Origin: a virus
Reading direction: 5' to 3' (one strand)
Virus record (IMG/VR): IMGVR_UViG_3300042475_004151
DNA: 64,000 bases
A program made the position numbers and the translations under genes. Under the pieces are notes generated by a model. That model was not told the DNA's origin. It saw nothing but the letters and a program-made list of their open reading frames with translations, and made no database searches. Of the stretch, positions 1 to 64,000 are shown one piece after another. Within the stretch, counting starts at the first letter, position 1, and every line of letters begins with the position of its first letter.

Positions 1-197
1 TAGTCTCTAAAGTCTGCGGTTAATAATTTAACTAGAGTTTCTTGTAGTGAAGGATATTTCTGTAATATGAATTCTAATGGATTAGATTCATAAGTTAGTT
101 CTTGAGGAGCAGGAGCAGTAGTAACATCCAATTGTTGATCTATTACTTCATCTTCTACTTCTTTAAGTGGTTTAGATCTTAATATTTTAATCTTCAT
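1..197 (-). CDS. Hypothetical protein, truncated by left window edge (MKIKILRSKPLKE...)
   Basis: ATG at 197-195, frame open to the window edge; not in the ORF track. Confidence 0.7.
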   Translation of the reverse strand, partial: MKIKILRSKPLKEVEDEVIDQQLDVTTAPAPQELTYESNPLEFILQKYPSLQETLVKLLTADFRD

Positions 198-543
198 ATT
201 CGTTATCTAATTTGTGATATCCTTTATTGGCTTGTGAAATATAATTTTCAGAATTGGTGATATGATCTTGAATCCATCCAGGAATATCAAATTCTTCATT
301 TCCTATTTTACTCATTAGTTCTGAAGCAGCTCCTATAATAGATTTTAAACTTGATTGAGCCATAGATACTTCATGGTCTTCACCTTCTTTAGCTACAATT
401 TTAGCTTGTAATTCATCAGGTAAATCTTTTTGTCCACCTTTTAATTCAGGATTATCATCATGTTTGTCAGTGAATGTAGCTTCATCTATTTCTTTAATGG
501 CTTGTTGTAATCGCCAGTTATGCATACTAAAATTGTCTTTCAT
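187..543 (-). CDS. Hypothetical acidic protein, candidate internal head protein
   Basis: Track ORF 187..684 re-started at ATG 543 (MKDNFSMHNWRLQQAIKE), which removes the overlap with 545..913. Confidence 0.65.
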   Translation of the reverse strand: MKDNFSMHNWRLQQAIKEIDEATFTDKHDDNPELKGGQKDLPDELQAKIVAKEGEDHEVSMAQSSLKSIIGAASELMSKIGNEEFDIPGWIQDHITNSENYISQANKGYHKLDNEYED

Positions 544-544
544 A

Positions 545-913
545 TTATTTTGTTTTACCCCAAGTTTTTCCTTTACCTTTTTTCTTACATCCAGCAGGTG
601 TTGGTCTACATGATGGGTATTTTGATCTTTTTTCGCCTTCTTTTCTTCCACAAGATTTATATCCTCCGTTTCCATCAGGAGCATTACAATCTACCCAACC
701 AGTTTCTTTACCTTTAGGACCAGAACGTTTAAACCATTTATGTAATGATTCATCTTCTTTTAAATCTTTCCAAATGTCACCTTTACGGCATCTAACAATA
801 GCTCCTGATTTATAAGCAGATGGTTTATCATAACGTCTATCAGCTATACGATGGCATCTATCTTTTTTCTTTTCAAGAAGTACCTCAATCAATATGTCTA
901 TTAGACGAATCAT
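545..913 (-). CDS. Small basic Cys-containing protein with leader MIRLIDILIE
   Basis: ORF abuts its neighbours; two Lys/Arg/Gly/Cys-rich modules. Confidence 0.7.
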   Translation of the reverse strand: MIRLIDILIEVLLEKKKDRCHRIADRRYDKPSAYKSGAIVRCRKGDIWKDLKEDESLHKWFKRSGPKGKETGWVDCNAPDGNGGYKSCGRKEGEKRSKYPSCRPTPAGCKKKGKGKTWGKTK

Positions 914-1452
914 TATGCTAATAATTTAGTTATATAGTTTTTAACTTCACCACCCTTAACAGCTGTTAATGCTGCTTCTAAAGTAGCTAAAGATATTTCT
1001 TTTGATTGTAAAGCTTTTACAGCTGTAGCACCTGATGCTATAAGTAAAATAGCTATAATGACATGAAATATAAAACTAGAAATCTTTTTAGCTTTATTTT
1101 CATCTTTAACAAATTTTTTAACAACTAACTCAATTGGTTTCATATATAAATGATGTAATTCATCTGCTATACGACTCATTTGAGCAAAATATTTATCTGC
1201 CTCGTTTTGATCAGTTGGTTTAGTACCTATTGTTCTTTTAACAATAGAAGATAAAGATTTACCTAAACGAGCTACTATACCTAGAATAGCAGGTAATGCT
1301 AAAGCTATACTAGCTGTAGTTACAATACCTTCTTTTTGTTCTGTAGCTTTATCTTCAATAGCATCTTGTACACTATCAATAAAAGCACTCATTTGAGGTT
1401 TTACTTGAGCTATAAAACTTGATACTTCGTCTTCTTTAATTCTAATTTTCAT
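913..1452 (-). CDS. Hypothetical protein with two hydrophobic segments
   Basis: ORF; ASIALALPAILGIVA and FIFHVIIAILLIASG. Confidence 0.7.
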   Translation of the reverse strand: MKIRIKEDEVSSFIAQVKPQMSAFIDSVQDAIEDKATEQKEGIVTTASIALALPAILGIVARLGKSLSSIVKRTIGTKPTDQNEADKYFAQMSRIADELHHLYMKPIELVVKKFVKDENKAKKISSFIFHVIIAILLIASGATAVKALQSKEISLATLEAALTAVKGGEVKNYITKLLA

Positions 1453-1453
1453 A

Positions 1454-1741
1454 CTATTTGATTATACGTGCTGTTCTATTTTTTAGATTTTTAAGTATAT
1501 CTCTAAATTGAGCTAATTCAGAATCTTTAGGTGCTTTATCTAAATAATCAACTAAATCATCAAGTCTATTATATAAAAACTTAGGATCAACATCATATTT
1601 AACATCCCATTCATGTCTACCTGTTTCAGGATCAATTTTAGTTAAAGTAGTTTTAACACCAGTAGTTGGATCAGTAACAGTTTTACCAATCTCCTCTTCA
1701 GCAATTTCTTTAACTATATTTTTTAAATCAGATTTTTTCAT
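1454..1741 (-). CDS. Hypothetical protein (leader MKKSDLKNIVKE)
   Basis: ORF; leader shared with 1741..2184. Confidence 0.7.
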   Translation of the reverse strand: MKKSDLKNIVKEIAEEEIGKTVTDPTTGVKTTLTKIDPETGRHEWDVKYDVDPKFLYNRLDDLVDYLDKAPKDSELAQFRDILKNLKNRTARIIK

Positions 1742-2184
1742 TAGTCTTTAGTTACATCTTTTAATTCATCAACTACATCTTTAGTAGCTTTTTTATTTTT
1801 CATGTATTCTTGTACTTTAGATAAAGTTTCTTCTTTCATTTTTCTGTAAGCTTCAGCAGCTACTTTAACTTCATCTTTTTTCTTATCACGCTCAGCTAAT
1901 AGTTTTTCAGCTAATTTTTTAGCTTTAACTTCTTTAGTGAATACACCTTTTATATCTTCTACATTTAAACCGCCTTTAACTTGGTTAGCGAAATAAGCGA
2001 CATCTTTACACTCAAAGCAAATATCGTCTATAGTAGCGCTGGTAGATGGTTTTTCAACCACCCAAAATGCACCTACCTCGTCAGTTTCAGGAGAAAATGC
2101 TTCATTAATTATATCTTCTTCAATCTCAGGTTTTACTTCTTCGATTGCTTCTCTGATTAGTTGTTTTAATTCAGATTTTTTCAT
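1741..2184 (-). CDS. Hypothetical protein (leader MKKSELKQLIRE)
   Basis: ORF; stop/start overlaps with both neighbours. Confidence 0.7.
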   Translation of the reverse strand: MKKSELKQLIREAIEEVKPEIEEDIINEAFSPETDEVGAFWVVEKPSTSATIDDICFECKDVAYFANQVKGGLNVEDIKGVFTKEVKAKKLAEKLLAERDKKKDEVKVAAEAYRKMKEETLSKVQEYMKNKKATKDVVDELKDVTKD

Positions 2185-2444
2185 TTTTTATATATTTTTA
2201 ATTTTAAATTTCCTGCGCCTTTTATTGTTCTATGCCACACATGTCGTGGTATAAATATTGGTTGGATCATAGACATTGGTAACTGGTTATCAAGTTGTAT
2301 TAACCAATTAGTATGTTCTATAGCTTCAACCAATCTATTTTCATCATCTCGATGCCACATTAATTCTATAGGATCAATGTTTTCATCAAATTCCCTAATT
2401 ATATATTCATCTGTCACAACTAAGTCCACATAAGGTTGACTCAT
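2181..2444 (-). CDS. Small cupin-like protein
   Basis: WHRDxExR and IFIPRHVWHRTIKG match the two cupin metal-binding motifs. Confidence 0.6.
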   Translation of the reverse strand: MSQPYVDLVVTDEYIIREFDENIDPIELMWHRDDENRLVEAIEHTNWLIQLDNQLPMSMIQPIFIPRHVWHRTIKGAGNLKLKIYKK

Positions 2445-2446
2445 TA

Positions 2447-2764
2447 TTATTTATTTTCTATTAATAATTCACCTAATACCTCTAAACGTCCCATTTCAGT
2501 TTGAAATTCATTTTGAGACATATCTAATGAAATACTTTTTAAAGTTTTATTAAATTCCTCTTTAGCTATTTCTTTATCTAATTTACCATCCGCTGCTTTT
2601 TTGTAATATGGTAATTTAACTTTGTAGTGCTTATAAGTTAATAAAGATAATCCACCAGCTTCTTGAGTAGTGTCAGCAATTTTTTCAGCACCTTTTAGTC
2701 TAGTACTAGCAAAATCTTCAATACTTTCTTTTACTTCTTTTAATATGTTTATTAGTTTTATCAT
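2447..2764 (-). CDS. Hypothetical protein (leader MIKLINILKE)
   Basis: ORF re-started at ATG 2764, just after the stop of 2766..3413. Confidence 0.65.
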   Translation of the reverse strand: MIKLINILKEVKESIEDFASTRLKGAEKIADTTQEAGGLSLLTYKHYKVKLPYYKKAADGKLDKEIAKEEFNKTLKSISLDMSQNEFQTEMGRLEVLGELLIENK

Positions 2765-2765
2765 A

Positions 2766-3413
2766 TTACCAAAATCCACTAAATGTTGTTTTGAATCCTA
2801 ATAATTTAGCATAGCGAGGTAAACGACAACTCCAATATGATGCTTTGGTTCTGTCTTTTTTCTGTGGACAATTATGGCGTTTAGAAAACGCTTGTCTTGC
2901 TTTAGGATTGTTGAGCTTTGCTCTTAATCCTCCACCTGCCATTCCAAATGATACTTTTTTTATTTTATCTTTATCCTTAACATACACATAGAATTTTTTA
3001 GCACCACCACGTTTAGGTTTACCTATAGCAGGTTGTTTTTTTTCTTCTTCTAAAGCTTCTATTAAAAATTCCTCAGTCAGAGGTAAATCTAATGGAACCA
3101 TTATATCATTATACATTCCAAACTTACCAATATCTGTATTATCAAAATAATACTTATCAGCTTCACATAATTGTAAGCGTTTAGATTCATATAATCCTCT
3201 AGCTTCAACAAATAATTTTAAAAACATTGCTGATTGAGGACGATAAATTGATTCATGAAGTGGTAAATTACTTTCTATATGATAAAACATACCTTCAGAA
3301 AGGAAAATTGGTTCTTTATTTTCAGTTATGTTAAGTTTAGGACCATGATTATGTTCTTTTCCTACATAATCAATGATCTTAGCTATATGTTCTGATAGTT
3401 GTATTGAGTTCAT
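2766..3413 (-). CDS. Phage protein with basic C-terminal domain
   Basis: ORF; KKFYVYV..KKVSFG..FSKRHNC..YWSC motif recalled from large-phage proteins. Confidence 0.65.
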   Translation of the reverse strand: MNSIQLSEHIAKIIDYVGKEHNHGPKLNITENKEPIFLSEGMFYHIESNLPLHESIYRPQSAMFLKLFVEARGLYESKRLQLCEADKYYFDNTDIGKFGMYNDIMVPLDLPLTEEFLIEALEEEKKQPAIGKPKRGGAKKFYVYVKDKDKIKKVSFGMAGGGLRAKLNNPKARQAFSKRHNCPQKKDRTKASYWSCRLPRYAKLLGFKTTFSGFW

Positions 3414-3440
3414 TATTTATTAATAGTAAAGTTAATGGGA

Positions 3441-3773
3441 TTACTTTAATTTTATTGTTGTATCTTTTTGTAATTTCATATCAAAAGTAAGTATTGTTAC
3501 TCCTGGTTCAAAATATTTTTTATTAACCCATATTTCTTTTATTGAGCCTATATAATCAACTTTAAACGGAATATTTTTACTTGTTAAAAGTTCATTTACA
3601 ATTTTATAACGTGGACTTTTATTTTTAGGTTTTCTTTCAATCCAAACAGAATCACCTACATTAAACCAAATATCAAATCCCCATTCACTTAAAGTATCAA
3701 TATCATTTTGATTTAGTTTATTAGTTTTAACTTCATTTATTAATGATTCTTTTAAAATGTCTATTAGTTTCAT
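3441..3773 (-). CDS. Hypothetical protein (leader MKLIDILKE)
   Basis: ORF re-started at ATG 3773. Confidence 0.6.
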   Translation of the reverse strand: MKLIDILKESLINEVKTNKLNQNDIDTLSEWGFDIWFNVGDSVWIERKPKNKSPRYKIVNELLTSKNIPFKVDYIGSIKEIWVNKKYFEPGVTILTFDMKLQKDTTIKLK

Positions 3774-3774
3774 A

Positions 3775-4101
3775 TTAATAAGGTTTTGTAGTAGTTGCTT
3801 TAGGTACAGTTTGGAATTCAACTACACCTTCTATGTTTTTAATCTGGTCAATAATTTTATTAATACCAGCTTTAGTATCACTACCTAATGAATGGGTATC
3901 AATTTTAACATCAATTTGTGCCTCATATCTTAACTGATTTTCAGCTGATATGTTAGGTTGAGAAGCTTGTGAATTAACAATTGTAACACCTGGTAATGAA
4001 CGAATAGCAGATAAAATATCTGTTTGTTTCTTTACTTTTGTATTAGTAATTAATTTACCAACTATTTGAAATTGTTTATCTTCAATTATGCGAATCCTCA
4101 T
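3775..4101 (-). CDS. Hypothetical protein (leader MRIRIIE)
   Basis: ORF, coupled to the upstream gene. Confidence 0.65.
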   Translation of the reverse strand: MRIRIIEDKQFQIVGKLITNTKVKKQTDILSAIRSLPGVTIVNSQASQPNISAENQLRYEAQIDVKIDTHSLGSDTKAGINKIIDQIKNIEGVVEFQTVPKATTTKPY

Positions 4102-4652
4102 TAATGTAAAAATTTAAGTTTGTACTTAGTTGATTCAATTAATGATACTACTTCATCAACTTGGTTTTGTATGTATGAATCTTGTGGTAATACGTTACGA
4201 TTTTTTTCAACGTACATACATAACGCTTCAAAATACTTAACTACACTACCTTCATCTTCCATCCATATACTTTCACTTTTATATCCTCTTAAGATACCAT
4301 AACGGCCTTGATATGATTCAATAATACCATCTACTAAACCTACAATTTCATCATAATATGTGTTTAATGCAGAATGAGCAGCAAATGATGGTGTTTGTAA
4401 ATGAAATATATGAGCCTGTGTACGGGAAGCAAAAAGTGTTGACACAAAATTTGCCATCGTATTTGATGGTTCTGGTATTTCAATAGAAATTTCTGGTTGA
4501 TCAGGGTTAATTGTAGAAATATCAAATCTTTCTTTTAATTCAGCAGCGTATAATGCTTTCATGTATTTTTCAGCTGTGTCTGTATCTTTAGAACAGCCAA
4601 CTTTGGCGCCTGTTTCTTTATATACACAATTTCCTTTACGTTTGTATGGCAT
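4101..4652 (-). CDS. Ferritin/Dps-like four-helix protein with basic N-terminal module
   Basis: QAHIFHLQT..FAAHSALNTYYD..DGIIESYQG..YKLKFL pattern of phage Dps-like proteins. Confidence 0.65.
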   Translation of the reverse strand: MPYKRKGNCVYKETGAKVGCSKDTDTAEKYMKALYAAELKERFDISTINPDQPEISIEIPEPSNTMANFVSTLFASRTQAHIFHLQTPSFAAHSALNTYYDEIVGLVDGIIESYQGRYGILRGYKSESIWMEDEGSVVKYFEALCMYVEKNRNVLPQDSYIQNQVDEVVSLIESTKYKLKFLH

Positions 4653-4682
4653 TTTATATAGTTTTTATCCTATATAAATATA

Positions 4683-5258
4683 TTACAATTGCTGTTCACG
4701 TAACTTTTTAATATATTCTTTAACGTTTTTTATTTCATCATCATTAATTTTACCTCCACCCCATGATTCAATTACACCCTGCTCATTTATATATGATTCA
4801 TTTTTAGTTGATAAAAAATTATTAACAGCTTCTTCAAAATCATTAATCATAGCATCTTTATTAGTATTCATCATTGATTTTTCATACTCATTCCACTTGC
4901 CACTAATTTTAATTTTAGTTTCCATATCTACAACACAATCAAAACACATTTTATGTATAGTCCACATTTTCTTATTATACTCATTTATTTTCATTGGATT
5001 GTTACAATGAGGACAAGAGATAGGCATAACAAATAGACGTTTTAAAGTGTCATATTTTGTGACTGTTTGTTTAATACCATTTTTAATAGTCCAAACTTTA
5101 CCTGTATCTTCCCAAATGTCACCTTCTTGATAATCAATATGTTGTTTTGTATAACCTATTTGAGTACCTACAGAACCGCCAGAATTACCTGTAATAATAT
5201 TTCTCATTCTCTGTACATCACGTTTAGAGAATTCTTTTTTTAATTGATTTTCATTCAT
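4683..5258 (-). CDS. Zn-finger-containing hypothetical protein
   Basis: CPHC...CFDC. Confidence 0.6.
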   Translation of the reverse strand: MNENQLKKEFSKRDVQRMRNIITGNSGGSVGTQIGYTKQHIDYQEGDIWEDTGKVWTIKNGIKQTVTKYDTLKRLFVMPISCPHCNNPMKINEYNKKMWTIHKMCFDCVVDMETKIKISGKWNEYEKSMMNTNKDAMINDFEEAVNNFLSTKNESYINEQGVIESWGGGKINDDEIKNVKEYIKKLREQQL

Positions 5259-7219
5259 AAACCTAAATCTTGTAACTGTTTTATTGTGTCAGCAGTTGAT
5301 GTATGATGTATTCCTACACCACCAGCATCTTTCCATCTTTGAATATTATCTGCTCTATCGTCTATTAATATAGCATTTGGTTTTGCAAATTGTTGTTTTT
5401 GTTCAGCTGCTCTTAATATAAGTTTAGTACCAGGCATATTTCTTTTTACCCAAACAAATTTACCTATTTTAGATGACTCATCTCTTGATGGTGCTGATAG
5501 TAATTCAGGATTGTATTTGTCTATATAATTCCATAATTGTTTTCCATCAGGCATCCATTTTAATTTAATCCAAAATGCAGCACCTGCTTTTTGAATAGGT
5601 TCCCAAAATTGTTTAGGATCAGTACTAAAACTAGCTTCTGTACCAGTTAGATCTTTATATCCTTTATCAAAATCAACTAATACACCATCCATATCACAGT
5701 ATATCTTATATTCTTTATTTTCAGTTTTAACTGCTTCAAATATCTCAGGTTTATATTGACCAAATTGTCTTAATAAAACACCAGCGGCGGCATTAGCTTC
5801 ATTCTCAATTGGTGAACCTGTTGCCCCATCATCTTGTGTTAATGGTTTTAATTCAGCTTGTTTACGATGTACTAATTCATGAGCTAATGTGCGTAAAATA
5901 TCAGCTGTCATTCTTGATCCTCTAACAACTAATAATTTACCTGTGTCTGGTCTGTAAGAACCTAATGAATGCATTTGTTTAGCTACATCTTCATCATCTG
6001 TAAATTCAATTTCAGGTATATCTTGTAATTCAAGTGCTTTAGTGGCAAAATCTATAAAATCACTTACTATATCTGTTTCATTTTCTTCTAGTCCTGCTTT
6101 ATTTAATTTAGAGTAATATTTTGGATCTTCACCTAAATGAGCTAAAGCTATTTTTTTAGCTATTTTTTCATCAGTAGTGTGTTCTTTTTCTGTTTTAATT
6201 CCTTTCTTTAATTCTTCAGGATCAACATCTTTTTCATCTACTGTAGGAACATCAAGTTGAAGTTCAGTTAATGATTTTTGCCACCATTTAATAGTGAATA
6301 AATCTTCTTCAACATTAATCGGTATATTATGTTTAGATAAATATTTAAGTACTTGCTCACGCTGTGTCGGACTATCTCCTAAATTAGGAATCAACATACG
6401 TCTTTCTTGTCCGTCAAATGCATGTTGAGAATATTCAAATGGTATTAATAATGTATTAAGAAAGTTTTCTATTTTTGGAGTTAATTTATAAGGTACTCTT
6501 ATAATTAATTGACCATCTTGTTGATTTTCTTGTAATTGGTCAATACTTAATACTGGTATTCCTAATATATTGAGTATATCATCAAAATCACCTTTCTGAA
6601 TTACTACATCAGGAAAACATCCTTTAAGTAATTCAATATTGTTTAAATATTCATTTTTAGCTTTTGAATACTCAGTTGATTCTTTATCTGGAGTTGATCT
6701 TATTTGTAGTACTGATTGTTTTATTTTATCTATTACTTCACGAACTTGAGTTCCTGATAGTCTTTTATTTTGTGATACTACTTTTTCATTAACAGATATA
6801 GGCATTACTCTTGTACCAAATGCTTTTTGTAATGAAACAAAGTATTGTTGATCTTCAACTTCTTCTTTAGCGCCAGCTACATACGCTATTAGTTCTAAGT
6901 CATTATCCATTCTAGAAAAAATATCTTTAATTGGAGAAGCATTTTTAGATACTTCAACAGAAACTTTAGCCATAGGTGAAGCTGCTAAATATAAGTCCCA
7001 AATACGTTTACTCATACTTGCTGTTATACCATCACGTTCTTTTTGTCCAATTAAAACTATTACTTTAGTAACATATGATCTTGAAGCTAAATCTTTCATA
7101 GACTCATAATGTCCTTCATGTGGTGGTTTAAATCCACCTGGATAGAAACAAATAGCTGGTGGTGTAGCATTTTCACCTTCCTCGTTTAGTTCACTTAGTA
7201 TAGTATTTAGATCAATCAT
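5255..7219 (-). CDS. Multidomain protein: HIGH-type nucleotidyltransferase, small helical domain, HExxH zincin and HAD 5'(3')-deoxyribonucleotidase-like domain
   Basis: PGGFKPPHEGH; KGIKTEKEHT..AHLGEDPKYY; LRTLAHELVH..ENEANA; IYCDMDGVLVDF..LIDDR. Confidence 0.8.
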   Translation of the reverse strand: MIDLNTILSELNEEGENATPPAICFYPGGFKPPHEGHYESMKDLASRSYVTKVIVLIGQKERDGITASMSKRIWDLYLAASPMAKVSVEVSKNASPIKDIFSRMDNDLELIAYVAGAKEEVEDQQYFVSLQKAFGTRVMPISVNEKVVSQNKRLSGTQVREVIDKIKQSVLQIRSTPDKESTEYSKAKNEYLNNIELLKGCFPDVVIQKGDFDDILNILGIPVLSIDQLQENQQDGQLIIRVPYKLTPKIENFLNTLLIPFEYSQHAFDGQERRMLIPNLGDSPTQREQVLKYLSKHNIPINVEEDLFTIKWWQKSLTELQLDVPTVDEKDVDPEELKKGIKTEKEHTTDEKIAKKIALAHLGEDPKYYSKLNKAGLEENETDIVSDFIDFATKALELQDIPEIEFTDDEDVAKQMHSLGSYRPDTGKLLVVRGSRMTADILRTLAHELVHRKQAELKPLTQDDGATGSPIENEANAAAGVLLRQFGQYKPEIFEAVKTENKEYKIYCDMDGVLVDFDKGYKDLTGTEASFSTDPKQFWEPIQKAGAAFWIKLKWMPDGKQLWNYIDKYNPELLSAPSRDESSKIGKFVWVKRNMPGTKLILRAAEQKQQFAKPNAILIDDRADNIQRWKDAGGVGIHHTSTADTIKQLQDLGL

Positions 7220-7941
7220 TTAATAAATTCTTTTACTTTAGTAACAGCTGTAGATGCTGGTGTAAATTTTGGTTTTTGTTTAAGTGCTGATTTGATATCT
7301 TTATTTATTTGTTCAACATCAGCTTTTGATTTAGCTTGTTCTTCAGGTGTTTTTGGTTTACCTTTTGCTTTTGATGTGTCAAAAAATCTACGTTTAATTT
7401 CATTTTCATCAAAATCAATTTCAGCGTCTTTAGGATCATTGTTAATGATAACTAAATTATCACCAAATGCTTGTTGATATGTTTCAATATTATTACTAAT
7501 ATCTCTCCAGGTTCTTAAAACAATACCAGGCATTAATGAACGATCTCTATTAGCATTACGTTCAAGTGATGTTATAGGAGATACATAAATCATAATCATC
7601 ATTGTCTCATATCCTAGTGTTTCTAGTTCTTCTTTCTTTTTGAGAAGTGGTCTAGAAGCCGCTCCAGTACCGTCAATAATAACATCGTTAAGATTAGATA
7701 ATACATCCGTGTATTTTTCTTTAGTTGCTTTTTGAGCTACAGCCATTAATTTAGCTGCTTGAGATAACTGTTCAGGATCAAAATCTTTTTGTTTCATTCC
7801 TATTCCTGATGCTTTAAGTAATTCTTCATAGGTGTCGTCAACATTTATTATTTTAAATTTTGACAATGGTAAAGATTTGGCTATAAATGATTTACCAGCT
7901 CCAGCAGGTCCAGCTAAAAATATTGATTGTGGTGTACTCAT
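7216..7941 (-). CDS. P-loop kinase (zeta-toxin/AAA_33-like)
   Basis: AGPAGAGKS Walker A, INVDD, IIDGTG, SLERNANRDR lid. Confidence 0.75.
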   Translation of the reverse strand: MSTPQSIFLAGPAGAGKSFIAKSLPLSKFKIINVDDTYEELLKASGIGMKQKDFDPEQLSQAAKLMAVAQKATKEKYTDVLSNLNDVIIDGTGAASRPLLKKKEELETLGYETMMIMIYVSPITSLERNANRDRSLMPGIVLRTWRDISNNIETYQQAFGDNLVIINNDPKDAEIDFDENEIKRRFFDTSKAKGKPKTPEEQAKSKADVEQINKDIKSALKQKPKFTPASTAVTKVKEFIK

Positions 7942-8471
7942 TATTTACCTGTTACTACTATTGGTGTGTTAGGAGCAATTAATTCTATTTCTTCTGGTTT
8001 AAGCGAATTGGCTAATTTAGTGTTAAAATCTGCCACATATTTATCTAAATTTAACTCACTTGCTTTATCATAGATTGCTCTTAATTCTTTATTTTTAAAA
8101 CCATCTATATCAATTTCTCCTGAACCATTTAATCCTGGAGATATTTTTACTCCTTCTCCATTTTGAGTTTGTACTATAAGATTATTTCCAACCCATGGTT
8201 TTTTCCATTTATTATCACTTGATTTAATTTGAACTACTAAACCTTTATTTTTATATTTTTTATCCCATAGACTATCACATGATACTCTAATATTTGATGG
8301 TTCAATTTCTAATTTAACTGCTATATTATTAATAAATTTTTCAAGAACAGTAGCAATTTTATCATATAATGCTTGTGTTTCTGATGGTGCTTGAAATGGA
8401 TAAATTTCAGCTTGTCCTTCATTAATTCCAGCTAATTGCCGCATTCTTTTAACTTCATTAAGTTGTTTCAT
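7941..8471 (-). CDS. Hypothetical protein (leader MKQLNEVKRMRQLAGINE)
   Basis: ORF; leader duplicated in 8507..8791. Confidence 0.7.
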   Translation of the reverse strand: MKQLNEVKRMRQLAGINEGQAEIYPFQAPSETQALYDKIATVLEKFINNIAVKLEIEPSNIRVSCDSLWDKKYKNKGLVVQIKSSDNKWKKPWVGNNLIVQTQNGEGVKISPGLNGSGEIDIDGFKNKELRAIYDKASELNLDKYVADFNTKLANSLKPEEIELIAPNTPIVVTGK

Positions 8472-8506
8472 TATATATATAATTTATCTAGTAGTTTAAT
8501 CATTTA

Positions 8507-8791
8507 TTATTTTACAATAGAAGGTAAATAAGTAGCACCTTTATACCATCTTTTAGAAATTTTATGTTCTTCTCCCTTTTTATCTTTCACTGTAAAAGTT
8601 GATGGATTAATTTTAATAACAGTTCCTATCTGTTTTTCACCTGTTGTTCCTATATTTTGTAAAGGTACATTTAGATAAAATTTTACTTTATCTCCAATTT
8701 TTACATCAAGTGTTATAAAATCTGTTTCTTTAGATTCAATAATAATCCCAGCCAATTGCTGCATTCTTTTAACTTCGTTAAGTTGTTTCAT
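8507..8791 (-). CDS. Hypothetical SH3/KOW-like protein (leader MKQLNEVKRMQQLAGIIIE)
   Basis: VKIGDKVKF..GTVIKI beta pattern; late motif upstream. Confidence 0.6.
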   Translation of the reverse strand: MKQLNEVKRMQQLAGIIIESKETDFITLDVKIGDKVKFYLNVPLQNIGTTGEKQIGTVIKINPSTFTVKDKKGEEHKISKRWYKGATYLPSIVK

Positions 8792-8818
8792 TACATTATA
8801 GTTTTATATCAATAAATA

Positions 8819-9301
8819 TTAAATAGTTTTACTTGGGCGCCCACGTTTACCTCCAGTTGGAACATACACAATTGATTTTTTTACGGTTGGGTCCATTTTT
8901 GGTCGACCACGTTTACCGCCAGTTTTGACATAAACTGTAACTTCTTTTTTAAGTGTTGGATCCATTTTTGGTCTACCACGTTTACCTGTGCCTGTACTTG
9001 TACGTATTTTTTCAGCTTTAACTTTACGTTCAAAATATCGAGGATGGATAATAAGTGAATCTAGAAAAAATGCGCGTCTGGCTCCACCTTCATCTACACA
9101 TTCATATCCACCGCCTTTCCATCCTGGTGTGCCATCTTGGTGTGTACGGACATAATAAAATTTACCACCATTATCATTTTCATAATAAGTAGCTGGTAGT
9201 ACTTCAATACCTGATGTGAAGTTTAAATACTCTTGTTCTGTATCTTCTACTACATATGCTTTACGTGGATAGATTTGAGCTGGTACTTCTATTACTTTCA
9301 T
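8819..9301 (-). CDS. Protein with three C-terminal AT-hook motifs
   Basis: GKRGRPK, GKRGRPK, GKRGRPS in a ~21-aa tandem repeat. Confidence 0.75.
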   Translation of the reverse strand: MKVIEVPAQIYPRKAYVVEDTEQEYLNFTSGIEVLPATYYENDNGGKFYYVRTHQDGTPGWKGGGYECVDEGGARRAFFLDSLIIHPRYFERKVKAEKIRTSTGTGKRGRPKMDPTLKKEVTVYVKTGGKRGRPKMDPTVKKSIVYVPTGGKRGRPSKTI

Positions 9302-9325
9302 AACTTTTATTTTATTTTAGATTAA

Positions 9326-9559
9326 TTAAATATAATCATTAACATCGTAACAATGTCTATCTGGGTAAATTTCAATAATTGAATCTTTATACTCGTTTAA
9401 ATTCCATTCAAACTGTTCACGAGATTTACATGGATAGTCTACAGTTTCAAACTTATTTATTTTTCTACAAATACGAACAATATCATATATATCAATATAA
9501 CCTGTTCTTTGAGCATTAAATAATTGATCATCTGTTTCAAAAGTAAATGTGTAATTCAT
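9326..9559 (-). CDS. Small hypothetical early protein
   Basis: ORF with its own promoter copy and A-rich leader. Confidence 0.7.
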   Translation of the reverse strand: MNYTFTFETDDQLFNAQRTGYIDIYDIVRICRKINKFETVDYPCKSREQFEWNLNEYKDSIIEIYPDRHCYDVNDYI

Positions 9560-9581
9560 AACCTTAATTTTTATTTATATC

Positions 9582-9608
9582 TAAATATAGTGAAGAAATC
9601 GCGGTCAA
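9582..9608 (-). promoter_or_regulatory. Early-type promoter TTGACC-N13-TATATTTA
   Basis: TTGACC GCGATTTCTTCAC TATATTTA; one of 23 copies with a fixed 13-nt spacer. Confidence 0.8.
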
Positions 9609-9833
9609 TCAATTTATACTTACGATATTAATTGTTTCTGATATTAATTTAACTGCTGCTCTATATTTATCTAATTCATTCTCAGTCATTTGTTCAAATA
9701 ATATATATATTTGACACTCTTTTTCATATAACTTATTAAATCTTGGATTTTCAGTGTCCATTGTGTCTAATTCTATTGTTTCTACAAACAAATTAACTGC
9801 GTCTTGTACTAATTGTATGTTCATATCTTTCAT
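9609..9833 (-). CDS. Small hypothetical early protein
   Basis: ORF with its own promoter copy. Confidence 0.7.
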   Translation of the reverse strand: MKDMNIQLVQDAVNLFVETIELDTMDTENPRFNKLYEKECQIYILFEQMTENELDKYRAAVKLISETINIVSIN

Positions 9834-9846
9834 TTTTTATTATAAT

Positions 9847-9873
9847 TAAAGATAGTAAATGAGTCGCGGTCAA
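9847..9873 (-). promoter_or_regulatory. Early-type promoter TTGACC-N13-TATCTTTA
   Basis: TTGACC GCGACTCATTTAC TATCTTTA. Confidence 0.8.
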
Positions 9874-9877
9874 TCAA

Positions 9878-10072
9878 TTAATATCCACGCTCCATTCTCC
9901 ATACTCTTTCGTGATGTTCATGTTCAGAGTATACATTAATATTCAACCATCCCCTATCACCGTATAAATTATTCAAATATTTACGATCTAATTCTGGGTC
10001 AAACGATAGTACAATTTCGCGTTCTTCGTTGGTTAAAATCTCTTTTGTGTCTATTAATTCTTGTGCGTTCAT
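9878..10072 (-). CDS. Small hypothetical early protein
   Basis: ORF with its own promoter copy. Confidence 0.7.
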   Translation of the reverse strand: MNAQELIDTKEILTNEEREIVLSFDPELDRKYLNNLYGDRGWLNINVYSEHEHHERVWRMERGY

Positions 10073-10095
10073 ATCTTTCGCTTTTTTATTATAAT

Positions 10096-10122
10096 TAAAG
10101 ATATGTTGAGAGTCGCGGTCAG
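10096..10122 (-). promoter_or_regulatory. Early-type promoter CTGACC-N13-TATCTTTA
   Basis: CTGACC GCGACTCTCAACA TATCTTTA. Confidence 0.75.
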
Positions 10123-10371
10123 TTAAACTGATGGAGATAGTTCAGGAGTTGTATCAGGTGTTGGGTCAGGAATATCTATATTTTGAATATTTCCTTCAGT
10201 ATATCTTACTCCATCTGGGTTTAATGTTCCCATTTTATTAGCGAAATAAACGTTCGCTTCTTCCATTGTTGTAAAATCAGTAAATGAATCAATGTATAAA
10301 ATATTATTTCCATCTGTATCATATTGGTCTGGTAATAACCATCCTAAATTTACTCGTTTTAATCTAGCCAT
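10123..10371 (-). CDS. Small hypothetical late protein
   Basis: ORF; ATATTTAT motif upstream at 10394-10401. Confidence 0.65.
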   Translation of the reverse strand: MARLKRVNLGWLLPDQYDTDGNNILYIDSFTDFTTMEEANVYFANKMGTLNPDGVRYTEGNIQNIDIPDPTPDTTPELSPSV

Positions 10372-10455
10372 AGTGTATAAAATTTATTTTAATATAAATA
10401 TACTAAAAATTATATCAACTTCCTAATTTATTTTATTTTAATTGATTATTATATA

Positions 10456-11661
10456 TTATTGTCCTTTAGATGGAAAACGAGTCCATCCAATAATCCATGA
10501 TGGTCTCGCTAAAGCTTCCATTTCTAATTTAGTATATGATACTTGTTTATTACCACTAGCTAATGCTTTTGTTTTAACTTCTAATGAAGTTAATATAGTT
10601 GTTGCTTTGGAAATGAAATTTAAAGTAGAATCATATGCTTGAATTTCATTATTTTCAAACTTACTAACACCATCTTTATATGCTTGAGCAGTTTCATTTG
10701 ATTCCATACTAAATCCACCCTTCATATATCCTAATATTTTAGAATTAGTAATAGTAAACTGTGTTGCTCTTCTCCAACGTAAACCTAAATTATGATTTGC
10801 TAAAGCATAAACATCAAATGGACCTACTAACACCATACCTGTTAATTTAGGATGAGTAGATGGTTGTGCTGGTGATCCAGTACCATCATTATCACATTCA
10901 ATACCATTACCTGCGTCACCATTATCTACAAATTGGGGATCACGTTTTGATATGCTATTAGTAACAGTACCTGTATAACCAAAATCAAAATCGTAGTCAT
11001 CATCTGCAGTTGCGAATGCATATAGATTTTTAGGAGAAACAGTTCCACCAAAAAATTCAAACGCATCATCATTAGCATATACTGTTTGTACATTTTCAAT
11101 TATAGTACCACTACCTACAGCACCTAATGTTAAAGCATTAATTTCTGAGTTGGGTAATGCTGCTACACCAGCATATTCAATTCTTACATATTTTAGAATA
11201 CCACTATTATCAGTATCATTTGTTCCTCCATAAGGACGACCAATGCCGCCTTCAATTGTTGGTTCTGAAGAGCGGTTTGTTTTAGCACGGCCTAGAATTA
11301 CAATACCTCCCCAATCTCCTGGTGATTTTTCACCTGATGATTTACCTGAGGTAAATACAATTGGTTTTGTAATTGTACCTTCAGCTAATATTTGGGCTCC
11401 TCTTTCAATACATAATGCACCTTTCTCAGCAATATCACTTATAATTATAGTACCTGGTTGTATAATAATTTTTGCTCCGTCAGTTATATAGACATATCCT
11501 TTTAAAGTCCATACTTTATCTGATGTTAAAGTGATAGTTGTGTTAATGTTACCACTAAGAGTAGTGTTTGAAGGTACATTAATTGGTCCTTCATTTCCAC
11601 CTAATTCTTTTGTACATGAGAATAATCCAATGATAGCTAATAATGTTAATATCTTTTTCAT
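10456..11661 (-). CDS. Bacteroidota-type surface lipoprotein with predicted beta-helix
   Basis: Lipoprotein signal MKKILTLLAIIGLFS-C; GDWGGIVILG, DNSGILKYVRIEYAG, NDDAFEFFGG, DDDYDFD. Confidence 0.8.
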   Translation of the reverse strand: MKKILTLLAIIGLFSCTKELGGNEGPINVPSNTTLSGNINTTITLTSDKVWTLKGYVYITDGAKIIIQPGTIIISDIAEKGALCIERGAQILAEGTITKPIVFTSGKSSGEKSPGDWGGIVILGRAKTNRSSEPTIEGGIGRPYGGTNDTDNSGILKYVRIEYAGVAALPNSEINALTLGAVGSGTIIENVQTVYANDDAFEFFGGTVSPKNLYAFATADDDYDFDFGYTGTVTNSISKRDPQFVDNGDAGNGIECDNDGTGSPAQPSTHPKLTGMVLVGPFDVYALANHNLGLRWRRATQFTITNSKILGYMKGGFSMESNETAQAYKDGVSKFENNEIQAYDSTLNFISKATTILTSLEVKTKALASGNKQVSYTKLEMEALARPSWIIGWTRFPSKGQ

Positions 11662-13904
11662 AAATTAAAATTAATTGTTAATGAGATTGTTTGTTCGTTA
11701 TTTGTTGTTATTAAGTTGCCTTTAGTTTTTTGATAATATATTGAAGGTTGAGCGAAAACATCGTTTATAGCAATCTTAATTTCGCTTTTATTTATTTTTC
11801 TTAGGTATACTATATCTAAGATATTCCTACTATTTTCAAATATATCTGAGTAGCCTTGAAATCCAACAGCAGATAATCTATCACCTACACGATTATATGT
11901 AATGTTTAGTGTATTTTTATTTTTATGGAAATTTAAACCACCATTTATAATATAATTTGATTGTCCTTGTAGTTGCCTTTTTATATTATTTATCTTTACC
12001 TCAGAGTGAATTAAAGAGGAATTGGTATAAAAATCTAACCAATTATTAATTTTTTTATGTAGTTCAAACTCAATACCATACACTGTTGCTTTGTTTGGGT
12101 TAGTAAAGGTAAGTAATAGGTTAGATGGAACAGATCCGTCAGCTACGATTTGTTCAATTGGTTTGATAAAATTCTTACTAAACAATGCTATAGATACATT
12201 TTCATCTGGTTTAGAGTAGTATTCGTATTTTAAATCTAAATTATATATGTCTGATTTTTCTAATTTGGAATTTCCTAATATTTGTGCATTACGAACAAAA
12301 TCATAGTAGGCAAAATTAGCTACTTCTCTAAATTCAGGACGTGCTAGTGTTTTACTAGCAGATAATCTAAATTTAGTTTTATCTAAATTATAAGATAAAT
12401 TTAATGATGGAAGTACATCTAAATATTTTCTATTTACATTTACTTTTTGACCACTAAAATCAGCTGTGTTAACATTAAATAGATTATATTCTGATCTTAA
12501 ACCAGTATTTAACTTCCACTTTCCAAAATCATTATCATACATTGCATATGTAGTTGCTAAATCAAAATCGGCTTTATACTTATCTGTATTGTTAGTGATT
12601 TCATTTAACATATCTGCTGCCTCATATCTGAATATTCTAGCTTGGAAATTTCTTATTTTTTTAAGATAATTTGCTCCAATTTTTATATTATTAAATACTT
12701 TATTTACACCACCATTAAAACTATTTTCATCCATTATACTCCAAAAACGATATGTATCTCTCCAAGCTACAGTATATGGTTCATTTATACTTAATGATTT
12801 TGTAATTGGATTAACTCTATAATCTGGTTGATCACGTAGCATTAAGTTATAACCTAAATTAAAATCTAATGTTTTAATTTTACCTTCAAATTGAGAGTTT
12901 ATAACTGTTTTAATTACATGATTAGATGCATTACTTCTTACATCTTGAACATTATCATAATTATCCCCATTACGAGTTAGATATAGTTGTTCTATTTGAT
13001 GATTAAATAATGTCTTTAAGCTATATTTGTTTTTACCTATGTAAGTGATATTAGCTAATCCATTTAATAATTGAGTAGTAGAGTAAGAAGTATCTTTATA
13101 CTTATATGCTAACTCAGTTGATGATTGGTAGTCTTGTCTATCAGTATAATTTATTGAATATGAATTTCTATATAATGAACTGAATATTAGATTCCATTTA
13201 TTCTTTTTTAGTCCAAAAGAAAATGAACTGTTTGTATTTGGTATAGAATTAATAATTTTCATTGTAGGTGAATTAACTAATCGAGTATAAGCTCGTTTAT
13301 CACCATTACTACCTATGCGGAATTGATATGTAGAAGGAAAATTTTGTGGGAAAGGAGTATATTCCACGGATTTGAATTTTTGGAACGTAGACACTGTTCC
13401 ATAACTTAATCCTGTGTTTAAAGAAAAAAAACGGCTAGATACATCTTTAGTTGTTATTTGAACTATACCTCCTGCAAAGTCACCTGGTAGATTAGCAGCT
13501 GCTGATTTAGCGATAATAATATTATCAATTAATCCTGCGGGTATAATGTCAAATGAAAATGCTCTTCTATCTGGTTCAGTTGATGGGAGTAGTGTTTTAT
13601 TTAGTAAGGCTAGATTATATCTATCTGCTAAACCACGCACTAATACAAACTTATCATTTTGAATAGTAACACCATTTATTCTTTTAAGAACATCACCAAC
13701 AGTACGGTCTGGTGTTTTTTTAATAAATTCAATTGATATCCCATCAGAAACAACAGAGCTGTTCCTAATTATGTTAAGAACAGCTGCATTGTTATCTTTT
13801 TTAGTTACTGAGGTAACTGTAATATTGTCTAACTTTTTGTTGAATATTGTATCTTGAGAAAATAAAAATAAAGGACACAACAATAAAAATAATAAATGTT
13901 TCAA
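11658..13904 (-). CDS. TonB-dependent outer membrane receptor
   Basis: Signal peptide; plug motifs VRGLADRYN and PGDFAGGIVQITT; barrel motifs LPSLNLSY, KTLARPEFRE, NLDLKYEYY; C-terminal amphipathic strand; TTG start. Confidence 0.9.
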   Translation of the reverse strand: MKHLLFLLLCPLFLFSQDTIFNKKLDNITVTSVTKKDNNAAVLNIIRNSSVVSDGISIEFIKKTPDRTVGDVLKRINGVTIQNDKFVLVRGLADRYNLALLNKTLLPSTEPDRRAFSFDIIPAGLIDNIIIAKSAAANLPGDFAGGIVQITTKDVSSRFFSLNTGLSYGTVSTFQKFKSVEYTPFPQNFPSTYQFRIGSNGDKRAYTRLVNSPTMKIINSIPNTNSSFSFGLKKNKWNLIFSSLYRNSYSINYTDRQDYQSSTELAYKYKDTSYSTTQLLNGLANITYIGKNKYSLKTLFNHQIEQLYLTRNGDNYDNVQDVRSNASNHVIKTVINSQFEGKIKTLDFNLGYNLMLRDQPDYRVNPITKSLSINEPYTVAWRDTYRFWSIMDENSFNGGVNKVFNNIKIGANYLKKIRNFQARIFRYEAADMLNEITNNTDKYKADFDLATTYAMYDNDFGKWKLNTGLRSEYNLFNVNTADFSGQKVNVNRKYLDVLPSLNLSYNLDKTKFRLSASKTLARPEFREVANFAYYDFVRNAQILGNSKLEKSDIYNLDLKYEYYSKPDENVSIALFSKNFIKPIEQIVADGSVPSNLLLTFTNPNKATVYGIEFELHKKINNWLDFYTNSSLIHSEVKINNIKRQLQGQSNYIINGGLNFHKNKNTLNITYNRVGDRLSAVGFQGYSDIFENSRNILDIVYLRKINKSEIKIAINDVFAQPSIYYQKTKGNLITTNNEQTISLTINFNL

Positions 13905-13946
13905 TTAAGTGAATTTGATTCACTAATAATTATTTATCAAATGTTA

Positions 13947-14729
13947 TTAAATTATCTTAATACTAATAGGTAATGATTCAGTCATAGGCTTAGAATTTGG
14001 ATTTTCTAATTTATATATTTTATATATATTCATGAACATTTCAAAATTATCATCAATATTACTTATATGTTTTAGTTCCCATCCTTTACCTTGTATCTTA
14101 TCTCCTTTACCTTCACTACGTGTAGATGCTTTAAGCCATAGAATACCTGTCTCTTCAATTGTAGTATCATGAGTTTCATTCCATGCTTTAGCATAAGCTG
14201 CTAATTGTAAATTATGTGATGTATGAAGTGAATTAGATGTTTTAATATCTAATAACCATAATTTATCATTTATTTTACAAATAATATCTGTAGTACCAGC
14301 GTATTTAAATTCATCTGAGAATACATGATATTCAGTTACTACTAATTCTGGTTTGTGTGTGTTCCAAAAGTCTGCAAATTTAAGAATCATTTTCCATGTG
14401 TCTAGACTATATAAAGCTTTTCCATATTCATCTAACCAATGGATTTCACCTCCATTAAGAAAGGTATCAACTGCATTATGTACTTGAGTACCTTCTGAAG
14501 CTGCTTTGTTAGCTATTATTTCACTATTATGACCTACATCTTTTAACCAGTTATGGAAAAATTGATTTTTAGGAAAGAAATTTAATACTGATGTAACAGA
14601 TGGATAATATTCTTCTCCGCGTCTGTAAAATCTACTATCTAAAACATTTACTTGTTTATCTCCCTCATTGTATTCTACAATTCGTTTGATTTTTGGATCT
14701 TTAATGATATTAACGTTTTTGTCTATCAT
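13947..14729 (-). CDS. PD-(D/E)xK exonuclease
   Basis: YPSVTSVL, GTQVH, YAGTTD, LLDIKTS, QLAAYA. Confidence 0.8.
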   Translation of the reverse strand: MIDKNVNIIKDPKIKRIVEYNEGDKQVNVLDSRFYRRGEEYYPSVTSVLNFFPKNQFFHNWLKDVGHNSEIIANKAASEGTQVHNAVDTFLNGGEIHWLDEYGKALYSLDTWKMILKFADFWNTHKPELVVTEYHVFSDEFKYAGTTDIICKINDKLWLLDIKTSNSLHTSHNLQLAAYAKAWNETHDTTIEETGILWLKASTRSEGKGDKIQGKGWELKHISNIDDNFEMFMNIYKIYKLENPNSKPMTESLPISIKII

Positions 14730-15664
14730 GCTAATTCGAGTTTTTTGTAAATTAGTTCACCTAAACTTAATTGTTCGGCGTCATGAACTAACGTGGTGAA
14801 TTTTTCAAATCCCATATCAGAGGGATCCTTGTCTTGCAAATCAATTAAATAAACGTCTTTACCTAGATTGAGTAATTGTTCAGCGTATTGTAAAGCATCT
14901 TTTAAAGCGTCCTTATCTAAAGATACGTATACTGTTTTAACTTGTGGATCAATTAGTTTCATCATTAATGCTCTTGGTATTGTTTTACCTAATAATGGTA
15001 CTGCATTGCGTTTAATAGCAATAGCATCAAACATACCTTCACATAATATAACAGGAACATTCCAATTAATGAAATATTCAAGACCAATCATTTCATTCTT
15101 ATTACATTTAGGAGCATCATATTTTTTTGTTGAGTCAGGATTTAAATCCCTGGCTATAAAATAATTTATACTTCCGTCTTTATCATAAGATGGTATAATA
15201 ACTCTATTGGCATATCTGCCTTCTTCACAATAACCTATATTATATTTCAATATATCTGACTTGGTGATACCTCGTTTTTTTAAATACATTAAAGCGTGTT
15301 TAGCGACGATATCTGTACGTTGTAGGTTAATAAGTGGTTTATATTCTTTAGGTAAATGTATTTTATTAATAACAATTTCTTTCTCTTCTTGAGTTGATGA
15401 AAAATTCAACATTGATTTCAACTCAGCTATCTTATATGTGGGTGACTTTGCTTTTTTAAATAAACCTACTAATGTTTTTCCTTTAGCATTACAAACCCAA
15501 CAATGCCAAAAATTTTCTCCTTTAGAGTTAGGCACAACATTTACTTCCAATTTCATTTTATGATGTGTACAGAAAGGACACTTATAAGCATAGTTATTAT
15601 TACTAGTTTTTTTACCAGTACCTAACACACTATTTATTGTATGTAATAAGGCCGCGTTAGTCAT
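14726..15664 (-). CDS. DNA primase (Zn finger plus TOPRIM)
   Basis: CPFC..H..CWVC zinc domain; YLKKRGI; LCEGMFDA; SLDKDA; KDPSD. Confidence 0.9.
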   Translation of the reverse strand: MTNAALLHTINSVLGTGKKTSNNNYAYKCPFCTHHKMKLEVNVVPNSKGENFWHCWVCNAKGKTLVGLFKKAKSPTYKIAELKSMLNFSSTQEEKEIVINKIHLPKEYKPLINLQRTDIVAKHALMYLKKRGITKSDILKYNIGYCEEGRYANRVIIPSYDKDGSINYFIARDLNPDSTKKYDAPKCNKNEMIGLEYFINWNVPVILCEGMFDAIAIKRNAVPLLGKTIPRALMMKLIDPQVKTVYVSLDKDALKDALQYAEQLLNLGKDVYLIDLQDKDPSDMGFEKFTTLVHDAEQLSLGELIYKKLELA

Positions 15665-15691
15665 AACGGATAATATAATAAATTATCTTTA

Positions 15692-16144
15692 CTAAGCAAA
15701 GTCTTTACGGAAATACTTTCCAGCTATATTATCATTGTAGCTATTGTCTGTGAATAAAACATTGTATGTTATTTGTTCTTGCAATTCAAAATATGTAAGT
15801 TGTTTTTTGTTTTTAGCTAGATGTATTATAACACGTTCAAATTTATCTTCACCTAATAACTTAATATCAGTTAATAATTCTTTAGATGAACCATAATATG
15901 ATTTCCATCCACTATCTACTTGATCAATTCGTGTTGTAGCTCGACGTCCTGGACCTGATTGTTCAGCGATTTCTTTTTTGGTGAGTTTTTTCTTTTTATT
16001 ATGAATAAATGCTTTTTTACCTATATAAAACTTATTTGTTTCTAAATTAGTAATTATATAAGTGAAACCATAATATCCATTAATTTGATCTTCAGGAAAT
16101 GGTTCTACACTTCCATCATCTAAATACCATAACCATCTTTTCAT
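15692..16144 (-). CDS. GIY-YIG (Seg-like) nuclease
   Basis: YGFTYIITN..FYIGKK..WKSYYGSS..YNDNI. Confidence 0.75.
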   Translation of the reverse strand: MKRWLWYLDDGSVEPFPEDQINGYYGFTYIITNLETNKFYIGKKAFIHNKKKKLTKKEIAEQSGPGRRATTRIDQVDSGWKSYYGSSKELLTDIKLLGEDKFERVIIHLAKNKKQLTYFELQEQITYNVLFTDNSYNDNIAGKYFRKDFA

Positions 16145-16159
16145 AAACTTATTTTATTT

Positions 16160-16855
16160 TTAACATGTAAAAGTACTAATAAAGAATGCTTTAGTTCTAT
16201 TACTATTCATAGGAATTGTTGAGAAACACAAATCTGATCCTGCTGTTGGACAGTTTGTGGTGTTATCAGTATTAACAGCGTGTCTATATTGATAACCAAA
16301 TTCATTAATGGCTCTTACATAAACTATAGTTCCACTATTAAATGATTGAGCTCCTTTAAATGTACAATTTCCAGGATATCCACTAAATGGTCCTAAATCA
16401 GTCCAAGGACCAGTACTACTTACTGTTGAATATTGTAATTTAGTAGCATTAGAAGGTAAAGAGGAATCATTTAAAGCAAATGTAGTTAAAGTATAACGTG
16501 TAGGTGATGAAGCAGATGTTGTCACACTAGGTGTTACAGTTTTAGATGGAGTAGGTGTTGGTGTTTTTGTTATAGAAGGTGTAATTGTTATACTTGGTGT
16601 GATACTAGGAGTTGCTAATGGTGTTGCTGAAATACTAATACTTGGAGTTACACTTGGTGTTACACTTGGTGTTCTACTTAATGCTGGTGTTCTACTAGGA
16701 GAAATAGAAGGTAAAGGACAAAATACATAATCTAAAACAGGTGCTATATAATCAGGATCACCTATATCATTAGATTTGATTAAACCTGTAGCCACACCAT
16801 TATCTAAATAGTATTCTTCTAGGTTTGCATATGCTTTATATCCTGTATTTGACAT
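16160..16855 (-). CDS. Virion-associated protein with Ser/Thr/Pro linker and Cys-containing C-terminal domain
   Basis: TPS[VI] repeats; located in the structural gene block. Confidence 0.65.
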   Translation of the reverse strand: MSNTGYKAYANLEEYYLDNGVATGLIKSNDIGDPDYIAPVLDYVFCPLPSISPSRTPALSRTPSVTPSVTPSISISATPLATPSITPSITITPSITKTPTPTPSKTVTPSVTTSASSPTRYTLTTFALNDSSLPSNATKLQYSTVSSTGPWTDLGPFSGYPGNCTFKGAQSFNSGTIVYVRAINEFGYQYRHAVNTDNTTNCPTAGSDLCFSTIPMNSNRTKAFFISTFTC

Positions 16856-16889
16856 TTTTATTTATTGTACTGTTTTATTAAATTCTATA

Positions 16890-18014
16890 TTAACAAGTAA
16901 TACCAATCGCTGACCCTACTATACCAGTTGTTGTTCCTAACATATAAATTGAACTTCCACTATTAGCTTCAACTATATAAGTATAACCTTGAACTTCATT
17001 AATTAAAGTAGGGTCTGTATAGACTGTATTACCAGGTGAAATTCCAACATTAAAAGTCGTATAAACTAACTGTTGTGATACAGAACATATTGCTGGATAT
17101 CCTGTATTGTTTAGTCTAACATTATGAGATGAATATAATACTCCACAATCACATCCTCCCCCAGTTAAATATCCAGCACCACCATTTAATGATACAGGTA
17201 AATCAGTAGCGTTGCATATACAGATGTAATCACCAACTTCTTGATAAGTATATAAATCATTTCCATTACAATCTTTCCAATAGAAATTACCTGATACTGA
17301 GATATAATATTCTCTTGGAGCAGGACATGGTGGTGAAGAAGATGGTGTTATACTAGGTGTTACACTAGGTGTAATACTTATTGATGTACTTATACTAACA
17401 CTAGGTGTTACTGATATTGATGTTCCTTGTGAAACAGATACTGTTATACTAGGTGTTACACTAGGTGTAATACTTGGTGATTTACTCACACTTGGTGAGA
17501 CAGAAGGTGTTTTACTTATTGATATACTTGGAGTCACACTAGGTGTAGCTGGTATACTAGCAGGTACTGAAGTAGATGGTGTTGAAGTAGGAGATGGAAT
17601 AAAGAATGTTTTTTCAATCCACTGTGTATCCCATTTTACCAAAAATGTCATATCAGTATTATCTGATATAGGCATAGGTGATGACATTTTAGCTATAGCT
17701 AATAAATCTTGAGAATCATTATATAACCCAATTGTAGTAACATATGGAGAAAAATCTGATCCTGATATAGAACCTGTAGTAAAATCTTTTAATATTCCAA
17801 AATATTCAGATCCCGTAGGATTATAAAATACACTACCATTGATAGAACTACTATATGGAACTAAAGCAGCTTGACTACCTGATAGTAAACTTGGATTATA
17901 ACTTAAATTAAATTCATAGTCCTTTATAGTACATTTCATAAAAGTTTCATAAACAACCATGCTGTTTTGAAATTTTATTCTTGTAATATTTGTATTTAAA
18001 GTCCTAGAATTCAT
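16890..18014 (-). CDS. Virion (tail/baseplate) protein with Ser/Thr/Pro linker and Cys-rich tip
   Basis: YVTTIGLYND..LLAIAK motif shared with 20050..21126; TPS repeats. Confidence 0.7.
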   Translation of the reverse strand: MNSRTLNTNITRIKFQNSMVVYETFMKCTIKDYEFNLSYNPSLLSGSQAALVPYSSSINGSVFYNPTGSEYFGILKDFTTGSISGSDFSPYVTTIGLYNDSQDLLAIAKMSSPMPISDNTDMTFLVKWDTQWIEKTFFIPSPTSTPSTSVPASIPATPSVTPSISISKTPSVSPSVSKSPSITPSVTPSITVSVSQGTSISVTPSVSISTSISITPSVTPSITPSSSPPCPAPREYYISVSGNFYWKDCNGNDLYTYQEVGDYICICNATDLPVSLNGGAGYLTGGGCDCGVLYSSHNVRLNNTGYPAICSVSQQLVYTTFNVGISPGNTVYTDPTLINEVQGYTYIVEANSGSSIYMLGTTTGIVGSAIGITC

Positions 18015-18020
18015 TTTTTA

Positions 18021-20039
18021 TTATGTTGATGGGCGTGATGTACTCACAGTAATACTTGGTGTTATACTTGGTGATTTTGTTGGTGTTTTTGTCGGTGTTA
18101 CTGTTGGTGTAGTATAAATTGGAGTACACAATTCGTATGCACCAGCATTAACATAAGCTGTTAGTGAAATTGATGTACCACCAGTTATGGTTAGGTTATA
18201 GTCTGTTCCACAATATGTATTAAGATTTGATGGACATGCACTAGCTGAGTTTACAGCGTTGTATCTAATGTATCCTGATATTGATCTAAATCCAATATAA
18301 AGTACTGTTCCGTTAGGTATACCGGTAATTGTACCTCGCAATGAACATACCTCTGAACTCACAGTTGCTAAAAATGTTTCAGTTCCAGTGATTCCTAATT
18401 TATAATATATTCCACAACTATTTCCTATACTTAGTGCTCTTTGAGCATACACATCAACACTTGAAGTTGGAACTGGGCTCGTTGTAGGTGTTGGTGTTAC
18501 TGTTGGTGTTTTACTTACTGTTATACTCGGTGTATTACTAATAGATTTACTAATTGAAATACTAGGTGTGATACTTGGTGATTTTGTTACTGTTTTACTT
18601 GGTGTAACACTTGGTGTTCTAGATATTGATATACTTCTAGTTATACTTGGTGTAATACTTGGTGTATTACTAATAGATTTGCTAATTGATATACTTGGAG
18701 TATTTGATATTGATTTACTTATTGATATACTTGGAGTAACACTTAGAGTAACACTAGGTGTGTTACTAATAGATTTACTAATTGATATACTTGGAGTAAC
18801 ACTAATGCTAGTACTTGTAGTAATAGATGGAGTATTACTAATAGAATTACTTACAGTTATACTTGGAGTAACACTGATGGATTTACTAATAGAAATACTT
18901 GGAGTAACACTTGGAGTAACACTTACTGTTATACTTGGAGTATTACTAAATGATGGACTAACACTTATACTTGTTGTTACAGTAGGTGTTACACTAATAC
19001 TTGCATTTATTGAGAGACTAGGAGTGACAGTAGGAGTAATACTAGGTGTGACACTAGGAGTAGTACTAGGAGTATTGGTAACACTTGGTGTACTACTTAT
19101 TGAGTTACTTACTGTTACACTTGGTGTATCACTTATACTAATACTTGGTGTAGCACTAATAGTAATACTTGGAGTTACACTTGGTGTACCAGAAGGTGTA
19201 GAACTTACTGTTATACTTGGAGTTACACTTGGAGTTACACTAGGTGTATCAGCAGGTGTAGAACTTACTGTTATACTTGGAGTCACACTTGGAGTTACAC
19301 TTGGGGTTACACTAGGTGTTTTAGATACTGATGTACTCTTAGTTATAGAAGGAGTTACTGAAGGTGAGGCTCCTATACAATAAGGATCAATTCCTCTCCA
19401 TCCTGTTAATCTTATACTGTTAGGAATAACAGTTAATATAGCAACGTTTTGTTCATAAAATACATTACCTATATGTGAACCATAATTTAATACAGTTCCA
19501 CGAGATGAACTTACAGGACTACCACTGTAAAATAAGTTATAATTTCCATCATCATATATTTTATAATTTGATGATCCACTACTAAAATATACCTCAAAAG
19601 TAGTGGGTAATATTTTTTCACTAGTTAAATTTCTAGGTATATTTAAAACATAAATAGCGGCTGCTGTTCCTGTTGGGAAATATTTTATAGTATCTATATT
19701 TCCTAAATTAATATGTCCTTTACTATATGATGAAGTTGATAAAGTACCATCATTGTAGATAGTACTTATTTTTCCTGATGCGTATAAGTTAGAGGATGTG
19801 GGTAGAAAATTAGGATAATAAACTAAGTTAATAGAATCATATACTAATCTATCATACTGACCGTTAGTTATATAGTCTGTAGTTGGATCAAAGATTGATT
19901 CACTATGATTAACTCCTATATTAACTACAATTCTGTTTTCAGCAAATGAAGAGGATTCTATGTCCCAACTTTTGTTAGCCGTATAAGGTACTACAAAAGT
20001 ATCCGCTACATTAAGTCTCTTAAAAGTATTTGCTGACAT
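18021..20039 (-). CDS. Virion protein with ~300-aa Ser/Thr/Pro mucin-like region
   Basis: Long TPS[VI]/SISISK repeat region between globular domains. Confidence 0.75.
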   Translation of the reverse strand: MSANTFKRLNVADTFVVPYTANKSWDIESSSFAENRIVVNIGVNHSESIFDPTTDYITNGQYDRLVYDSINLVYYPNFLPTSSNLYASGKISTIYNDGTLSTSSYSKGHINLGNIDTIKYFPTGTAAAIYVLNIPRNLTSEKILPTTFEVYFSSGSSNYKIYDDGNYNLFYSGSPVSSSRGTVLNYGSHIGNVFYEQNVAILTVIPNSIRLTGWRGIDPYCIGASPSVTPSITKSTSVSKTPSVTPSVTPSVTPSITVSSTPADTPSVTPSVTPSITVSSTPSGTPSVTPSITISATPSISISDTPSVTVSNSISSTPSVTNTPSTTPSVTPSITPTVTPSLSINASISVTPTVTTSISVSPSFSNTPSITVSVTPSVTPSISISKSISVTPSITVSNSISNTPSITTSTSISVTPSISISKSISNTPSVTLSVTPSISISKSISNTPSISISKSISNTPSITPSITRSISISRTPSVTPSKTVTKSPSITPSISISKSISNTPSITVSKTPTVTPTPTTSPVPTSSVDVYAQRALSIGNSCGIYYKLGITGTETFLATVSSEVCSLRGTITGIPNGTVLYIGFRSISGYIRYNAVNSASACPSNLNTYCGTDYNLTITGGTSISLTAYVNAGAYELCTPIYTTPTVTPTKTPTKSPSITPSITVSTSRPST
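18480..19365 (-). repeat. Coding low-complexity tandem repeats (12-bp TPS[VI] units; 60-bp higher-order duplication at ~19201 and ~19261)
   Basis: acttggagttac-like units; gaacttactgttatacttggagt repeated 60 bp apart. Confidence 0.85.
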
Positions 20040-20049
20040 GGGCGTAACA

Positions 20050-21126
20050 TTAGAAGTCTAGTTTAACTCTTAATAATAATTCTTTTGTGAAATCTTTCAC
20101 CAATGGTTTATTTAATTTAGCTACTGCTAATAAATCACCACTATTGTTATATAAACCAACAGTTGTTATGTAAGTTTGAGGATTATATATCAATTGAGTA
20201 TATAGTAAATTACCATTTGAATCAATTACTGTTGGATTAGTTGTATAGTTAGACTCAGCATTTTTAACACGTGTAAAGAAATAACGTGAAGAAATTGTTT
20301 CATAGCTTTGTAAACTAAAGGTAGGATTAGTAGCTGTATCGATCATATCAAATACCATCCTATTATTAAGATTATATGTTTCTCCTAAAGCAGTAAAATA
20401 TGAAGCTACTTGTGATGAACTAAATTCATTGAATATAGCTCCAACTCCTCCTAAAGGACCTGATGATAAAGCTAATGCTCTTGGGTTTAATATTACTAAA
20501 CCTTCATCAGGTAACATTATTCCATAAGATCCACTAACTGTATAGTTAGAAGAAGATGGTACAGTTGTTTGAGTATTACCACTATATGATCCACTTAATA
20601 ATTGATAAACACGTGTTGTACCAATGTAAGTAGATACTGTTGTTACTGTTGAGTCATCAACTAAAGATATTTGATTTGAACCACTTTTAATAGTCAAATA
20701 AAATGATCCTGGATTGAATGATTCTTTGTAACGAGCTCTATTTACTGATATTACAATAATATCTTTTGAGGTATAAGCTGTACCACCAAATTGGAATGAT
20801 GAATTTTCATCTCCATATATTAGTGATCTGAACTGCCCGTATACATCTCTAGTTGGTGTTTTATCAGGTACTAAAGCATTAAAGTAAGATGATCCTGAAC
20901 CACTAATGTGTCCATAAGCGATTGTAAATTGTGAATCAAGAGATTGAGTCACACTTACATCACCTTGAAACACATTAAGGAAGAATTTACCTTGTGCGGT
21001 GTCTATTTCTTGTGCAGACCAGCTGTAAAATGTACTTAATTGTGTTAAGTCATTACTCCACATTGGTGACACTATAGCATCTGAACTAAGTACCTGATCT
21101 TCAGGTTGATAAGCTCCAAAAGACAT
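20050..21126 (-). CDS. Virion structural protein
   Basis: YITTVGLYN..LLAVAKL..RVKLDF C-terminal motif; structural block. Confidence 0.65.
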   Translation of the reverse strand: MSFGAYQPEDQVLSSDAIVSPMWSNDLTQLSTFYSWSAQEIDTAQGKFFLNVFQGDVSVTQSLDSQFTIAYGHISGSGSSYFNALVPDKTPTRDVYGQFRSLIYGDENSSFQFGGTAYTSKDIIVISVNRARYKESFNPGSFYLTIKSGSNQISLVDDSTVTTVSTYIGTTRVYQLLSGSYSGNTQTTVPSSSNYTVSGSYGIMLPDEGLVILNPRALALSSGPLGGVGAIFNEFSSSQVASYFTALGETYNLNNRMVFDMIDTATNPTFSLQSYETISSRYFFTRVKNAESNYTTNPTVIDSNGNLLYTQLIYNPQTYITTVGLYNNSGDLLAVAKLNKPLVKDFTKELLLRVKLDF

Positions 21127-21133
21127 ATGTTAA

Positions 21134-21802
21134 TTAGGTTTTAATTATTGTTAAAGGTATAGTAATTCTAGCTCCACTATCTCTACCTGTCACAGTGATT
21201 GTTGTTGTGATTGTTGATCCAGCAACAGAGTTTGTAGCATATAATGTATTAATAGTAGTAGCTATTAAACTAAATGTTGTTCCAATTTGACTAGCTGATA
21301 GACTAGCTCCACTTGAATTTGGAGATGGATTAGTAATGTTTAAACCTGTTGTGTCAATTCCTGTACCTGTAAATGTACTTAAGAATCTTGAATCAGCCAC
21401 AGTCATCATATATCCAGATGGTTCAAATGTTGAAACAGCACCCAAATAATTTAATGTTTGAGGTGTGATATTAATAGAAGCAGCTTGACGTAATGATACA
21501 GCTGTATATCCAAGATTAAGAACAGGTAATTTAGAAGTACCACGAGGTAAAGTTACTAATTTGTATTTCATCATTTGTGTCTCGTCTACAAATGCTTCTA
21601 ATAAAGGCATTGCTTCAATAGCCTCACCAAAAAAGGCAGAACCTGAGGGATGATTTGGATTATACAAGGTATAATCAATTTCATCATCGGCTAAAGCAAA
21701 TTGAGTAATTTGGAATGATCCATCGTTACGTGCTAACAATTCACGACCCTTTTTTGTTAGGACCGCATCAATTGTTACATATTGGTTATTTAAATACGCC
21801 AT
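21134..21802 (-). CDS. Virion structural protein
   Basis: DAVLTKKGRELLA..ITQFALADDEIDY motif; late motif upstream. Confidence 0.65.
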   Translation of the reverse strand: MAYLNNQYVTIDAVLTKKGRELLARNDGSFQITQFALADDEIDYTLYNPNHPSGSAFFGEAIEAMPLLEAFVDETQMMKYKLVTLPRGTSKLPVLNLGYTAVSLRQAASINITPQTLNYLGAVSTFEPSGYMMTVADSRFLSTFTGTGIDTTGLNITNPSPNSSGASLSASQIGTTFSLIATTINTLYATNSVAGSTITTTITVTGRDSGARITIPLTIIKT

Positions 21803-21830
21803 TTGATAAATGTTGTTTTATATAAATATA

Positions 21831-24800
21831 TTAATTAGTTAAAACTGTGCTAAATATCTTACTCTTAAGTTCACTCACTATATTACCTACTTGATCATCA
21901 ACTGACATAAGTAGATTTTTATTCTTAGCTACACCACCAGATGTTAATCCAGGATTTTTTTCATGTTCTACAATAATGTTTGTTTCATCAGGTATTTTTT
22001 TAGAAAATACATAACGTTCAATACGATATGGAGTCACACTTGATGTAATATTATCATTAACCTCTCTATCTAGTCTAAAAGTAATAGGAGATCCTGTAGT
22101 ATTAGCTTCAAGAACTGTATACTCATCAACACTTCTAAAACGTGTTGTTGGAAAATTAGAACCAGTATAGTTAAATCTTATCACATCACCTGGTGTTAAT
22201 GTAAATGAATAATCTGGGGGAGCAAAGCTATTGTATATATTTAGTGTACTTACCACATCAGGTTGTTGACTTTGTGTCACACTACCTGAAAAATATAATC
22301 CAGCATTGTAAAAAGAAGTCATTTGTAATGAACAAGATACTACACTCTTGTCAATATTATTAACTGTTAAATAAGCTGCGTCATCTGCTGATTTATATTT
22401 AAAATCAGTTGCTGTTCCTGCTGCTGGGAATACATTAATTACTCTAGGAAATCCAGATTTAATATTATATCTACCTTGAACATCTCTTCTATAAGATCCT
22501 ATAAAATTAGGACTACCATTAACACCAAATGCTGGTATTAGTACATCAAAGGTTTCAGTTTTATCTCCTCGGAATATATTACCACCAGTAGCATCAAGAT
22601 CTATTTTAACTGTTACTATAACATCATATGGTAAAAGAATAGCTGGAGAATAATTTATTCTTCCTGTTATTATTGTAGTAGTGCTAAGAAATCTTGTTGA
22701 ATAATTAACAGCAGTATTAGAAGGAGCATAACTATTAACTGTTAATACTCCTGAAAGAGGATTTGAACCACTTGGGATATAATAAATTTGATCTGTTTCA
22801 GCTACTCTCCATAATACAGGATAATATTTGTATCCACTACTATAAATAAATTGATTACCATCTAGTGTTTTTTGTAATGATGGGATTTGATTATTGAATA
22901 ATGAAATATTTAATTCTTCTCCCGCTTTAAATATATTTTGTACTTGATATAAATTATAAAATTGGTTACTTGTTATAGTTGTATAATCACGTTGAGCTAA
23001 TTCTGTTAATGAACTACTTGAATCAATTAAATACTTGATATAAAGATTAGAACGTTCTGGCATTGCTATTTGGAAAGATCCAGTACAAGTTGCTTCTGCG
23101 AAGTAAGCAAATTGAAGTGTATTTTTATCAATAGCTGCATTTTTACCATATGAACCTATTCCATCTAAATCAAAAAATTGATCATTATTGGTAAGAAAAT
23201 TATAAGTATCACTATTAACTTGAGATCCAATATATCTAGGTCTAGCATGACGAAGATATTCGTAAGTGAAATCTTGTAATTCAATAGGTTCAAAAACTTG
23301 AACTAATTTACTTCCACTAGTTATATAAGTTATTTTATGTCTAATACTTGAAGTAATAGAACTAGAAACATTATTAATTAATGGATCATAATCATATCTA
23401 AAAATAGATTCTGAATATGAGCTTGTATTATATGGATTAAAAGATAAGAATGGATCTTCTTGAAATTCATTACTATAGGCTATAACTGAAGAACTTGGAA
23501 ATACTCCTGTGAAAAAATCACGAGCATCTGAAGTCATAGTTACAGGACCCATATTGCTATGAACTGTATCTAAGTATAAGGATTGACTATAATCTCCTCC
23601 ATTACTAGATGAAATAAATGCTGTATCAATAGATTGACTATACTCAAGATGAGTTATTGTAGGTTCATATCTTTGTATAACAGGTCTTTCAAGAAGGTGA
23701 GGTTTAATTACAATACCTGTTGATAGATTAGTTCTAGCAGGAGTAAAATCTTTAAGTGTTCTAAATAATGAGTTATGAAAGAAGGATATTAAACGAATAT
23801 AATCTTTGTAGTTATATTTGTTATCAAATTTCTTAAAGAAATCATACTGTAGTACTTGAAGTTGTTGATAAGACCCTGTAGCAGGATTACCAATAATATC
23901 ATCTAAATTATATGTTGAACCAAACTGAGCTATGATATTTCTATCTATTTCATCTTGTGGAGATAAACTAGCATCAAGTAAGTGTAAATCTTTTGTTAAA
24001 GGAATTATAGGTGTTATTTCAATACTCTTATAAGGTAATAATTGATTACCATAAGTACTTCCACTTACTATTCTAACTTTATCTGTTACTGGGTTAGCAT
24101 ATCCAGAATTAGCTGCGTCAGCATAATATGTTTCTGTGAATGAATTATAAGCATTAGTATTAGGAAAATCAATAAATGATGCTGTTAATATTTGAGTAGT
24201 TTGATCAGGATGGGTTGAATATAATTCTGTAGTTGTACTGTGATTATAAGTGTATAAATTATTACCTAAAGTAAATCTAACAGCTAAATCATCAAATGAT
24301 GAAGTTGTAAAATTACCTTCAATTGATTCAGGATTTAAAACATGAGAATCAAAAGCAGATTCTGATATATAGTTAGACCACATTCTAAACTCTTGAAATG
24401 AACCAGAGAATGGAGAACTTAATGGTGGTACATTTCCTAAATGTAATTTAGAATTAGCAACCGCTCCATACCAAAATTCATTATCTGAACTAATAGTACC
24501 ATCAATATATAAACTAGCACTAGCTACATGACCTATTTCTCCGTATACATTGTTTTTAACGTATAAGTCATAATATTGTTGATCATTTAGTTGTCCTACT
24601 CTTCTATTAGGATATCTTCTTTGTAATAATAAATTATACCAACTAGTTTCACCATCTGAACCTGTTGTAAATATAGGTACAGTTGATGAAGTGACGTTAA
24701 ATGTGTTGATAGTGAAACTAATATAGCCAAATTCTCCTGTACTACCTGAATAAATAGAATCTGATGAACCAGTTTGAGTATAAATCAAATCAAGATTCAT

Positions 24801-26744
24801 ATATGAAGTAACATCATCACTGAATCCAGCTAATGTTTGTACATCATAGTTAATTTTCATTTCATTAGATGATGTAGCAAATGCTTTAAATCTAAATTCA
24901 AATCCATCAGGTGCTATATCATTATATCCAGTTCTATTTAAACTTTGAGATAAGAATACCCAAGGTATTTCTACAACACCTTGATCAAATGTATTCATAC
25001 CATAAGTAAATCTATCATATTCATACTCGAATGAGGATGTTACTTTATCTACTCCACCATATTCAATATACCCCATTATTGTATTTGGTATTCCGAATAT
25101 AGTATTTAAATACTGAATAAAACGATTTGTACCTTTTGATTTAAGTAATAAAGGTAAGTTATGATATAAACGTTTATAAATTTCTTTTTGTTGGTCTTGT
25201 CCTGGTATTTGGTACTGGGATGCTGTTACTAATGTTTCAAGAGATCCTGTATTAGGTAAGTAATTACCGTTTTCATCTATACCATACAAATATTTAAATG
25301 CACTTTCTCCATCTTCATCAGTGTAAGTATTAATACCCATTGATTGTAGAGCAAAGTATACTAAGTCTTTAGATATACCTTGGTCTAGAGCATTTTTAGC
25401 TTGATATAAGTCAGATATTGCTTTAATATGAATCCAAACATCATCAAACATTTGTCCTATTGATGCTACAAATTCAAATGCTAATTCATTATTTTCATTT
25501 TCAGCTATATATCCTGGTAAAGTATATAATAAGTAGTTTTGATTATTTTCATCATATATTGATGAAGAATCATAATTACCTGTAAACCAAGAAGCAGCCT
25601 CTGAGGCTGTCACTGATTGTACTATGTAAGGTTTAGTATTGTTTTGTTTAGGCCAAGCTGCTGATTCTGATTGAAAGTATAAATATTGTTCCCAACCATC
25701 AAAACTTTGAACTATTTTATTTATATTGTTTTGATAGTTTTCAGCATCTATGTTTGATGTTGGAGACGCACTAGACGCAGCTGAGGCACTCAATGATGAG
25801 GTTGCTTCAATATTAATTAATTTATATCTAAATCCTTCTAGTCGACGAGCGGCAGAAGAGAAATGAATAAAATCTTCATAATTAGTATAATCAACATTGA
25901 TAGAAAAATTAGAAGCACTTAATTGACCAAGCAGCTGTTGTAATTGAGGAGCGAATTGTCCTGTATAGCTAGTTACTTGATTAAAGTTATAATAAGGTGT
26001 AGGTCCAACTCTTAATTGATCTAAGTCTAAATCAAAGTTAGGTCCACGTAATGTAGGAAAAGTAACAGGAATTGTATCTAATGTTATTTCAACATTAAAC
26101 ACCTGTGGATTAGATATTTCATCAACTATTGATAAAGAACTATTAATATTATATCCAAATTGAGGTAATGGATTTAATAGTTTTATAACTACTGAATATA
26201 TAGAAGTAGATTTATCTAGAGCTATATTAACAAATGGTACTAAATTATTATTACCAAAATTTAAGTAATATTCTTTAAAATAATTTACACTTTGTATTTC
26301 ATTAATAACATCAATAACACCTTGTTCTATTTGATCATTAGTGATATTGTTAGTACTTAATCTAAGTTCAAGTCTATTTGGAGATATTTCTTTTAAGAAA
26401 AATGGTCTATCATTAGTACCAAGTACTACTTTTGGTCTTAAAATATTATATTGAATTCTATAATCACCAAATTGAATACCTAAATTTTTAATATCAATAT
26501 CAGGATTAAATTCTAATTCTTGAATTGAGTAAGTATCAGTTGGTTGAAATAAACCAGGAACTTTATAGTTAGTGAAAGGAATAACAGAATATAAATGTTT
26601 GCCCGCGGGGTCAGACACATGCATTTCAACAAAATCTCCATCTGCTCCAAAATTCCTTACCATGTCTCTTGAAGGGACTAGTACTGAAGCAGATCCAGAT
26701 AGGATATTATTAGAATAGGATAGTTTAGTAACTGTTATTGACAT
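21831..26744 (-). CDS. Large virion/baseplate protein (1637 aa)
   Basis: RLYHNLPLLLKSKGT baseplate-wedge-like motif; LamG-like FSGSFQEFRMW; structural block. Confidence 0.65.
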   Translation of the reverse strand: MSITVTKLSYSNNILSGSASVLVPSRDMVRNFGADGDFVEMHVSDPAGKHLYSVIPFTNYKVPGLFQPTDTYSIQELEFNPDIDIKNLGIQFGDYRIQYNILRPKVVLGTNDRPFFLKEISPNRLELRLSTNNITNDQIEQGVIDVINEIQSVNYFKEYYLNFGNNNLVPFVNIALDKSTSIYSVVIKLLNPLPQFGYNINSSLSIVDEISNPQVFNVEITLDTIPVTFPTLRGPNFDLDLDQLRVGPTPYYNFNQVTSYTGQFAPQLQQLLGQLSASNFSINVDYTNYEDFIHFSSAARRLEGFRYKLINIEATSSLSASAASSASPTSNIDAENYQNNINKIVQSFDGWEQYLYFQSESAAWPKQNNTKPYIVQSVTASEAASWFTGNYDSSSIYDENNQNYLLYTLPGYIAENENNELAFEFVASIGQMFDDVWIHIKAISDLYQAKNALDQGISKDLVYFALQSMGINTYTDEDGESAFKYLYGIDENGNYLPNTGSLETLVTASQYQIPGQDQQKEIYKRLYHNLPLLLKSKGTNRFIQYLNTIFGIPNTIMGYIEYGGVDKVTSSFEYEYDRFTYGMNTFDQGVVEIPWVFLSQSLNRTGYNDIAPDGFEFRFKAFATSSNEMKINYDVQTLAGFSDDVTSYMNLDLIYTQTGSSDSIYSGSTGEFGYISFTINTFNVTSSTVPIFTTGSDGETSWYNLLLQRRYPNRRVGQLNDQQYYDLYVKNNVYGEIGHVASASLYIDGTISSDNEFWYGAVANSKLHLGNVPPLSSPFSGSFQEFRMWSNYISESAFDSHVLNPESIEGNFTTSSFDDLAVRFTLGNNLYTYNHSTTTELYSTHPDQTTQILTASFIDFPNTNAYNSFTETYYADAANSGYANPVTDKVRIVSGSTYGNQLLPYKSIEITPIIPLTKDLHLLDASLSPQDEIDRNIIAQFGSTYNLDDIIGNPATGSYQQLQVLQYDFFKKFDNKYNYKDYIRLISFFHNSLFRTLKDFTPARTNLSTGIVIKPHLLERPVIQRYEPTITHLEYSQSIDTAFISSSNGGDYSQSLYLDTVHSNMGPVTMTSDARDFFTGVFPSSSVIAYSNEFQEDPFLSFNPYNTSSYSESIFRYDYDPLINNVSSSITSSIRHKITYITSGSKLVQVFEPIELQDFTYEYLRHARPRYIGSQVNSDTYNFLTNNDQFFDLDGIGSYGKNAAIDKNTLQFAYFAEATCTGSFQIAMPERSNLYIKYLIDSSSSLTELAQRDYTTITSNQFYNLYQVQNIFKAGEELNISLFNNQIPSLQKTLDGNQFIYSSGYKYYPVLWRVAETDQIYYIPSGSNPLSGVLTVNSYAPSNTAVNYSTRFLSTTTIITGRINYSPAILLPYDVIVTVKIDLDATGGNIFRGDKTETFDVLIPAFGVNGSPNFIGSYRRDVQGRYNIKSGFPRVINVFPAAGTATDFKYKSADDAAYLTVNNIDKSVVSCSLQMTSFYNAGLYFSGSVTQSQQPDVVSTLNIYNSFAPPDYSFTLTPGDVIRFNYTGSNFPTTRFRSVDEYTVLEANTTGSPITFRLDREVNDNITSSVTPYRIERYVFSKKIPDETNIIVEHEKNPGLTSGGVAKNKNLLMSVDDQVGNIVSELKSKIFSTVLTN

Positions 26745-26745
26745 A

Positions 26746-27093
26746 TTATATTAATGTTCCAGGGTTAATTTGAGAAGCTAATAATATTTGATTTTTTAAG
26801 TCGATATTTTCTTCTCTTAATTCAGTAATTTCATTTTGTAGGTCATCTAAAGATACACCTATATATTCTAAACTTCTAGTAGCTAAAGCTAAATGAGAGT
26901 CATCTGATCCTGAAGGTGGTATTTCATAAAATAAAATATCATATTCATTAAAGAATTGAGGAACAGTCATGTCTGGTGAAGCAGATGATGTTGGCTGTCC
27001 TGTTGTTATTAACTCAGAAAAATCTGTATTTATAACATTGTTAAAGCTTTGAAGACCATATATGGTTTTCTGTATCTTAACTTGTTCACTCAT
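26746..27093 (-). CDS. Hypothetical structural-block protein with C-terminal coiled coil
   Basis: ORF; LQNEITELREENIDLK. Confidence 0.65.
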   Translation of the reverse strand: MSEQVKIQKTIYGLQSFNNVINTDFSELITTGQPTSSASPDMTVPQFFNEYDILFYEIPPSGSDDSHLALATRSLEYIGVSLDDLQNEITELREENIDLKNQILLASQINPGTLI

Positions 27094-28208
27094 TATTTAA
27101 CAGTTTGTAACACTTTAAAATAATAATCATCATCATAAATGTAAGTACCACCATCAATAGTAGACTTAATTTGTATTTTATAATAACGATCTGGTTCTAA
27201 TCCATTCATATACATTCTAAAGAAACTACTAGTAGTATCATTACTTAATTTAGTAGCTACATTATCAAATTCAACTATTTTAAGATTTGATTGTAAATCT
27301 ATAACTGAATAATAAGATGCTGTTGGTAGTAATTTATTGTATATATATAATGACTGTTGTGAATATATTCTTTGAGGATATTTTTCTCTAGCATATACTC
27401 TAAACTTTACATATTCATTATCATAAAATATATTCTTGTTATTACCAATAGATATATTTATCTCCTCATTTGGTATATATGGAGTTGAGCCGGAATTAAA
27501 TGTACTATCATCCCATTTAAACTCCAAACATGGAGGATAAATAGTATTAGTGTCTCTAGAGAAGAAATTGAATGTATAAATATAGTTATAATCAAATTCA
27601 AATGATCCTGTACCTGTAGCTGATTCTGATGTGCTATTCAGTATTATGAATCCATTATTTGGTATTACACTAGCTGTGTACCATCCTACAAATCGACTAA
27701 CATTAACATCAATATCTTTAGTTGAAAAATAATCAAAAGATTGAGTTACACTAGATGTGTACCAACTACATCCTCCAGTATTTAAACTATAATATGATGA
27801 AGTAACTCCATTAGGTAAACCACTTACAGTCCAAGCATTGGTTTGATTTGCATTTCTATATTTCCAACTTGCACCATCACTTGTCTCAGGAATGTTATTA
27901 AAACGTCCTGTACCCATATCCCAACTTTGGTATATAGGGTGTATTTCAATATTAAAATTGGCTGGTATTCCATCTACATGGGCATTATATAGCTTAAGTG
28001 AAGCGGTGAAATTAGCGCCTGATTTAGCGACAGCTTCTGCTATGTCATCATTATCAAATTTGATTAGTACACGGCTAGTAGAAGATGAGGGATAGAGATA
28101 TGGAGCATTTTTTGATAAGTCCAATATCGAGTCTATCCCAGCATTTAGAGTTTCGTAGTCTGTATAGATTGTTGTATCCTGTGATGGAAAAATTTTATAA
28201 ACACCCAT
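27093..28208 (-). CDS. Virion structural protein
   Basis: SQDTTIY..N.GID.IL..SRVLIKF..WDMGTG pattern; late motif upstream. Confidence 0.6.
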   Translation of the reverse strand: MGVYKIFPSQDTTIYTDYETLNAGIDSILDLSKNAPYLYPSSSTSRVLIKFDNDDIAEAVAKSGANFTASLKLYNAHVDGIPANFNIEIHPIYQSWDMGTGRFNNIPETSDGASWKYRNANQTNAWTVSGLPNGVTSSYYSLNTGGCSWYTSSVTQSFDYFSTKDIDVNVSRFVGWYTASVIPNNGFIILNSTSESATGTGSFEFDYNYIYTFNFFSRDTNTIYPPCLEFKWDDSTFNSGSTPYIPNEEINISIGNNKNIFYDNEYVKFRVYAREKYPQRIYSQQSLYIYNKLLPTASYYSVIDLQSNLKIVEFDNVATKLSNDTTSSFFRMYMNGLEPDRYYKIQIKSTIDGGTYIYDDDYYFKVLQTVK

Positions 28209-28253
28209 TTATCTTAGTATTATTCTAGTATAAATATGGGCTGTTTATAGAGA

Positions 28254-28856
28254 TTAAGCTAAACAAGCATAGTATTCCTTAAAATGCTTAATACGATCAG
28301 CTAATCCAATAGTACCTCCATTAACACGTTTTGTAATTGTTGTTACAACAGCGTCAGTTGCACCACCATCAGCTAATTTATGTAAACCATTTTTATGAAA
28401 GAACCAACCAGCTGACATTAATGGATATTTTGTAGCTACTAAATCAGGATTTTCAATAATATTTTCTTCAACTACATTATCAAAAGCTTTATAATTATCT
28501 TTTCCAGTTAATTGGATATAACCACGTCCACGAAATTTATATCCTTCACCTGATGCTTTATCACCATTTCCCATACGTGAAGCATAAACAATATTGGCTA
28601 TTTTTTCTGGTTTACGTTCATAAAGTAAAGCCATATCATTTGTTGGGAAATATTTTTTAAATATACTTGTTAAACCCTTAGCACCATAGTTTAAATTTTC
28701 ATTCACTAACTTAAATCCACCTGATTCATGTCCAGCTTGAGCAAGGAAATGAGCTAAACGCAATGGTGTGTTTAACTCAAATTTAACAATTGTATCAGGA
28801 AGTTGAGCGATTACTGTATCTGGAATATGTCCTTTTAATTTTTCTAAGTTCATCAT
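28254..28856 (-). CDS. Glycoside hydrolase family 19 endolysin
   Basis: HFLAQAGHESGGF..ENLNY, FRGRGYIQLTGKDNY, TKRVNGGTIGLADR. Confidence 0.9.
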   Translation of the reverse strand: MMNLEKLKGHIPDTVIAQLPDTIVKFELNTPLRLAHFLAQAGHESGGFKLVNENLNYGAKGLTSIFKKYFPTNDMALLYERKPEKIANIVYASRMGNGDKASGEGYKFRGRGYIQLTGKDNYKAFDNVVEENIIENPDLVATKYPLMSAGWFFHKNGLHKLADGGATDAVVTTITKRVNGGTIGLADRIKHFKEYYACLA

Positions 28857-29041
28857 TTTTTAATTTTAATCTTATAATAAATTTGAATGCATAGCCAAGT
28901 TATAGAAGCTATATAAAACAATCCTGTTATTAAGGGATTAAATACTTGGAAGAAACTATTTAGAGCTGCAAGGCATGTTGTTGTAATACCTAAGGCATTA
29001 GCTTCTGAAGAATTCATCATGGTTGTTATAAATTTAGGCAT
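28853..29041 (-). CDS. Putative holin
   Basis: 62 aa, hydrophobic segments, basic C-terminus KIKIKK, overlaps the endolysin start. Confidence 0.55.
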   Translation of the reverse strand: MPKFITTMMNSSEANALGITTTCLAALNSFFQVFNPLITGLFYIASITWLCIQIYYKIKIKK

Positions 29042-29045
29042 ACTT

Positions 29046-30920
29046 TTAATAAGTTACTATGCGGCCATAAATATCAGACTCTGGGTATCTTACCTCAAAG
29101 ATACATGGATCTATTGAAGGATATACAACTCCTTGTTTTGTTGCTGCCTGTATATCATATCCATATGAAGAATAATTACCCCCTGCTAAATTTTCAATAA
29201 TTACTTTAATAACTGATTGAACACCTTTAATAGCTCCAATTAAGTTATATACATCTGAATATATTATTGGTTGATTTATTTGCCATTTTTGAACATCAAA
29301 ATATTCTTTTAAAGCATTTATACAATTAGTTAATACATCTTGTGAATTATATGCTGGTAGTAATGATATATCAAAATTTACTTTTATATTAACATAATAA
29401 GCATCTTTAATTAATATAGCATCACTCATCATTTTATTGTATGATAAGTATGTTTTTAAGTTTTGTTTAACAACATTAGACGCTCTAGTTAATTTACCTT
29501 CTAAATTATTAGATAGAATATACACTGAAAGTGATAATGGGTTATTGTTGATATAATTTTGTTTATCAGTATCATTTGCTACTAAGTAATCTTGTGTTAC
29601 ATAAGCTTTATTTATATAACCAAACTTAGCGGGCATAGAAAGTGTTCTAATTAAATAATCAGCTTTAGTAACATTTCTATTTTGAGTTGGGAAGTTAGCT
29701 AATGCTTGTAAACGAATTTCTTCAGTTGTTTCACCTGGTCCACCGCCTGATGAAGGAAGAGGATTGTTAAATCTAATTGAACCTTGTACTGTCGCTAGTA
29801 ATGATGGATTTAAATTATAACTGTCAATTGTTGTACTAACAGAATTATTCAAAGCTATATCATCTGAAGGTAGATTAGCAGATGAACCACCACCTACTAA
29901 ATAAGTTACGGTCAAGGTAGTATTTGAAGGTGCTATACCATATTCATTTGTATATTGAAAATTAGATGGATCATAAGCCATAAACATCTTACTAATACCA
30001 TCAACTAAACCTATACCTACATTATCTGGATTTGGAATTATAACTTCATCAGCTGATGAAACTACACCACTACCAAATTCTAACATTAGATTATTATCAT
30101 CATCAAAACGAGTAACAAAGCGTCTTTGTACTTTCTTAACACGAAGTAAAAAACGAGAGTTATCATCTTCAGTATAGTAATTAGGCTCGTTTATAGGTAA
30201 GTTAAGTGACTCATCAAATACTGTATCTTGAGCTAGATAAGGAACTTCATACCATTGATTATTATCACTATCTGTTATACTTATTACTTCAATAATATTA
30301 GCATCATTGATAGTAACAGTTGGAAATTGAATTGGATTACCAAAAGTAAATGTAGTTGATTTAATTTGTCCTGATATTGCTTCTACTGATTTTTTAAGTA
30401 GATAATACTGTGGGTTAGTTGTATTAGTATAGTATTGAAATATATTAATATCTGTTGGATCAAATGATGATGAAAATTTAAAATCAACAACATCTTGAGT
30501 TAAAAAAGTTATACTTGGATTTGATATAGATTTAATTGTAGAGTTTTCACCTACTCTCATAGTATATCTAAAATCAGGATTATAATTAGGAGAACCATCT
30601 GATGGTATCAGTTGATAAACATCTAATTGAACAGAAGCAGCTGAAGTTATTTTAGGTCTATAACCTAAAGCATAAGCTAAAGCTATAATATTTTTTCTCT
30701 CTTGAGCGTATAGTAATAATGTTTCTTGTAACTGATTATCTGTATAGAAGGATAATACATCACCAACATAAGCAGCCATCTCAATGAACATATTTCCAGG
30801 AGCAGATGGACTAAAATCCATATAGCTATTTTGGAAGTAAGTTCTAGCATAGTTGATTAGATCTTGCTTTAATGTTGTAAAGTCTTTATTGTAATATTTT
30901 ATATCAGGTACGTTTGCCAT
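29046..30920 (-). CDS. Baseplate wedge protein (T4 gp6-like)
   Basis: DFTTLKQDLINY..DFS..GNMFIEMAAYVGDVLSFY..LAYALGY; QNRNVTKADY. Confidence 0.85.
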   Translation of the reverse strand: MANVPDIKYYNKDFTTLKQDLINYARTYFQNSYMDFSPSAPGNMFIEMAAYVGDVLSFYTDNQLQETLLLYAQERKNIIALAYALGYRPKITSAASVQLDVYQLIPSDGSPNYNPDFRYTMRVGENSTIKSISNPSITFLTQDVVDFKFSSSFDPTDINIFQYYTNTTNPQYYLLKKSVEAISGQIKSTTFTFGNPIQFPTVTINDANIIEVISITDSDNNQWYEVPYLAQDTVFDESLNLPINEPNYYTEDDNSRFLLRVKKVQRRFVTRFDDDNNLMLEFGSGVVSSADEVIIPNPDNVGIGLVDGISKMFMAYDPSNFQYTNEYGIAPSNTTLTVTYLVGGGSSANLPSDDIALNNSVSTTIDSYNLNPSLLATVQGSIRFNNPLPSSGGGPGETTEEIRLQALANFPTQNRNVTKADYLIRTLSMPAKFGYINKAYVTQDYLVANDTDKQNYINNNPLSLSVYILSNNLEGKLTRASNVVKQNLKTYLSYNKMMSDAILIKDAYYVNIKVNFDISLLPAYNSQDVLTNCINALKEYFDVQKWQINQPIIYSDVYNLIGAIKGVQSVIKVIIENLAGGNYSSYGYDIQAATKQGVVYPSIDPCIFEVRYPESDIYGRIVTY

Positions 30921-30922
30921 TA

Positions 30923-31342
30923 TTATTTAGTTAAGTCTTGTGTTGAAACATTTATCACCAACTCATCATCTTGGTTATTTATAGAATAATTTAATACTAT
31001 GTTAATTACATTCTCGTCTGAGAATGGTTTTACAATTATGTCTCTAATAATGATGTTAGGAACATAAGCGTATATTTCTGTTTCTAATCTAGCAGCTACA
31101 CTATCAAAAGATGTATCTGGTTCGAATAAGGTAGCTCTTAAATCACCCCCAAATTCAGGATCAAATAAACGTTCTCCTTTATTTGTTAGTATATAGTTTA
31201 TTAAATTAGATTTAACTTGTTCTTTAGTAGTGAATGTTTGGTTAAACACACTAGTATCATTGTTAAATAAAACATTAATGCCTATACCTCTAGCTTGTCC
31301 TATATCTAAAGGATTGAGTCTATATGTTGGTCTTTTTAACAT
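30923..31342 (-). CDS. Baseplate wedge subunit (gp25-like)
   Basis: NLINYILTNKGERLFDPEFGGDL..LFE. Confidence 0.85.
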   Translation of the reverse strand: MLKRPTYRLNPLDIGQARGIGINVLFNNDTSVFNQTFTTKEQVKSNLINYILTNKGERLFDPEFGGDLRATLFEPDTSFDSVAARLETEIYAYVPNIIIRDIIVKPFSDENVINIVLNYSINNQDDELVINVSTQDLTK

Positions 31343-31806
31343 TATATTTGTCCTTGTTGTTTCATTTTACTCATTAAACCACTAAAATCAGGTACTACAT
31401 CAATTTTAACAGCATTAATATCTCCTGCTGGTCTAGTACTAGCTAACATTTGATCTACACTTCCTACTACTGTAGGTTCACTCATTGCTGCTCCTCCATT
31501 AAAACCTTGAGCCATATGTGATTGACCATCAATAGCTGTTCTCCATTCACCACCTTGTGCAGTTTCATTTAAAATATCATTTAACACATTATTGTTAGTA
31601 AATGAAGTTGGTTTAAGAGGTTGTGTTGGTCTTGTTGATCTAATTGAATCAACCATTGAATTTTTTACAGAAGATTGTTTAGTCTCTACTACAGTTTGTT
31701 TAGGTACTGGTGTTTCAAGTAATAATCCTAATTCTTCTCTTACTACTTGTTGTACTTCTTCCCGTACAACCTTACGTAATAATTTAATAAATGTGTCTGC
31801 TTTCAT
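31342..31806 (-). CDS. Hypothetical late protein (leader MKADTFIKLLRKVVREE)
   Basis: ORF; ATATTTAT just upstream of the ATG. Confidence 0.7.
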   Translation of the reverse strand: MKADTFIKLLRKVVREEVQQVVREELGLLLETPVPKQTVVETKQSSVKNSMVDSIRSTRPTQPLKPTSFTNNNVLNDILNETAQGGEWRTAIDGQSHMAQGFNGGAAMSEPTVVGSVDQMLASTRPAGDINAVKIDVVPDFSGLMSKMKQQGQI

Positions 31807-31822
31807 AGTTATAAATATTTTA

Positions 31823-33007
31823 TTATCCTAATATTTGTTTAAGTTCATCAATTAATTCATCAGCCCTGCGAAGTTTACTAGGAGCTGTTTGAGTTATTTT
31901 CATCATACTGAATTTATCATACGCTACAGCCTGTAATGCGCCTGATGGTGTTGTTGTTACTTTAATAATATATTGTTTTTCTCCGTTACTGTATTCAGCT
32001 TCTGTAGAAGAAACAGCAATTGGATTTTCATCTATTATTTGTGATAATTCAGTAAATGTTGGATTGGTTGATATTATTGTTAAACTTAATGTTTCTAATT
32101 TTATTTTAACAGAGTTAATTAATTTTTGGAATATTTTTAATATAGAATTAATAATACCTATCAATAATATATAATCATCTATTTTTTTCTCTAAATTTTT
32201 AGTCATATCTTGACTTACTCTATCAGATATTGTATAAGTAGAAGCAGCTGCTTTAACTGGGGATGGAGTTAATAAATCAGTTGATGCGGCTACTGCTTGT
32301 ATTTGTAATTGTTTCTTTTTTAATGTTAGTAAAACTTTAAAAGCTACTAATGCTGTTTGAAGTACTTTAAGTAATGTGGTTAAAGCGTCAACTGTAGTTT
32401 TTAAAGCCTTAACTGTATTTTTTAAATTATTTACTTTACGGTCAAAATCTTGTTTAAATCTTTGATAGTCACCAGGATTTTTAGGTGTGAATGTAATTTT
32501 TCCTCCTACAACTTCCACACGACCTTTATCTCTTAATTTTCTTTTTGTACTATTTATTATCTTATTAATAATAGCATTAGCTGATTTTTCAGCACTAATA
32601 AATTTGGTTAATAAAGGTAATATAATACCTATTATAGCTTTTTTAGCATCAGTAGGACTTGTTTTACTTTGCTCTTCTAAAAAGTTTTGTTTATCATCAA
32701 GTGCTTTTTCAGCAGTGTCCTTTTTAGCCTGCTGTTGATCTTTTATATTATCTATTTGTTTTTGATTACTCTCAACAGTAGGAACAGAAGCTGCTTGATT
32801 TGGAGCATTTACTCTAACCATATTACTAATAGATGGACCGTATGTGTCTCTTAAGAAGAGAATTGCCTCACTAACTAATGAATTAGGTCCATCAATAGGA
32901 GATGTAGGAGAAGGTCTACCAGTATATATTATTTTACTATTGTCAAAAACAATAAGTGTTTTATTAAATCCTGATGTTTGAACGCTATATGTAAATCTAT
33001 TAACCAT
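31823..33007 (-). CDS. Hypothetical helical/coiled-coil protein in the baseplate block
   Basis: ORF; long amphipathic helices. Confidence 0.65.
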   Translation of the reverse strand: MVNRFTYSVQTSGFNKTLIVFDNSKIIYTGRPSPTSPIDGPNSLVSEAILFLRDTYGPSISNMVRVNAPNQAASVPTVESNQKQIDNIKDQQQAKKDTAEKALDDKQNFLEEQSKTSPTDAKKAIIGIILPLLTKFISAEKSANAIINKIINSTKRKLRDKGRVEVVGGKITFTPKNPGDYQRFKQDFDRKVNNLKNTVKALKTTVDALTTLLKVLQTALVAFKVLLTLKKKQLQIQAVAASTDLLTPSPVKAAASTYTISDRVSQDMTKNLEKKIDDYILLIGIINSILKIFQKLINSVKIKLETLSLTIISTNPTFTELSQIIDENPIAVSSTEAEYSNGEKQYIIKVTTTPSGALQAVAYDKFSMMKITQTAPSKLRRADELIDELKQILG

Positions 33008-33438
33008 TATATTGTGAAGGATTTATCAGATTTAAAATTATCAAGGTTAAGTTTTATCTGTTGTAATCTACCTTTTAACATCTGTTCAGCTACAATTAAT
33101 GTAGGAGGGACTGCTGCTAAAGTTGTTACTAACTCACTATATGAAGCTATAGCACTCATTAAATCAGTTAATATTTGATCTAATTGCTCACCTTTTACTA
33201 CAGGTTCAGATGGACCGTTTTTTTCTAATCCAAATTGCATTCTAGGAGCATTAACTAAAAACATATTCTGCTCATTATCACTGTCTACACTTCCTACATC
33301 AATAGTTACTTTATCACCTGATGATATATTGATATAACGTTTGGCGTTAATATAAACATCATTAGAACGAGCATTAAATACTAAACGTCCTGATGATAAT
33401 ATTACTTGTTCACCATTATATTGTTGTATGTCTTTCAT
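33007..33438 (-). CDS. Baseplate spike/gp5 C-terminal-like protein
   Basis: QVILSSGRLVFNAR..EPVVKGEQL beta-repeat pattern; next to gp25-like gene block. Confidence 0.55.
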   Translation of the reverse strand: MKDIQQYNGEQVILSSGRLVFNARSNDVYINAKRYINISSGDKVTIDVGSVDSDNEQNMFLVNAPRMQFGLEKNGPSEPVVKGEQLDQILTDLMSAIASYSELVTTLAAVPPTLIVAEQMLKGRLQQIKLNLDNFKSDKSFTI

Positions 33439-34601
33439 TATTTTAAATAAAATGTTCTAATTAAACCTACACCAATTGATTCTTTTGTTTCCGCGGGCCA
33501 AATTTTACCTCCACTTGGGTCAAAAACAACATAAGTACCATCTTTATTTTTACCATTAATTACCATCCAATGGTGGTTTTTAGTAAAACGATTTTTATAA
33601 TTAGGATTTGATACTTTTTTATTATCCCATTCAAATGCTAAAGGTCTTGTTTTTAAAAGAGTATCTATAACAGTTAATGATGTTGTATCTTGAATAACAC
33701 CACTCACACCTATTGATTTTGCCATTGAACTCCAATATACAACAACTGATTTTGATGAATTACTCCAAAACCATTCAGGTGTGTATCCAGCATTATTTTT
33801 TATCTGAGTAGCTAACATAGAAAAACTATTATAAGCACACCCATATCCTTTCATAGTATATTTATCTGACTTTAATGAGCCCCATTGTTTATCACCTTGA
33901 TTAAATAAAGCACATGGGTAATAATATAAAGAATCAAATTTACCTTCGTTTTGTATTAATTTAAATGATGAACTATATTTTTCAAAATCAGCTCCTGATT
34001 GAGGAATTTTTCCTTTATTCCTATTTTTAACACCTACTATATTTAAAAGAGATACTTCAGATACTAATGATGGAGAATTTGATTCACGAACATTAAATTG
34101 TTCATTTTCTTTAACTTGAATAACCTCATATATTTGAACACCTTCTTCTGGTGGTAATCCATCAAATTCAGCTGTGTAAAGATCAGTATTTGCTTCTTCC
34201 TCAACTGAACCAGTTAGAGGAGTTGTTACTATTGGTGTTGGTTCTTCAGTAGGTAAAGTAGCAGGTATATTACCAACTTCTAAAATTGGTTTTTCAGGTG
34301 CAATAATATCATTTGGATTAGTAATATCATTTAAGTTTAATGTATCAATGTTATTATTACCTAAAGTAGTATTATAAGAACCATCTTTTGAAATAATAAT
34401 AGCTGATGCTACATTATTTGGATCAATAGGAATAGTTCCATTATATTGTTCTTGTTGTAGTTTATCTAAATCTTGAGTTGTATTTTCAGTGAATAAATAA
34501 GTATTCTTACCATCCATAAAAACTCCATTACCTCCAGGGGCTAGAAGAGAAACATCTCCTTCTTTAATATTTCTATAATATCGTTTTTTATTGTCTGCCA
34601 T
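33438..34601 (-). CDS. Baseplate-associated protein with C39-like cysteine peptidase domain
   Basis: FNQGDKQWGS..GYGC..HHWMVING..VFDP (Q, C, H, D order). Confidence 0.7.
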   Translation of the reverse strand: MADNKKRYYRNIKEGDVSLLAPGGNGVFMDGKNTYLFTENTTQDLDKLQQEQYNGTIPIDPNNVASAIIISKDGSYNTTLGNNNIDTLNLNDITNPNDIIAPEKPILEVGNIPATLPTEEPTPIVTTPLTGSVEEEANTDLYTAEFDGLPPEEGVQIYEVIQVKENEQFNVRESNSPSLVSEVSLLNIVGVKNRNKGKIPQSGADFEKYSSSFKLIQNEGKFDSLYYYPCALFNQGDKQWGSLKSDKYTMKGYGCAYNSFSMLATQIKNNAGYTPEWFWSNSSKSVVVYWSSMAKSIGVSGVIQDTTSLTVIDTLLKTRPLAFEWDNKKVSNPNYKNRFTKNHHWMVINGKNKDGTYVVFDPSGGKIWPAETKESIGVGLIRTFYLK

Positions 34602-34602
34602 A

Positions 34603-35604
34603 TTACCAAACTAAAAAGCTATTAGGATCACTAAATTGTCTATAATAATCTTCAGCATATCTACTTCGTTTAGAAGGTGCTACAGATATCTGTTTTCCTC
34701 TAATGGTTATTATTCCACCATTATTATATACTTGTTTTGTTTTATTACAATATGAACATACTTCAACATAATGAGCAAATAAGAAAGCAGCATTATCTGC
34801 GTCTAATTTACTACTATTTAGTTGGAGATTTGTTACAACAGCATTTGGGATTGGATTAACAGCTGATTTAAGAAATTTATCCATCCCGAAAGTACTACTG
34901 AATAAAAAATTCATTTGACTTTCAACTGTAAGACCTATTCTTTTATCTATATCAAAACCGTACGCTTTATTATTCCATGATATTAAACCAAATGAATTAC
35001 CCTTAGTATCAACACCACCTGATTTTAGGTTAAATGATGATTCCTTCATAATATTACCCATTATACCAGCGGTTAATTCTCTACTTAGATTTTTATTTTT
35101 TAAGTAGTTTTTAACACCAGCCATTGTTTGTTGTTGTTGTTGGGTTGTAAATGTAGTTCCTGATGTTGCTCCTAAAGAATTATTTTTATAATCATTAGTT
35201 GTTGGATTGATATTATTATTACCATCACCATTACCAACTATAGTATTATCATTAACAGTTTGGTTAATAGATATAGGATTTAAGTAATAAACTGTCTTAT
35301 CATATTGTTGACTTAATAAGGCAGATTCAGGTATAGGTCCTTTAAGTAAAGGTACAACATCACCTTTAACAGGTAATTGGGTATTATTTTTATAAAATGG
35401 ATAAGCTATACCTATTTTAGCGTTAGCGAAATTATCTTCAATAGGTTTATATTGTATAGATTGATCATTATTTATAACTACAACTTTACCATATGTGTAT
35501 GGATTTTGATTTTTGTTATAATAATTTTCACTAGAATTTCCTCTATTACTAGATCTCAAATCAATACCAGCTCCTCCAGTTTTTATAGTATTACCTGTAC
35601 CCAT
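34603..35604 (-). CDS. Baseplate hub-like protein with phage-tail-lysozyme domain
   Basis: AGIMGNIMKESSFN..SFGLISW..QMNF..AAFLF...E..R.RYA; N-terminal AYPF..LPVKGDVV. Confidence 0.7.
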   Translation of the reverse strand: MGTGNTIKTGGAGIDLRSSNRGNSSENYYNKNQNPYTYGKVVVINNDQSIQYKPIEDNFANAKIGIAYPFYKNNTQLPVKGDVVPLLKGPIPESALLSQQYDKTVYYLNPISINQTVNDNTIVGNGDGNNNINPTTNDYKNNSLGATSGTTFTTQQQQQTMAGVKNYLKNKNLSRELTAGIMGNIMKESSFNLKSGGVDTKGNSFGLISWNNKAYGFDIDKRIGLTVESQMNFLFSSTFGMDKFLKSAVNPIPNAVVTNLQLNSSKLDADNAAFLFAHYVEVCSYCNKTKQVYNNGGIITIRGKQISVAPSKRSRYAEDYYRQFSDPNSFLVW

Positions 35605-35951
35605 TATTTATTTTCAATTTGTTTTATACTAACTGAATTAATTTCTTGGAATAGTAATTCTTTATCACGATCACTTAACATTCCATCATCACTACCAATA
35701 GTATTAGAAGTCATAGCTCGTTGAACAATACCCGCCATTTTAATTAAGGCGTCATCATTTTTAACAGCTATTTCCATATATTCCTTTAACAAAGGAACAA
35801 GCATCATCGCGTCACCTGGTTCCTGTATCATAGGTTTCAGTTGGTCGATTAATGCTTTAATTTCTTTCTCTTTACGAGTTGCATTCTTGTATATATCCTC
35901 AAGTAGGCTTGAGAAAGTCTTGTCTTTAAATAAAACTTGATTAAAATCCAT
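35604..35951 (-). CDS. Hypothetical late protein
   Basis: ORF; ATATTTAT at 35965-35972. Confidence 0.7.
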   Translation of the reverse strand: MDFNQVLFKDKTFSSLLEDIYKNATRKEKEIKALIDQLKPMIQEPGDAMMLVPLLKEYMEIAVKNDDALIKMAGIVQRAMTSNTIGSDDGMLSDRDKELLFQEINSVSIKQIENK

Positions 35952-35987
35952 ATTGGCGTTTAATATAAATATGGAAGGTAGAAGGAG

Positions 35988-36746
35988 TTAGATTGACATA
36001 GTTATATGTCCATGTTCATAATATTGGTTATATTTCTTAACATATATTATCTTCAAACGCTTAATTATTTTAGTTATTTGAGGTGTAGATGCTTCAGTCA
36101 TCTCTTTAACATAAATGTATAAGGCTTTTTTATTGAATATATCTAAATTTTCACTTTTACGAAATAACTCTAATATAGCATCTGCTATACGAGCATCATT
36201 GGCTTTAGGAAATAAACTAAATAAATTTTTATCAACATATTTAGTAAATTGTTTCATGTATGAAGGAGCATTTTCAGCATATAATTCTTTACCATTATTA
36301 GTTATATCAATGAATATTGATTTATCTTCATCAATTGCTTCAACAGGTGCTCTATCTTTTAATTTCTTGTAGTTTGCGTTATTATATAAAATAAGGTAAC
36401 GTTTAACAATAGTACCAAAATAAGAAAAAGCCTTTCCTTTATTTTGGTTGTAAAGATGTAATTTTTCAAGTAAGAAAGCGACGACTTCATGTTGTAATTC
36501 TGGTATTGTGTCTACTTCTGTATAGTAGAATTTAAATGTATGGATGATATTTTCTGCTAATTTATGAAACGAATAATTAATATGTTCATTAAATATTTGA
36601 TTTCGTTTAGCAGTATCTTTAGTTAATAGATACTCAATAATAGCATCTTCAGTTTCTTGAGTAAAATATATATTAGCCTTTTTTGGCTTACGCTTACGCA
36701 CAGTTCCCTTCTTAGTTAACTCAATAACTTCTTCTTCCTTCATCAT
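35988..36746 (-). CDS. Phage late-transcription sigma factor (T4 gp55-like)
   Basis: IYFT..KLAENII..YNQNKGKAFSYFGTIVKRYLI resembles sigma region 2 of gp55-type factors. Confidence 0.7.
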   Translation of the reverse strand: MMKEEEVIELTKKGTVRKRKPKKANIYFTQETEDAIIEYLLTKDTAKRNQIFNEHINYSFHKLAENIIHTFKFYYTEVDTIPELQHEVVAFLLEKLHLYNQNKGKAFSYFGTIVKRYLILYNNANYKKLKDRAPVEAIDEDKSIFIDITNNGKELYAENAPSYMKQFTKYVDKNLFSLFPKANDARIADAILELFRKSENLDIFNKKALYIYVKEMTEASTPQITKIIKRLKIIYVKKYNQYYEHGHITMSI

Positions 36747-37021
36747 ATTTGGTTCTTAAGATAGTAGTTTAACGAATCTTGTATAGCCTTTAAACTATTA
36801 AAAAAGAATCCAATTTGGTCATCAGATTTAAAAGCTTCAGTTAATTCAACTGATTTAAGTTGTTTATCAGATTCACTAACAATAGCTGCGACACTATCAA
36901 TAATTACTCTTTGTTGTGTAGCTATTTGTTCTAATTTAGTTACTTTTTTATTTAAATTCCAAATGATATACCCAACTATAGTGGCTATCCATAAGCAAAT
37001 TGATATAATTCCTATTATCAT
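36743..37021 (-). CDS. Membrane-anchored coiled-coil protein
   Basis: N-terminal transmembrane helix. Confidence 0.65.
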   Translation of the reverse strand: MIIGIISICLWIATIVGYIIWNLNKKVTKLEQIATQQRVIIDSVAAIVSESDKQLKSVELTEAFKSDDQIGFFFNSLKAIQDSLNYYLKNQI

Positions 37022-37791
37022 ATATTTTTCATTAGTTCAGCTAAAGCAGGATTGACCATTTTCTTTAATGCCTTCTGCTTAATTGCTGAGTTGTTTTTAT
37101 TTAAATTAAATGTACTTGATTTTTTTTCTGTTACTTGTTTTTCACCAGTTAACTTAGGTAACCATTCTCTTTCAAACTCAACCCTAGCAGCTAACATATC
37201 AGCCTGATGTAGTACTAACATAATTGCTGTTCTAGGTTTAGTTTCTGGCGCGAATGAATGTAGATATGATTTATTAGCTTCATCATATAGACCATCATGT
37301 GTCCTAATAGCTAAGAATTCATTTTTAGTATATTGAATACCATTTTCCATCAGTAGAAATAAACCACGATCAGGTACAGTCATATACTCAAGACGATCAT
37401 TAAACATATAAGTTTCATTCAATTTATCTCGTCTCCATTGATCAGTTTGTTCAATGTATGAAGCGTTATTTTCATCTCCGAACTTACCTAAGTCATGATT
37501 AATAGCTGAGAATACTAATTCTTCAGTTGTATAAGTATCAAACATATCCATGTCACGCCATACCTTATCTATCTTAAGAGCAGCTTCAACTACACGGTTC
37601 ACGTGGTCGATATAACCTCCTGGGAAGCAATTATGATATTGTGACTTATGAGACGCAGGCATTAACATAAAACGCTCTTCATGTCTAGTGTAAAAATCAA
37701 CTAACAACTCAGCTCTATCTGGGGAGATATAAGTGTTGATGTTATTGATAAATAAATCCCAGTTATCTTTAATTTTCTCAGGTGTTATCAT
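37018..37791 (-). CDS. HD-domain phosphohydrolase (YhaM-like)
   Basis: PAS..YHNCFPGGYIDH, NHDLGK, HDG, LHQAD. Confidence 0.8.
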   Translation of the reverse strand: MITPEKIKDNWDLFINNINTYISPDRAELLVDFYTRHEERFMLMPASHKSQYHNCFPGGYIDHVNRVVEAALKIDKVWRDMDMFDTYTTEELVFSAINHDLGKFGDENNASYIEQTDQWRRDKLNETYMFNDRLEYMTVPDRGLFLLMENGIQYTKNEFLAIRTHDGLYDEANKSYLHSFAPETKPRTAIMLVLHQADMLAARVEFEREWLPKLTGEKQVTEKKSSTFNLNKNNSAIKQKALKKMVNPALAELMKNI

Positions 37792-37797
37792 AACTTA

Positions 37798-37977
37798 TTA
37801 GTCTTGTGGTTCGTTATTAATTAATTGTCGAATTTCTTCAACTTTTTCTTTCATAGCAACTACCATATCTTTAGCTACAGTAATGTTAAAAGATGGATCA
37901 GAAAATCTAGATGTAAATCCAACTAACATATTCTCTAATTGGTCTAATTTTTTATCGGCAACTTGTTTATATCTCAT
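37798..37977 (-). CDS. Small hypothetical protein (MRYKQVADKKLDQLE..., 59 aa)
   Basis: Read from sequence; fills the gap between two genes; not in the track. Confidence 0.65.
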   Translation of the reverse strand: MRYKQVADKKLDQLENMLVGFTSRFSDPSFNITVAKDMVVAMKEKVEEIRQLINNEPQD

Positions 37978-38300
37978 TTTATATATTGTTTTATGATACC
38001 AATTAAATGTGGTATCGTGTCAAATGTACGTAGTGTATCTGATGTCTCCAAATTTGTTTCTCCAACTATAGTTACTATACTTGGTCCTAAATCTACAAAT
38101 ACCATTGGATATGTATTTGCTTTAAATTTATGTTCTATAGCAGTAGAAAAATCATCATGTTTGATAGCATCAATATCAACATAGGCTATTCCTTCCTCAT
38201 CTAATTCACTCTTTAGCCACTTACAGTAATCACAATCACTTAATGTTAATATCCTTATCCCTACTTCCTCATTTCCCTTTCCTTCCCTTCCTATACTCAT
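37974..38300 (-). CDS. Glutaredoxin-like protein
   Basis: CDYC active site; TYPMVF cis-Pro motif. Confidence 0.7.
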   Translation of the reverse strand: MSIGREGKGNEEVGIRILTLSDCDYCKWLKSELDEEGIAYVDIDAIKHDDFSTAIEHKFKANTYPMVFVDLGPSIVTIVGETNLETSDTLRTFDTIPHLIGIIKQYIK

Positions 38301-38456
38301 ATTAATTATTTAATATTTTAGAAAAAATAGTGAAAAATCTCTGGGAGGCCAAGCTTTCCTTTGGCGGTCATCCAAATATAAACCGACGGTTTTATCCGGG
38401 CTTTAACGGCTAATTCACTGCTATATAAATATATATAAGTCATAAGAGATAGTCGT

Positions 38457-38951
38457 TTAAAGCGGTGATATGGTGTATTTAGCGCCAATTTTTTTAACGG
38501 TATCGATAGCGTCTTTGGAATGTAGATAAAACATTTCTCTATTGTTCGCGACTCGAATAGCATCTAAATGTTCATGGATTTCTTGTTCTAATTTATAAGA
38601 ATTAAAACATTTAAAAGAAAAAATAGGTACCCATGGTGTAGGCACTCCTGTTGCACCTGAAATTTCTTTTGCTCGCTCTTCTACTTCACGTACTGTCATT
38701 CCTATCTTAACCATATCTGGCATTGATTTATTTACAAGTACATAAACATACTCGGTAGGAACTAAATTACCATCTTTATCTAAGGGACTATCCTGATAAT
38801 AATTTACTAACTCCCAACCCGGACTATCCGGATCAGGAGTTAAAGTAAAGGCAACTGCTTTTCTACAAACTTCTTCTGATGATAACTTATCTCGATCTAA
38901 CCATTTATAAAAGTGAGCATCTTCGATTGTTATTCGTTTGAATGATTTCAT
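38457..38951 (-). CDS. T5orf172-type GIY-YIG domain protein
   Basis: YVYVLVNKSMPDMVKIGMT..RAKEI..TGVPTP..EQEIH..REMF. Confidence 0.8.
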   Translation of the reverse strand: MKSFKRITIEDAHFYKWLDRDKLSSEEVCRKAVAFTLTPDPDSPGWELVNYYQDSPLDKDGNLVPTEYVYVLVNKSMPDMVKIGMTVREVEERAKEISGATGVPTPWVPIFSFKCFNSYKLEQEIHEHLDAIRVANNREMFYLHSKDAIDTVKKIGAKYTISPL

Positions 38952-39157
38952 GGTTTAAGTTTTTCTCCTGCTGTTGGGTTACCATATATTTTTATATCAT
39001 TTTGATCAACTGTTCTAACTTCTCCTGTGTTATAAAACTTAATTATAAACTGTGGATTTGAATGTATTGAACCTGCAATCATAAATAACACTACTCCATA
39101 ACCTAAAGGTGTTTCAACATCAAATGGATTTTCAATTTCATGTATTGTCTGTATCAT
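38948..39157 (-). CDS. Small hypothetical protein
   Basis: ORF; VETPLGYG. Confidence 0.65.
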   Translation of the reverse strand: MIQTIHEIENPFDVETPLGYGVVLFMIAGSIHSNPQFIIKFYNTGEVRTVDQNDIKIYGNPTAGEKLKP

Positions 39158-39346
39158 AATTATTTAGTTATATATTCTGGTATTAAAATATCTGCTACAT
39201 CATAAAAATCATTCCAATTTGGATTACGCATTACTGATATTATAAGTCTCATTTCTTCTATAAACAATTCACGTTTATTACCTTTTAATTCTATATCATC
39301 AGCTAAGTTTATAATTTCTTGTTCCATAATTATTTAGTTATATATT
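39155..39346. repeat. Perfect 22-bp direct repeat (39155-39176 and 39325-39346)
   Basis: cataattatttagttatatatt occurs twice. Confidence 0.9.
39160..39327 (-). CDS. Small hypothetical protein (MEQEIINLADD...YITK, 55 aa)
   Basis: Read from sequence; lies between the 22-bp repeats. Confidence 0.6.
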   Translation of the reverse strand: MEQEIINLADDIELKGNKRELFIEEMRLIISVMRNPNWNDFYDVADILIPEYITK

Positions 39347-40526
39347 TAACCAATTCTTTATTCAACATCATCAATTTAAATTTATTTGGATTACTATTAT
39401 AAATCGATTTAACCATATTATAACTTACATCTGTAGCAAATATTTTCTCGGTAACAATCTTACTTATACGTTCTATAAGTGGTTTTTCAATCGCGTTTTC
39501 TTTAGAATAAAACTCTAAATAGTTAGACAACCTAGTACCTAATGTTGAGGCGATATCTGCTCTATAATCTTTATCTTTACCAACTAAACTCTTAAGTGTA
39601 TTTGTTACATACTGTTCATCTTGACTTAAGATATTTTCTGGTGAAATCATCTTATCCAATTTATTATTAATAAACATTGTAAACAAAGTACTAAATTCAG
39701 TACCAACACTACCTTCTCCAATCATTTGAATTAATGGTAATGTATCTTCAAAACTCTTAATTGAACTAATACTATTAAAGAACATACTAACACTTCTACT
39801 ATTAACTTGTTTAGTAACTAGTTCTGGATGCATCAACATAAAGTTAATACAACGACCATCTAACTTATTTTCTTCAGCCCACTTACCCCAACATTTAAGA
39901 TCAAACTTTAAATTAACACTAATGAACCTCGTTTTTTGAGCGTTGTCAATACTATTAACTAAATAATCTCCATTATCAGGATTTGATGTAAGAATAATAT
40001 GCCAATCTTTAGGCAACTTCCAACTTATATATTGTTGTCTATCTATTAACTCCATTACAGCTTGAATAAATCTCATATCAGCTCTATTCCAATCATCTAA
40101 TAATAGAATACCACCATTTGATTTACCACTAATCCATTCAGGTGGACAATAACTCATACGATTCAAACCAGTTGATTCAAAACCTTTCTTACGATAGTCT
40201 TCAACTGAATTCTCATCTACCCACTCATTCTTATTTTTATCTTTCATTTCAAATTGACGAATTGGAAAACCAACCAAATCACCTATTTCTTCAATCTGTG
40301 CTAAGTTCAATTTAACAAAATTTAAATCTAATTCTTCAGCTAACTGAACAATAGCTGATGTTTTACCAATACCTGAGTCACCAACAACCTCTGTACTAAC
40401 CATTGGTTTATTACTTGACTGTAGATAACGATTATTATCAATAATGTGTTTTAGAAAATCTTTTAATTCATGTACATTCAGTGATACTGATGTGTTTGTA
40501 ATTTTTGTTGCTTTACTTTTTGCCAT
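39330..40526 (-). CDS. MoxR/dynein-related AAA+ ATPase
   Basis: GDSGIGKT, GDLVGFP, LLLDDWNRA, TSNP, AQKTRF. Confidence 0.85.
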   Translation of the reverse strand: MAKSKATKITNTSVSLNVHELKDFLKHIIDNNRYLQSSNKPMVSTEVVGDSGIGKTSAIVQLAEELDLNFVKLNLAQIEEIGDLVGFPIRQFEMKDKNKNEWVDENSVEDYRKKGFESTGLNRMSYCPPEWISGKSNGGILLLDDWNRADMRFIQAVMELIDRQQYISWKLPKDWHIILTSNPDNGDYLVNSIDNAQKTRFISVNLKFDLKCWGKWAEENKLDGRCINFMLMHPELVTKQVNSRSVSMFFNSISSIKSFEDTLPLIQMIGEGSVGTEFSTLFTMFINNKLDKMISPENILSQDEQYVTNTLKSLVGKDKDYRADIASTLGTRLSNYLEFYSKENAIEKPLIERISKIVTEKIFATDVSYNMVKSIYNSNPNKFKLMMLNKELVKYITK

Positions 40527-40574
40527 AATTTTATTTTTTATTTATACTTTAATTTACATTATTAATTAAGGTCA

Positions 40575-41816
40575 TTAAGAATTAATTTGTACTTTAGCTC
40601 CGGGCAATTCATTATTAATACTTCGTCCTGAACAATGAACCCATAATGTAGGCTTACATGGTTGTGTTCCGACATTACATTCACCATCAGTTAGATAAAT
40701 TAAGTTTTGATATTTATCTTTATTATCCCATAAATAATCAATTACTGGTTCATAACTTGTACCACCTCTACCTGTTACTTCTAAAGCTTCTTCACTTTTA
40801 CCTTTATATTCATAAACACGACCAATTGAAGCGTCACATTCAATAACAGTCACTTGTGTACCTGTCTTCCATATATGATATATTTCACTTAAAAATTCTT
40901 TTAAATCATCTTTACTAACTGAACCTGATGTATCAATAGCAACTAATGTATTTTTCTTTTGTTTAATTTTAAGAGCTGGATTACCATAAAAACGTTTATT
41001 TGGTTTACGTCTTGTTTTCTTAGTATAAACTTTAGATGCCATACCATTAAAACGTCTTAGATAAGCTCTCCAATCAATAACTGCTTCTTCACTTACATAT
41101 AAATTATCAATTAATTCTTTCAACTCACCAGGTATAGTACCTCTTTGTTTTTGTACTTGTTCAGCTACATCTTTAAGTTGATATTCAATTTGTTTCTCCA
41201 TCAATTTCTTTTCTGCTTCATCCATACCCTCAAATTGTTTCCAAAACTCATGAGACGCTTTAATAGTTACTTTTGTACCATCTCCTAATGTTATTTCTCC
41301 TTGCATACCACCATTATTAGCTTCTTTCATTGCATCTAACATCTTACAAATATCTCCATCTGGATTGTCTTTACATTCCTTCATAAGTAACTCATAATAC
41401 TTTCTAGTACCTGCTTTTAAAGGCATATTCAATTCTTTAAATGGAGAGTTAGTTATTTCTAAACCATCCCAAGTTTCATCTTTGTATTCGTCTTGAATAT
41501 ATTGATTTATTTCAATATCAGCAGCTACATTCAACATTTCTTTTTCTGCAAACTCGTCAAACATTTGTAAGTGTTTAAATGCTATATGTAACAATTCATG
41601 TTTCAAAACAGCTACCTTACATTTATCACCTATTGATTCCCAAAATGTAGGACTAATAACTAACTTAGTATTAATACCATCTCTAGCTACACATGCAGTT
41701 GAAACAGCATCATTTATTTCTTTATTAAGACCAATTAAAAACAAACCATAAAACGGTTCTTTAAACATTAGCGTTTTTGAGTGTTTAGCTATTTCACTAT
41801 GCATGTCTGATATCAT
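40575..41816 (-). CDS. Metallopeptidase-like plus VWA domain protein (DUF2201 type)
   Basis: LKHELLHI, NVAADIEIN; MIDAS motifs AIDTSGS, GRGGT, YLTDG. Confidence 0.85.
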   Translation of the reverse strand: MISDMHSEIAKHSKTLMFKEPFYGLFLIGLNKEINDAVSTACVARDGINTKLVISPTFWESIGDKCKVAVLKHELLHIAFKHLQMFDEFAEKEMLNVAADIEINQYIQDEYKDETWDGLEITNSPFKELNMPLKAGTRKYYELLMKECKDNPDGDICKMLDAMKEANNGGMQGEITLGDGTKVTIKASHEFWKQFEGMDEAEKKLMEKQIEYQLKDVAEQVQKQRGTIPGELKELIDNLYVSEEAVIDWRAYLRRFNGMASKVYTKKTRRKPNKRFYGNPALKIKQKKNTLVAIDTSGSVSKDDLKEFLSEIYHIWKTGTQVTVIECDASIGRVYEYKGKSEEALEVTGRGGTSYEPVIDYLWDNKDKYQNLIYLTDGECNVGTQPCKPTLWVHCSGRSINNELPGAKVQINS

Positions 41817-41841
41817 ATATTATAATTTTATTTTAAATTAA

Positions 41842-42990
41842 TTATTTAGCCTCGGTCGAGAAAACAACATCCACAATCGCTTCAGCAGCTGAATTACTTA
41901 ATTTGAATTCACGATTAATATTATCTAATAAAAACTTTCTAACAATATCACCTTCTTTACCCGTTTTAAAATTAAGTCTCAACCCAGTACCAAACGATTT
42001 CCAATCTCGTTCCCACATTATACTCTTAGTTCTTAGTAGTTTTAATAGTCCTTTAAGGTTGGAATTATTATTTGTATAGTAACTAGGTCTGAATTTAGTT
42101 GTGTGGAACATTTCATTTAATAGGAATGCTATTGTTAATAATGTTGATTGATTTAGAACTAAATTAGACATCATTTCAAAACCTAATTTAATATTAGTTT
42201 CATCTTTACTAAACAACATATCTCTAAGTGTTTGAAGATATTCATCATCCAATTCAATTCCTTCCTTATTCAATTCAACAAATAAGTCTTCATCAAAAAC
42301 AAACTTAACATCACCATTAATGATATCATCAATTTGACTACATATCAACATCATTAATTCAACTAATTTATTTTCTCTATATGTTTTGAAAATTATCCCT
42401 TCAGTTGTGTGTATGTTATTATTATATATTTCTCTAACTCCCTGTTGTTTCTTTTCTAACTGTGGCCAATTAATACTTCCCATTCTACTAATATCCACAT
42501 AGGCTATATTACTTTTATCCTTGCTATTACTTATGATATTTAAATTTGTCTCATCATTTGAATTATTTCTTTTATCAAAAATAGATGTAACTTGTTTATT
42601 AAGAAAATCTTCATTAACAAATAAATGATTACCAAAATTTAATTTTCCAATTATATCATTAAAATAACCTTTATTTACTATAATAATATCTGCGGTATTT
42701 ACTTTAGATGTCTTCTTAAAATTATTTTCTTTAATATATTCTTTTAATTTGAAACGTGGTATTTCACTTGCTCTAGAAGCATATACAATACAATTCTTTT
42801 TTATAATTTTATTATTACTATTGCTAATTATTTTAATAGCATTTTTTAATTTAGTACTATCTACACTATTAATAAAATAATCTTCATTTCCCCAATAATG
42901 TGATGGTTTAAAACCTATACCAGTTAAGGTTTTATTTGAATGATAACTGGACCATTCTCCAAAAGTGACTGATGTTATTCTGTTTAACAT
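41842..42990 (-). CDS. Hypothetical protein, possibly with a BRCT-like segment
   Basis: ORF; IPRFKLKEY..ADIIIV. Confidence 0.65.
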   Translation of the reverse strand: MLNRITSVTFGEWSSYHSNKTLTGIGFKPSHYWGNEDYFINSVDSTKLKNAIKIISNSNNKIIKKNCIVYASRASEIPRFKLKEYIKENNFKKTSKVNTADIIIVNKGYFNDIIGKLNFGNHLFVNEDFLNKQVTSIFDKRNNSNDETNLNIISNSKDKSNIAYVDISRMGSINWPQLEKKQQGVREIYNNNIHTTEGIIFKTYRENKLVELMMLICSQIDDIINGDVKFVFDEDLFVELNKEGIELDDEYLQTLRDMLFSKDETNIKLGFEMMSNLVLNQSTLLTIAFLLNEMFHTTKFRPSYYTNNNSNLKGLLKLLRTKSIMWERDWKSFGTGLRLNFKTGKEGDIVRKFLLDNINREFKLSNSAAEAIVDVVFSTEAK

Positions 42991-43035
42991 ATTTTTATAT
43001 TTTATTTTAATTTAATAATCGAATTGAGGTTAAAA

Positions 43036-43860
43036 TTATTCACTATCTTCTTCTTCATTTACAATTGAACCATAGTATATATGATCACTTTGTAACTCAT
43101 AACCAAACTTCATATCAACATTACCATTTCTATTCTTCATAAAGTTCATATATGTTCCACCACCATCACGATCACTTCTTCTTCTCATCTCCATCATTGC
43201 GTCTGTCATGTGTTTCAATTTATTTGAACCTACAAACTCACCTGATTTAGTTACTTGTTGAATTAATAAATGTGATGTGAATTTATCTTGTTTATTTTCA
43301 CCTTTATTATTCTTAACACATAAATCAACTAACCATGATTCAGCTTGTTTACGATCCCATTTATTATCATCTCTAACACCTTCTATTATTTCAGCAATTG
43401 AATCTATTAATACTAAATCCCAACCCATATCCATAACTTGTTCAATAACATCTTTTGTATTATGTTCTAAATAATCAGACATAAACAATGTTTGTATTTG
43501 ACCAAATTGTGGAAAACGTTGTGTATATTTAAACATTTGTTTTTTACCCATTTCACCTGAAATGAATAAACATTTTCTTCCACGATTTTGAACACCTGAT
43601 AAAACATCTAATAGTACAGTTGTTTTACCTACTCCTGGATCCCCTATACACATAATATTTGTAGCACATGGAACACCACCTTCGTGTGATATTAAACTAT
43701 CAATTGACATACCAGTTTTCATAGTTTCCATCATTCTTGGATCAATATCTAAATTATTCAATTTTATGATATCAAAACTAATTGGATTTGAAGTAGTAAC
43801 TGTAAAATTTGCTACTTGTTTTTTTGATGGTCTGCCTCTTTTTTTCATAATTGTGTTCAT
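43036..43860 (-). CDS. RadA/Sms-like RecA-fold ATPase with N-terminal AT-hook
   Basis: GDPGVGKTT, FISGE, LIDSI, QVTKSGEFVGSNKLKHMTD, KNR; start moved to ATG 43860 because a promoter copy occupies 43879-43905. Confidence 0.8.
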   Translation of the reverse strand: MNTIMKKRGRPSKKQVANFTVTTSNPISFDIIKLNNLDIDPRMMETMKTGMSIDSLISHEGGVPCATNIMCIGDPGVGKTTVLLDVLSGVQNRGRKCLFISGEMGKKQMFKYTQRFPQFGQIQTLFMSDYLEHNTKDVIEQVMDMGWDLVLIDSIAEIIEGVRDDNKWDRKQAESWLVDLCVKNNKGENKQDKFTSHLLIQQVTKSGEFVGSNKLKHMTDAMMEMRRRSDRDGGGTYMNFMKNRNGNVDMKFGYELQSDHIYYGSIVNEEEDSE

Positions 43861-43878
43861 ACTTTTTATTTTATCTAA

Positions 43879-43905
43879 TAAATTTAACGTGTCAGTCGCG
43901 GTCAA
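43879..43905 (-). promoter_or_regulatory. Early-type promoter TTGACC-N13-TAAATTTA
   Basis: TTGACC GCGACTGACACGT TAAATTTA. Confidence 0.75.
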
Positions 43906-43909
43906 TCAA

Positions 43910-43969
43910 TTATTTATTTTCACTTAATAAACTATACATCAACAAAAACCATAATATTATAATAACCAT
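43910..43969 (-). CDS. 19-aa hydrophobic peptide MVIIILWFLLMYSLLSENK
   Basis: Promoter copy at 43993-44019 and A-rich leader upstream; stop lies just before the next promoter. Confidence 0.5.
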   Translation of the reverse strand: MVIIILWFLLMYSLLSENK

Positions 43970-43992
43970 ATCTCTTATTTCTTATTATATAA

Positions 43993-44098
43993 TAAAGATA
44001 GCAAGGGAGTCCGGGTCAATAAAGCCGAACTCCCGAAGATTCACCAAATTGTGATAAAGTTATCAAAGGAGTCCGGGTCAATAAAACCCGACTCTCTC
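43993..44098 (-). promoter_or_regulatory. Two tandem promoter copies, each inside an inverted repeat
   Basis: TTGACC CGGACTCCCTTGC TATCTTTA (43993-44019) and TTGACC CGGACTCCTTTGA TAACTTTA (44055-44081); gggagtccgg...ccgaactccc stem. Confidence 0.75.
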
Positions 44099-44115
44099 TT
44101 ATAAAACGTTATAAA

Positions 44116-44307
44116 TTAATTATTTAGAAATTTATATGTACTATAATCATACTGTTTAATTATATCCATCGCGTTTATTATAGAAGATCTATCCTGATAT
44201 GATTGAGATACATTTAATTCTTTCATCCATATTTGAAAGTTTTTATCTCCCATTGTTTTGTTTCTTTCTTTTTCGATTTGTTCTAATCGTTCAACTGTAA
44301 TGTTCAT
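44116..44307 (-). CDS. Small hypothetical protein (MNITVERLE...)
   Basis: Re-started at ATG 44307 after leader AAAATTAAAGGTT. Confidence 0.65.
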   Translation of the reverse strand: MNITVERLEQIEKERNKTMGDKNFQIWMKELNVSQSYQDRSSIINAMDIIKQYDYSTYKFLNN

Positions 44308-44323
44308 AACCTTTAATTTTAAA

Positions 44324-44488
44324 TTAAGAAAATAAATACTCAGCACACTCTGCATGCCTAGACATATTCATGTCATTAAAAACTTCAGTTACAACTGTTG
44401 GATTAGATATTTTAGTTAATTCTAAAACTTCTCTAACTACTGTAGATCCAAATACAGCTACTAGACAATACATTTTATTTAAATCCAT
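44324..44488 (-). CDS. Small hypothetical protein (MDLNKMYCLV..., 54 aa)
   Basis: Read from sequence; not in the track. Confidence 0.55.
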   Translation of the reverse strand: MDLNKMYCLVAVFGSTVVREVLELTKISNPTVVTEVFNDMNMSRHAECAEYLFS

Positions 44489-44612
44489 GTTATTAAATTT
44501 TTATTCGTAAATTGTTATTGAACCGTCTTTATTTAACTTTAATCGTGATCGATGATATTTAGGCTTTTTACCTTTATATTTCACAATTATAATCTTTGGT
44601 TCTTCTGGTTTA

Positions 44613-45577
44613 TTATTTTTTAAGTTGTTCTTCACAAAATTCAATTAATTTTTTAGCTGTTTCTGATTCAATATCTAATTCTTCTTCATCACTATTCATG
44701 ATTATCCAATCATTAGTCAATTCTCCTTCAGCAAAGTGAATCCAATATTCTTCTCCTTTCCAATCAATTAACCATTTTCCAGTTATATATTGAGCATAAT
44801 CAATTACTTGCATTTCCATAAACTTATTTTTTAACATATATAATATTCCTTTAACATATCACTTTCAATAAGTTGCTTAATTTGTTTTTTAAGCTCCTCA
44901 TAATCAGCAGGTTTAGCTATCTGCCAAATTTCTAAAGTAGTATCAACGTGATCATCTTCTTGAAATATCTTAACACAAACCTGTTTACCTAAACATTCTT
45001 CTAATGTATAATCAAAATCCATAATCTTTATTTTATTTTTATTATTAACGAATTCTTCTTACATCTGCTACTTTTGGTTTAGCATCATCAATATCCTTCT
45101 TAGCTCTACTTTCAGCATTCTTACGTTCCCAATATTTAAATTGTTCTGCAAGTGGTAACATTGTGGGTTCAAAATCTGGATGAGTCTCACTCATTTCTTG
45201 TTTGTTACGCTTAGCTGTTTTTTCAAACTTACTAATCATTCTTTCTTGGTCGGAGTTCTTGTCGTAATAAAATCCCATACTTTTTTAATTTTTATTTATG
45301 ATTAAAGATAATAAATTAATTTCGGTTAATAATCTCCATATCTAGCAAAGGCACGCTTAAAATTCATTTCATGATTCAGCTTATCTTCTTTAAGTCGCTC
45401 CTTAAGCCATTCTTGATATTTAGCTAACTTATAAACCTCCTCACTAATCTTATCACTTAACAAATTTAAACGTTCACTCATACCAGGACTAAAATCTCTA
45501 CGATTAATAGTCTCAACACAATAATACAAATCATTCAATTCTTGTTGACTAAGTTCTATTCCGACTTTTTTGCTCAT
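44613..45577 (-). CDS. Four small hypothetical early genes (44613-44837, 44831-45022, 45045-45278, 45326-45577)
   Basis: Track ORFs with A-rich leaders; promoter copies at 45303-45329 and 45595-45621. Confidence 0.65.
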
Positions 45578-45621
45578 GTTTTCTTATTTATATATGAATA
45601 TACTAAACTAATTAGGGTCAA

Positions 45622-45765
45622 TTAAACATAAAACGTAACTAAATATTTACCATTTGGTGTTTTTCTATAACCAGCTTTAATTTTAGCAGCTGCTAATTTT
45701 GCTAACACCTCAGCTAATTCTTCTTGAGTATCAATTAACTTTCTAAATTCTTTAACGTTTATCAT
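45622..45765 (-). CDS. Small hypothetical protein (MINVKEFRKL..., 47 aa)
   Basis: Lies between promoter copies 45784-45810 and 45595-45621. Confidence 0.65.
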   Translation of the reverse strand: MINVKEFRKLIDTQEELAEVLAKLAAAKIKAGYRKTPNGKYLVTFYV

Positions 45766-45806
45766 AACTTTTTATTTATATAGTAAATATAGTAAATTAA
45801 TTTGGG

Positions 45807-46995
45807 TCAGTTGGATTTAGCGTTTTTTCTTGGTTTTTTAACCATACTACCACTCACCTCACTCACAAGTGAAGGTATTGTTTGACCAACTCCAAGTTGT
45901 GTTTTAAACCATATCAAACCATCCTCCACTTTAATCACTTGATATTGGGTTTCATCTTTCGCGATTTTAATCCACGAGTTAATAGGTATATCCATATTAA
46001 GCGGCTTTTTTATTGTTAACAAATGATTTACAAGCGTGTGTTTTCGCGTTTACTTGATTCCAAATGTTCCAATCAATCATTTTTGAAAATGCCTGGTGCA
46101 TATCACCTACAGTTATACTTTCTAAAATTGCCTTATCAATTGAATACCATTTACCACCTTTAGTTGTCAACACATGAAACCAATATGATCTACCTGATAT
46201 TAATCTTTCAACTTCAACTACAGTTGTGTGTTTAGATATATACCAAGCTAAATCTTTACCCGCACAACTTACATCTTTAATACATTGAAAACCTGCTTTT
46301 GCTTTTGCGGTCATTCTAAAATTGTAAACAATATCTTCTTTTAATAAATTTGACACACTAATATCCTGACCATTGATTCTAATTGAACCGTAAAAAATAT
46401 CACTTGTTAAATTTCCGGTGTTTACTTTGATTAAATTTTCCATAACTTTTAATTTTTATTTATATCTAAATATAGTAATTAAGTTGCGGTCAATTACCTA
46501 TAGTGTATAGTTACCCTTGTACACTTATACCCATATGAAACTGTTTCATATAATTTGACATCTAATGTTGGGTCAAGTGATTTGATATAGTTAAAAACTT
46601 CTACTGCATTAATAACCCTGATTTTAATTCGGCGGGTGCCGGATTTATAAAGGTCATTGTAAAACGCAAAATTTTCTCCAAATTTGTTTCTTAAAACAGG
46701 TCTTAATGTTTTCCAATTCATAATCTTAATTTTTTATTATAATTAAATATAGTAAACAAGTTGCGGTCAATTAACAACCGGCCATTATTTCATTATGCTC
46801 ATCAATCTGGATTTGAATATGCCTAAATGAATCATAATTGTATGTAGTATCAAACCACTTACTATTATCATCCCAACCTTTGGGAAACATAGGTGCCAAA
46901 TCACTATCGGTAACTTTTGGGTTAATTAATTTGATAATCGCATCAAAATGGTTTTTTGGTAAACTCACTAAACTCTCTAATTTTTCTTTATACAT
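45807..46995 (-). CDS. Four hypothetical early genes (45807-~45995, 45997-46443, 46494-46721, 46771-46995)
   Basis: Track ORFs; promoter copies at 46467-46493, 46744-46770 and 47018-47044. Confidence 0.7.
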
Positions 46996-47030
46996 AACTC
47001 TTAATTTTTATTATACCTAAATATACTGAA

Positions 47031-47189
47031 CTAGTCGCGGTCATTCTTCCATTTCTTAGCACCATCCTTAGATAGTTGTTTTTTCTTATCTGTGACTACT
47101 TTAGATGTAAATCTTCCATCATACGCTCCTTGGCTGACCATATCTCGGCGCTTAAAACTTAACTCAATATTTTTACTCTTATTTTTCAT
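47031..47189 (-). CDS. Small basic protein (MKNKSKNIEL..GAYDGRFTSKVVTDKKK.., 52 aa)
   Basis: Re-started at ATG 47189 just downstream of promoter copy 47195-47221. Confidence 0.6.
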   Translation of the reverse strand: MKNKSKNIELSFKRRDMVSQGAYDGRFTSKVVTDKKKQLSKDGAKKWKNDRD

Positions 47190-47271
47190 ATAATTAAATA
47201 TAGCTAATGAGTCGCGGTCAGTAAAATAGCCGACCATAATTGGCCGGCTATACACAGTATAAAAATTTATA

Positions 47272-47379
47272 CTATCTAAATTGCTTTAATATCGCGTTGT
47301 TTTGATCAATACGCTTCTTATGCTTCTTACCATTCTGTCTGGATTTCATTGGACGCCAAGTGTGTTTCGCTTTAGCCAT
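47272..47379 (-). CDS. 35-aa highly basic peptide MAKAKHTWRPMKSRQNGKKHKKRIDQNNAILKQFR
   Basis: Read from sequence; late motif at 47395-47402. Confidence 0.55.
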   Translation of the reverse strand: MAKAKHTWRPMKSRQNGKKHKKRIDQNNAILKQFR

Positions 47380-47411
47380 GATTATTAATTTGGCATAAAT
47401 ATATACTTTCT

Positions 47412-47642
47412 CGTCGATGTAAAAATCCTAAAAAGAAGAGATTTATAATATTGAGTACTTGTGATGAAAATGGTTATATATAAGTATATATGCGTCGATG
47501 CGGAGATCTGTTTAAGATCGGTGAATACAGCCCCTTTTTACACGGGTCAACCACTGACGTCGATGGACCTCTATTACCGGGGGTCCTCTAACATCCCTTC
47601 ACCTCTAACACCCGCGTTAGAAATCTTCTTCTGCCTCTAACA
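47412..47642. repeat. Mostly non-coding block with 3x CGTCGATG, 3x CCTCTAACA and a GC hairpin
   Basis: CGTCGATG at 47412, 47493, 47558; CCTCTAACA at 47585, 47602, 47634; ggacctct..gggggtcc stem at 47565-47586. Confidence 0.7.
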
Positions 47643-47862
47643 TCTCATCTATATCTAATGATCTCTCATATACACCAGCATCGATATCACCAATTAGTGT
47701 TTCCATTTCGTTTAATGCCGATTCGAGTTTAGATACTACACCATGATAGCTATCATCAATCAAAGCCTGGTTATCAGTGTTTCTTAGTTCACCGTCTAGA
47801 TTCTCATATAGCTCCTGTAGTTCAGCTTTCATCTCGTTGAGTTGTTGCTTAAGTTGATCCAT
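47617..47862 (-). CDS. Small acidic coiled-coil protein
   Basis: Track ORF. Confidence 0.65.
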   Translation of the reverse strand: MDQLKQQLNEMKAELQELYENLDGELRNTDNQALIDDSYHGVVSKLESALNEMETLIGDIDAGVYERSLDIDEMLEAEEDF

Positions 47863-47949
47863 TGTATTATTTTTGCTTATACATATGTTAAATAAAAATT
47901 GGGAGTAGCACCAACACCACCCCCAAGCGTGAACACTTGTTCCCCGTCT

Positions 47950-48183
47950 TTAGATTGTCTCGTCAGCCGTCACTTCAGCCTTAGGCGCCTTAGACTTAAC
48001 AGTCTTCGTTTTAGCTACTACATCCACCTGGATTGTAACTGGATTCTTTGGACGGCCACGTTGTATTGTTCCGCCAGCTGCTACTTTAGCTGCACGCATC
48101 GCTAATACTGCCTGGCGCTTAGAACCTTCTACTGTTGGACGACCACGCTTTACTGATACTGTTTCTGTGTTTGTTTTAGACAT
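47950..48183 (-). CDS. Small basic DNA-binding protein with two AT-hooks
   Basis: KRGRP and RGRPK, Lys/Ala-rich tail; start moved to ATG 48183 (promoter at 48229-48255). Confidence 0.7.
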   Translation of the reverse strand: MSKTNTETVSVKRGRPTVEGSKRQAVLAMRAAKVAAGGTIQRGRPKNPVTIQVDVVAKTKTVKSKAPKAEVTADETI

Positions 48184-48260
48184 AACCTTGATTTTTATTG
48201 TTTGTGTTATTAAATACTTATTTATAATTAAATATACTATTCGTTTTCGGGTCAATCAAA

Positions 48261-48521
48261 TTAATCAACGTGCGCTTCATAATCTGGAATGAATTGTATA
48301 TGTGTTGCTATATCACACTCCATTGCTCTGAACAAATCAATTGTTCCATATATGCGTTCGAATATCTCTTCTACTATATCTGTTCTGATCATACCATCCA
48401 CTGTCCACGTATGTGAACTAAACTTATCTAATAATATGCTCGCTATGTCTTCATAGTCTCTATTTGTTAACCACTCGCATATTTGATTTAAATCCATCCT
48501 ATTATTTGTGTAACCGTTCAT
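48261..48521 (-). CDS. Small hypothetical early protein
   Basis: ORF with promoter copy 48543-48569. Confidence 0.65.
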   Translation of the reverse strand: MNGYTNNRMDLNQICEWLTNRDYEDIASILLDKFSSHTWTVDGMIRTDIVEEIFERIYGTIDLFRAMECDIATHIQFIPDYEAHVD

Positions 48522-48573
48522 ATTTTAAATTTTTATTATAATTAAATATAGTGATTGTGTTGCGGTCAGTCAA

Positions 48574-48666
48574 TTATTTGATCCACGTCTCATAGAACGC
48601 TTTTGCTACTACATAACCGATTATACTTACTACACTTACTATTACTGCTTCTACTATTGTTATCAT
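48574..48666 (-). CDS. 30-aa single-pass membrane peptide MITIVEAVIVSVVSIIGYVVAKAFYETWIK
   Basis: Own promoter copy at 48685-48711 and A-rich leader. Confidence 0.6.
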   Translation of the reverse strand: MITIVEAVIVSVVSIIGYVVAKAFYETWIK

Positions 48667-48760
48667 GTGCTTCTTATTTATAACTAAATATAGCATAGGG
48701 GTTCCGGTCAACCGCCTTAGCGGTCGCCGGACACCCTGCATTAAATCTGGCAGTACTTGA

Positions 48761-48991
48761 TTAAGCGAATTGCTCGTTCTTCTGACGTCTGCGAGTCAAC
48801 ATGTACATGGTATTTGCTACCGCGTCTGTTACTCTACGTGCACCACTGATCATGTTTGAGATGTGGCTAACTGAATACCCAGTCTCGTCCGCGATGCGAG
48901 TCACGTCGCCAGTGCGCTTACGATGAGTAAAAAAAGACAATTTCGCTGTACGGTTGAGGTAATTAGCCCTCACTTTTGTTTGATAACTCAT
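48761..48991 (-). CDS. Small helix-turn-helix DNA-binding protein
   Basis: DVTRIADETGYSVSHISNMISGARR. Confidence 0.7.
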   Translation of the reverse strand: MSYQTKVRANYLNRTAKLSFFTHRKRTGDVTRIADETGYSVSHISNMISGARRVTDAVANTMYMLTRRRQKNEQFA

Positions 48992-49137
48992 AACTGTTTG
49001 TTTTATTTTAAATTTTAATTATACTATAATATAACATCATTTTTTTAGGCAACCAAACTTAAGATATATACTTATATAGAGTCCCTGTAGTGGAAGACTT
49101 GGAGGCGTGCCCGAAAGGGGGGAACATAACACAAACA

Positions 49138-49192
49138 TCACATACCCCATATCCAAATCACTTATCACATACCAATACGCACCTCACATACC
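49138..49192. repeat. Three direct repeats TCACATACC in a C/A-skewed non-coding tract
   Basis: Copies at 49138, 49165 and 49184. Confidence 0.75.
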
Positions 49193-49281
49193 ACACATGC
49201 GTTTAACTCACCCGCTTACCACCCGTTATACTTGTTTGTCACCCTTTAATATCATCGATTTAAGCGCTTATTATTGCGTTT

Positions 49282-50787
49282 CTACCGCACTATTTTTATG
49301 TCAGCCGTCGTTTCAATTACCACTCTCGCACCACAACTCAATAACGGCTTAGCATCCACCCCATCACCCCCATACACTATCCTACTCGGTCCCATTATCT
49401 CTACCTCATTACAATACGTGTTTGTCTTACCTTGTTTAATTGTTATCACAGGTAATTTCGTCCCACGTTGTTTATTTGACCTAACATTATGTTGGTTAAC
49501 ATGTATTTTAGTTACTTGTTGCCTCGCCATTGTCCTTATTATCCTTAGTGTTGCTTAATTTTAATGTCGCACGTGATGTCTTATTTATCATAGACATTAT
49601 CTCATCCATCATCTTAGCTATCGTATACTCATATCCACCCATAGCCATCTTGATACACGTTGCGTTCTTATTTGATTCAGGTACATACACCGCCTCGATA
49701 AATTCTGAGTTGATGTATATTGTATTATTTGCCGTGTCCGTTAACTTGATTAAATTATTCATTATATGTTTGTTTTTTTATTATTCCTGGGTTATAGTTT
49801 GTTGTTTATTATTATTGTTGCTATTTTATCTTGAGCCACTTGTACATCTTGATCAATTCTATCAATTCTAGCATTTAGATAGCCAACAGCAAATCCATTC
49901 ATCCATAGTTGTTTATCACTCTCCTCAAATCCATATTGGTATGTCCACTGTTTTTCAGCTAGTGCTTTAATTTGATCTGTTGTCATATGTTACTGTTTAT
50001 GTATTTAATTTCATTAACATAATTCTCCGCATCATTAATATGATTACATTGTGCATCATCATAACCTGCATTATAATCCCTGATGTGTTGGTTATATTCT
50101 TTTTCAATTGCTCTAGTAAATATACCTTCCCTTTCTAGTCTTTCAAATATAGACCGTACCAATGTATTCTCTAATTCTTCAATTAACTGTTGTACTGTTG
50201 ATTTATTTTCCATATGTGTCATTATAATTTTACTTTCACGTATCTTCCACTATCACTTACCATTTGTAATGTATCTTTACCTTGCATCCATTGTACCTTA
50301 ATCCATCCTATTGTTGTATCATTCTGAACTATGATACTATGAGGTTGATCATTATTATCACTTGTAAATCCATACATCCATCCATACCCACGTAGAGTAT
50401 CAACTTTACTTCTACCTATCGCATCTTTATAGATTATTGATACTCTTGGTGAATTAGTTTCTACTCGGTAATAATACCAATACATTTGTTTATACTTTCT
50501 ACAGGAACATAATATTAGTGTAATAAATAAACATAGTATAAATACTGTTATTAGTTTCATAACTTAAAGATAGTAAATTTATTTTCCATAACTTATCGTT
50601 TAAATTTAATTAATCCTAAAATGTGTATTGGAACAACGAATGGTGCACATATCATTGATGGAACTACATATGCCAATATATCCATTAATGTAAAATAGTT
50701 CTTATCATCTCCTATTGAAGGAGTTGTAATGCACCAATATACTCCGTACACTGTCGTTAATATCCAATAAATAATTAAATATGTCAT
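49282..50787 (-). CDS. Six small hypothetical genes (49282-49530, 49508-49762, 49792-49986, 49983-50222, 50222-50560 lipoprotein-like, 50593-50787 membrane)
   Basis: Track ORFs, overlapping or abutting; 50222-50560 has a hydrophobic signal ending LCSC. Confidence 0.6.
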
Positions 50788-50800
50788 AATTTATTTTTCG

Positions 50801-50876
50801 CAGTCAGGGCCGGACTCGAACCGGATAAGCAACCATTACTGGACTCGGAACCGTTCCTCATTACGCCCACCTGACT
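50801..50876 (-). tRNA. Degenerate tRNA-like element (76 nt; anticodon arm not canonical)
   Basis: Acceptor AGTCAGG/CCTGACT plus discriminator G; T arm CCGG-TTCGAGT-CCGG; D and anticodon stems pair poorly; no encoded CCA. Confidence 0.6.
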
Positions 50877-50988
50877 ATTTTATTTCTATAATCATTCCTA
50901 TTATTCTAAATCCAATCACAATTGATGCAAACATCATTACAACATAAAATCCAATGTCTTCTATCTCATTTAGCCTATCTCTTTTCAT
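50875..50988 (-). CDS. 37-aa membrane peptide (MKRDRLNEIEDIGFYVVMMF...)
   Basis: Read from sequence; its TAG overlaps the 5' end of the tRNA-like element. Confidence 0.5.
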   Translation of the reverse strand: MKRDRLNEIEDIGFYVVMMFASIVIGFRIIGMIIEIK

Positions 50989-50989
50989 G

Positions 50990-52712
50990 TTATGATCTTT
51001 TACTTCCTATTAATTGATATGTTTCATATAGTATTCCTAATGCTTGTTCTAGCTTAAATTTAATATCTTCATCCACAGTAGCCAAAGGATGACTTAGTAA
51101 ATGAGTATCAATCATACAACATGCGACATGTGTTCTATCTAATAGTTCAAAATAATGTCCCTGATTAATTTCTATTTTTAATCGTGGTGTTGGTTTTAGT
51201 TTTGCCTTTTTTGTTGTTTTCTCTTTCATTTATTTTTTTCATTTGTCGATCGTTTCTGCGATCGTTTTTAGCTTCTCGCTGCATTTTATTCCAATTGCTT
51301 GTCTTGTCTAAGCCGTTTTTCCATTTAATATCAACTTCAATTGGACCACGTTCAAATTTATTTAAATCATATTTCCATGTCTCAGTTGTTTGTTCATCCT
51401 CATATATACGTATGAACTTGCGAGGCATGTCTTCGAGCTGCATTTCTTTAGGCCTGCCCTTACTGGTGTATGAAATCATAATACAATTCCTTTTACAACT
51501 GTGTTAGTAATATGTTTAGTCTCATCATAATTATCATTTACGCCATACCACCAATCATTATTTACATCTAATGCTATATCTTTAACTTCACTTATAACAA
51601 CATCATCATATCCACCTTCATATCCATCTACAAATACATGCAGTTCAGGGTCGAGTTGTTGTAGTTGTTCTATTAATTCTTTAACTATCATATTATTTAT
51701 TTTTTAAGTTTAAATTTGGAATTAGCTAATAAATCATCCCAATCTTTAAATCCTTGCTCAGTAGCATAAACATCATTTTTCTTTCTCCAAAATGCTTTTT
51801 TAGTTTCATCATCATGCATTTTATCAGGATCAATTCCTAATTCTTCAGCAGTTGCTCTATTACACTCATCAACACTACCTATACTGATATGAATAGGTAA
51901 ATCTGTTTCTAATGTTTCTATAAAATCTTCAAATTGGTTAGCAGCTATAAATGGCATACAATATAAACCTTCATCAATTTGATAACCACTTTTATTTTGT
52001 TTATCAAATACTTCAACTCGACCCATTCTATATCTTTCACCTAATAAACTAAATATTCCATAACCTACAGTTGAGTAATAATAACGACTTGGATGTGATA
52101 CTTCATCCATACTAATACATGATGGATTTGTTTCCATCCATGATGCTAATTTATCAATCAAATCAGAGTCTGATAGTCCTTTACTGTTGTGTATTTTGAT
52201 ATGTTTTAAATACCCCTCCAGCTTACTTCTGTTTATCTTCATAATTTATAATTTTAAGACCATAACTTAAACCAATCCATATCATTTGTTTTTTAGCCAT
52301 ATATTTAGGCCGACGTCTTTCTCTCATTATAATTTTAATAGCAGCATCTACCCACTGATTATTTTGATCTTGAGTCATTGTATATTGTTGAAACCAATTA
52401 TCAACTTTAAGAATATCTTCATATTGAACATCAGTATAACCAGCAATAATAAACATCTCATCAATGATCATTTTCATTAATTGTTCATCACTTACTTTCT
52501 TCAACCTCATATTCTCTAATTATTGTTTTAGATGGTTTAATATAGTTGTTAACAGCTGCTTCAAATAACTGGTTAGCTGTAACTTCATCTGTTGCTATAT
52601 CTATAAATGTAGATGAATTATTTTCATCAATTAATTTAATATAAAACCAAGTATTAATTTTACCTTGTTTCCATTCAACTTCTTTTTCAATTGTAAATTT
52701 TCTTTTTTGCAT
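50990..52712 (-). CDS. Six hypothetical genes (50990-51229, 51165-51479, 51476-51691, 51697-52242, 52223-52510, 52488-52712)
   Basis: Track ORFs forming an overlapping operon after promoter copy 52728-52754. Confidence 0.65.
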
Positions 52713-52754
52713 AACTTTTATTTTATTTTAAATTAATAATTTTATTTAGGTCAA

Positions 52755-54477
52755 TTAAGCGGCTTTTAATTTTGATTCATAACGTTTTGTTTCTTTTTCA
52801 TTACTTTTATCAGCTTGATCATATTCCCAAGTATAAACTTTATCAACAAAGTCTTTAAATTTTTTCTCTAACACATCATACTCTCTCTGTCTTCCATCTT
52901 CAAAATATACCACTATTTTATATTTATTACCTTTTTTATTTAATACTTTAAAACCATGAGTATAAGTAGTATCATATTTTGATCGACCATATTGTAATTC
53001 TATACTTTTACTTCTTTCAACTAATTCATTCTCATAAGTACAATGTAGTGATTTTTTAAATGAAGTACTTTCATAACCAATTTCTAACATTGATTTGAGT
53101 TTATCATCACGTATCTCAAGCGATAAAGTATTTAAAGCACTATTTAATGTTTTATAATCTTCTTCAAATTTAACTTTATTATTATTTATTTCATTATATT
53201 GAACTTTCCATGTATTCTCAAATAAATCACTAATGGTTGAGTATTTATCAACTAATTCATTTAAAAGTTTGATGTGATTAATATAAAGTGCTACACTAGA
53301 TCCTACATTAGCACTACTGTACATGATATTTAATTCTGTTTTTTTATTATAACCCTCATACCTATTAGCTAATCTAACTCTAAAATTATATCTGTCTGAG
53401 TCACTAGATATTATTTCAATTTCACTCCCATTATAATCAAATTCATCATATGTAGCTTTAATATTATCAACAAACCATCTATTGACTTTAGTTTTTAACT
53501 CAACCATAGCTGGAGTGTATGTATTTTTATTATACTGATCACATTCTTGTTGTCTAATATCAAGTTGGGCTTTAAGTGTGTCGTACAAAAACTGTTTAGT
53601 GTTCATAACCTTAATTTAAGTGTATAAAATTTAATTTTTCATCTGGTGTTACTGGAAGGTAAATTAATTCAGGTCTGTTTGGATAGGCGAATATTTGCAC
53701 CTTATCAACTCCAGCATTTATTTCTTCAATGATTAGTTCTACTTGTTCTTCATCTACCCAACCATCACCATCTATATCAACTACATTACCGACGTAATAT
53801 AAACCATCATATTGGGGAAAATCATTTTTAGTCAACATAACCTTAATTTTTATTTATAATTAAATATAGTGAATTAATCCAGGTCAATTAAAAAATCCCA
53901 TTGGGCATTAATTGCTTCTTTACCTATTATCTCTATTTCATATTCAGCTTCCATTTCCATTACTGTGCCTAATTCTCTAATTTCAACTAATTTATTCCAA
54001 TTATCAACAGTCTTATTTTCCATATAAACCTTGGTTAGTTCAAATTCTAAATCCATTAATTTTTCTAATGTCATATACTTAATTTTTATTTATAATTAAA
54101 TATAGCATATGAGTTGCGGTCAATCAAACACAACCATGTTTAGTTAGTATAGTACGGAGTTTTGTAATATCATCAGCCGTATGTTGTTTTTTTGTAATAC
54201 GATCACATATATTAGCAGATTGTCTAATATCATGTTGTAAATCGTCTATTCGAGGGCGGAAATCACCATTTTTAGACATCCAAAAATGTAATTGATTATT
54301 AAGGCAAATTTTAGCTGTGCCTATTAATTTACGATGTTCATTGTATTGTATCTCATCATAGTCAACATCATCTCCTAATATACCATTTAGATTGATATTA
54401 TACTTACGTAAATCTTGTCCCTTTTTATCTCGATTGAGAAGTTTGTCTGCGAATTTTTCAAATGGATTTTTTGACAT
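52755..54477 (-). CDS. Four hypothetical genes (52755-53606, 53611-53838, 53874-54074, 54124-54477)
   Basis: Track ORFs; promoter copies at 53861-53887 and 54097-54123; late motif at 54522-54529. Confidence 0.65.
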
Positions 54478-54529
54478 TGGTCACACATAGGGTTTATTTA
54501 ATTAGAAATAAATTGTCTGCTATAAATAT

Positions 54530-54563
54530 AAAAAAAGAGCCCCAGACTAAGAATAGTCGGGGC
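54530..54563 (-). terminator. Rho-independent terminator
   Basis: GCCCCGACTA-TTCT-TAGTCTGGGGC followed by TCTTTTTTT on the minus strand. Confidence 0.8.
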
Positions 54564-54594
54564 GAAATAAAAATTAAAAGTATGAATACAAAGT

Positions 54595-55302
54595 TTAAAT
54601 TATTTTATTTGAATATCTTTTTATTTGTGCTTCTTTCATTTTTTGTTTTGTTTCTTCTGAGTGTTTGCAACCTTTTAACTTTAAGTTAGGTTTACCTTTT
54701 AATGACTCACTACGTTTATGTTTTGTCTCTTCAGATTGTTTATTGCCGTAATGACCATGTTGTTCACCTTGTTTTGTTATATTATATTTTTTACCTTTTT
54801 TCGCCTCACTTATATTTTTTCTAGTTTCATCATTTCTTTTTGAACCAATTATATTTTTGAAACGATTCTGTATATGCTCTAATGTTTGTTTTTTACCTTT
54901 ATTTTTATTTTTATTTCCTTTAATTAATCTTTCTTTAGCTATTCCTATTCTAGGTTTTCCTTTCGTGGCTTTACTTATATTTATTGCTCTAGTTGGATGA
55001 TTTTGAGATTTTAACTTCATTTCTTCTGTCCAATATTCAGGACCACTACCGCCTTTTTTACGTTTATTTATTACTTCAAACCCCCACTGTTTAAATTGTT
55101 CAATCCAATATGTTTCTAATGGTTCCCAATTGTATTTAATTAATGACTCTATTTGATCTATAACAGTAAATTTGATTTGTTTACCATATGTTTTTTCATG
55201 AGCTTCTTTTCTCCAATTTAAATTTTTAGTCTTACCTATATAAACTTTATTAGTTCCTTTTTCTATATTTTCAATTAAATATATATAAGTGATGTTTGTC
55301 AT
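54595..55302 (-). CDS. Free-standing GIY-YIG homing endonuclease with NUMOD3-type repeats
   Basis: YIYLIEN..VYIGKT..LETYWI..N..KGG; repeats such as GNKQSEETKHKRSE and CKHSEETKQKMKE. Confidence 0.85.
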   Translation of the reverse strand: MTNITYIYLIENIEKGTNKVYIGKTKNLNWRKEAHEKTYGKQIKFTVIDQIESLIKYNWEPLETYWIEQFKQWGFEVINKRKKGGSGPEYWTEEMKLKSQNHPTRAINISKATKGKPRIGIAKERLIKGNKNKNKGKKQTLEHIQNRFKNIIGSKRNDETRKNISEAKKGKKYNITKQGEQHGHYGNKQSEETKHKRSESLKGKPNLKLKGCKHSEETKQKMKEAQIKRYSNKII

Positions 55303-55338
55303 ATTAATAAATATCTCTGCATACCCATAAAGTGGTCT

Positions 55339-55722
55339 TTATTCAATCATAAAAGGATTGTTGGAAAAAATTTCATAGTAGCACATCCATTTATATTTTC
55401 TCTCCATTCTATTAGCCTCTCGTTCTAATGGATGGTTTTTATAACTATATGTCTCTTGTAATTTATTATATTTTCGTTTTATACTCTGATGGTAATGAGT
55501 ATATTCATGAATAACTGTGCCTATAAATCCTACAAATGTTCTATGTTTACCTTTATAGACATGTATTTCATTATTATAAACATCATAACATCCTGCCCAC
55601 TCACCTTTCTTATGAAATACTAATTTGGGATAAGAACCATTTATAGTACTAGCACCAAATGTTTTTTTACACCAATCAAAAATTTTAACTGTGTTTTTCC
55701 TGTTTATGTCTACTGTATTCAT
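55339..55722 (-). CDS. SprT-like zincin metallopeptidase domain protein
   Basis: TVIHEYTHYHQ..HPLEREAN. Confidence 0.7.
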   Translation of the reverse strand: MNTVDINRKNTVKIFDWCKKTFGASTINGSYPKLVFHKKGEWAGCYDVYNNEIHVYKGKHRTFVGFIGTVIHEYTHYHQSIKRKYNKLQETYSYKNHPLEREANRMERKYKWMCYYEIFSNNPFMIE

Positions 55723-56008
55723 GGTTTAGTTCTTTTAATATTTTTTGAATTTCAATACACTCTTCAAACATATCGTTTTCTGAGAATGCACTTAGACAAG
55801 TATTAAGAGACACAACCCACTGATCACGATTAAGTATAAACTCAACCATTTCATTTTTTATATGAAGTGTAAATGCTGTTACCTGTTTACGCTTACGTTT
55901 ATCATTAAACGCTTTTTTAATTTGATTGAATACTTCAACTGATATACTTATATCTTTACTTTCTATCTTGTTCTTAAACTCCTCAATCGACTCAAATTTA
56001 AACACCAT
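55685..56008 (-). CDS. Hypothetical protein with UVR-like C-terminal helix pair (paralog of 60370..60690)
   Basis: W..SL..C..FEECIEIQKIL. Confidence 0.6.
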   Translation of the reverse strand: MVFKFESIEEFKNKIESKDISISVEVFNQIKKAFNDKRKRKQVTAFTLHIKNEMVEFILNRDQWVVSLNTCLSAFSENDMFEECIEIQKILKELNHEYSRHKQEKHS

Positions 56009-56049
56009 AGTCAGTATTTGATATAAATATACCAGATGAAGCGGAGTGT

Positions 56050-56838
56050 TTAATTAACAAACTCCTCAGCCAGCTCCCATAATGCCTCATTGATCTTCAA
56101 ATCCTGGCTGAAATTCTTGACTGCTCTAGCTTTGCGTGTTTTAACTCCATTCATATAACTACAGCCGCCGCTGATTAATTTTTCTTGAACTCGATTAAAC
56201 ACAACCCATAAATTATTACCTTCATCTGCTTTACGCTCAGCTACTAACAATTCACTTAAATCAACTTTAACACCCTCACCAAATCTAACCGCAGATGCTT
56301 TTTCAGCAAACTTAGTTACTTGTTTATCACTTAATTCGATGTTTTGAAATTTGTTAATTTTTTCAACTAGTCCTGGAAATGATCCAACTGCCTCATTAAT
56401 TTTTTCAGTTAATTCAGCAAATGTATATCCCATGTGGCGTAGTTTAAAATCACCATAACTAGTATCCATAACTACTAATCCATTTGAACATACTAATCTA
56501 AACAATCCAATTTGAAACTTAAATGAACTTAATCCATCATGACTATTTGTTAATAGTATTTGTGGAAATACATCATCTCCATTAACACCTTCAATCACAA
56601 TGTCTGGATTAAAAAACTTAATCATGTGTCGTTGATAACCTTTAGTAGATTTTTTACGAGCTTTAATCTCAACCGCTTGGCACGGCTTCCAACCTAATGA
56701 CATCATGTCATTTATTACTCTGTCGGTCGGAATGTGAACGTAATGTTCACTCAGGTTAGCTTTTTGCTTTGTCTGAAAAATACTTGGAGCTGCTTGTTTG
56801 ACCTGCTCCATGGTCAATTCTGTGAATACGTTACTCAT
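56050..56838 (-). CDS. DUF932/DUF945-family protein
   Basis: SEHYVHIPT, LLTNSHDG..GLFRLVCSNGL, RKADEGNNLWVVFNRVQE, NEALWELA. Confidence 0.85.
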   Translation of the reverse strand: MSNVFTELTMEQVKQAAPSIFQTKQKANLSEHYVHIPTDRVINDMMSLGWKPCQAVEIKARKKSTKGYQRHMIKFFNPDIVIEGVNGDDVFPQILLTNSHDGLSSFKFQIGLFRLVCSNGLVVMDTSYGDFKLRHMGYTFAELTEKINEAVGSFPGLVEKINKFQNIELSDKQVTKFAEKASAVRFGEGVKVDLSELLVAERKADEGNNLWVVFNRVQEKLISGGCSYMNGVKTRKARAVKNFSQDLKINEALWELAEEFVN

Positions 56839-56890
56839 AATTTTTAATTTTTATTTATATAATAAATTTAACGTACAAACTGCGGTCAAA

Positions 56891-57151
56891 CTAACTGAAT
56901 TGTTGGATAGTACTAATCAATTGACCACGACTCATAATACCTGATTGGCGATATACAATATTTTCACCTATTTCAAATATAATTGTTGGGACACTTGAAA
57001 TCATATATTTAGATACTAATTCACTACTTGTATCAACATCTATTTTATTAAAATTAACCCCAGTCTCATTCATTACTCCATCAAATACTGGACTAAATGA
57101 TTTACATGGTCCACACCAAGCAGGAGCTGTAAAGTATAAAATTTTTAACAT
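56891..57151 (-). CDS. trxA: Thioredoxin
   Basis: WCGPC; SVPT. Confidence 0.9.
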   Translation of the reverse strand: MLKILYFTAPAWCGPCKSFSPVFDGVMNETGVNFNKIDVDTSSELVSKYMISSVPTIIFEIGENIVYRQSGIMSRGQLISTIQQFS

Positions 57152-57157
57152 ATTATT

Positions 57158-57766
57158 TTAATTTTTAAATTTCCAAATATAATTATAAGCTGTTTTTTGT
57201 TTTCCCCTACATACAGCTCCTATTCCATCATTATTAGGCTTATTAAAAAACAATTGAGCTTCTTTTTGTGAGTTCCATTCCTGAATAAAATTTCCTTGTA
57301 AATCAAATTGCAAAACAGGTGATATATACCAAGTATTTTTTCTTCCTATTAAATGTCCTCGTTTTTCTTTTATTTTAATTTTATGTTCATTAGTAAATGT
57401 TTTACCTTTAAAATAACTTACTCTTCCTTTATTAGATTCACTTATTTTTAACCCTCGCTCTTTATTATTCTTTAATTTAATCTTCATCTCCTCAGTCCAA
57501 AATTCTAACCCACCTCCTCCTTTTTTATTATTATTCACAATTTTAAATCCCCATTGTCTGAATTGTTCTAACCAATATGTTTCTAATGGTTCCCAATTTT
57601 TTCTATATAATGATTTTACTTGATCTATAATAGTGAAATTGATTTGTTTACCGTATGTTATTTTATGTTGATTTTTTCTAATAAAAGGAGATTTAGTTTT
57701 ACCTATATAAACTTTATTAGGATCTCCATAACAATTCTCAACTAAATATATATATGTGATATTCAT
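57158..57766 (-). CDS. Free-standing GIY-YIG homing endonuclease with NUMOD3/NUMOD1-type DNA-binding domains
   Basis: N-terminus closely similar to 54595..55302; PVLQFDLQGNFIQEWNSQKEA..CRGKQKTAYNYIWKF. Confidence 0.85.
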   Translation of the reverse strand: MNITYIYLVENCYGDPNKVYIGKTKSPFIRKNQHKITYGKQINFTIIDQVKSLYRKNWEPLETYWLEQFRQWGFKIVNNNKKGGGGLEFWTEEMKIKLKNNKERGLKISESNKGRVSYFKGKTFTNEHKIKIKEKRGHLIGRKNTWYISPVLQFDLQGNFIQEWNSQKEAQLFFNKPNNDGIGAVCRGKQKTAYNYIWKFKN

Positions 57767-57812
57767 CTATTATAAATATTCCCACACACCCATAAAGTAG
57801 TCTTCATATTAT

Positions 57813-58130
57813 TTATTTAAAAAATTTTAAAAAATTATACCATCTACGTTTTGTTTTAAATGGTACTTCAAATGGTTTTGTATTATTATCACATCTAACA
57901 ACACCTCCATATCTAACCATCATCATTTGTATTAATATCTGATGCCATTCATTAGGTATTTTTTCAAAATCAGCTTTAATCTCAATAGGTAATTCAATTA
58001 TTGGGTATGATGCATCACCAGTGAATAACATTAAATGATCTTTCATTTGAACAGTATAGGATGACTTAACTGTAAGATGTTGTCCATTTCCTATATGATA
58101 CTGACCCTGCTTACTATTTACTTTAGCCAT
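57813..58130 (-). CDS. Hypothetical protein
   Basis: Track ORF. Confidence 0.6.
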   Translation of the reverse strand: MAKVNSKQGQYHIGNGQHLTVKSSYTVQMKDHLMLFTGDASYPIIELPIEIKADFEKIPNEWHQILIQMMMVRYGGVVRCDNNTKPFEVPFKTKRRWYNFLKFFK

Positions 58131-58144
58131 ATATTAAATATAAT

Positions 58145-58576
58145 TTATTTAATTTTAATATCCAAATTTTTCTCTCTCAACGCTATAACATGTTTACAAT
58201 TACCTTTACTTCTCCAAAATCCCATACATGTACATTTATAAGTATTTTTATTTGGATTGTAAGTTGTTTTATACTTACCCATTGAACCATCAATATGTTC
58301 AATTATTTTTTTCTGTTTTGGTTTAATCCAAACAACATCTTCAAATTTAGTTTCTGGATGTACTTCTATCCACATTGGGACTAGATATGTTTTATTGTCT
58401 CTATCTGATTTATAAATTGTTGGAGGTAAATGATGTTCAATATGATATTTAAATCGACTAGCGTAACTAGATATGATTTCATCTCGTTTAGGATAAATTA
58501 CAATTGGTTCTGTTGAACTAACTATTTCATTTATAACTGTCCCATTTGTGAACATTTTCTTAAGTGTCCATAACAT
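58145..58576 (-). CDS. SWIM zinc-finger protein
   Basis: CTCMGFWRSKGNCKHV; promoter copy 58599-58625. Confidence 0.75.
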   Translation of the reverse strand: MLWTLKKMFTNGTVINEIVSSTEPIVIYPKRDEIISSYASRFKYHIEHHLPPTIYKSDRDNKTYLVPMWIEVHPETKFEDVVWIKPKQKKIIEHIDGSMGKYKTTYNPNKNTYKCTCMGFWRSKGNCKHVIALREKNLDIKIK

Positions 58577-58621
58577 AACCTTAATTTTTATTTATAACTA
58601 AATATAATAACCTAATCTAGG

Positions 58622-59251
58622 TCAAATTTTAGAAATAAATTCACTACCTAATTCACCATCCTGTTCAATCACTCCTAATTGTTGTAAATGTTCTTTATAG
58701 TAATCATCTAATTCCCAATCAACTTTAGATTCAAATGTTGATGGATTATAATCTTCCAAGTGTTGGATTTGTTTATCAGTGAATATATTTCCAACATAAA
58801 GGAAATAATGATTGTAACATAATAATTCTAAATTTTCTAATGTCCAATTCTTTTTATTTCCATCTTTAAAATTAAGTACTAAAGGTACTTTATAATCAAC
58901 GACTCTACGTTCAGCGAATTGACATTTAGCACAACATTCTTGTAAGTAACTCTCTTGTATTAATCTATTCTTTAATTTCTCAGGTGTATATGAGTCAATA
59001 GGTACTCTACCTTCAATAATATCTTTTAATGCTGGTTCTTTACCTCTATTAGATAAAAATTTAGCTATACCTTTACCTGATTGATTTTTATGTTTATCAA
59101 ACAAGGTGATATTATTTTCATCAGTATAATTTTTAGCGTATTTTTTATAATGAATATAACTAACGTGCAGGTACCTAGCACCTGCACGATTTGATTTAGT
59201 CATAGCCATTGCTCTTTCAATATCTGATTTTGCTAATGGTTTTGGTAGCAT
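58622..59251 (-). CDS. HNH-like Zn-binding protein, probably catalytically altered
   Basis: CAKC..LVLNFKDGNKKNWTLENLELLCYNH; the usual HH/DH His position reads NF. Confidence 0.6.
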   Translation of the reverse strand: MLPKPLAKSDIERAMAMTKSNRAGARYLHVSYIHYKKYAKNYTDENNITLFDKHKNQSGKGIAKFLSNRGKEPALKDIIEGRVPIDSYTPEKLKNRLIQESYLQECCAKCQFAERRVVDYKVPLVLNFKDGNKKNWTLENLELLCYNHYFLYVGNIFTDKQIQHLEDYNPSTFESKVDWELDDYYKEHLQQLGVIEQDGELGSEFISKI

Positions 59252-59944
59252 TTATTTTTTTTCTTCTTTTTGAAGTTCCTTACTTAATCCACTAATCGGA
59301 ACAGGTGTACCTACAGGATATGGAAATCCTTCTTTAGCTGCTGTTATAGATGTCATTCCAGATGTAACAGGAACTGCTTTACGTAATGGAACTGCTGCTT
59401 CATTAAGTGGTCCATATACTTTTGCTAATATAATACCTGTAGATGTTGTATCAAAGATAACACCTGGCATTGCAAACATGTTGCTTTCACTTGTGTTTGG
59501 ATGATCAAGATTTACAATAAATGAACGATTTACAGGTGGTGATAATTCCCACTCCTTAGATGCTGGATTAAATTGTGGTATTGCTGTAGCTGTATCATAG
59601 TACCAAAATAGAGACCATACTGTATTATTGGTTCCATCAGGTGATTGGAAATTTTCCTTTACATTAAACTTTCCATAAGTTCCACTATCTCCTTCCATTG
59701 CTAAATTAGAAATAGATGGTCCTGTTAATACTGGACATATAGCACATCCTTCATCATATACTACTCCTTGAACAACAATCTTTTTTCCAGTTGGAATTGC
59801 TGCTGATGCACCACAGAAGGCAAAAGATCCTTGATGAATTTTTACTGCTGTATCAGATTTAAGATCTTCAACTGTTTCTGTTTTTGGGTTACAACTAAAT
59901 AACATTGTTAGTAGACTAACTACTATGAGTGTGATTTTTTTCAT
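59252..59944 (-). CDS. Lipoprotein of unknown function
   Basis: MKKITLIVVSLLTMLFS-C lipobox (second Met of the track ORF). Confidence 0.65.
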   Translation of the reverse strand: MKKITLIVVSLLTMLFSCNPKTETVEDLKSDTAVKIHQGSFAFCGASAAIPTGKKIVVQGVVYDEGCAICPVLTGPSISNLAMEGDSGTYGKFNVKENFQSPDGTNNTVWSLFWYYDTATAIPQFNPASKEWELSPPVNRSFIVNLDHPNTSESNMFAMPGVIFDTTSTGIILAKVYGPLNEAAVPLRKAVPVTSGMTSITAAKEGFPYPVGTPVPISGLSKELQKEEKK

Positions 59945-59957
59945 TTTTTGTTTTATT

Positions 59958-60368
59958 TTATTTTTCATTATCTAACTTTAATCTCATTAATATGGTCCAA
60001 ATATCCTCAGGTGTTGTTGATGGGACTATTTTTTCCTCATCATCATATAATTCATTTACTGATCCATCTGGATTGAATTTTTCATATAAATAGAAACTAA
60101 TTACTTCATATCCTTCTTTTCCAAAATGAAGTAATATAAATGAGTCTATCACTTGAAAAAATAACTCATCATAAGTACTAAAGTCAATTTTTAAATCACT
60201 ATTAGCTAAATGAGTTCTAGTTTGAGCAGCTTGTAATGCTAATATAATACTAGTAAATATATCTTTTTGCTTCTCAATATATGCTTTTTTCTTTCTTTTA
60301 ACTGTTGAATTTATTTTAAGTAAACTATCAACTGCTTTTTTTATATCATCAAAACCATCATTTGTCAT
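59958..60368 (-). CDS. Hypothetical protein
   Basis: Track ORF. Confidence 0.65.
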   Translation of the reverse strand: MTNDGFDDIKKAVDSLLKINSTVKRKKKAYIEKQKDIFTSIILALQAAQTRTHLANSDLKIDFSTYDELFFQVIDSFILLHFGKEGYEVISFYLYEKFNPDGSVNELYDDEEKIVPSTTPEDIWTILMRLKLDNEK

Positions 60369-60369
60369 G

Positions 60370-60690
60370 TTAATTTATTTTATCTATTAGTATTTTTATT
60401 TCAGCACATGCCTCATATAATTCTTTTTCAATATATCTATCCATACATGATTGTAGAGATTGTTTCCATTCTGATTTATCTAATTCAACATAATATTCAC
60501 TTTTCCCTAATTCAAATAATATAGCTGTTTTAGATTCACTTTTAATAGCATCTTTAATACTTTCTACAGCCTCAATATATACAGCTTTTGAAAATACTTC
60601 ATTACTACATAATGTTTCAACATCTGGTGTTCCATCTCCTATAACTGATAATACCATTGTAGGTATTTTTCTAGTTGATTTTTTAGCCAT
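60370..60690 (-). CDS. Hypothetical protein with UVR-like C-terminus
   Basis: W..SL..C..YEACAEIKIL; late motif at 60705-60712. Confidence 0.6.
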   Translation of the reverse strand: MAKKSTRKIPTMVLSVIGDGTPDVETLCSNEVFSKAVYIEAVESIKDAIKSESKTAILFELGKSEYYVELDKSEWKQSLQSCMDRYIEKELYEACAEIKILIDKIN

Positions 60691-60695
60691 ACGAG

Positions 60696-61883
60696 TTATT
60701 TATTATAAATATGAATCAAATTATGTTCGTATGTTTCTAAATTATTAATTGTTATTTTAAATATATCTAATTCAAATGTACCTACTTCACCTGACTCAGC
60801 TATTATTTCTGGTAATTGAGTTAATATGTTAAATAATTCTTGAGTTAATAATTTACCATCAAATTTAACTATAATATCATTATTAGGTACAGTATGTTTT
60901 ATTAGTTTAAATTTACTTTTAAGATCAATTTTAGTATGTGGTTGCTCATTTTCATAATAAGTAGCTTCATTAATACCTAATTCATCATCTGTATATAAAG
61001 TATTACACCATGGTTCTAAAGCTGTTATTAATTGTAAATTGCAATTATCAACTACAAAACCAATATCATACTTATGAGGTATAATTGGTTTTAAATAATC
61101 ATCATGTTTAACAAAATGTCCCCACTTACGAATAAAATTTCTAGCATTTTTACTTGTTGTATAAATCCATTCTTCACTATTTTTTCCAGCACTACCTCCT
61201 GCATGTTTATTAAATCTACTTCCTCTACTAGTAAAGTGATAAACTAAACCATCCCATGATTGAATCACTTTATATCCTTTTAAAACAAAACGATTAAATA
61301 AATCACTATCTTCTTTTGATTGAGGAGCAAATAATTCATCATGTCCACCAATAGCTAAGTAATCTGTCTTATACATACACCATGGTGCAAATATACCTTC
61401 AGTTACTTTATCTTTATTTTGGGTTTCGAAAAATCCTATAGCATTCATAGATGCATTAAAATCAAATTGATCTACTTCATTCCCCCAATCTTGAGTTATT
61501 TTTTCTGGTCCTGGAGGATGTAATGGTGGTTCAATTCTAGTAGCACTAACTACAGTACCTGGTTTTAAATGTTTTAATATATTGGTATCTAAATTAGGTC
61601 CAGCTATCATATCTGCGTGAAAAGCAAATATAATTTCGGTTCTAGCCATTTCAATACCTTTATCAAACATGCCGACAATACCAATACGGTTTGGTCCTGG
61701 GTTGCGAAAAGTAAGTAAGTCTTCATCGTTTATTGATTTAATCCATTCTTGAGTTCCATCTTCACTAGCATCATCTAATATAAGTATTTCATGTTTAGTT
61801 GATAAATTACGAATTGATTTATACGCTAGTTGAAGAAATTCTAAATTATTTCTACTTGGTAGTACAAATGTTATTTTTTGCAT
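60696..61883 (-). CDS. Glycosyltransferase family 2 (GT-A)
   Basis: FVLPSRN..ILDDASEDGT..FHADM..GGHDE..KEDSD. Confidence 0.85.
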   Translation of the reverse strand: MQKITFVLPSRNNLEFLQLAYKSIRNLSTKHEILILDDASEDGTQEWIKSINDEDLLTFRNPGPNRIGIVGMFDKGIEMARTEIIFAFHADMIAGPNLDTNILKHLKPGTVVSATRIEPPLHPPGPEKITQDWGNEVDQFDFNASMNAIGFFETQNKDKVTEGIFAPWCMYKTDYLAIGGHDELFAPQSKEDSDLFNRFVLKGYKVIQSWDGLVYHFTSRGSRFNKHAGGSAGKNSEEWIYTTSKNARNFIRKWGHFVKHDDYLKPIIPHKYDIGFVVDNCNLQLITALEPWCNTLYTDDELGINEATYYENEQPHTKIDLKSKFKLIKHTVPNNDIIVKFDGKLLTQELFNILTQLPEIIAESGEVGTFELDIFKITINNLETYEHNLIHIYNK

Positions 61884-62719
61884 AAATATTCTTTTATATA
61901 ATCTTCAATATTTCGTTTAGGTGACCACCCTAATGTTTCTTTAGCTAATGGATCTTCACATAATGTTACAAATGCTTCTCCTGGTTTATCATCTTTATAT
62001 ATAACTTCTTTATTAAACATAGTAGATATTTCTTTAACTGAGTAATTTCTATTTCTGCCTAATTCAAAGATATAACCCCATTTTTGTTTTTCTAAGATTA
62101 GTATCAATGCTTCAACTATATCTTCAACATGGGTGAAATCTCTACGTTTTCTACCATCACCATATATAACTAATGGTTGTCCTTCTTCAACTTTTTTTTC
62201 CCATGCTCCAATTAATGTTGTATAACCACCTTCTTTTAGTTGGTATGGACCATAAACATTGTAAAAACGTGTTATTGTTGATTTTAATTTGTATATGTTT
62301 TCAAATAATTGAATTATTTCTTCTCCTATATCTTTACTAAAAGTATATGGATTAGTTAATTTACCAGCATGATGAGAACTACTACCAGCGTATATAAGTG
62401 GTATATTATTTTTAGCGCAATAACTAGCTAATTTTAAAGTACCATTAGCGTTTGTAGTAAAATATTCTTCAGGTTTATCAAATGATGGTTGTATCCTAGC
62501 TATAGCAGCTAAATGATATACAACATCAAATTCTCCCCAAGCGTTATAATCACTAATATTTCTAATATCATAATTAATATACTTAACTCCTGGTTGGTGA
62601 TTTGATTCTAATCCTGTATTGTAATTATCTATAGATATAACATTATATCCCTTTTTAAGTAAGGCTTTAATTAGGTTAGTACCAACAAAGCCAGCTCCTC
62701 CTGTAACTAATATATTCAT
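61871..62719 (-). CDS. NAD-dependent nucleotide-sugar epimerase/dehydratase
   Basis: LVTGGAGFVG, YHLAA, YTFSK (YxxxK), RFYNVYGP, RDFTHVED. Confidence 0.9.
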   Translation of the reverse strand: MNILVTGGAGFVGTNLIKALLKKGYNVISIDNYNTGLESNHQPGVKYINYDIRNISDYNAWGEFDVVYHLAAIARIQPSFDKPEEYFTTNANGTLKLASYCAKNNIPLIYAGSSSHHAGKLTNPYTFSKDIGEEIIQLFENIYKLKSTITRFYNVYGPYQLKEGGYTTLIGAWEKKVEEGQPLVIYGDGRKRRDFTHVEDIVEALILILEKQKWGYIFELGRNRNYSVKEISTMFNKEVIYKDDKPGEAFVTLCEDPLAKETLGWSPKRNIEDYIKEYLCKK

Positions 62720-62724
62720 AAAAT

Positions 62725-63399
62725 TTATTTTAATCTCAACATACCTGTTCTTTCAAACATAGTATTATAATACACTAAATCATTTTTATATTTATCTTTT
62801 AACTGTTTTATATCCTCAAGATAATGAATTTCTTTAGCTATTCCAACTTTATTTAATTCTAATCCAGCATATATTAAAGGCTCAAAATGTAATGATGGAT
62901 GTCCATTATTAATACATTTATCAGCTATAATATTATAATTGTCTAAATTAAATACTTTACTATATAAATCTCTAGTTATAAAGAAAAATTCAGTCCTAAT
63001 TGGTAAACTTTTATTATCAATTAAATTATAATTATCATCAAACATCCATTGTCTAGGTATACCAGCTAATTTTTTATTTGATTGAATATATTCTTTAACC
63101 ATCCAATCTATATCATTTATATCTCTAAAAATCATATCTGCATGGTAATGTAAAATATAATCTTGAGTTAATAATTCATTAGCTGAACTTGCTAAAGCAA
63201 ATGCACCCATATGTTTATTAGGATTATATTGTAACCAATTTATATTTAAACCGGTTTCTTGAGATATAAGTTTAATTTGTTCTTCATCTTCAAAATTAGT
63301 TATAAAATGTATTGGGTATTTGAAATTGAATTTATTATAAAACTCAGCTTGTATTTTAAACTCATTAACATCATAACATGTACATACTATATCAACCAT
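62725..63399 (-). CDS. Putative glycosyltransferase (GT-A-like)
   Basis: YILHYHADM (DxD-like); glycosylation cluster context. Confidence 0.5.
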   Translation of the reverse strand: MVDIVCTCYDVNEFKIQAEFYNKFNFKYPIHFITNFEDEEQIKLISQETGLNINWLQYNPNKHMGAFALASSANELLTQDYILHYHADMIFRDINDIDWMVKEYIQSNKKLAGIPRQWMFDDNYNLIDNKSLPIRTEFFFITRDLYSKVFNLDNYNIIADKCINNGHPSLHFEPLIYAGLELNKVGIAKEIHYLEDIKQLKDKYKNDLVYYNTMFERTGMLRLK

Positions 63400-64000
63400 G
63401 TTTTCCTCTTTCTAATTCATAAATAAAATCTGAGTCAGCATACCTATCAGATAAATATCCCATTCTGTCATTACCAAATATTTTATTAAATTTATATCCA
63501 TTTAGATTAACCATTATGTTTCCCCATTGTATATTTTCCATTTTCCCATCATATGGGTCATTAATATATTCAAATCCATTTATACGTTTATAATTAAAAT
63601 AAGTCATACAAATAAAACTACCTCTAATTGTTGTGTAACATTGTAATGGTGTATCAAATAATTCTTTATTAGTAGCTACATCTAACCAAGTATTAATTGA
63701 ACCATAAGGTATAGATTCTTCAGTATTATTAGGTGTTATAATAGCATTTGGATCTAAATAAAAACCATAATTCATTCCATTAGCCATAACATCAAATTTA
63801 TATGTGCTTGATAAACATAAATTTATAAAACTCCAATCTTTAATTATTATATCATCATGAGTAAAAAATATAAAATCATCATCATTTAAATTTAAATGAT
63901 TTACTCCTTGAACATAACCTCCCCATTCTAGACCTATATTATCAAATAATTTCCAATCAAAATTATCTTTAATTATTTGAGGTGGATCTTTTCTACAAAC
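63392..64000 (-). CDS. Putative glycosyltransferase, 5' end beyond right window edge
   Basis: Frame stays open upstream of the track Met: ..NIGLEWGGY..FIFFTHDDIIIKDW.. Confidence 0.55.
   Translation of the reverse strand, partial: VCRKDPPQIIKDNFDWKLFDNIGLEWGGYVQGVNHLNLNDDDFIFFTHDDIIIKDWSFINLCLSSTYKFDVMANGMNYGFYLDPNAIITPNNTEESIPYGSINTWLDVATNKELFDTPLQCYTTIRGSFICMTYFNYKRINGFEYINDPYDGKMENIQWGNIMVNLNGYKFNKIFGNDRMGYLSDRYADSDFIYELERGKHG

What the first reader, a model, noticed from the sequence alone, without database searches (positions are those of the whole stretch)
1..8791. Interchangeable N-terminal leaders ending in Glu on unrelated proteins: candidate capsid-targeting cargo system
Seen: at least 11 unrelated ORFs begin with one of four short leaders. 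Type A is M[IK]xL[IN]xIL.E (545, 2447, 3441, 5255). Type B is MKKS[DE]LKx[IL][VI][KR]E (1454, 1741; 31342 is similar). Type C is M[KR]I[RK]I..E (1, 913, 3775). Type D is MKQLNEVKRMxQLAGI..E (7941, 8507). Similarity stops at the Glu, and late motifs at 4674 and 8812 lie upstream. Known: T4 internal proteins carry a ~10-aa capsid-targeting sequence that the prohead protease removes after L/I-x-E. Inference: this phage uses portable packaging tags to load a variable set of enzymes and basic proteins into the head for delivery with the DNA.
Basis: partly seen in the sequence, partly recalled or inferred. Interest (0 to 1): 0.82.

Follow-up and report, generated by a model that had tools for sequence, protein, structure and literature searches.

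The report
Swappable head-loading tags on phage proteins
A large uncultured T4-like phage of flavobacteria starts about a dozen unrelated proteins with a few interchangeable short tags that end where its head protease should cut. One tag copies the tail of the head-scaffold protein, so these are most likely clip-off labels that load proteins into the capsid; no experiment has shown this yet.

Summary
On the minus strand of 1-8791, 11-13 of 19 tightly packed genes begin with one of four or five short leader classes, and their bodies are unrelated to each other. Relatives carry the same protein bodies behind different leaders or none. One body is found with leaders D, E, F or none. The kinase is found with none, C or A.

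The phage is a distant T4 relative of the Flavobacterium phage immuto group. Relatives encode a gp21-type head protease, and their gp23-type capsid protein keeps the cut site that aligns with T4's. An [IL]xE with its Glu at residues 6-24 occurs in 15/19 proteins of the cluster against 16/87 elsewhere in the window.

Leader D is the C-terminal tail of the scaffold protein, moved to the N-terminus with xE added. Two scans of viral contigs gave 131 scaffold tails and 93 N-terminal leaders. A leader-D profile hits 1300 protein clusters.

The best reading is T4-style capsid-targeting propeptides, with class D acting by imitating the scaffold. Packaging, cutting and delivery are untested. This scan has already noted the same tag logic, including scaffold-tail mimicry, in several other phage genomes. 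I found no paper describing it.

The parts
3..197 (-). N-terminal 65 residues of a 506-aa protein that runs off the window; loose class C leader MKIKILRSKPLKE (nt 159-197)
   Evidence: The near-identical contig L005 gives the full gene, followed by a 103-aa gene with a class D leader (MKKQINEIKKMQLLAGLITE).
187..543 (-). 118-aa acidic protein with a weak F-like leader MKDNFSMHNW...IDE (nt 481-543)
   Evidence: Start chosen next to the upstream stop. The F profile scores only 2.3 bits here, so class membership is uncertain.
545..913 (-). 122-aa basic, Cys-rich DUF5872-like protein with class A leader MIRLIDILIE (nt 884-913) and a second LLE site at residue 14
   Evidence: Pfam DUF5872 at 25 bits, just below its 27.5-bit cut-off. 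All 117 close homologs in which the conserved core could be located keep an A-type or A-like leader. Mature pI is 10.
913..1452 (-). 179-aa protein with class C leader MKIRIKE (nt 1432-1452)
   Evidence: Its immuto homolog carries a class B leader instead. The identical MKIRIKE leader sits on kinase homologs in other contigs.
1454..1741 (-). 95-aa protein with class B leader MKKSDLKNIVKE (nt 1706-1741)
   Evidence: B/E profile built from other genomes scores 13.3 bits at the start codon.
1741..2184 (-). 147-aa protein with class B leader MKKSELKQLIRE (nt 2149-2184)
   Evidence: B/E profile scores 27.2 bits, E = 1.9e-7, at the start codon. The G001 ortholog also has a B leader.
2181..2444 (-). 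87-aa protein with no class leader; member of the cluster
   Evidence: Orthologs exist in G001 and immuto.
2447..2764 (-). 105-aa protein with class A leader MIKLINILKE (nt 2735-2764)
   Evidence: A profile scores 18.5 bits at the start codon. Orthologs in G001 and immuto keep an A leader.
2766..3413 (-). 215-aa protein whose N-terminus varies between relatives; no clear class
3441..3773 (-). 110-aa protein with class A leader MKLIDILKE (nt 3747-3773)
   Evidence: Read directly from the sequence.
3775..4101 (-). 108-aa protein with class C leader MRIRIIE (nt 4081-4101)
   Evidence: Read directly from the sequence. The class is validated by the kinase family.
4101..4652 (-). 183-aa Dps/ferritin-like protein (DUF5856) with no class leader
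   Evidence: Pfam at 77 bits; PHROG 858.
4673..4681 (-). ATATTTATA promoter-like motif in the gap upstream of gene 4101-4652
   Evidence: 14 of 14 copies in the window lie on the gene strand, many of them in short gaps between genes, some in the early region.
4683..5258 (-). 191-aa conserved protein with no class leader
   Evidence: Orthologs in G001 and immuto.
5255..7219 (-). 654-aa multi-enzyme protein with class A leader MIDLNTILSE (nt 7190-7219). Domains: NMN-adenylyltransferase-like, DUF5661, an HExxH region and a 5'-3' deoxyribonucleotidase. Internal [IL]xE sites at residues 229, 377 and 493 fall at domain borders.
   Evidence: In G001 the deoxyribonucleotidase is a separate gene with its own A leader, which aligns with the internal IFE|A site.
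7216..7941 (-). 241-aa P-loop kinase (zeta-toxin/AAA_33-like), leaderless in this phage
   Evidence: Close homologs carry MKIRIKE (class C, 249 aa) and the G001 ortholog carries a class A leader.
7941..8471 (-). 176-aa protein of unknown fold with class D leader MKQLNEVKRMRQLAGINE (nt 8418-8471)
   Evidence: Homologs carry leaders D, E, F or none, or are fused behind other domains. In the AlphaFold2 model the body is confident and the leader is a detached helix.
8507..8791 (-). 94-aa basic protein with class D leader MKQLNEVKRMQQLAGIIIE (nt 8735-8791)
   Evidence: D profile scores 16.1 bits. The first 16 codons match those of gene 7941-8471 at 45 of 48 bases, and identity stops at xE.
31342..31806 (-). 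154-aa protein in the tail/baseplate module with an E-like N-terminus (MKADTFIKLLRKVVREE...); membership uncertain
   Evidence: B/E profile scores 9.1 bits. An ortholog at the same position in G001 has a similar N-terminus.

Best explanation
The leaders are removable address tags of the T4 capsid-targeting-sequence kind. Each is a short N-terminal helix that draws its protein into the assembling prohead. The phage's gp21-type head protease then cuts it off after [I/L/V]-x-Glu, leaving the mature protein inside the capsid. From there the protein may be injected with the DNA.

Class D works by imitation. It presents the same peptide (R-M/F-Q-K/Q-L-A-G-I-I) that ends the scaffold protein, so it should occupy the scaffold tail's docking site in the prohead. 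That site is most likely the inner face of the capsid protein. Classes A, B/E, C and F probably dock on other core components.

Because the leaders are also conserved at the DNA level within a genome, they double as recombination handles that let leaders and protein bodies be swapped.

Shown here: the modular leaders, the conserved Glu boundary, the lineage's protease and capsid cut site, and the identity of leader D with the scaffold tail. Inferred: docking, cleavage, packaging and delivery.
For: 1. Modularity.
- The body of gene 7941-8471 occurs with leaders D, F, short F or none, or behind another domain with a kept ...LNE|G joint (38 homologs). It occurs with leader E in the complete relative G001.
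- The kinase occurs leaderless (MSTPQAIFLA) or with MKIRIKE placed in front, in homologs 80-97% identical. In G001 it has a class A leader.
- Leaderless forms begin 1-3 residues from the predicted cut.

2. Machinery.
- G001 is 148,581 bp, complete and syntenic. It encodes a Peptidase_S77 (gp21) homolog at 101.8 bits that keeps the GEL-x-HP and G-x-SSRG blocks.
- The capsid protein is gp23-like, 59% identical to that of Flavobacterium phage immuto.
- T4's gp23 maturation site LTE|A aligns with VIE|A in G001 and VSE|A in immuto. The protease's own N-terminal LLIE|T is shared with T4.
- T4 gp21 cuts after L/I-x-E, and 7-20-residue propeptides target proteins into the head (PMC9026906, PMC5694885).

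3. Enrichment. [IL]xE near the N-terminus occurs in 15/19 cluster proteins against 16/87 elsewhere in the window. In G001 the figures are 27/37 against 40/170. The cluster lies directly upstream of the terminase, portal, protease, scaffold and capsid genes in G001.

4. Scaffold mimicry.
- Of 77 tail-bearing ORFs with enough flank, 76 are followed within 600 nt by a gp23-like gene. Of 53 with enough upstream flank, 41 follow a gp21-like gene.
- 73 of 89 tails have [ILV]xE exactly 7 residues before the motif, and 27 of 28 non-tail copies (25 N-terminal, 3 internal) are followed by xE. The peptide is therefore always severable from the rest of the protein.
- The D profile also hits the scaffold C-termini of G001 and immuto.

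5. Breadth. The D profile finds 1300 cluster representatives. In the top 150, 140 of 153 motif copies are N-terminal, and 109 bodies fall into 81 unrelated groups.

6. Structure. In the AlphaFold2 model of 7941-8471, residues 1-20 have pLDDT 51-60 (a helix plus a linker). The body has pLDDT above 90.

7. Head-module link. In immuto a small protein encoded between portal and protease, where T4 has gp67/gp68, carries a class B leader.
Against: - No virion proteomics exist for this phage, for G001 or for immuto. Packaging and cleavage are therefore unobserved.
- The window itself holds no head genes. The protease, scaffold and capsid evidence comes from relatives.
- About 25 tagged genes per genome, including metabolic-looking enzymes (adenylyltransferase-like, deoxyribonucleotidase, kinase), is many more and odder cargo than T4 carries.
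- A few leader-like N-termini lie outside the cluster: G001 20582 among replication genes and 44218 in the early region.
- [IL]xE is a short motif in a Lys/Ile/Glu-rich proteome.
- What the scaffold tail binds is unknown in any T4-type phage.
- Class F and the 31342 gene are weak in this window.
Confidence: 0.65

Rival explanations
1. The tagged proteins are auxiliary core or scaffold components rather than delivered cargo. The leaders bring them into the prohead, but like T4 gp67/gp68 they help build the head and are then degraded or expelled, so nothing is injected.
For: In T4, gp22, gp67 and gp68 are cut into fragments that leave the head (PMC9026906). A class B leader sits on a small protein in the gp67/gp68 position in immuto. 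Several proteins in the cluster are small and acidic.
Against: Many bodies are folded domains or enzymes with few internal cut sites. The bodies are extremely diverse, 81 unrelated groups among 109, which suits accessory cargo better than structural parts. Several are basic and look like DNA binders.
Confidence: 0.12
2. The conserved 5' ends act mainly at the nucleic-acid level, as shared translation-initiation regions or as homology patches for gene shuffling. The encoded peptide would have no targeting role.
For: Within a genome, leader copies are nearly identical in DNA and identity stops sharply at the boundary. The window pair matches at 45 of 48 bases. In G001 the pair matches at 66 of 66 bases, plus about 12 contiguous upstream bases.
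Against: The same peptide is conserved at the C-terminal end of the scaffold, where translation initiation is irrelevant. Between copies and between genomes the peptide is kept through synonymous changes. The tag is almost always followed by xE. Leaderless homologs are evidently expressed without it.
Confidence: 0.08
3. The tags are recognised by the head protease or by another partner, such as the phage's GroEL/GroES or a degradation system. They would serve for timed activation or destruction in the cytoplasm, not for entry into capsids.
For: The [IL]xE boundary fits a protease site. G001 encodes GroES and GroEL.
Against: T4-type proteases act inside the prohead (PMC9026906). The scaffold tail is a head-assembly element sitting between the protease and capsid genes. 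Nothing links the tags to chaperonins.
Confidence: 0.08

Closest known systems
Phage T4 capsid targeting sequence (CTS) on internal proteins IPI, IPII, IPIII and Alt, removed by prohead protease gp21
   Same: - A short N-terminal propeptide shared by otherwise unrelated proteins and ending in L/I-x-Glu.
- A lineage with gp20, gp21, gp22-position and gp23 head genes.
- A capsid-protein cut site that aligns with T4's.
- Variable cargo behind a conserved tag (PMC3012670, PMC9026906).
- T4's MKTYQEFIAE loosely resembles class E (MK-x-TEF..LI-x-E).
   Different: - At least five leader classes instead of one.
- About 12-25 tagged genes per genome, including enzymes and multi-domain proteins.
- No significant sequence similarity to the T4 CTS.
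- One class is a copy of the scaffold's C-terminal tail, which has not been described for T4.
- No experimental evidence here.
SaPI1 CpmB and the phage 80alpha scaffolding protein (competition for one site on the capsid protein)
   Same: [quoted passage not shown] From memory, not checked in the paper's text: it does so through a copy of the scaffold's C-terminal capsid-binding element.
   Different: CpmB is a size-redirecting alternative scaffold of a satellite. Its motif is C-terminal and it is not a cargo tag. Here the motif has moved to the N-terminus of many unrelated proteins and is followed by a protease site.
Encapsulin cargo-loading peptides, and engineered P22 cargo fused to truncated scaffold protein (both cited from general knowledge)
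   Same: A short terminal peptide on diverse cargo docks on the inside of an HK97-fold shell during assembly.
   Different: Those peptides are not cut off by a maturation protease, and the shells carry no DNA. The resemblance is only in how they work; there is no homology.
Propeptides of head and ejection proteins in giant phages phiKZ and SPN3US
   Same: Many internal head proteins are processed by a gp21-related protease after small-x-Glu. Identical N-termini on diverged paralogs were noted as CTS-like (PMC5694885).
   Different: Those propeptides are mostly 100 residues or longer, the cut motif is A/S/G-x-E, and no scaffold-tail copy is reported.

Membership tests
T4-type capsid targeting sequence / internal protein system | The phage encodes a gp21-family (Peptidase_S77) prohead protease | tested here: met
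   Met in relatives. G001 scores 101.8 bits, above the cut-off, and keeps the GEL-x-HP and G-x-SSRG blocks. Immuto has an annotated prohead protease. The window's own head module lies outside the window and could not be fetched.
T4-type capsid targeting sequence / internal protein system | A short (7-20 aa) N-terminal propeptide ending in L/I-x-Glu | tested here: met
   Classes A-D all end in [ILV]-x-E at residues 7-19. Enrichment is 15/19 against 16/87.
T4-type capsid targeting sequence / internal protein system | The same propeptide on otherwise unrelated proteins, with the cargo variable between relatives | tested here: met
   No similarity between protein bodies. Leaders are swapped, gained or lost in homologs.
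T4-type capsid targeting sequence / internal protein system | Sequence homology to the T4 CTS (MKTYQEFIAE) | tested here: inconclusive
   Compared by eye only. There is a loose resemblance to class E. T4 sequences were read from NC_000866.
T4-type capsid targeting sequence / internal protein system | The proteins are present in virions with the propeptide removed | not testable with these tools
   No proteomic data found for immuto or its relatives.
T4-type capsid targeting sequence / internal protein system | The tag alone is enough to package a foreign protein | not testable with these tools
   Needs a reporter-fusion experiment.
Scaffold-tail mimic (works like CpmB / scaffold competition) | The tag shares its sequence with the scaffold protein's terminal capsid-binding element | tested here: met
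   The R[MF]Q[KQ]LAGII motif ends the gene that lies between protease and capsid genes: 76 of 77 are followed by gp23-like genes. The D profile hits the scaffold C-termini of G001 and immuto.
Scaffold-tail mimic (works like CpmB / scaffold competition) | The tag and the scaffold tail bind the same site in the prohead | not testable with these tools
   No complex prediction or structure is available.

The most novel reading that the evidence does not exclude
T4-like phages of aquatic Bacteroidota run a natural plug-and-play cargo-loading system. One tag is the scaffold's own capsid-docking tail moved to the N-terminus and made clip-off by the head protease. More than a thousand unrelated protein families, enzymes included, are addressed into capsids this way and delivered to the next host. 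This would also reveal the docking principle behind T4-type capsid targeting, which has never been resolved.
Probability: 0.45. Interest if true: 0.85.

Novelty: new variant of a known kind. Interest (0 to 1): 0.72.

Why it matters
T4's capsid-targeting sequence is a classic, and it is already used to load foreign proteins into phage heads. What it docks to, and how widespread the principle is, remain open.

This system offers a concrete and testable answer for one tag class: the tag is the scaffold's tail. It also suggests that environmental T4-like phages may package far more, and far more varied, proteins than T4 does. That has three consequences:
- Hundreds of unknown small phage proteins would be recast as candidate injected host-takeover or anti-defence factors.
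- A simple sequence rule would be available for finding them.
- New natural tags would be available for protein encapsidation.

Tried and rejected
An exact 41-mer from the window found only a 4.4-kb IMG/VR contig (L005) and nothing in metagenome contigs.
- Megablast of 1-9000 and tblastn of two cargo proteins against cultured phages found nothing.
- Pfam and PHROGs leave most of the proteins unnamed. PHROGs also gives no name to the G001 scaffold or the small head-module proteins.
- T4's late promoter TATAAATA is not enriched: 33 copies against 26.8 expected. The ATATTTATA motif is strand-specific but not confined to late genes, so I do not use it as evidence of late expression.
- A pairwise N-terminal similarity screen within the window alone was only weakly above controls and noisy. 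Profiles built from other genomes worked better.
- The class F profile is not significant in the window.
- Profiles of classes A, B/E and F found no matching peptide inside the head proteins of G001, immuto or T4, so scaffold mimicry is shown only for class D.
- Foldseek against the PDB gave no match for the 7941-8471 body.
- Co-variation between tail and leader variants (QK against QQ) could not be tested properly, because the fetched loci rarely hold both.
Full report
**What is there**

The window is about 30% G+C and nearly all of its genes lie on the minus strand. Positions 1-9301 hold 19 tightly packed genes, many with overlapping stop and start codons. The finding's coordinates are therefore the low (stop) ends of the genes.

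After correcting three starts to the ATG next to the upstream stop (187-543, 2447-2764, 3441-3773), the N-termini fall into these classes:
- Class A: MIRLIDILIE, MIKLINILKE, MKLIDILKE, MIDLNTILSE.
- Class B: MKKSDLKNIVKE, MKKSELKQLIRE.
- Class C: MKIRIKE, MRIRIIE, and loosely MKIKILRSKPLKE.
- Class D: MKQLNEVKRMRQLAGINE, MKQLNEVKRMQQLAGIIIE.
- A weak F-like case: MKDNFSMHNW...IDE.

With the first 24 residues removed, no two of these proteins are similar (BLASTP, E < 0.01).

A near-identical 4.4-kb IMG/VR contig (L005) extends 3.5 kb past window position 1. It shows that the cluster continues with the full 506-aa gene and another class D gene.

**More than chance**

I built leader profiles only from two other genomes (G001 and immuto, see below). 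Searched against the window's six-frame translation, they score best exactly at these start codons:
- A: 18.5 bits at 2764 and 9.2 at 913.
- B/E: 27.2 bits at 2184 and 13.3 at 1741.
- D: 16.1 bits at 8770 and 6.0 at 8450.

An [IL]xE whose Glu lies at residue 6-24 occurs in 15/19 proteins of the cluster against 16/87 in the rest of the window (Fisher p = 8.6e-7). In the relative G001 the figures are 27/37 against 40/170 (p = 2.3e-8). A few leader-like N-termini do lie elsewhere (G001 20582 and 44218; window 45622 and 31342).

**What phage this is**

No cultured phage matches at the DNA level. A cargo protein led to IMGVR_UViG_3300032313_001465 (G001). This genome is 148,581 bp, has direct terminal repeats, is rated complete, and is syntenic with the window in reverse orientation.
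- G001 encodes a Peptidase_S77 (T4 gp21) protease at 101.8 bits, a T4-type portal and a gp23-type capsid protein.
- Its capsid protein is 59% identical to that of Flavobacterium phage vB_FspM_immuto and more distantly related to many T4-like phages.
- In G001 the tagged genes form one cluster at 94.5-112.6 kb, directly upstream of the terminase, portal, protease, scaffold and capsid genes. A second cluster lies at the genome ends.
- Immuto has the same leaders in the same place.
- The window's own protein occurs on a contig of 167,096 bp, but I could not fetch that contig.

**The protease logic is conserved with T4**

I read T4 sequences from NC_000866.
- T4's gp23 maturation site LTE|A aligns with VIE|A in G001 and VSE|A in immuto, at the same distance from the conserved VQPM block.
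- T4 gp24's LRE|S aligns there too.
- The protease keeps the GEL-x-HP and G-x-SSRG blocks, and shares with T4 its own N-terminal LLIE|T.
- T4's tags are MKTYQEFIAE|A (IPII, IPIII), ...ITE|A (IPI), MELITELFDE (Alt) and MEGLIE|A (gp67).

The literature states that gp21 cuts after L/I-x-E. It also states that 7-20-residue propeptides target proteins into the prohead core, and that T4 relatives carry varied proteins behind CTS-like tags (PMC9026906, PMC5694885, PMC3012670).

**Leaders are modules**

Four protein families show the leaders being swapped, gained or lost.
- Gene 7941-8471. The 38 homologs of this protein share one body (YPFQA...LYDKIA...). It sits behind leader D, behind a 26-residue leader F (MKKADNFDAKQWLVENKITFQSRLNE), behind a short F, behind no leader at all, or behind another domain with the ...SKLNE|G joint kept. 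G001's ortholog carries leader E (MKATEFRKLIREEVRKILTE). Leaderless forms begin 1-3 residues from the predicted cut.
- The kinase 7216-7941 is leaderless here. Homologs 80-97% identical come in two forms, a 241-aa form starting MSTPQAIFLA and a 249-aa form starting MKIRIKE followed by AQQTPQAIFLA. This validates class C, which looked weakest. The G001 ortholog has a class A leader.
- Gene 913-1452 (class C) has an immuto homolog with a class B leader.
- The deoxyribonucleotidase domain is fused at the end of the 654-aa protein here. In G001 it is a separate gene with its own class A leader, and that leader aligns with an internal IFE|A in the fusion. The fusion's three internal [IL]xE-small sites (residues 229, 377, 493) fall at domain borders. 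Three such sites is about what chance would give in a protein this long; only their placement is suggestive.

Not every family shuffles. All 117 close homologs of the DUF5872-like protein in which the core could be located keep an A-type or A-like leader.

**Leader D is the scaffold's tail**

An earlier first-reader note on this genome suggested the link, and I tested it on other genomes.
- The gene between protease and capsid genes ends ...ARFQKLAGII in G001 and ...SRWQKLAGIIK in immuto.
Of these, 93 copies lie at the extreme C-terminus of ORFs mostly 300-470 codons long, 25 are N-terminal and 3 are elsewhere.
- Of 77 tail-bearing ORFs with enough downstream sequence, 76 are followed within 600 nt by a gp23-like gene. 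Of 53 with enough upstream sequence, 41 are preceded by a gp21-like gene. These ORFs are therefore the scaffold genes.
- The MQQLAGII variant, which is the window's type, gave 38 tails and 68 N-terminal copies, plus an unrelated protein family as false hits.
- In 73 of 89 tails an [ILV]xE lies exactly 7 residues before the motif. In 27 of 28 non-tail copies (25 N-terminal, 3 internal) the motif is followed by xE. Whichever side joins the peptide to the rest of the protein carries a protease-type site.
- The 24 N-terminal copies sit on 19 unrelated bodies.
- A leader-D profile searched against 1.84 billion cluster representatives finds 1300 proteins at E <= 0.001. In the top 150, 140 of 153 motif copies are N-terminal, about 148 are followed by xE, and 109 bodies fall into 81 unrelated groups.
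- Among cultured phages only the immuto group has it.

**DNA against peptide**

Within a genome, leader D copies are nearly identical in DNA and identity stops at the xE boundary. The window pair matches at 45 of 48 bases. The G001 pair matches at 66 of 66 bases, plus about 12 contiguous upstream bases. Other copies, and the scaffold tail itself, keep the peptide through synonymous changes. The leaders therefore look both selected as peptides and used as patches for recombination or gene conversion.

**Structure**

AlphaFold2 on an alignment of 26 homologs of 7941-8471 gives a confident body (mean pLDDT 89, above 90 from residue 21). The leader is a low-confidence detached helix (residues 2-13) followed by a linker. 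Foldseek finds no known fold for the body.

**Interpretation**

The best-supported reading (about 0.65) is a much-expanded, multi-class version of T4's capsid targeting sequence. The tags bring proteins into the prohead and the gp21-type protease clips them off after [ILV]-x-Glu.

For class D, the mechanism is imitation of the scaffold's terminal docking peptide. The known principles are that a second protein can compete with a scaffold for one site on the capsid protein (80alpha and SaPI1 CpmB, PMC5644958), and, from general knowledge, that scaffold C-termini bind coat proteins and that encapsulins load cargo through terminal peptides.

The docking partner, the cleavage, the packaging and the delivery are all inferred.

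The rivals:
- The tagged proteins are core-building proteins that are later degraded rather than delivered.
- The conserved 5' ends have a purely DNA- or RNA-level role.
- The tags serve protease- or chaperone-linked regulation outside the capsid.

The second and third rivals are disfavoured mainly because the scaffold tail keeps the same peptide at a C-terminus and the xE boundary is invariant.

**Novelty**

The principle is known from T4. Four things were not found in the papers I could search: the leader families themselves, their number per genome, the scaffold-tail origin of one class, and its spread over about 1300 protein clusters. Pfam has no model for the leaders.

This scan has already reported CTS-like leaders and scaffold-tail mimic tags in several other uncultured T4-like genomes. 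Within the scan, then, this is a further instance rather than a first sighting.

Noticed in passing
window 8819-9301 (-): A 160-aa basic protein whose C-terminal half holds three tandem copies of a GGKRGRPKMDPT-type unit (AT-hook-like GRP cores). Its G001 homolog lies in the early region, not in the leader cluster.
   Followed up: partly
window 9560-10120 (-): Three consecutive small genes (9326-9559, 9609-9833, 9878-10072) are each preceded, about 45 nt upstream, by the G+C-rich word TGACCGCGA. This is unusual in a 30% G+C genome and could be a shared operator or promoter element.
   Followed up: no
window, 14 sites (e.g. 4673, 10393, 21821, 28229, 31810, 35964, 38424, 54521): ATATTTATA occurs 14 times, always on the gene strand, and many copies lie in short gaps 20-35 nt upstream of start codons. 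It is found in both the structural and the early regions, so it is a candidate general promoter element. The T4 late box TATAAATA is not enriched.
   Followed up: partly
window 5255-7219 (-): A 654-aa protein joins an NMN-adenylyltransferase-like domain, DUF5661, an HExxH region and a 5'-3' deoxyribonucleotidase. In G001 these are two genes, and in immuto a 907-aa protein plus a separate nucleotidase. It is a possible protease-cut polyprotein.
   Followed up: partly
G001 108719-109009 (L012:8719-9009): A 96-aa protein carries two leaders in tandem: class B (MKKPELKQIIKEEIQKILSE) followed directly by class D (QQKRMQKLAGINE).
   Followed up: no
proteins P0168, P0188, P0274, P0263: Long proteins (765-1005 aa) carry a leader D copy at the N-terminus and another near the C-terminus or internally. 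They may be multi-cargo polyproteins or wrongly merged gene calls.
   Followed up: no
loci L150, L165, L170 and 8 others: An unrelated family of 430-680-aa proteins contains ...GRATSMQQLAGIMSQRGG... internally. This is a chance match to the motif scan, not part of the tag system.
   Followed up: no
G001 21006-22919 (L008): The relative encodes its own GroES- and GroEL-like pair. A 112-aa gene with an E-class leader (20582) sits just upstream, outside the main leader clusters.
   Followed up: no

Follow-up and report, generated by a model that had tools for sequence, protein, structure and literature searches.

Three cellular gene pairs provide the closest described counterparts of the locus analysed here. 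In Flavobacterium johnsoniae, the phoBR operon contains, next to OprP, the genes Fjoh_0545 and Fjoh_0546 ('FII'; 'PUSIV' cluster), whose strong induction is specific to phosphate depletion and does not follow iron or nitrogen limitation (Lidbury et al., 2020; PMC8115612). The first encodes a protein with Plug, OMP_b-brl_3 and CarbopepD_reg_2 domains and the second a pectin-lyase-fold outer-membrane lipoprotein that is abundant in the exoproteome (PMC8115612). BT4055/BT4056 of B. thetaiotaomicron have been proposed to form a non-SusC transporter whose cap, a non-SusD 'lid', is a lipoprotein of the pectin-lyase superfamily; BT4056 is 40% identical to Fjoh_0546, and the proximity of transporter and lid is conserved in 621 genera (Price and Arkin, 2023; 10.1101/2023.03.17.533168). 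This transporter-lid family also includes ElpS of Caulobacter crescentus (10.1101/2023.03.17.533168; PMC2996285), a surface-anchored lipoprotein of the same superfamily that is encoded adjacent to the TonB-dependent receptor CCNA_00170 and induced by phosphate starvation. A T2SS-dependent protease releases ElpS from the surface, and the protein has been linked to alkaline phosphatase activity (Le Blastier et al., 2010; PMC2996285).

Two further systems share part of this design. In Bacteroidota, the SusC/SusD (and PusC/PusD) complexes of the outer membrane likewise place a TonB-dependent barrel under a surface lipoprotein lid. Among phages, cyanophages carry the phosphate-acquisition genes pstS and phoA under host PhoBR control, which is the same concept of a host Pho-regulon uptake gene in a lytic phage, with a host-type Pho box in many copies. 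The cyanophage genes encode a periplasmic binding protein and a phosphatase, whereas the genes described below encode an outer-membrane transporter and a surface lipoprotein of Bacteroidota.

The window (the whole 64,000-nt stretch of viral DNA analysed, from IMG/VR record IMGVR_UViG_3300042475_004151) carries a TonB-dependent transporter gene and a beta-helix lipoprotein gene at 10456-13904 on the minus strand, with both ORFs at the coordinates given in an earlier sequence-only reading. The pair corresponds to Fjoh_0545/0546, BT4055/4056 and ElpS by domain architecture, gene order, gene context and the descriptions in the respective papers rather than by direct alignment. Its features and those of its flanks are as follows.

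10123-10371, minus strand: small phage ORF (82 aa) in the downstream flank, without a family match
10456-11661, minus strand: gene for the surface 'lid' lipoprotein (P0002), 401 aa, Beta_helix_4 family (PF28492, precomputed for the 100%-identical database protein P0123)
11614-11625, minus strand: lipobox LFSC with putative lipidated residue Cys16, then T-K-E-L-G-G, read from the translation
11658-11661, minus strand: 4-bp ATGA overlap of the transporter stop codon with the lipoprotein start codon, read from the sequence
11658-13904, minus strand: gene for the TonB-dependent transporter (P0001), 748 aa, an intact ORF matching Pfam Plug and OMP_b-brl_3 and, partially, TIGR01782
11661-13430, minus strand: beta-barrel, residues about 159-748 (PF14905, OMP_b-brl_3, E 4.5e-25)
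13467-13748, minus strand: Plug domain, residues 53-146 (Pfam PF07715, 31.7 bits against a cut-off of 23.9)
13806-13829, minus strand: TonB-box-like motif DNITVTSV, residues 26-33, a by-eye resemblance in the translation, in a region where the AF2 model is poor
13854-13904, minus strand: signal peptide, residues 1-17, with a TTG start, a hydrophobic N-terminus ending FSQ and a predicted cleavage site
13905-13946, minus strand: 42-nt spacer from the exonuclease stop to the transporter start, read from the sequence
13909-13923, minus strand: palindrome GTGAATCAAATTCAC (2 matches against 0.4 expected by chance)
13925-13933, minus strand: box ATAATTATT, an exact box that occurs only once on the minus strand of the window
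13931-13946, minus strand: degenerate repeat TAACATTTGATAAATA, a one-mismatch remnant of TAAYA-N6-TAAYA that abuts the exonuclease stop codon
13947-14729, minus strand: PD-(D/E)XK/Cas4-like exonuclease in the upstream flank, a phage replication/recombination gene (weak Pfam and NCBIfam matches)
14726-15664, minus strand: DnaG-type primase in the upstream flank (DNAG_N, Toprim and TIGR01391 matches), with a gene order as around the primase of Flavobacterium phage immuto

The transporter is intact, as the sequence-only reading had held, with a plug recovered by Pfam and a full barrel recovered by Pfam, AF2 and Foldseek. The AF2 barrel consists of long antiparallel strands with a pLDDT of 80-90; the plug, which is the most conserved block in an alignment of phage and bacterial homologues, is poorly modelled (pLDDT <50). 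The best Foldseek matches are haem and siderophore receptors, full-length solved 22-strand TonB-dependent transporters aligned over about 700-800 columns (E 1e-21 to 1e-17), and the barrel is thus assigned 22 strands through family and structural matches rather than by a strand-by-strand count on the coordinates. The start codon is TTG where close homologues have ATG at the same codon, and the DNITVTSV motif resembles enterobacterial TonB boxes such as DTITVTA. Homologues at 73-100% identity were identified, several of them on 160-190 kb contigs bearing phage genes.

Like Fjoh_0545, the window transporter combines Plug and OMP_b-brl_3, with CarbopepD_reg_2 added in bacterial and long phage forms. 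The compact layout noted from the sequence is confirmed by these comparisons: the plug directly follows the signal peptide, no CarboxypepD_reg or CarbopepD_reg_2 domain is matched by Pfam between the two, and the CarboxypepD_reg-type extension of about 72 aa found in bacterial and many phage homologues is absent precisely after residue 17. The extension is present in phage forms of 824-845 aa, and its distribution requires at least five changes within the phage clade. Two bacterial inserts (12 and 23 aa) are also missing, the loops of the phage transporter are shorter than bacterial ones, and typical bacterial forms exceed the window protein by about 180 aa. An N-terminal extension domain is required for function in some SusC-type transporters. 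A SusC/SusD identity for the pair was considered and rejected: neither Pfam nor NCBIfam yields a SusC or SusD family match, and a beta-helix lid on an OMP_b-brl_3-type barrel differs from the all-helical SusD fold and the SusC-type barrel of SusC/SusD.

The partner lipoprotein belongs to a family with 6234 representative clusters at E <= 0.001. Its PF28492 assignment is taken from the precomputed database annotation of the identical protein, and the same family is precomputed for all listed homologues. The motif C-x-K-(E/D)-L-G-G is kept across phage copies and is, we presume, a partial fit to the surface-export signal of Bacteroidota lipoproteins. AF2 models a right-handed, pectin-lyase-like beta-helix of all-beta coils (pLDDT 89); the best Foldseek matches are weak, to beta-helix enzymes and tailspikes, none with E <= 0.001. 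The beta-helix fold and the 4-bp gene overlap thus bear out the sequence-only description of an overlapping acidic beta-helix lipoprotein, with the qualification that the mature protein is only mildly acidic (pI 5.1). Asp, Glu, Asn and Gly make up most of its invariant positions, and profile and structure searches recognised no catalytic motif or enzyme family.

Co-folding of the transporter barrel with the lipoprotein, a check that the sequence-only reading had proposed, gave an ipSAE of 0.83, compared with 0.00 for the best of three controls. In a benchmark, 58 of 80 solved complexes and 2 of 110 mismatched pairs attained this ipSAE mark; because custom-supplied alignments were used, these counts apply only approximately to the present co-fold. 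At least 92% of contacts agreed between runs, partner pLDDT was at least 91, and the lipoprotein contacts fall on every second turn of the barrel, the long turns that correspond to extracellular loops. The lipoprotein is therefore predicted to sit as a lid across the extracellular loops of the transporter. We found no solved complex from this transporter/Beta_helix_4 lipoprotein family, which makes it unlikely that the co-fold passed by recalling a similar structure. Conservation among phage copies is highest at the predicted interface (0.91 and 0.90 for its residues), followed by the extracellular loops (0.81) and the membrane strands (0.68). The confident interface predicted for the phage pair differs from the AlphaFold-Multimer model of BT4055/BT4056, which has few confident contacts.

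Phage genes lie on both sides of the pair. All family-matching ORFs of at least 100 aa in the window are on the minus strand, and each of the few plus-strand ORFs is overlapped by a longer minus-strand ORF. A SegE-type GIY-YIG endonuclease gene also lies upstream, and genes for a baseplate wedge protein, gp25, a tail lysozyme and a 5'-3' deoxyribonucleotidase are found farther away. The GC contents of the transporter (27%) and lipoprotein (33%) genes bracket that of the window (29.6%), compared with 38-57% for bacterial sister genes, and the placement of the pair among phage genes of like orientation and composition stands. The nearest isolate is Flavobacterium phage immuto, which shares the primase-exonuclease order and whose annotated exonuclease has 68% nucleotide identity to that of the window; immuto has no TonB receptor gene at the corresponding place. 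The window encodes neither TonB nor ExbBD and no other phosphate-related auxiliary gene (e.g. phoH or pstS).

The cassette recurs widely among uncultured phages. At least 257 IMG/VR viral contigs contain the lipoprotein gene, and those of the 80 fetched viral loci that extend far enough all have the transporter gene immediately upstream. The 4-bp overlap is found in nearly all of these loci, with a short gap in a few, and every copy not interrupted by a contig end is intact. Two independent contigs, of 168 kb and 180 kb, have the pair behind this same exonuclease gene, a 179-kb contig has it near a gp25 baseplate gene, and near-identical copies occur on contigs of 160-190 kb. TonB receptors had been called uncommon in phage genomes, a view in need of qualification: this pair is absent from cultured phages (INPHARED), but its lipoprotein gene is present on at least 257 IMG/VR contigs. 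The preprint on BT4055/BT4056 describes no phage copies (Price and Arkin, 2023; 10.1101/2023.03.17.533168).

In both gene trees the phage copies group as a single clade (97 and 100 SH-aLRT), placed among Chitinophagales/Cytophagales sequences and with identical bacterial sisters (L006, L007, L016 and L025) in each. The phage copies thus have one main origin. Phage and bacterial proteins share 40-72% identity for the lipoprotein and 29-65% for the transporter, and the phage stem branch of the transporter tree is long (0.78 changes per site), which suggests that transporter specificity may have shifted after capture. Values of dN/dS are 0.08-0.15 for transporter and lipoprotein alike, and both genes are under purifying selection. 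The pair thus has the attributes of an auxiliary gene set: it is a host-derived, putative uptake system that is flanked by phage genes, grouped in one phage clade among bacterial sequences and maintained by selection.

About 70 of 80 bacterial loci have the transporter gene immediately ahead of the lipoprotein gene. Neighbours include genes for a histidine kinase with an OmpR-type regulator (phoBR-like), Porin_O_P, PHO4 and PhoU_div, a setting shared with Fjoh_0545/0546, which have phoB/phoR and a phosphate-selective porin gene beside them. Flanking the closest cellular locus (L005) are genes for a T9SS purple-acid-phosphatase-like enzyme and for one of the alkaline-phosphatase superfamily. 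These neighbourhoods, together with the published work (PMC8115612; 10.1101/2023.03.17.533168), substantiate the suggestion of the sequence-only reading that similar pairs lie near phosphate-starvation regulators in Bacteroidota. Unlike Fjoh_0545/0546, the window pair is phage-borne, has no regulator or porin gene beside it, lacks the N-terminal CarboxypepD_reg-type domain and retains only a degenerate operator. ElpS is alphaproteobacterial and only distantly related to the phage lipoprotein.

That operator is seen more clearly in other copies. An exact TAAYA-N6-TAAYA repeat, with an 11-bp period, is present in 22 of 53 phage loci, in most of them at -64 to -78, at a density of 3.9 per kb against a background of 0.039 per kb. 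It also precedes 22 of 66 bacterial transporter genes and six of 10 phosphate porin genes, and none of 33 housekeeping neighbours (0.012 per 200 nt expected). We therefore regard the 11-bp-period TAAYA repeat as a candidate Pho box of Bacteroidota to which PhoB may bind. The exact repeat is missing upstream of the window transporter, and in 21 of 53 phage loci a relaxed form of the box ATAATTATT, [AT]TA[AG]TTAT, is found between -20 and -33. The degenerate operator and the 42-nt spacing suggest that the window cassette is probably read with the phage replication genes and not via host PhoB.

Taken as a whole, the evidence favours, at a probability of roughly 60%, a two-gene cassette from the phosphate-starvation (Pho) gene set of Bacteroidota that a large group of uncultured phages has retained as an aid to phosphorus uptake. 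In the infected cell, the Sec, Lol/surface-export and BAM machineries of the host would insert the 22-strand transporter in the outer membrane and bring the lipoprotein to the cell surface, where it would form a lid across the extracellular loops. The lid would capture a phosphorus-containing ligand, host TonB-ExbBD would power its passage through the plug, and the extra phosphorus would support replication of a large phage DNA genome in phosphorus-poor water. The most likely use of the pair is thus phosphorus scavenging by infected cells, with uptake, the substrate, expression during infection and a benefit to the phage each presumed from the data above. Several points weigh against this reading: the window copy lacks both the exact Pho-box-like repeat and the N-terminal extension, the specificity of the transporter may have shifted, no other phosphate-related auxiliary gene is present in the window, and the pair could help only if outer-membrane protein biogenesis is completed within the latent period. 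Many phage copies appear to retain a host Pho-box-like operator, and the sub-lineage of the window has lost the N-terminal extension, has a degenerate operator and carries the cassette 42 nt behind the primase-exonuclease genes. A more specific version, which we put at slightly under even odds, is that transporter and lid form a mobile cassette that moves among diverse large, probably freshwater, phages of Bacteroidota and possibly back into bacteria, re-equipping the infected surface for phosphorus scavenging; some lineages would remain under the host phosphate switch, and others, including that of the window, would be stripped of operator and extension and tied to phage replication genes.

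The sequence-only reading had left open whether the pair serves uptake or receptor remodelling and exclusion. TonB-dependent transporters are common phage receptors, so the pair might replace or mask a host transporter-lid that serves as one and thereby block superinfection or the sticking of virions to debris, and the long phage stem branch (0.78) and shorter loops would fit an altered surface. Loops that are more conserved than membrane strands are the opposite of what an arms-race surface would show, however, and a mere decoy would not need the plug, the TonB-box-like motif and the lid, all of which are under purifying selection. Many copies also retain a nutrient-responsive operator. Purifying selection and the strong conservation of the predicted lid-docking loops favour uptake, and we consider remodelling unlikely. 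Only slightly less unlikely is a working importer for a substrate other than phosphorus, such as a metal or metal chelate, for which the Pho setting would reflect co-regulation only. Most characterised TonB-dependent transporters import metal chelates, haem and siderophore receptors are the closest structures, a cation would be bound by the conserved acidic face of the lid, which is rich in Asp, Glu and Asn, the invariant Asp, Glu, Asn and Gly residues of the lid recall calcium-binding beta-helix proteins, and the literature found names no known ligand for any family member. Against this, the homologous-looking Fjoh_0545/0546 respond to phosphate depletion and not to iron or nitrogen limitation (PMC8115612), in bacteria the pair has genes for phosphate porins, phosphate transporters and phosphatases as neighbours, and the Pho-box-like repeat is shared with phosphate porin genes. 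A metal-phosphate complex as substrate would fit both the phosphorus and the metal readings.

It is also conceivable, at an appreciably lower probability than either of these, that the lipoprotein does the main work, with the transporter secondary, and that ElpS-like shedding raises extracellular phosphatase activity and frees phosphate near the infected cell. The release of ElpS and its association with alkaline phosphatase activity (PMC2996285), the plentiful Fjoh_0546 in the exoproteome (PMC8115612) and the higher phage-bacteria identity of the lipoprotein than of the transporter are in line with this idea. Yet none of the fetched phage loci separates the two genes, which are translationally coupled, the co-fold interface is predicted with confidence and strongly conserved, and no enzymatic signature was recognised in the lipoprotein. 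Least probable by far is an artefact, be it host DNA wrongly joined to a phage contig during assembly or a passenger gene in decay. One short contig (L003, 3.7 kb) does appear chimeric, with the last ~375 transporter residues 100% identical to those of the window and roughly 60% identity before them. The junctions nevertheless recur on the independent 168-kb and 180-kb assemblies, and an assembly chimera was rejected on the recurrence of the pair in viral contigs (at least 257 with the lipoprotein), the single phage clades, the low dN/dS, the fully phage-like GC content and the intactness of all uncut copies.

The phage phosphate-acquisition genes pstS, phoA and phoH act in the periplasm or cytoplasm, and the literature searched yielded no report of phage-borne auxiliary genes for an outer-membrane phosphorus importer. 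A TonB-dependent importer and lid kept by phages would, if our preferred reading of phosphorus uptake is true, extend phage metabolic reprogramming to the cell surface and be the first outer-membrane transport system to serve as a phage auxiliary gene. The TAAYA repeat, which phage cassettes share with their bacterial relatives and with phosphate porin genes, offers a directly testable candidate Pho box. The window pair represents a trimmed natural version of a transporter-lid family whose members are among the most strongly phosphate-induced Flavobacterium proteins, and such compact phage versions would, on the same reading, make the substrate of a transporter family found in 621 genera approachable. 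The pair would also suggest that large Bacteroidota phages, probably in fresh water, are strongly constrained by their supply of phosphorus.

The TonB-dependent transporter gene (the receptor) and its partner lipoprotein gene lie in a run of minus-strand phage genes.

5255-7219, minus strand, 654-aa protein with a C-terminal 5'-3' deoxyribonucleotidase domain
7216-7941, minus strand, polynucleotide-kinase/ATPase-like protein, next after the deoxyribonucleotidase protein
10456-11661, minus strand, lipoprotein gene (401-aa ORF)
11658-13904, minus strand, TonB-dependent transporter gene (748-aa ORF)
13947-14729, minus strand, PD-(D/E)XK exonuclease directly upstream of the receptor (profile match)
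14726-15664, minus strand, DnaG-type primase in the upstream flank (profile match)
15692-16144, minus strand, SegE-type GIY-YIG homing endonuclease just upstream of the primase (E 3e-29)

The family-matching ORFs of the window are all on one strand, GC is about 30% throughout, and genes elsewhere in the window encode a baseplate wedge, gp25, a tail lysozyme, a deoxyribonucleotidase, a DnaB-like helicase, DUF932 and glycosyltransferases. The cassette has a similar composition (27% GC for the receptor and 33% for the lipoprotein, versus 29.6% for the phage and 38-57% for the nearest bacterial genes), in keeping with the sequence-only reading, which placed the pair among phage genes of the same orientation and similar AT content. 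The nearest isolate, Flavobacterium phage vB_FspM_immuto (160 kb), has the same primase-exonuclease order but carries other genes at the pair's site. A SegE-type endonuclease gene occupies the same place in related contigs.

Near-identical pairs are found behind the same exonuclease on independent 168-kb and 180-kb contigs, and a 179-kb contig carries a 74%-identical pair with other phage genes as neighbours. A scan of IMG/VR identified relatives of the lipoprotein on at least 257 viral contigs. Within the 80 viral loci fetched, the transporter gene is directly upstream wherever the contig reaches, the 4-bp overlap is kept in nearly all, and every cassette copy uncut by contig ends is intact. 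Because the pair recurs with its junctions on independent contigs, in intact copies and with phage-like GC, a chimeric host fragment is excluded for practical purposes, and we regard any artefact as very improbable. Across about 70 phage loci the cassette has at least 30 upstream and 36 downstream neighbour families and thus behaves like a moron among phages. We also rejected a decaying passenger gene, given the intact uncut copies and pairwise dN/dS values of 0.08-0.15 for both genes between the window and ten phage relatives, wherever dS was estimable.

Among 50,697 GenBank phage records, the pair is present in no cultured phage, and relatives occur only in a 634-kb uncultured megaphage and a few short faecal fragments (two for the lipoprotein, four for the receptor), all of them distant (26-46% identity). 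The earlier statement that such receptors are uncommon in phage genomes needs qualifying: it fits the cultured phages, but the lipoprotein alone is on at least 257 IMG/VR contigs. In the megaphage (LR745206.1:77559-81267; database matches H7 and H12), lipoprotein and transporter genes (32% and 27% identity) adjoin in reversed order, lipoprotein first, probably as an independent capture of a similar pair. A further locus, L003:273-3655 (3.7-kb ENA contig k141_190740), encodes an 824-aa transporter (P0061) whose last approximately 375 residues, together with the lipoprotein fragment that follows, are 100% identical to those of the window. The N-terminal half of P0061 is diverged (roughly 60% identical by eye) and includes a CarboxypepD_reg extension, and the L003 leader has a Pho-box-like repeat; either two cassette variants have recombined here or the contig is an assembly chimera.

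The receptor is intact and compact and lacks an N-terminal extension, as had been proposed, with Pfam matches to Plug (residues 53-146; 31.7 bits versus a cut-off of 23.9) and OMP_b-brl_3 (residues 406-743; E 4.5e-25) and a partial match to TIGR01782. Its start codon is TTG, a choice supported by close homologues that use ATG at the same codon. Behind the 17-residue signal peptide, DNITVTSV (residues 26-33) looks by eye like a TonB box. An AlphaFold2 model built from 18 homologues has a barrel with pLDDT 80-90 and a poorly modelled plug, and its top Foldseek matches are the solved full-length transporters PhuR, Cir, FepA and FoxA (E 1e-21 to 1e-19 over approximately 700-800 alignment columns). 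Phage transporters form two length classes, one of 824-845 aa with a CarboxypepD_reg-type N-terminal extension and one of 747-759 aa without it, to which the window belongs; presence or absence of the extension requires at least five changes on the transporter tree. A terminator scan identified a hairpin (12-bp stem plus T-rich run) at 13757-13785 on the minus strand, inside the receptor coding region at about codons 40-50, which may be due to chance.

The receptor gene does overlap a beta-helix lipoprotein gene, by four bases (ATGA). The lipoprotein has a lipobox (LFSC; Cys16) and is modelled as a right-handed beta-helix (pLDDT 89); it had been described as acidic, and it is, if only mildly (mature pI 5.1). 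Behind the lipobox, phage lipoproteins share a C-x-K-(E/D)-L-G-G motif, which we take to be a partial fit to the Bacteroidota surface-export signal. The Pfam and NCBIfam versions scanned contained no family for the lipoprotein, PF28492 (Beta_helix_4, a recent Pfam family) being assigned through an identical database protein. PHROGs held no family for either protein, and a PDB sequence search returned no match to either and no complex or structure of the transporter-lid family. For the lipoprotein, Foldseek returned nothing beyond generic beta-helix matches, of which none reached E <= 0.001, and structure thus offers no functional clue. A representative library contained many 1400-2400-aa proteins (P0243-P0250 among them) with two to five tandem Beta_helix_4 copies that are 39-47% identical to the phage lipoprotein, so this domain is also employed in giant multi-domain, presumably surface, proteins.

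Co-folding of the two proteins, suggested earlier as a check, argues for their binding. With barrel residues 150-748 (the plug being left out to fit the size limit) and mature lipoprotein residues 29-401 as input, the predicted complex scored 0.83, versus 0.00 for the best of three controls. This mark was attained by 58/80 solved complexes and 2/110 mismatched pairs, a calibration that is approximate because alignments here were self-supplied. Three runs had at least 92% of contacts in common, with partner pLDDT of at least 91. Barrel residues in contact with the lipoprotein are 259-264, 318-320, 364-385, 426-438, 482-486, 532-541, 589-595 and 682-685, which on the strand map of the AlphaFold2 barrel correspond to every second turn, the long ones. 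In the model these turns are the extracellular loops, and the beta-helix is therefore predicted to span the outer mouth of the barrel as a lid. Among phages, conservation in both proteins peaks at the predicted interface residues (0.91 and 0.90), a measure not fully independent of the co-fold, since the model was given the alignments.

We then asked where the pair comes from. A prokaryote scan limited to one genome per species identified hundreds of relatives; of the best 80 loci, about 70 have a transporter homologue immediately upstream of the lipoprotein homologue. The pair is thus a conserved two-gene unit of Bacteroidota that also occurs in Ignavibacteria-like genomes. In maximum-likelihood trees, phage lipoproteins form one clade (SH-aLRT 97), as do phage transporters (SH-aLRT 100), and the nearest bacterial sequences are the same in both trees, from Chitinophagales MAG loci (L006, L007, L016 and L025). 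These topologies indicate that both genes were captured jointly and essentially once, with the direction of transfer assuming a root among the bacterial sequences. The stem branch of the phage transporters measures 0.78 changes per site, and identity to most bacterial homologues is 29-42% for the transporter and 40-64% for the lipoprotein.

One cellular pair resembles the phage copies far more than any other does (72% identity for the lipoprotein and 65% for the transporter). It lies on a 17-kb Spirosomataceae MAG contig of 36.5% GC (L005:1-13013; JBILRJ010000032.1) and is flanked by genes for a histidine kinase, an AraC-type response regulator, a T9SS-secreted purple-acid-phosphatase-like enzyme and an alkaline-phosphatase-superfamily enzyme, on account of which the locus is truly bacterial. 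L005 is nested within the phage clade in both large trees, yet an AU test on a reduced 23-row transporter set did not reject the tree with L005 outside that clade (p 0.47). The L005 pair thus either belongs to the closest donor lineage or was passed back from phage, and the locus points to a candidate host group.

The neighbours of the bacterial pairs point to a connection with phosphate. In Chitinophagaceae, the pair is flanked by genes for a Porin_O_P phosphate-selective porin, a PHO4-type phosphate transporter with PhoU_div, a histidine kinase with an OmpR-type regulator, and DUF5690; in Chryseobacterium, a kinase-regulator pair is divergent from the transporter. These loci match the F. johnsoniae phoBR cluster, where the order is OprP, PhoR, PhoB, Fjoh_0545, Fjoh_0546 (PMC8115612). 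The suggested nearness of such pairs to phosphate-starvation regulators in Bacteroidota is therefore borne out, both in the neighbourhoods and in the literature. The transporter Fjoh_0545 contains pf07715, pf13715 and pf14905, and Fjoh_0546 ('FII') is a pectin-lyase-fold lipoprotein and a major exoprotein; both are strongly upregulated on phosphate depletion and not on iron or nitrogen limitation (PMC8115612). The F. johnsoniae lipoproteins FI-FIII are related to Caulobacter ElpS (PMC8115612). ElpS is a surface lipoprotein induced by phosphate starvation; cells later release it, and it has been linked to alkaline phosphatase activity (PMC2996285). Price and Arkin assign B. thetaiotaomicron BT4055/BT4056 to this family, with 40% identity between BT4056 and Fjoh_0546; in their proposal the lipoprotein is a lid of non-SusD type, and the two genes lie side by side in 621 genera (10.1101/2023.03.17.533168). 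The grounds for equating the window pair with Fjoh_0545/0546, BT4055/4056 and ElpS are domain architecture, gene order and context.

Upstream regions were tested for direct repeats of 11-bp period (TAAYA-N6-TAAYA). The repeat is present in 22/53 distinct phage leaders, mostly at -64 to -78 from the start (3.9 per kb versus 0.039 per kb elsewhere in the same loci), and within 200 nt upstream of 22/66 bacterial transporter genes, an underestimate because ATG-only ORF calls clipped some N-termini. It also precedes phosphate porin genes (6/10) and kinase/regulator genes (4/39), and is found at none of 33 neighbouring epimerase, nucleotidyltransferase and transketolase genes (0.012 expected per 200 nt). 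In Sediminibacterium (L029, approximately 6925-7020) and in bacterial locus L015 (approximately 7050-7180), the transporter is preceded by as many as six GTAACA units in tandem, spaced at exactly 11 bp. Bacterial repeats abut a TAnnTTTG element, presumably the Bacteroidota -7 promoter box. With its PhoB/OmpR-operator geometry, the repeat is a candidate Pho box of Bacteroidota that PhoB may bind. A second conserved box, [AT]TA[AG]TTAT in relaxed form, occurs at -20 to -33 in 21/53 phage leaders and is rare in bacteria (2/66).

In the window, the short spacer upstream of the receptor contains three elements.

13905-13946, 42-nt spacer from exonuclease stop to receptor start
13909-13923, 15-bp perfect palindrome GTGAAT-NNN-ATTCAC, ending 5 nt ahead of the receptor start codon
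13925-13933, ATAATTATT box at the usual distance from the receptor start
13931-13946, TAACATTTGATAAATA, a one-mismatch remnant of the repeat

The approximately 35 nt usually found between repeat and box are missing here, and the exact repeat is present in none of the eight loci that share the placement behind the exonuclease. Together with the lost N-terminal extension, the degenerate repeat and short spacer suggest that the cassette of this sub-lineage has become uncoupled from the host phosphate switch and would be read through from the replication genes. Around the pair, scanning for consensus sigma-70 promoters and for terminators did no better than shuffles, and its sole hairpin lies inside the receptor gene. 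The palindrome could act as an operator or form an RNA hairpin across the start region, and a similar GTGAAT..ATTCA(C/T) is found at the same place in relatives behind the exonuclease (L085, L092). As a general promoter of the window phage, the ATAATTATT box was rejected (4 occurrences versus 10 expected, once on the coding strand).

We favour the view, at a probability of roughly 60%, that the pair is an auxiliary importer by which the phage would scavenge phosphorus. The window encodes no TonB, ExbB, ExbD, phoH or pstS, so the transporter would depend on host TonB. The deoxyribonucleotidase and polynucleotide-kinase-like proteins represent nucleotide salvage, which is likewise relevant to how an infected cell manages its phosphorus. 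An importer of this kind for another substrate is considerably less probable, though it comes first among the alternatives.

The sequence-only reading had offered uptake or receptor remodelling/exclusion, and conservation bears on that choice. Mean identity to the window's residue among 33 phage representatives is 0.79 in the plug and 0.81 in the extracellular loops, versus 0.68 in the membrane strands and 0.61 in the periplasmic turns, which resembles a working ligand-handling surface and not one under attack. With the low dN/dS of both genes, these conserved loops favour uptake; surface remodelling or exclusion is kept as an unlikely rival, a little behind import of another substrate. The release of ElpS and its association with alkaline phosphatase activity would fit a lipoprotein that is shed as a phosphatase helper, which we consider less likely again. 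Phosphorus import remains the preferred reading.

Phage genes for phosphate acquisition, such as cyanophage pstS and phoA, are already familiar; the window pair differs from these in being an outer-membrane importer with a lid. A search of a limited literature collection returned no description of a phage-borne TonB-dependent transporter or of a phosphate-linked phage transporter. The cellular family is known in outline, and what is new is that a complete TonB-dependent outer-membrane importer and its lid are widespread phage cargo.

Follow-up and report, generated by a model that had tools for sequence, protein, structure and literature searches.

Regulatory small RNAs that derive from the 3′ untranslated regions (3′ UTRs) of bacterial mRNAs have been reviewed (PMC9438474). 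The element that we describe here, a U-rich block in the 3′ UTR of a phage operon, resembles these RNAs in that a conserved seed sits just before its own intrinsic terminator and is better conserved than the rest of the UTR; as in the processed type, it has no promoter of its own and is predicted to pair with the translation starts of other mRNAs. Examples of the bacterial class include CpxQ, SdhX, and MicL. Unlike them, the element is encoded by a phage, is predicted to act on the phage's own genes, and is known from sequence alone, and its seed of about 20 nt consists almost entirely of U and A and fits a whole family of leaders that are nearly identical. The host group differs as well: the Bacteroidota are not known to have Hfq and do without Shine-Dalgarno pairing, and their ribosomes depend on an unstructured A-rich region and the AUG.

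Several phage RNAs, among them lambda OOP, P22 sar, and c4 of P1 and P7, repress phage genes through base pairing. The last of these, c4, is cut from an operon transcript and acts in trans on a ribosome-binding region. It is a structured RNA whose two short loops match a single target, whereas the element described here is an unstructured 3′-UTR segment that lies far from its predicted targets and matches many.

Binding sites of the T4 protein RegA are A+U-rich and unstructured, with a 5′ poly(A) tract, and include the AUG (PMC3014915). The A-rich leaders of the present phage resemble these sites, and the outcome predicted for it, post-transcriptional shut-down of many early messages through their translation starts, is like that brought about by RegA and RegB. 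The T4 translational repressor RegA and endoribonuclease RegB are proteins, whereas the effector proposed here is an RNA. The T4 trick of cutting early messages at the Shine-Dalgarno site would be unworkable in Bacteroidota because these hosts do not use Shine-Dalgarno pairing, and a search for the RegA family, run without a positive control, gave no match in relatives of our phage or in Flavobacterium phage immuto.

Transcript mapping in virulent Pseudomonas phages yielded 29 5′-UTR-derived noncoding RNA candidates, putative 3′-UTR-derived ones, and twenty antisense RNAs (PMC10914365). Virulent phages do, then, make UTR-derived and antisense RNAs; those candidates are transcript observations without known targets, whereas the element is a target prediction made from sequence. 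To our knowledge, none of the UTR-derived or antisense RNAs of virulent phages is known to have such a regulon.

Results

The window, by which we mean the whole stretch of 64,000 nucleotides of phage DNA that was analyzed, has a G+C content of 29% and carries every one of its genes on the minus strand. Its nearest named relative, Flavobacterium phage immuto, is a weak one, recognized through a 140-base match in a near-identity search of a named phage collection. About a dozen single-gene cassettes of the window lie behind TGACC-N13-TAnnTTTA boxes, and these are the cassettes that we call early type; the labels "early" and "late" are inferred from promoter motifs and sparse annotation, and PHROG annotation is likewise sparse for the genes behind late-type motifs. 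We are aware of almost nothing that is known about the timing of gene expression in Bacteroidota phages.

The element (54565..54587, minus strand) is a U-rich block of 23 nt whose complement extends, in early-type cassettes, from the A-rich leader across the AUG to the first bases of codon 2. The original prediction had read the plus strand at 54565-54584 as the early leader with its start codon, inverted relative to the genes, and the sequence agrees with that reading. On the minus strand, the stop codon of a homing endonuclease gene is followed by a 7-base spacer, the 23-mer (54587 to 54565), 1 base, a stem-loop (54563-54539), and UC with seven U's (54538-54530). The late-type motif ATATTTATA then follows (54521..54529, minus strand), which is the promoter motif of the next gene and forms the downstream edge of the unit, outside the RNA; after it come a 43-nt leader and that gene, which encodes a 117-aa protein (54124..54477). 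The element is placed between the stop codon of the last gene and the mRNA terminator both in the window and in relatives, and the layout is that of a 3′-UTR seed: stop codon, short spacer, seed, and terminator, with the seed better conserved than the neighboring non-coding sequence. Rfam returned no family at the gathering score, the best hit being Plastid-rpl20 3′UTR with 25.8 bits against a cutoff of 53 (E = 0.86).

A terminator hairpin had been predicted directly behind the block, and it is present at 54530-54563. The stem-loop (54539..54563, minus strand) has 10 pairs, one bulge, and a 4-nt loop, and together with the U tail (54530..54538, minus strand) it folds at -16.9 kcal/mol; a simple terminator scan missed it due to the bulge in the stem. 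A hairpin folds at this place in 17 of 17 relatives, with energies from -8.5 to -20.7 kcal/mol and differing stem sequences, and each of the 17 has a U run behind it. Double changes affect three of the seven consensus stem pairs, even in an alignment that was blind to structure. A G+C-rich stem-loop and a U run are thus both found, and it is the structure rather than the sequence that is kept across relatives. Since the stems diverge in sequence and yet each of them folds with a U run behind it, the comparison identifies the stem-loop and U tract as a genuine intrinsic terminator.

Two candidate promoters on the plus strand around this edge were considered and discarded. An early-type promoter at 54495-54512, split from the leader by the hairpin, proved to be a stretch that is a near-palindrome of the -7 region, with a distance to a TTGACA-like word that is 3 nt too long and without conservation in relatives of the L002 type. 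A T4-type late promoter was suggested by the opposite strand of the late-type motif, which contains the T4 late consensus; each copy of the motif, however, lies 18-25 nt upstream of a minus-strand start, which rules this out.

The 17-mer at 54565-54581 has two exact copies in the window, namely the element (plus strand) and the minus-strand leader of 45997..46443. Matches of 15 bases are found in the leaders of 45045..45278 and 56050..56838 and matches of 13 bases in those of 9326..9559, 53611..53838, 53874..54074, and 58145..58576, and all of the match lengths that had been predicted (17, 15, 15, 13, 13, 13, and 13) were recovered. Eight copies of the 13-mer core occur in the window, seven as minus-strand leaders and one, inverted, as the element. 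The matching leaders are 0.5-45 kb away from the element. A cis-encoded antisense RNA of the OOP or sar type was rejected, as these leaders are on the same strand at other loci and no conserved opposite-strand promoter was found.

Nine leaders of the window, all on the minus strand, are predicted targets. The best is the leader and AUG of 45997..46443 (46441..46463), with 17 contiguous pairs and a duplex energy of -17.5 kcal/mol, followed by the leaders of 45045..45278 (45276..45299; -15.5 kcal/mol) and 9326..9559 (9557..9578; -15.3 kcal/mol), the latter with 13 Watson-Crick pairs and G-U pairs up to the AUG. The leader of a DUF932 gene (56836..56858), which would also be the partner in a cis model discussed below, is predicted to pair at -14.8 kcal/mol, and that of 46771..46995 (46993..47015) at -14.6 kcal/mol. 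Weaker pairing is predicted for the leaders of 46494..46721 (46719..46742; -12.7 kcal/mol), 53874..54074 (54072..54093; -12.5 kcal/mol), 53611..53838 (53836..53857; -12.0 kcal/mol), and 58145..58576 (58574..58595; -12.0 kcal/mol).

We compared the element with all ∼64,000 22-mers of the minus-strand RNA by their mean duplex energy with 12 early-type leaders, and it ranked first, with -12.5 kcal/mol against -8.6 kcal/mol for the runner-up. Among 101 gene starts, a duplex of -12 kcal/mol or lower was reached by 9 of the 13 box-bearing cassettes and by 0 of the 88 other genes, while 300 composition-matched shuffles of the block reached on average 0.4 leaders at that energy and at most 3. At up to 2 mismatches, the 17-mer was found 6 times, compared to 0.74 times in shuffles of the window, and the element is the only site in the window where several gene leaders recur inverted. 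A chance resemblance within AT-rich intergenic DNA might be suspected in a genome of this base composition, with leaders of low complexity, and similar 18-19-mers do serve as ordinary leaders in unrelated AT-rich viral contigs. Against this stand the first rank with its gap of ∼4 kcal/mol to the next 22-mer, the shuffle controls, and 17 relatives that conserve the block while neighboring non-coding bases diverge, and we regard chance as having next to no probability. The match is far above what AT content leads one to expect, a check that the original prediction had called for and that the 22-mer ranking, the shuffles, and the inverted-recurrence scan all bear out: the complementarity to the leaders is far beyond chance.

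The element reaches 9 of 12 leaders at the threshold, whereas the perfect complement of any single leader reaches 1-7 of 11; its mean energy equals that of the best single-leader complement. Since U pairs with both A and G, G-U pairing lets the element cover the two leader variants, "AAAGU" and "AAGGUU", as far as the AUG. This wider reach, as computed, fits a consensus-type multi-target seed.

The best partner of the element outside the cassettes is the start of a gene at 28853-29041 (minus strand), with -11.7 kcal/mol and 12 contiguous pairs including the AUG. This gene encodes a hydrophobic protein of 62 aa directly upstream of the endolysin gene (28254..28856) and is likely the holin gene.

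Relatives were collected from IMG/VR and JGI metagenome contigs, all lake-derived and with the same gene order, through protein-guided and pattern searches. A core of 19 nt is kept in 17 distinct relatives with four small variants, an extra U (L002 and L060), an extra AC (L008 and L009), an A-to-G change (L015 and L020), and a U-to-G change (L012), while the flanking proteins, the 117-aa protein included, are 55-81% identical to those of the window. In the alignment of relatives, the core columns are invariant or nearly so whereas spacer and stem vary, and the conserved part takes in the complement of the AUG. The element is also kept in relatives that lack the endonuclease gene, the comparison by which its conservation was to be judged, and this pattern of variation indicates that purifying selection acts on the block itself. 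Immuto, a cultured relative, has similar cassettes but lacks the element in the 8 kb that surround its DUF932 gene, and the element is so far known from a clade of uncultured lake phages.

Covariation between element and leaders is scant. One compensatory change, in register, was found in the L015 lineage, in which the element has the A-to-G change and the best-matching leader a T-to-C change at position -8; this rests on a single event with a rough chance of ∼0.05, in an element that barely varies. Searches with the extra-U and extra-AC variants gave no matching sense leaders, the leaders vary between relatives without corresponding changes in the element, and in L002 the best predicted duplexes reach only -12 to -13 kcal/mol. 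The phage of L041 has a second anti-leader-like stretch, a 19-of-21 match inside a gp55-like sigma gene (L078:1557-1577, plus strand), which is probably due to chance. Another conserved non-coding feature of the window, upstream of 50593..50787, is a tRNA T-arm-like word, GGTTCGAGTCC, at 50788-50840 (minus strand), which is also kept in L001.

Strong invariance with almost no covariation is what would be expected of a protein recognition site, be it a double-stranded DNA site that the element has in common with the initial transcribed region of early promoters, working in either orientation, or a signal in the RNA for the stability or processing of its 3′ end. The same DNA word does lie behind the -7 box of many early promoters, and in many relatives a late-type promoter follows about 35-60 bp downstream of the element, the motif at 54521..54529 being kept in those relatives whose 117-aa gene sits directly downstream. 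In a second group (L006, L007, L012, and L015-L021), however, an extra gene of ∼100 aa with its own early-type promoter lies between the terminator and the 117-aa gene (a gap of ∼340 nt) in place of the late-type motif, and the element persists there unchanged. No copy of it accompanies any other late-type promoter of the window, and the single compensatory change touches one leader rather than all sites of that phage. The block furthermore includes the complement of the start codon, and leaders differ in how far the AUG stands from the A-rich core; given this variable spacing, a logic acting on translation starts at the RNA level would explain the retention of that complement better than a promoter-proximal DNA motif. 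We consider a protein site unlikely, if deserving of some weight.

The original prediction offered as its alternative that a hydrophobic peptide of 35 aa (54582-54689) is encoded on the plus strand, with the block as leader and start of its gene. The window does contain this open reading frame (ORF) of 35 codons, with a perfect leader and ATG and a hydrophobic product. In relatives, the same ATG opens 3, 4, 6, 8-13, or ∼46 codons of unrelated sequence, and neither frame nor peptide is conserved. The ORF of the window runs antisense to the lysine-rich end of the inserted endonuclease gene, which by itself yields frames rich in Phe and Leu, and there is no conserved plus-strand promoter, the region consisting of the terminator and the promoter of the next gene, which is of two types in relatives. 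As the length of the opposite-strand ORF ranges from 3 to 46 codons, we reject the peptide, to which we attach only a vanishing probability.

The operon upstream of the element has a constant order in relatives, in which the DUF932 gene is followed by the late-type motif, a 107-aa gene, and a 127-aa gene. In the window, the DUF932 gene (Pfam) with its early-type promoter and leader is located at 56050..56885, the late-type motif ATATTTATA at 56022..56030, the 107-aa gene, the first behind this motif, at 55685..56008, and the 127-aa gene at 55339..55722, all on the minus strand. The 127-aa gene has an HExxH-like motif and is the last resident gene of the operon, with a stop codon 1-25 nt from the element in relatives. 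The late motifs that had been reported upstream were found at about 55306-55313 and 56022-56030; the latter is conserved in relatives and probably serves as promoter for the RNA whose 3′ end would carry the element. The 400 nt that precede the element contain neither type of promoter motif, and a conserved late-type motif lies about 740 nt upstream. By this arrangement, the element is not a gene of its own but the 3′ terminus of an operon mRNA and is most consistently found behind the late-type motif; with no promoter motif in those 400 nt, any short form of the RNA must come from processing.

A GIY-YIG/NUMOD3 homing endonuclease gene (Pfam; 54595..55302, minus strand) interrupts, in the window, the spacer that leads from the 127-aa stop codon to the element. 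It is absent from all relatives examined, and because these keep the element without it, we take the endonuclease gene to be a later insertion upstream of a resident element. The insertion left the element intact, and the endonuclease mRNA would in this phage end with it. The element, beside the insertion point, is a plausible part of the homing site of this enzyme.

The window has a second GIY-YIG gene (57158-57766), located between a 105-aa gene and a thioredoxin-like gene that are adjacent in L001. Both this gene and that at 54595-55302 are missing from the syntenic loci of L001 and L002, and in each the ATG comes just 4-5 nt after a late-type motif.

The operon lies behind both the early-type promoter of the DUF932 gene and the late-type motif. 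A hairpin spanning the DUF932 stop codon (56030-56065, minus strand; L002:5120-5170) folds at -19.5 kcal/mol and has a short T run in most relatives, while in the window and in L001 it is weak and without the T run, and reading from the DUF932 promoter into the operon is possible in the window. This hairpin may separate the early-type from the late-type transcription unit as an insulator or attenuator. The original prediction of a late silencing RNA stood as far as the above-background match, the conservation, and the 3′-UTR architecture are concerned; its "late" part did not stand in the same way, since the early-type DUF932 promoter also precedes the operon.

This arrangement also allows a closed loop in cis, in which the 5′ leader of the DUF932 mRNA would pair with the anti-leader that closes the same transcript at its 3′ end and either limit DUF932 translation or protect the RNA ends. 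The DUF932 gene with its early-type leader lies at a fixed distance of ∼1,510 nt upstream of the element in every relative without the endonuclease gene, in each case its leader is one of the better partners predicted (-12 to -16 kcal/mol), and the weak hairpin between DUF932 and the next gene makes read-through plausible in the window. In most relatives, though, an early transcript would stop at the strong hairpin and not reach the element; as a rule some other leader pairs better than that of DUF932, and DUF932 leaders are of two spacing types among relatives, a difference that the element does not follow. The lack of covariation with this leader and the insulating hairpin weaken a purely cis model, which we judge quite improbable.

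In relatives, the exact 19-mer is also an ordinary sense leader before real genes, most often one for a two-helix membrane protein of 79-81 aa. The element could thus be an antisense RNA with this gene start as its one dedicated target, the matches to the cassettes being a side effect of look-alike leaders. The 65.8-kb contig of L001 has the 21-mer only in the leader of the membrane protein gene and in the element, inverted and 25 kb apart, and the T-to-C change at -8 in the phage of L015 is in the leader of this very gene while the other leaders there keep the T. The exact 19-mer fronts the gene in at least 7 distinct IMG/VR contigs in which the sequence just upstream differs, but these seven are an ascertained set, found by searching for that 19-mer. 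Across the 79 closest homologues, the leaders are very diverse, with an exact match in 1 of 79, and the homologue in the phage of L016 has an unrelated leader. The gene lies ∼25 kb upstream of the element in relatives, so that with the gene order of L001 it would fall outside the window; it was found neither in the window nor in the 102-kb contig of L002. We think a single dedicated target rather unlikely.

The membrane protein family (L035:3637-3876, plus strand; homologues L137-L216) is widespread, with 151 relatives in IMG/VR and two predicted membrane helices, and one of its subclades carries the exact leader mirrored by the element. PHROG and Pfam gave no function for it. Its neighbors include genes for a chaperonin-like protein, an HNH endonuclease, and a non-specific nuclease, which make no obvious lysis cassette.

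Discussion

The block at 54565-54587 (minus strand) may be an anti-leader seed at the 3′ end of the mRNA of the 107-aa/127-aa operon, to which the endonuclease gene has been added, blocking phage translation starts in trans, and we give this interpretation roughly even odds of being correct. What was directly read or computed is the sequence itself together with how specific and how conserved it is, the presence of the terminator, the lack of a promoter dedicated to the element, and the failure of relatives to conserve the opposite-strand ORF.

According to this proposal, transcripts of the 107-aa/127-aa operon, lengthened by the endonuclease gene in our phage, would stop at the terminator at 54530-54563, with their last base at 54531, and so finish in a U-rich 23-mer that is partly single stranded, followed by a stable hairpin and a U tail. 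The seed would pair with the cassettes from the A-rich leader, which has no Shine-Dalgarno sequence, through the AUG and two or three bases beyond it, and this pairing in trans would occlude the site at which ribosomes load. A duplex of ∼20 bp would be formed that is open to double-strand RNases, and early-type genes would be turned down as the anti-leader accumulates. The RNA end at this site, the pairing in the cell, its timing, and the effect on translation are what we infer in this scheme. Two features of the seed speak against the anti-leader interpretation: all pairs save one or two are A-U or G-U, so that the stability of the duplex would depend on length alone, and the probability that the seed is unpaired in the terminated RNA is just 0.3-0.6 in predicted folds. 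The scant covariation, the modest duplexes of L002, the possible reading of the operon from the DUF932 promoter, and the result for immuto weigh on the same side.

A broader and more tentative proposal, which we rate as possible but doubtful, is that the seed of this one late-operon 3′-end RNA would serve as a global translational off-switch for the whole set of early cassettes, in a virulent, T4-related phage of a host without Shine-Dalgarno pairing. If so, the shared early leader would be conserved partly as the handle for this switch, which would be an RNA counterpart of T4 RegA and RegB.

The case is unusually testable, since the seed, the terminator, and about ten predicted targets have been placed with single-base precision and nature provides variants of the element (the extra U, the extra AC, and the A-to-G change). 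The short pair of leader and anti-leader could also act as an orthogonal translational switch in Flavobacteria. The locus shows, in addition, a homing endonuclease gene entering a 3′ UTR without disturbing a candidate regulatory element.

We know of no phage 3′-UTR RNA with a defined regulon of phage genes, and this would be the first. If the proposal holds, phages of this clade would have a simple RNA route to the shut-off of early genes, through a conserved antisense seed directed against a shared A-rich leader.
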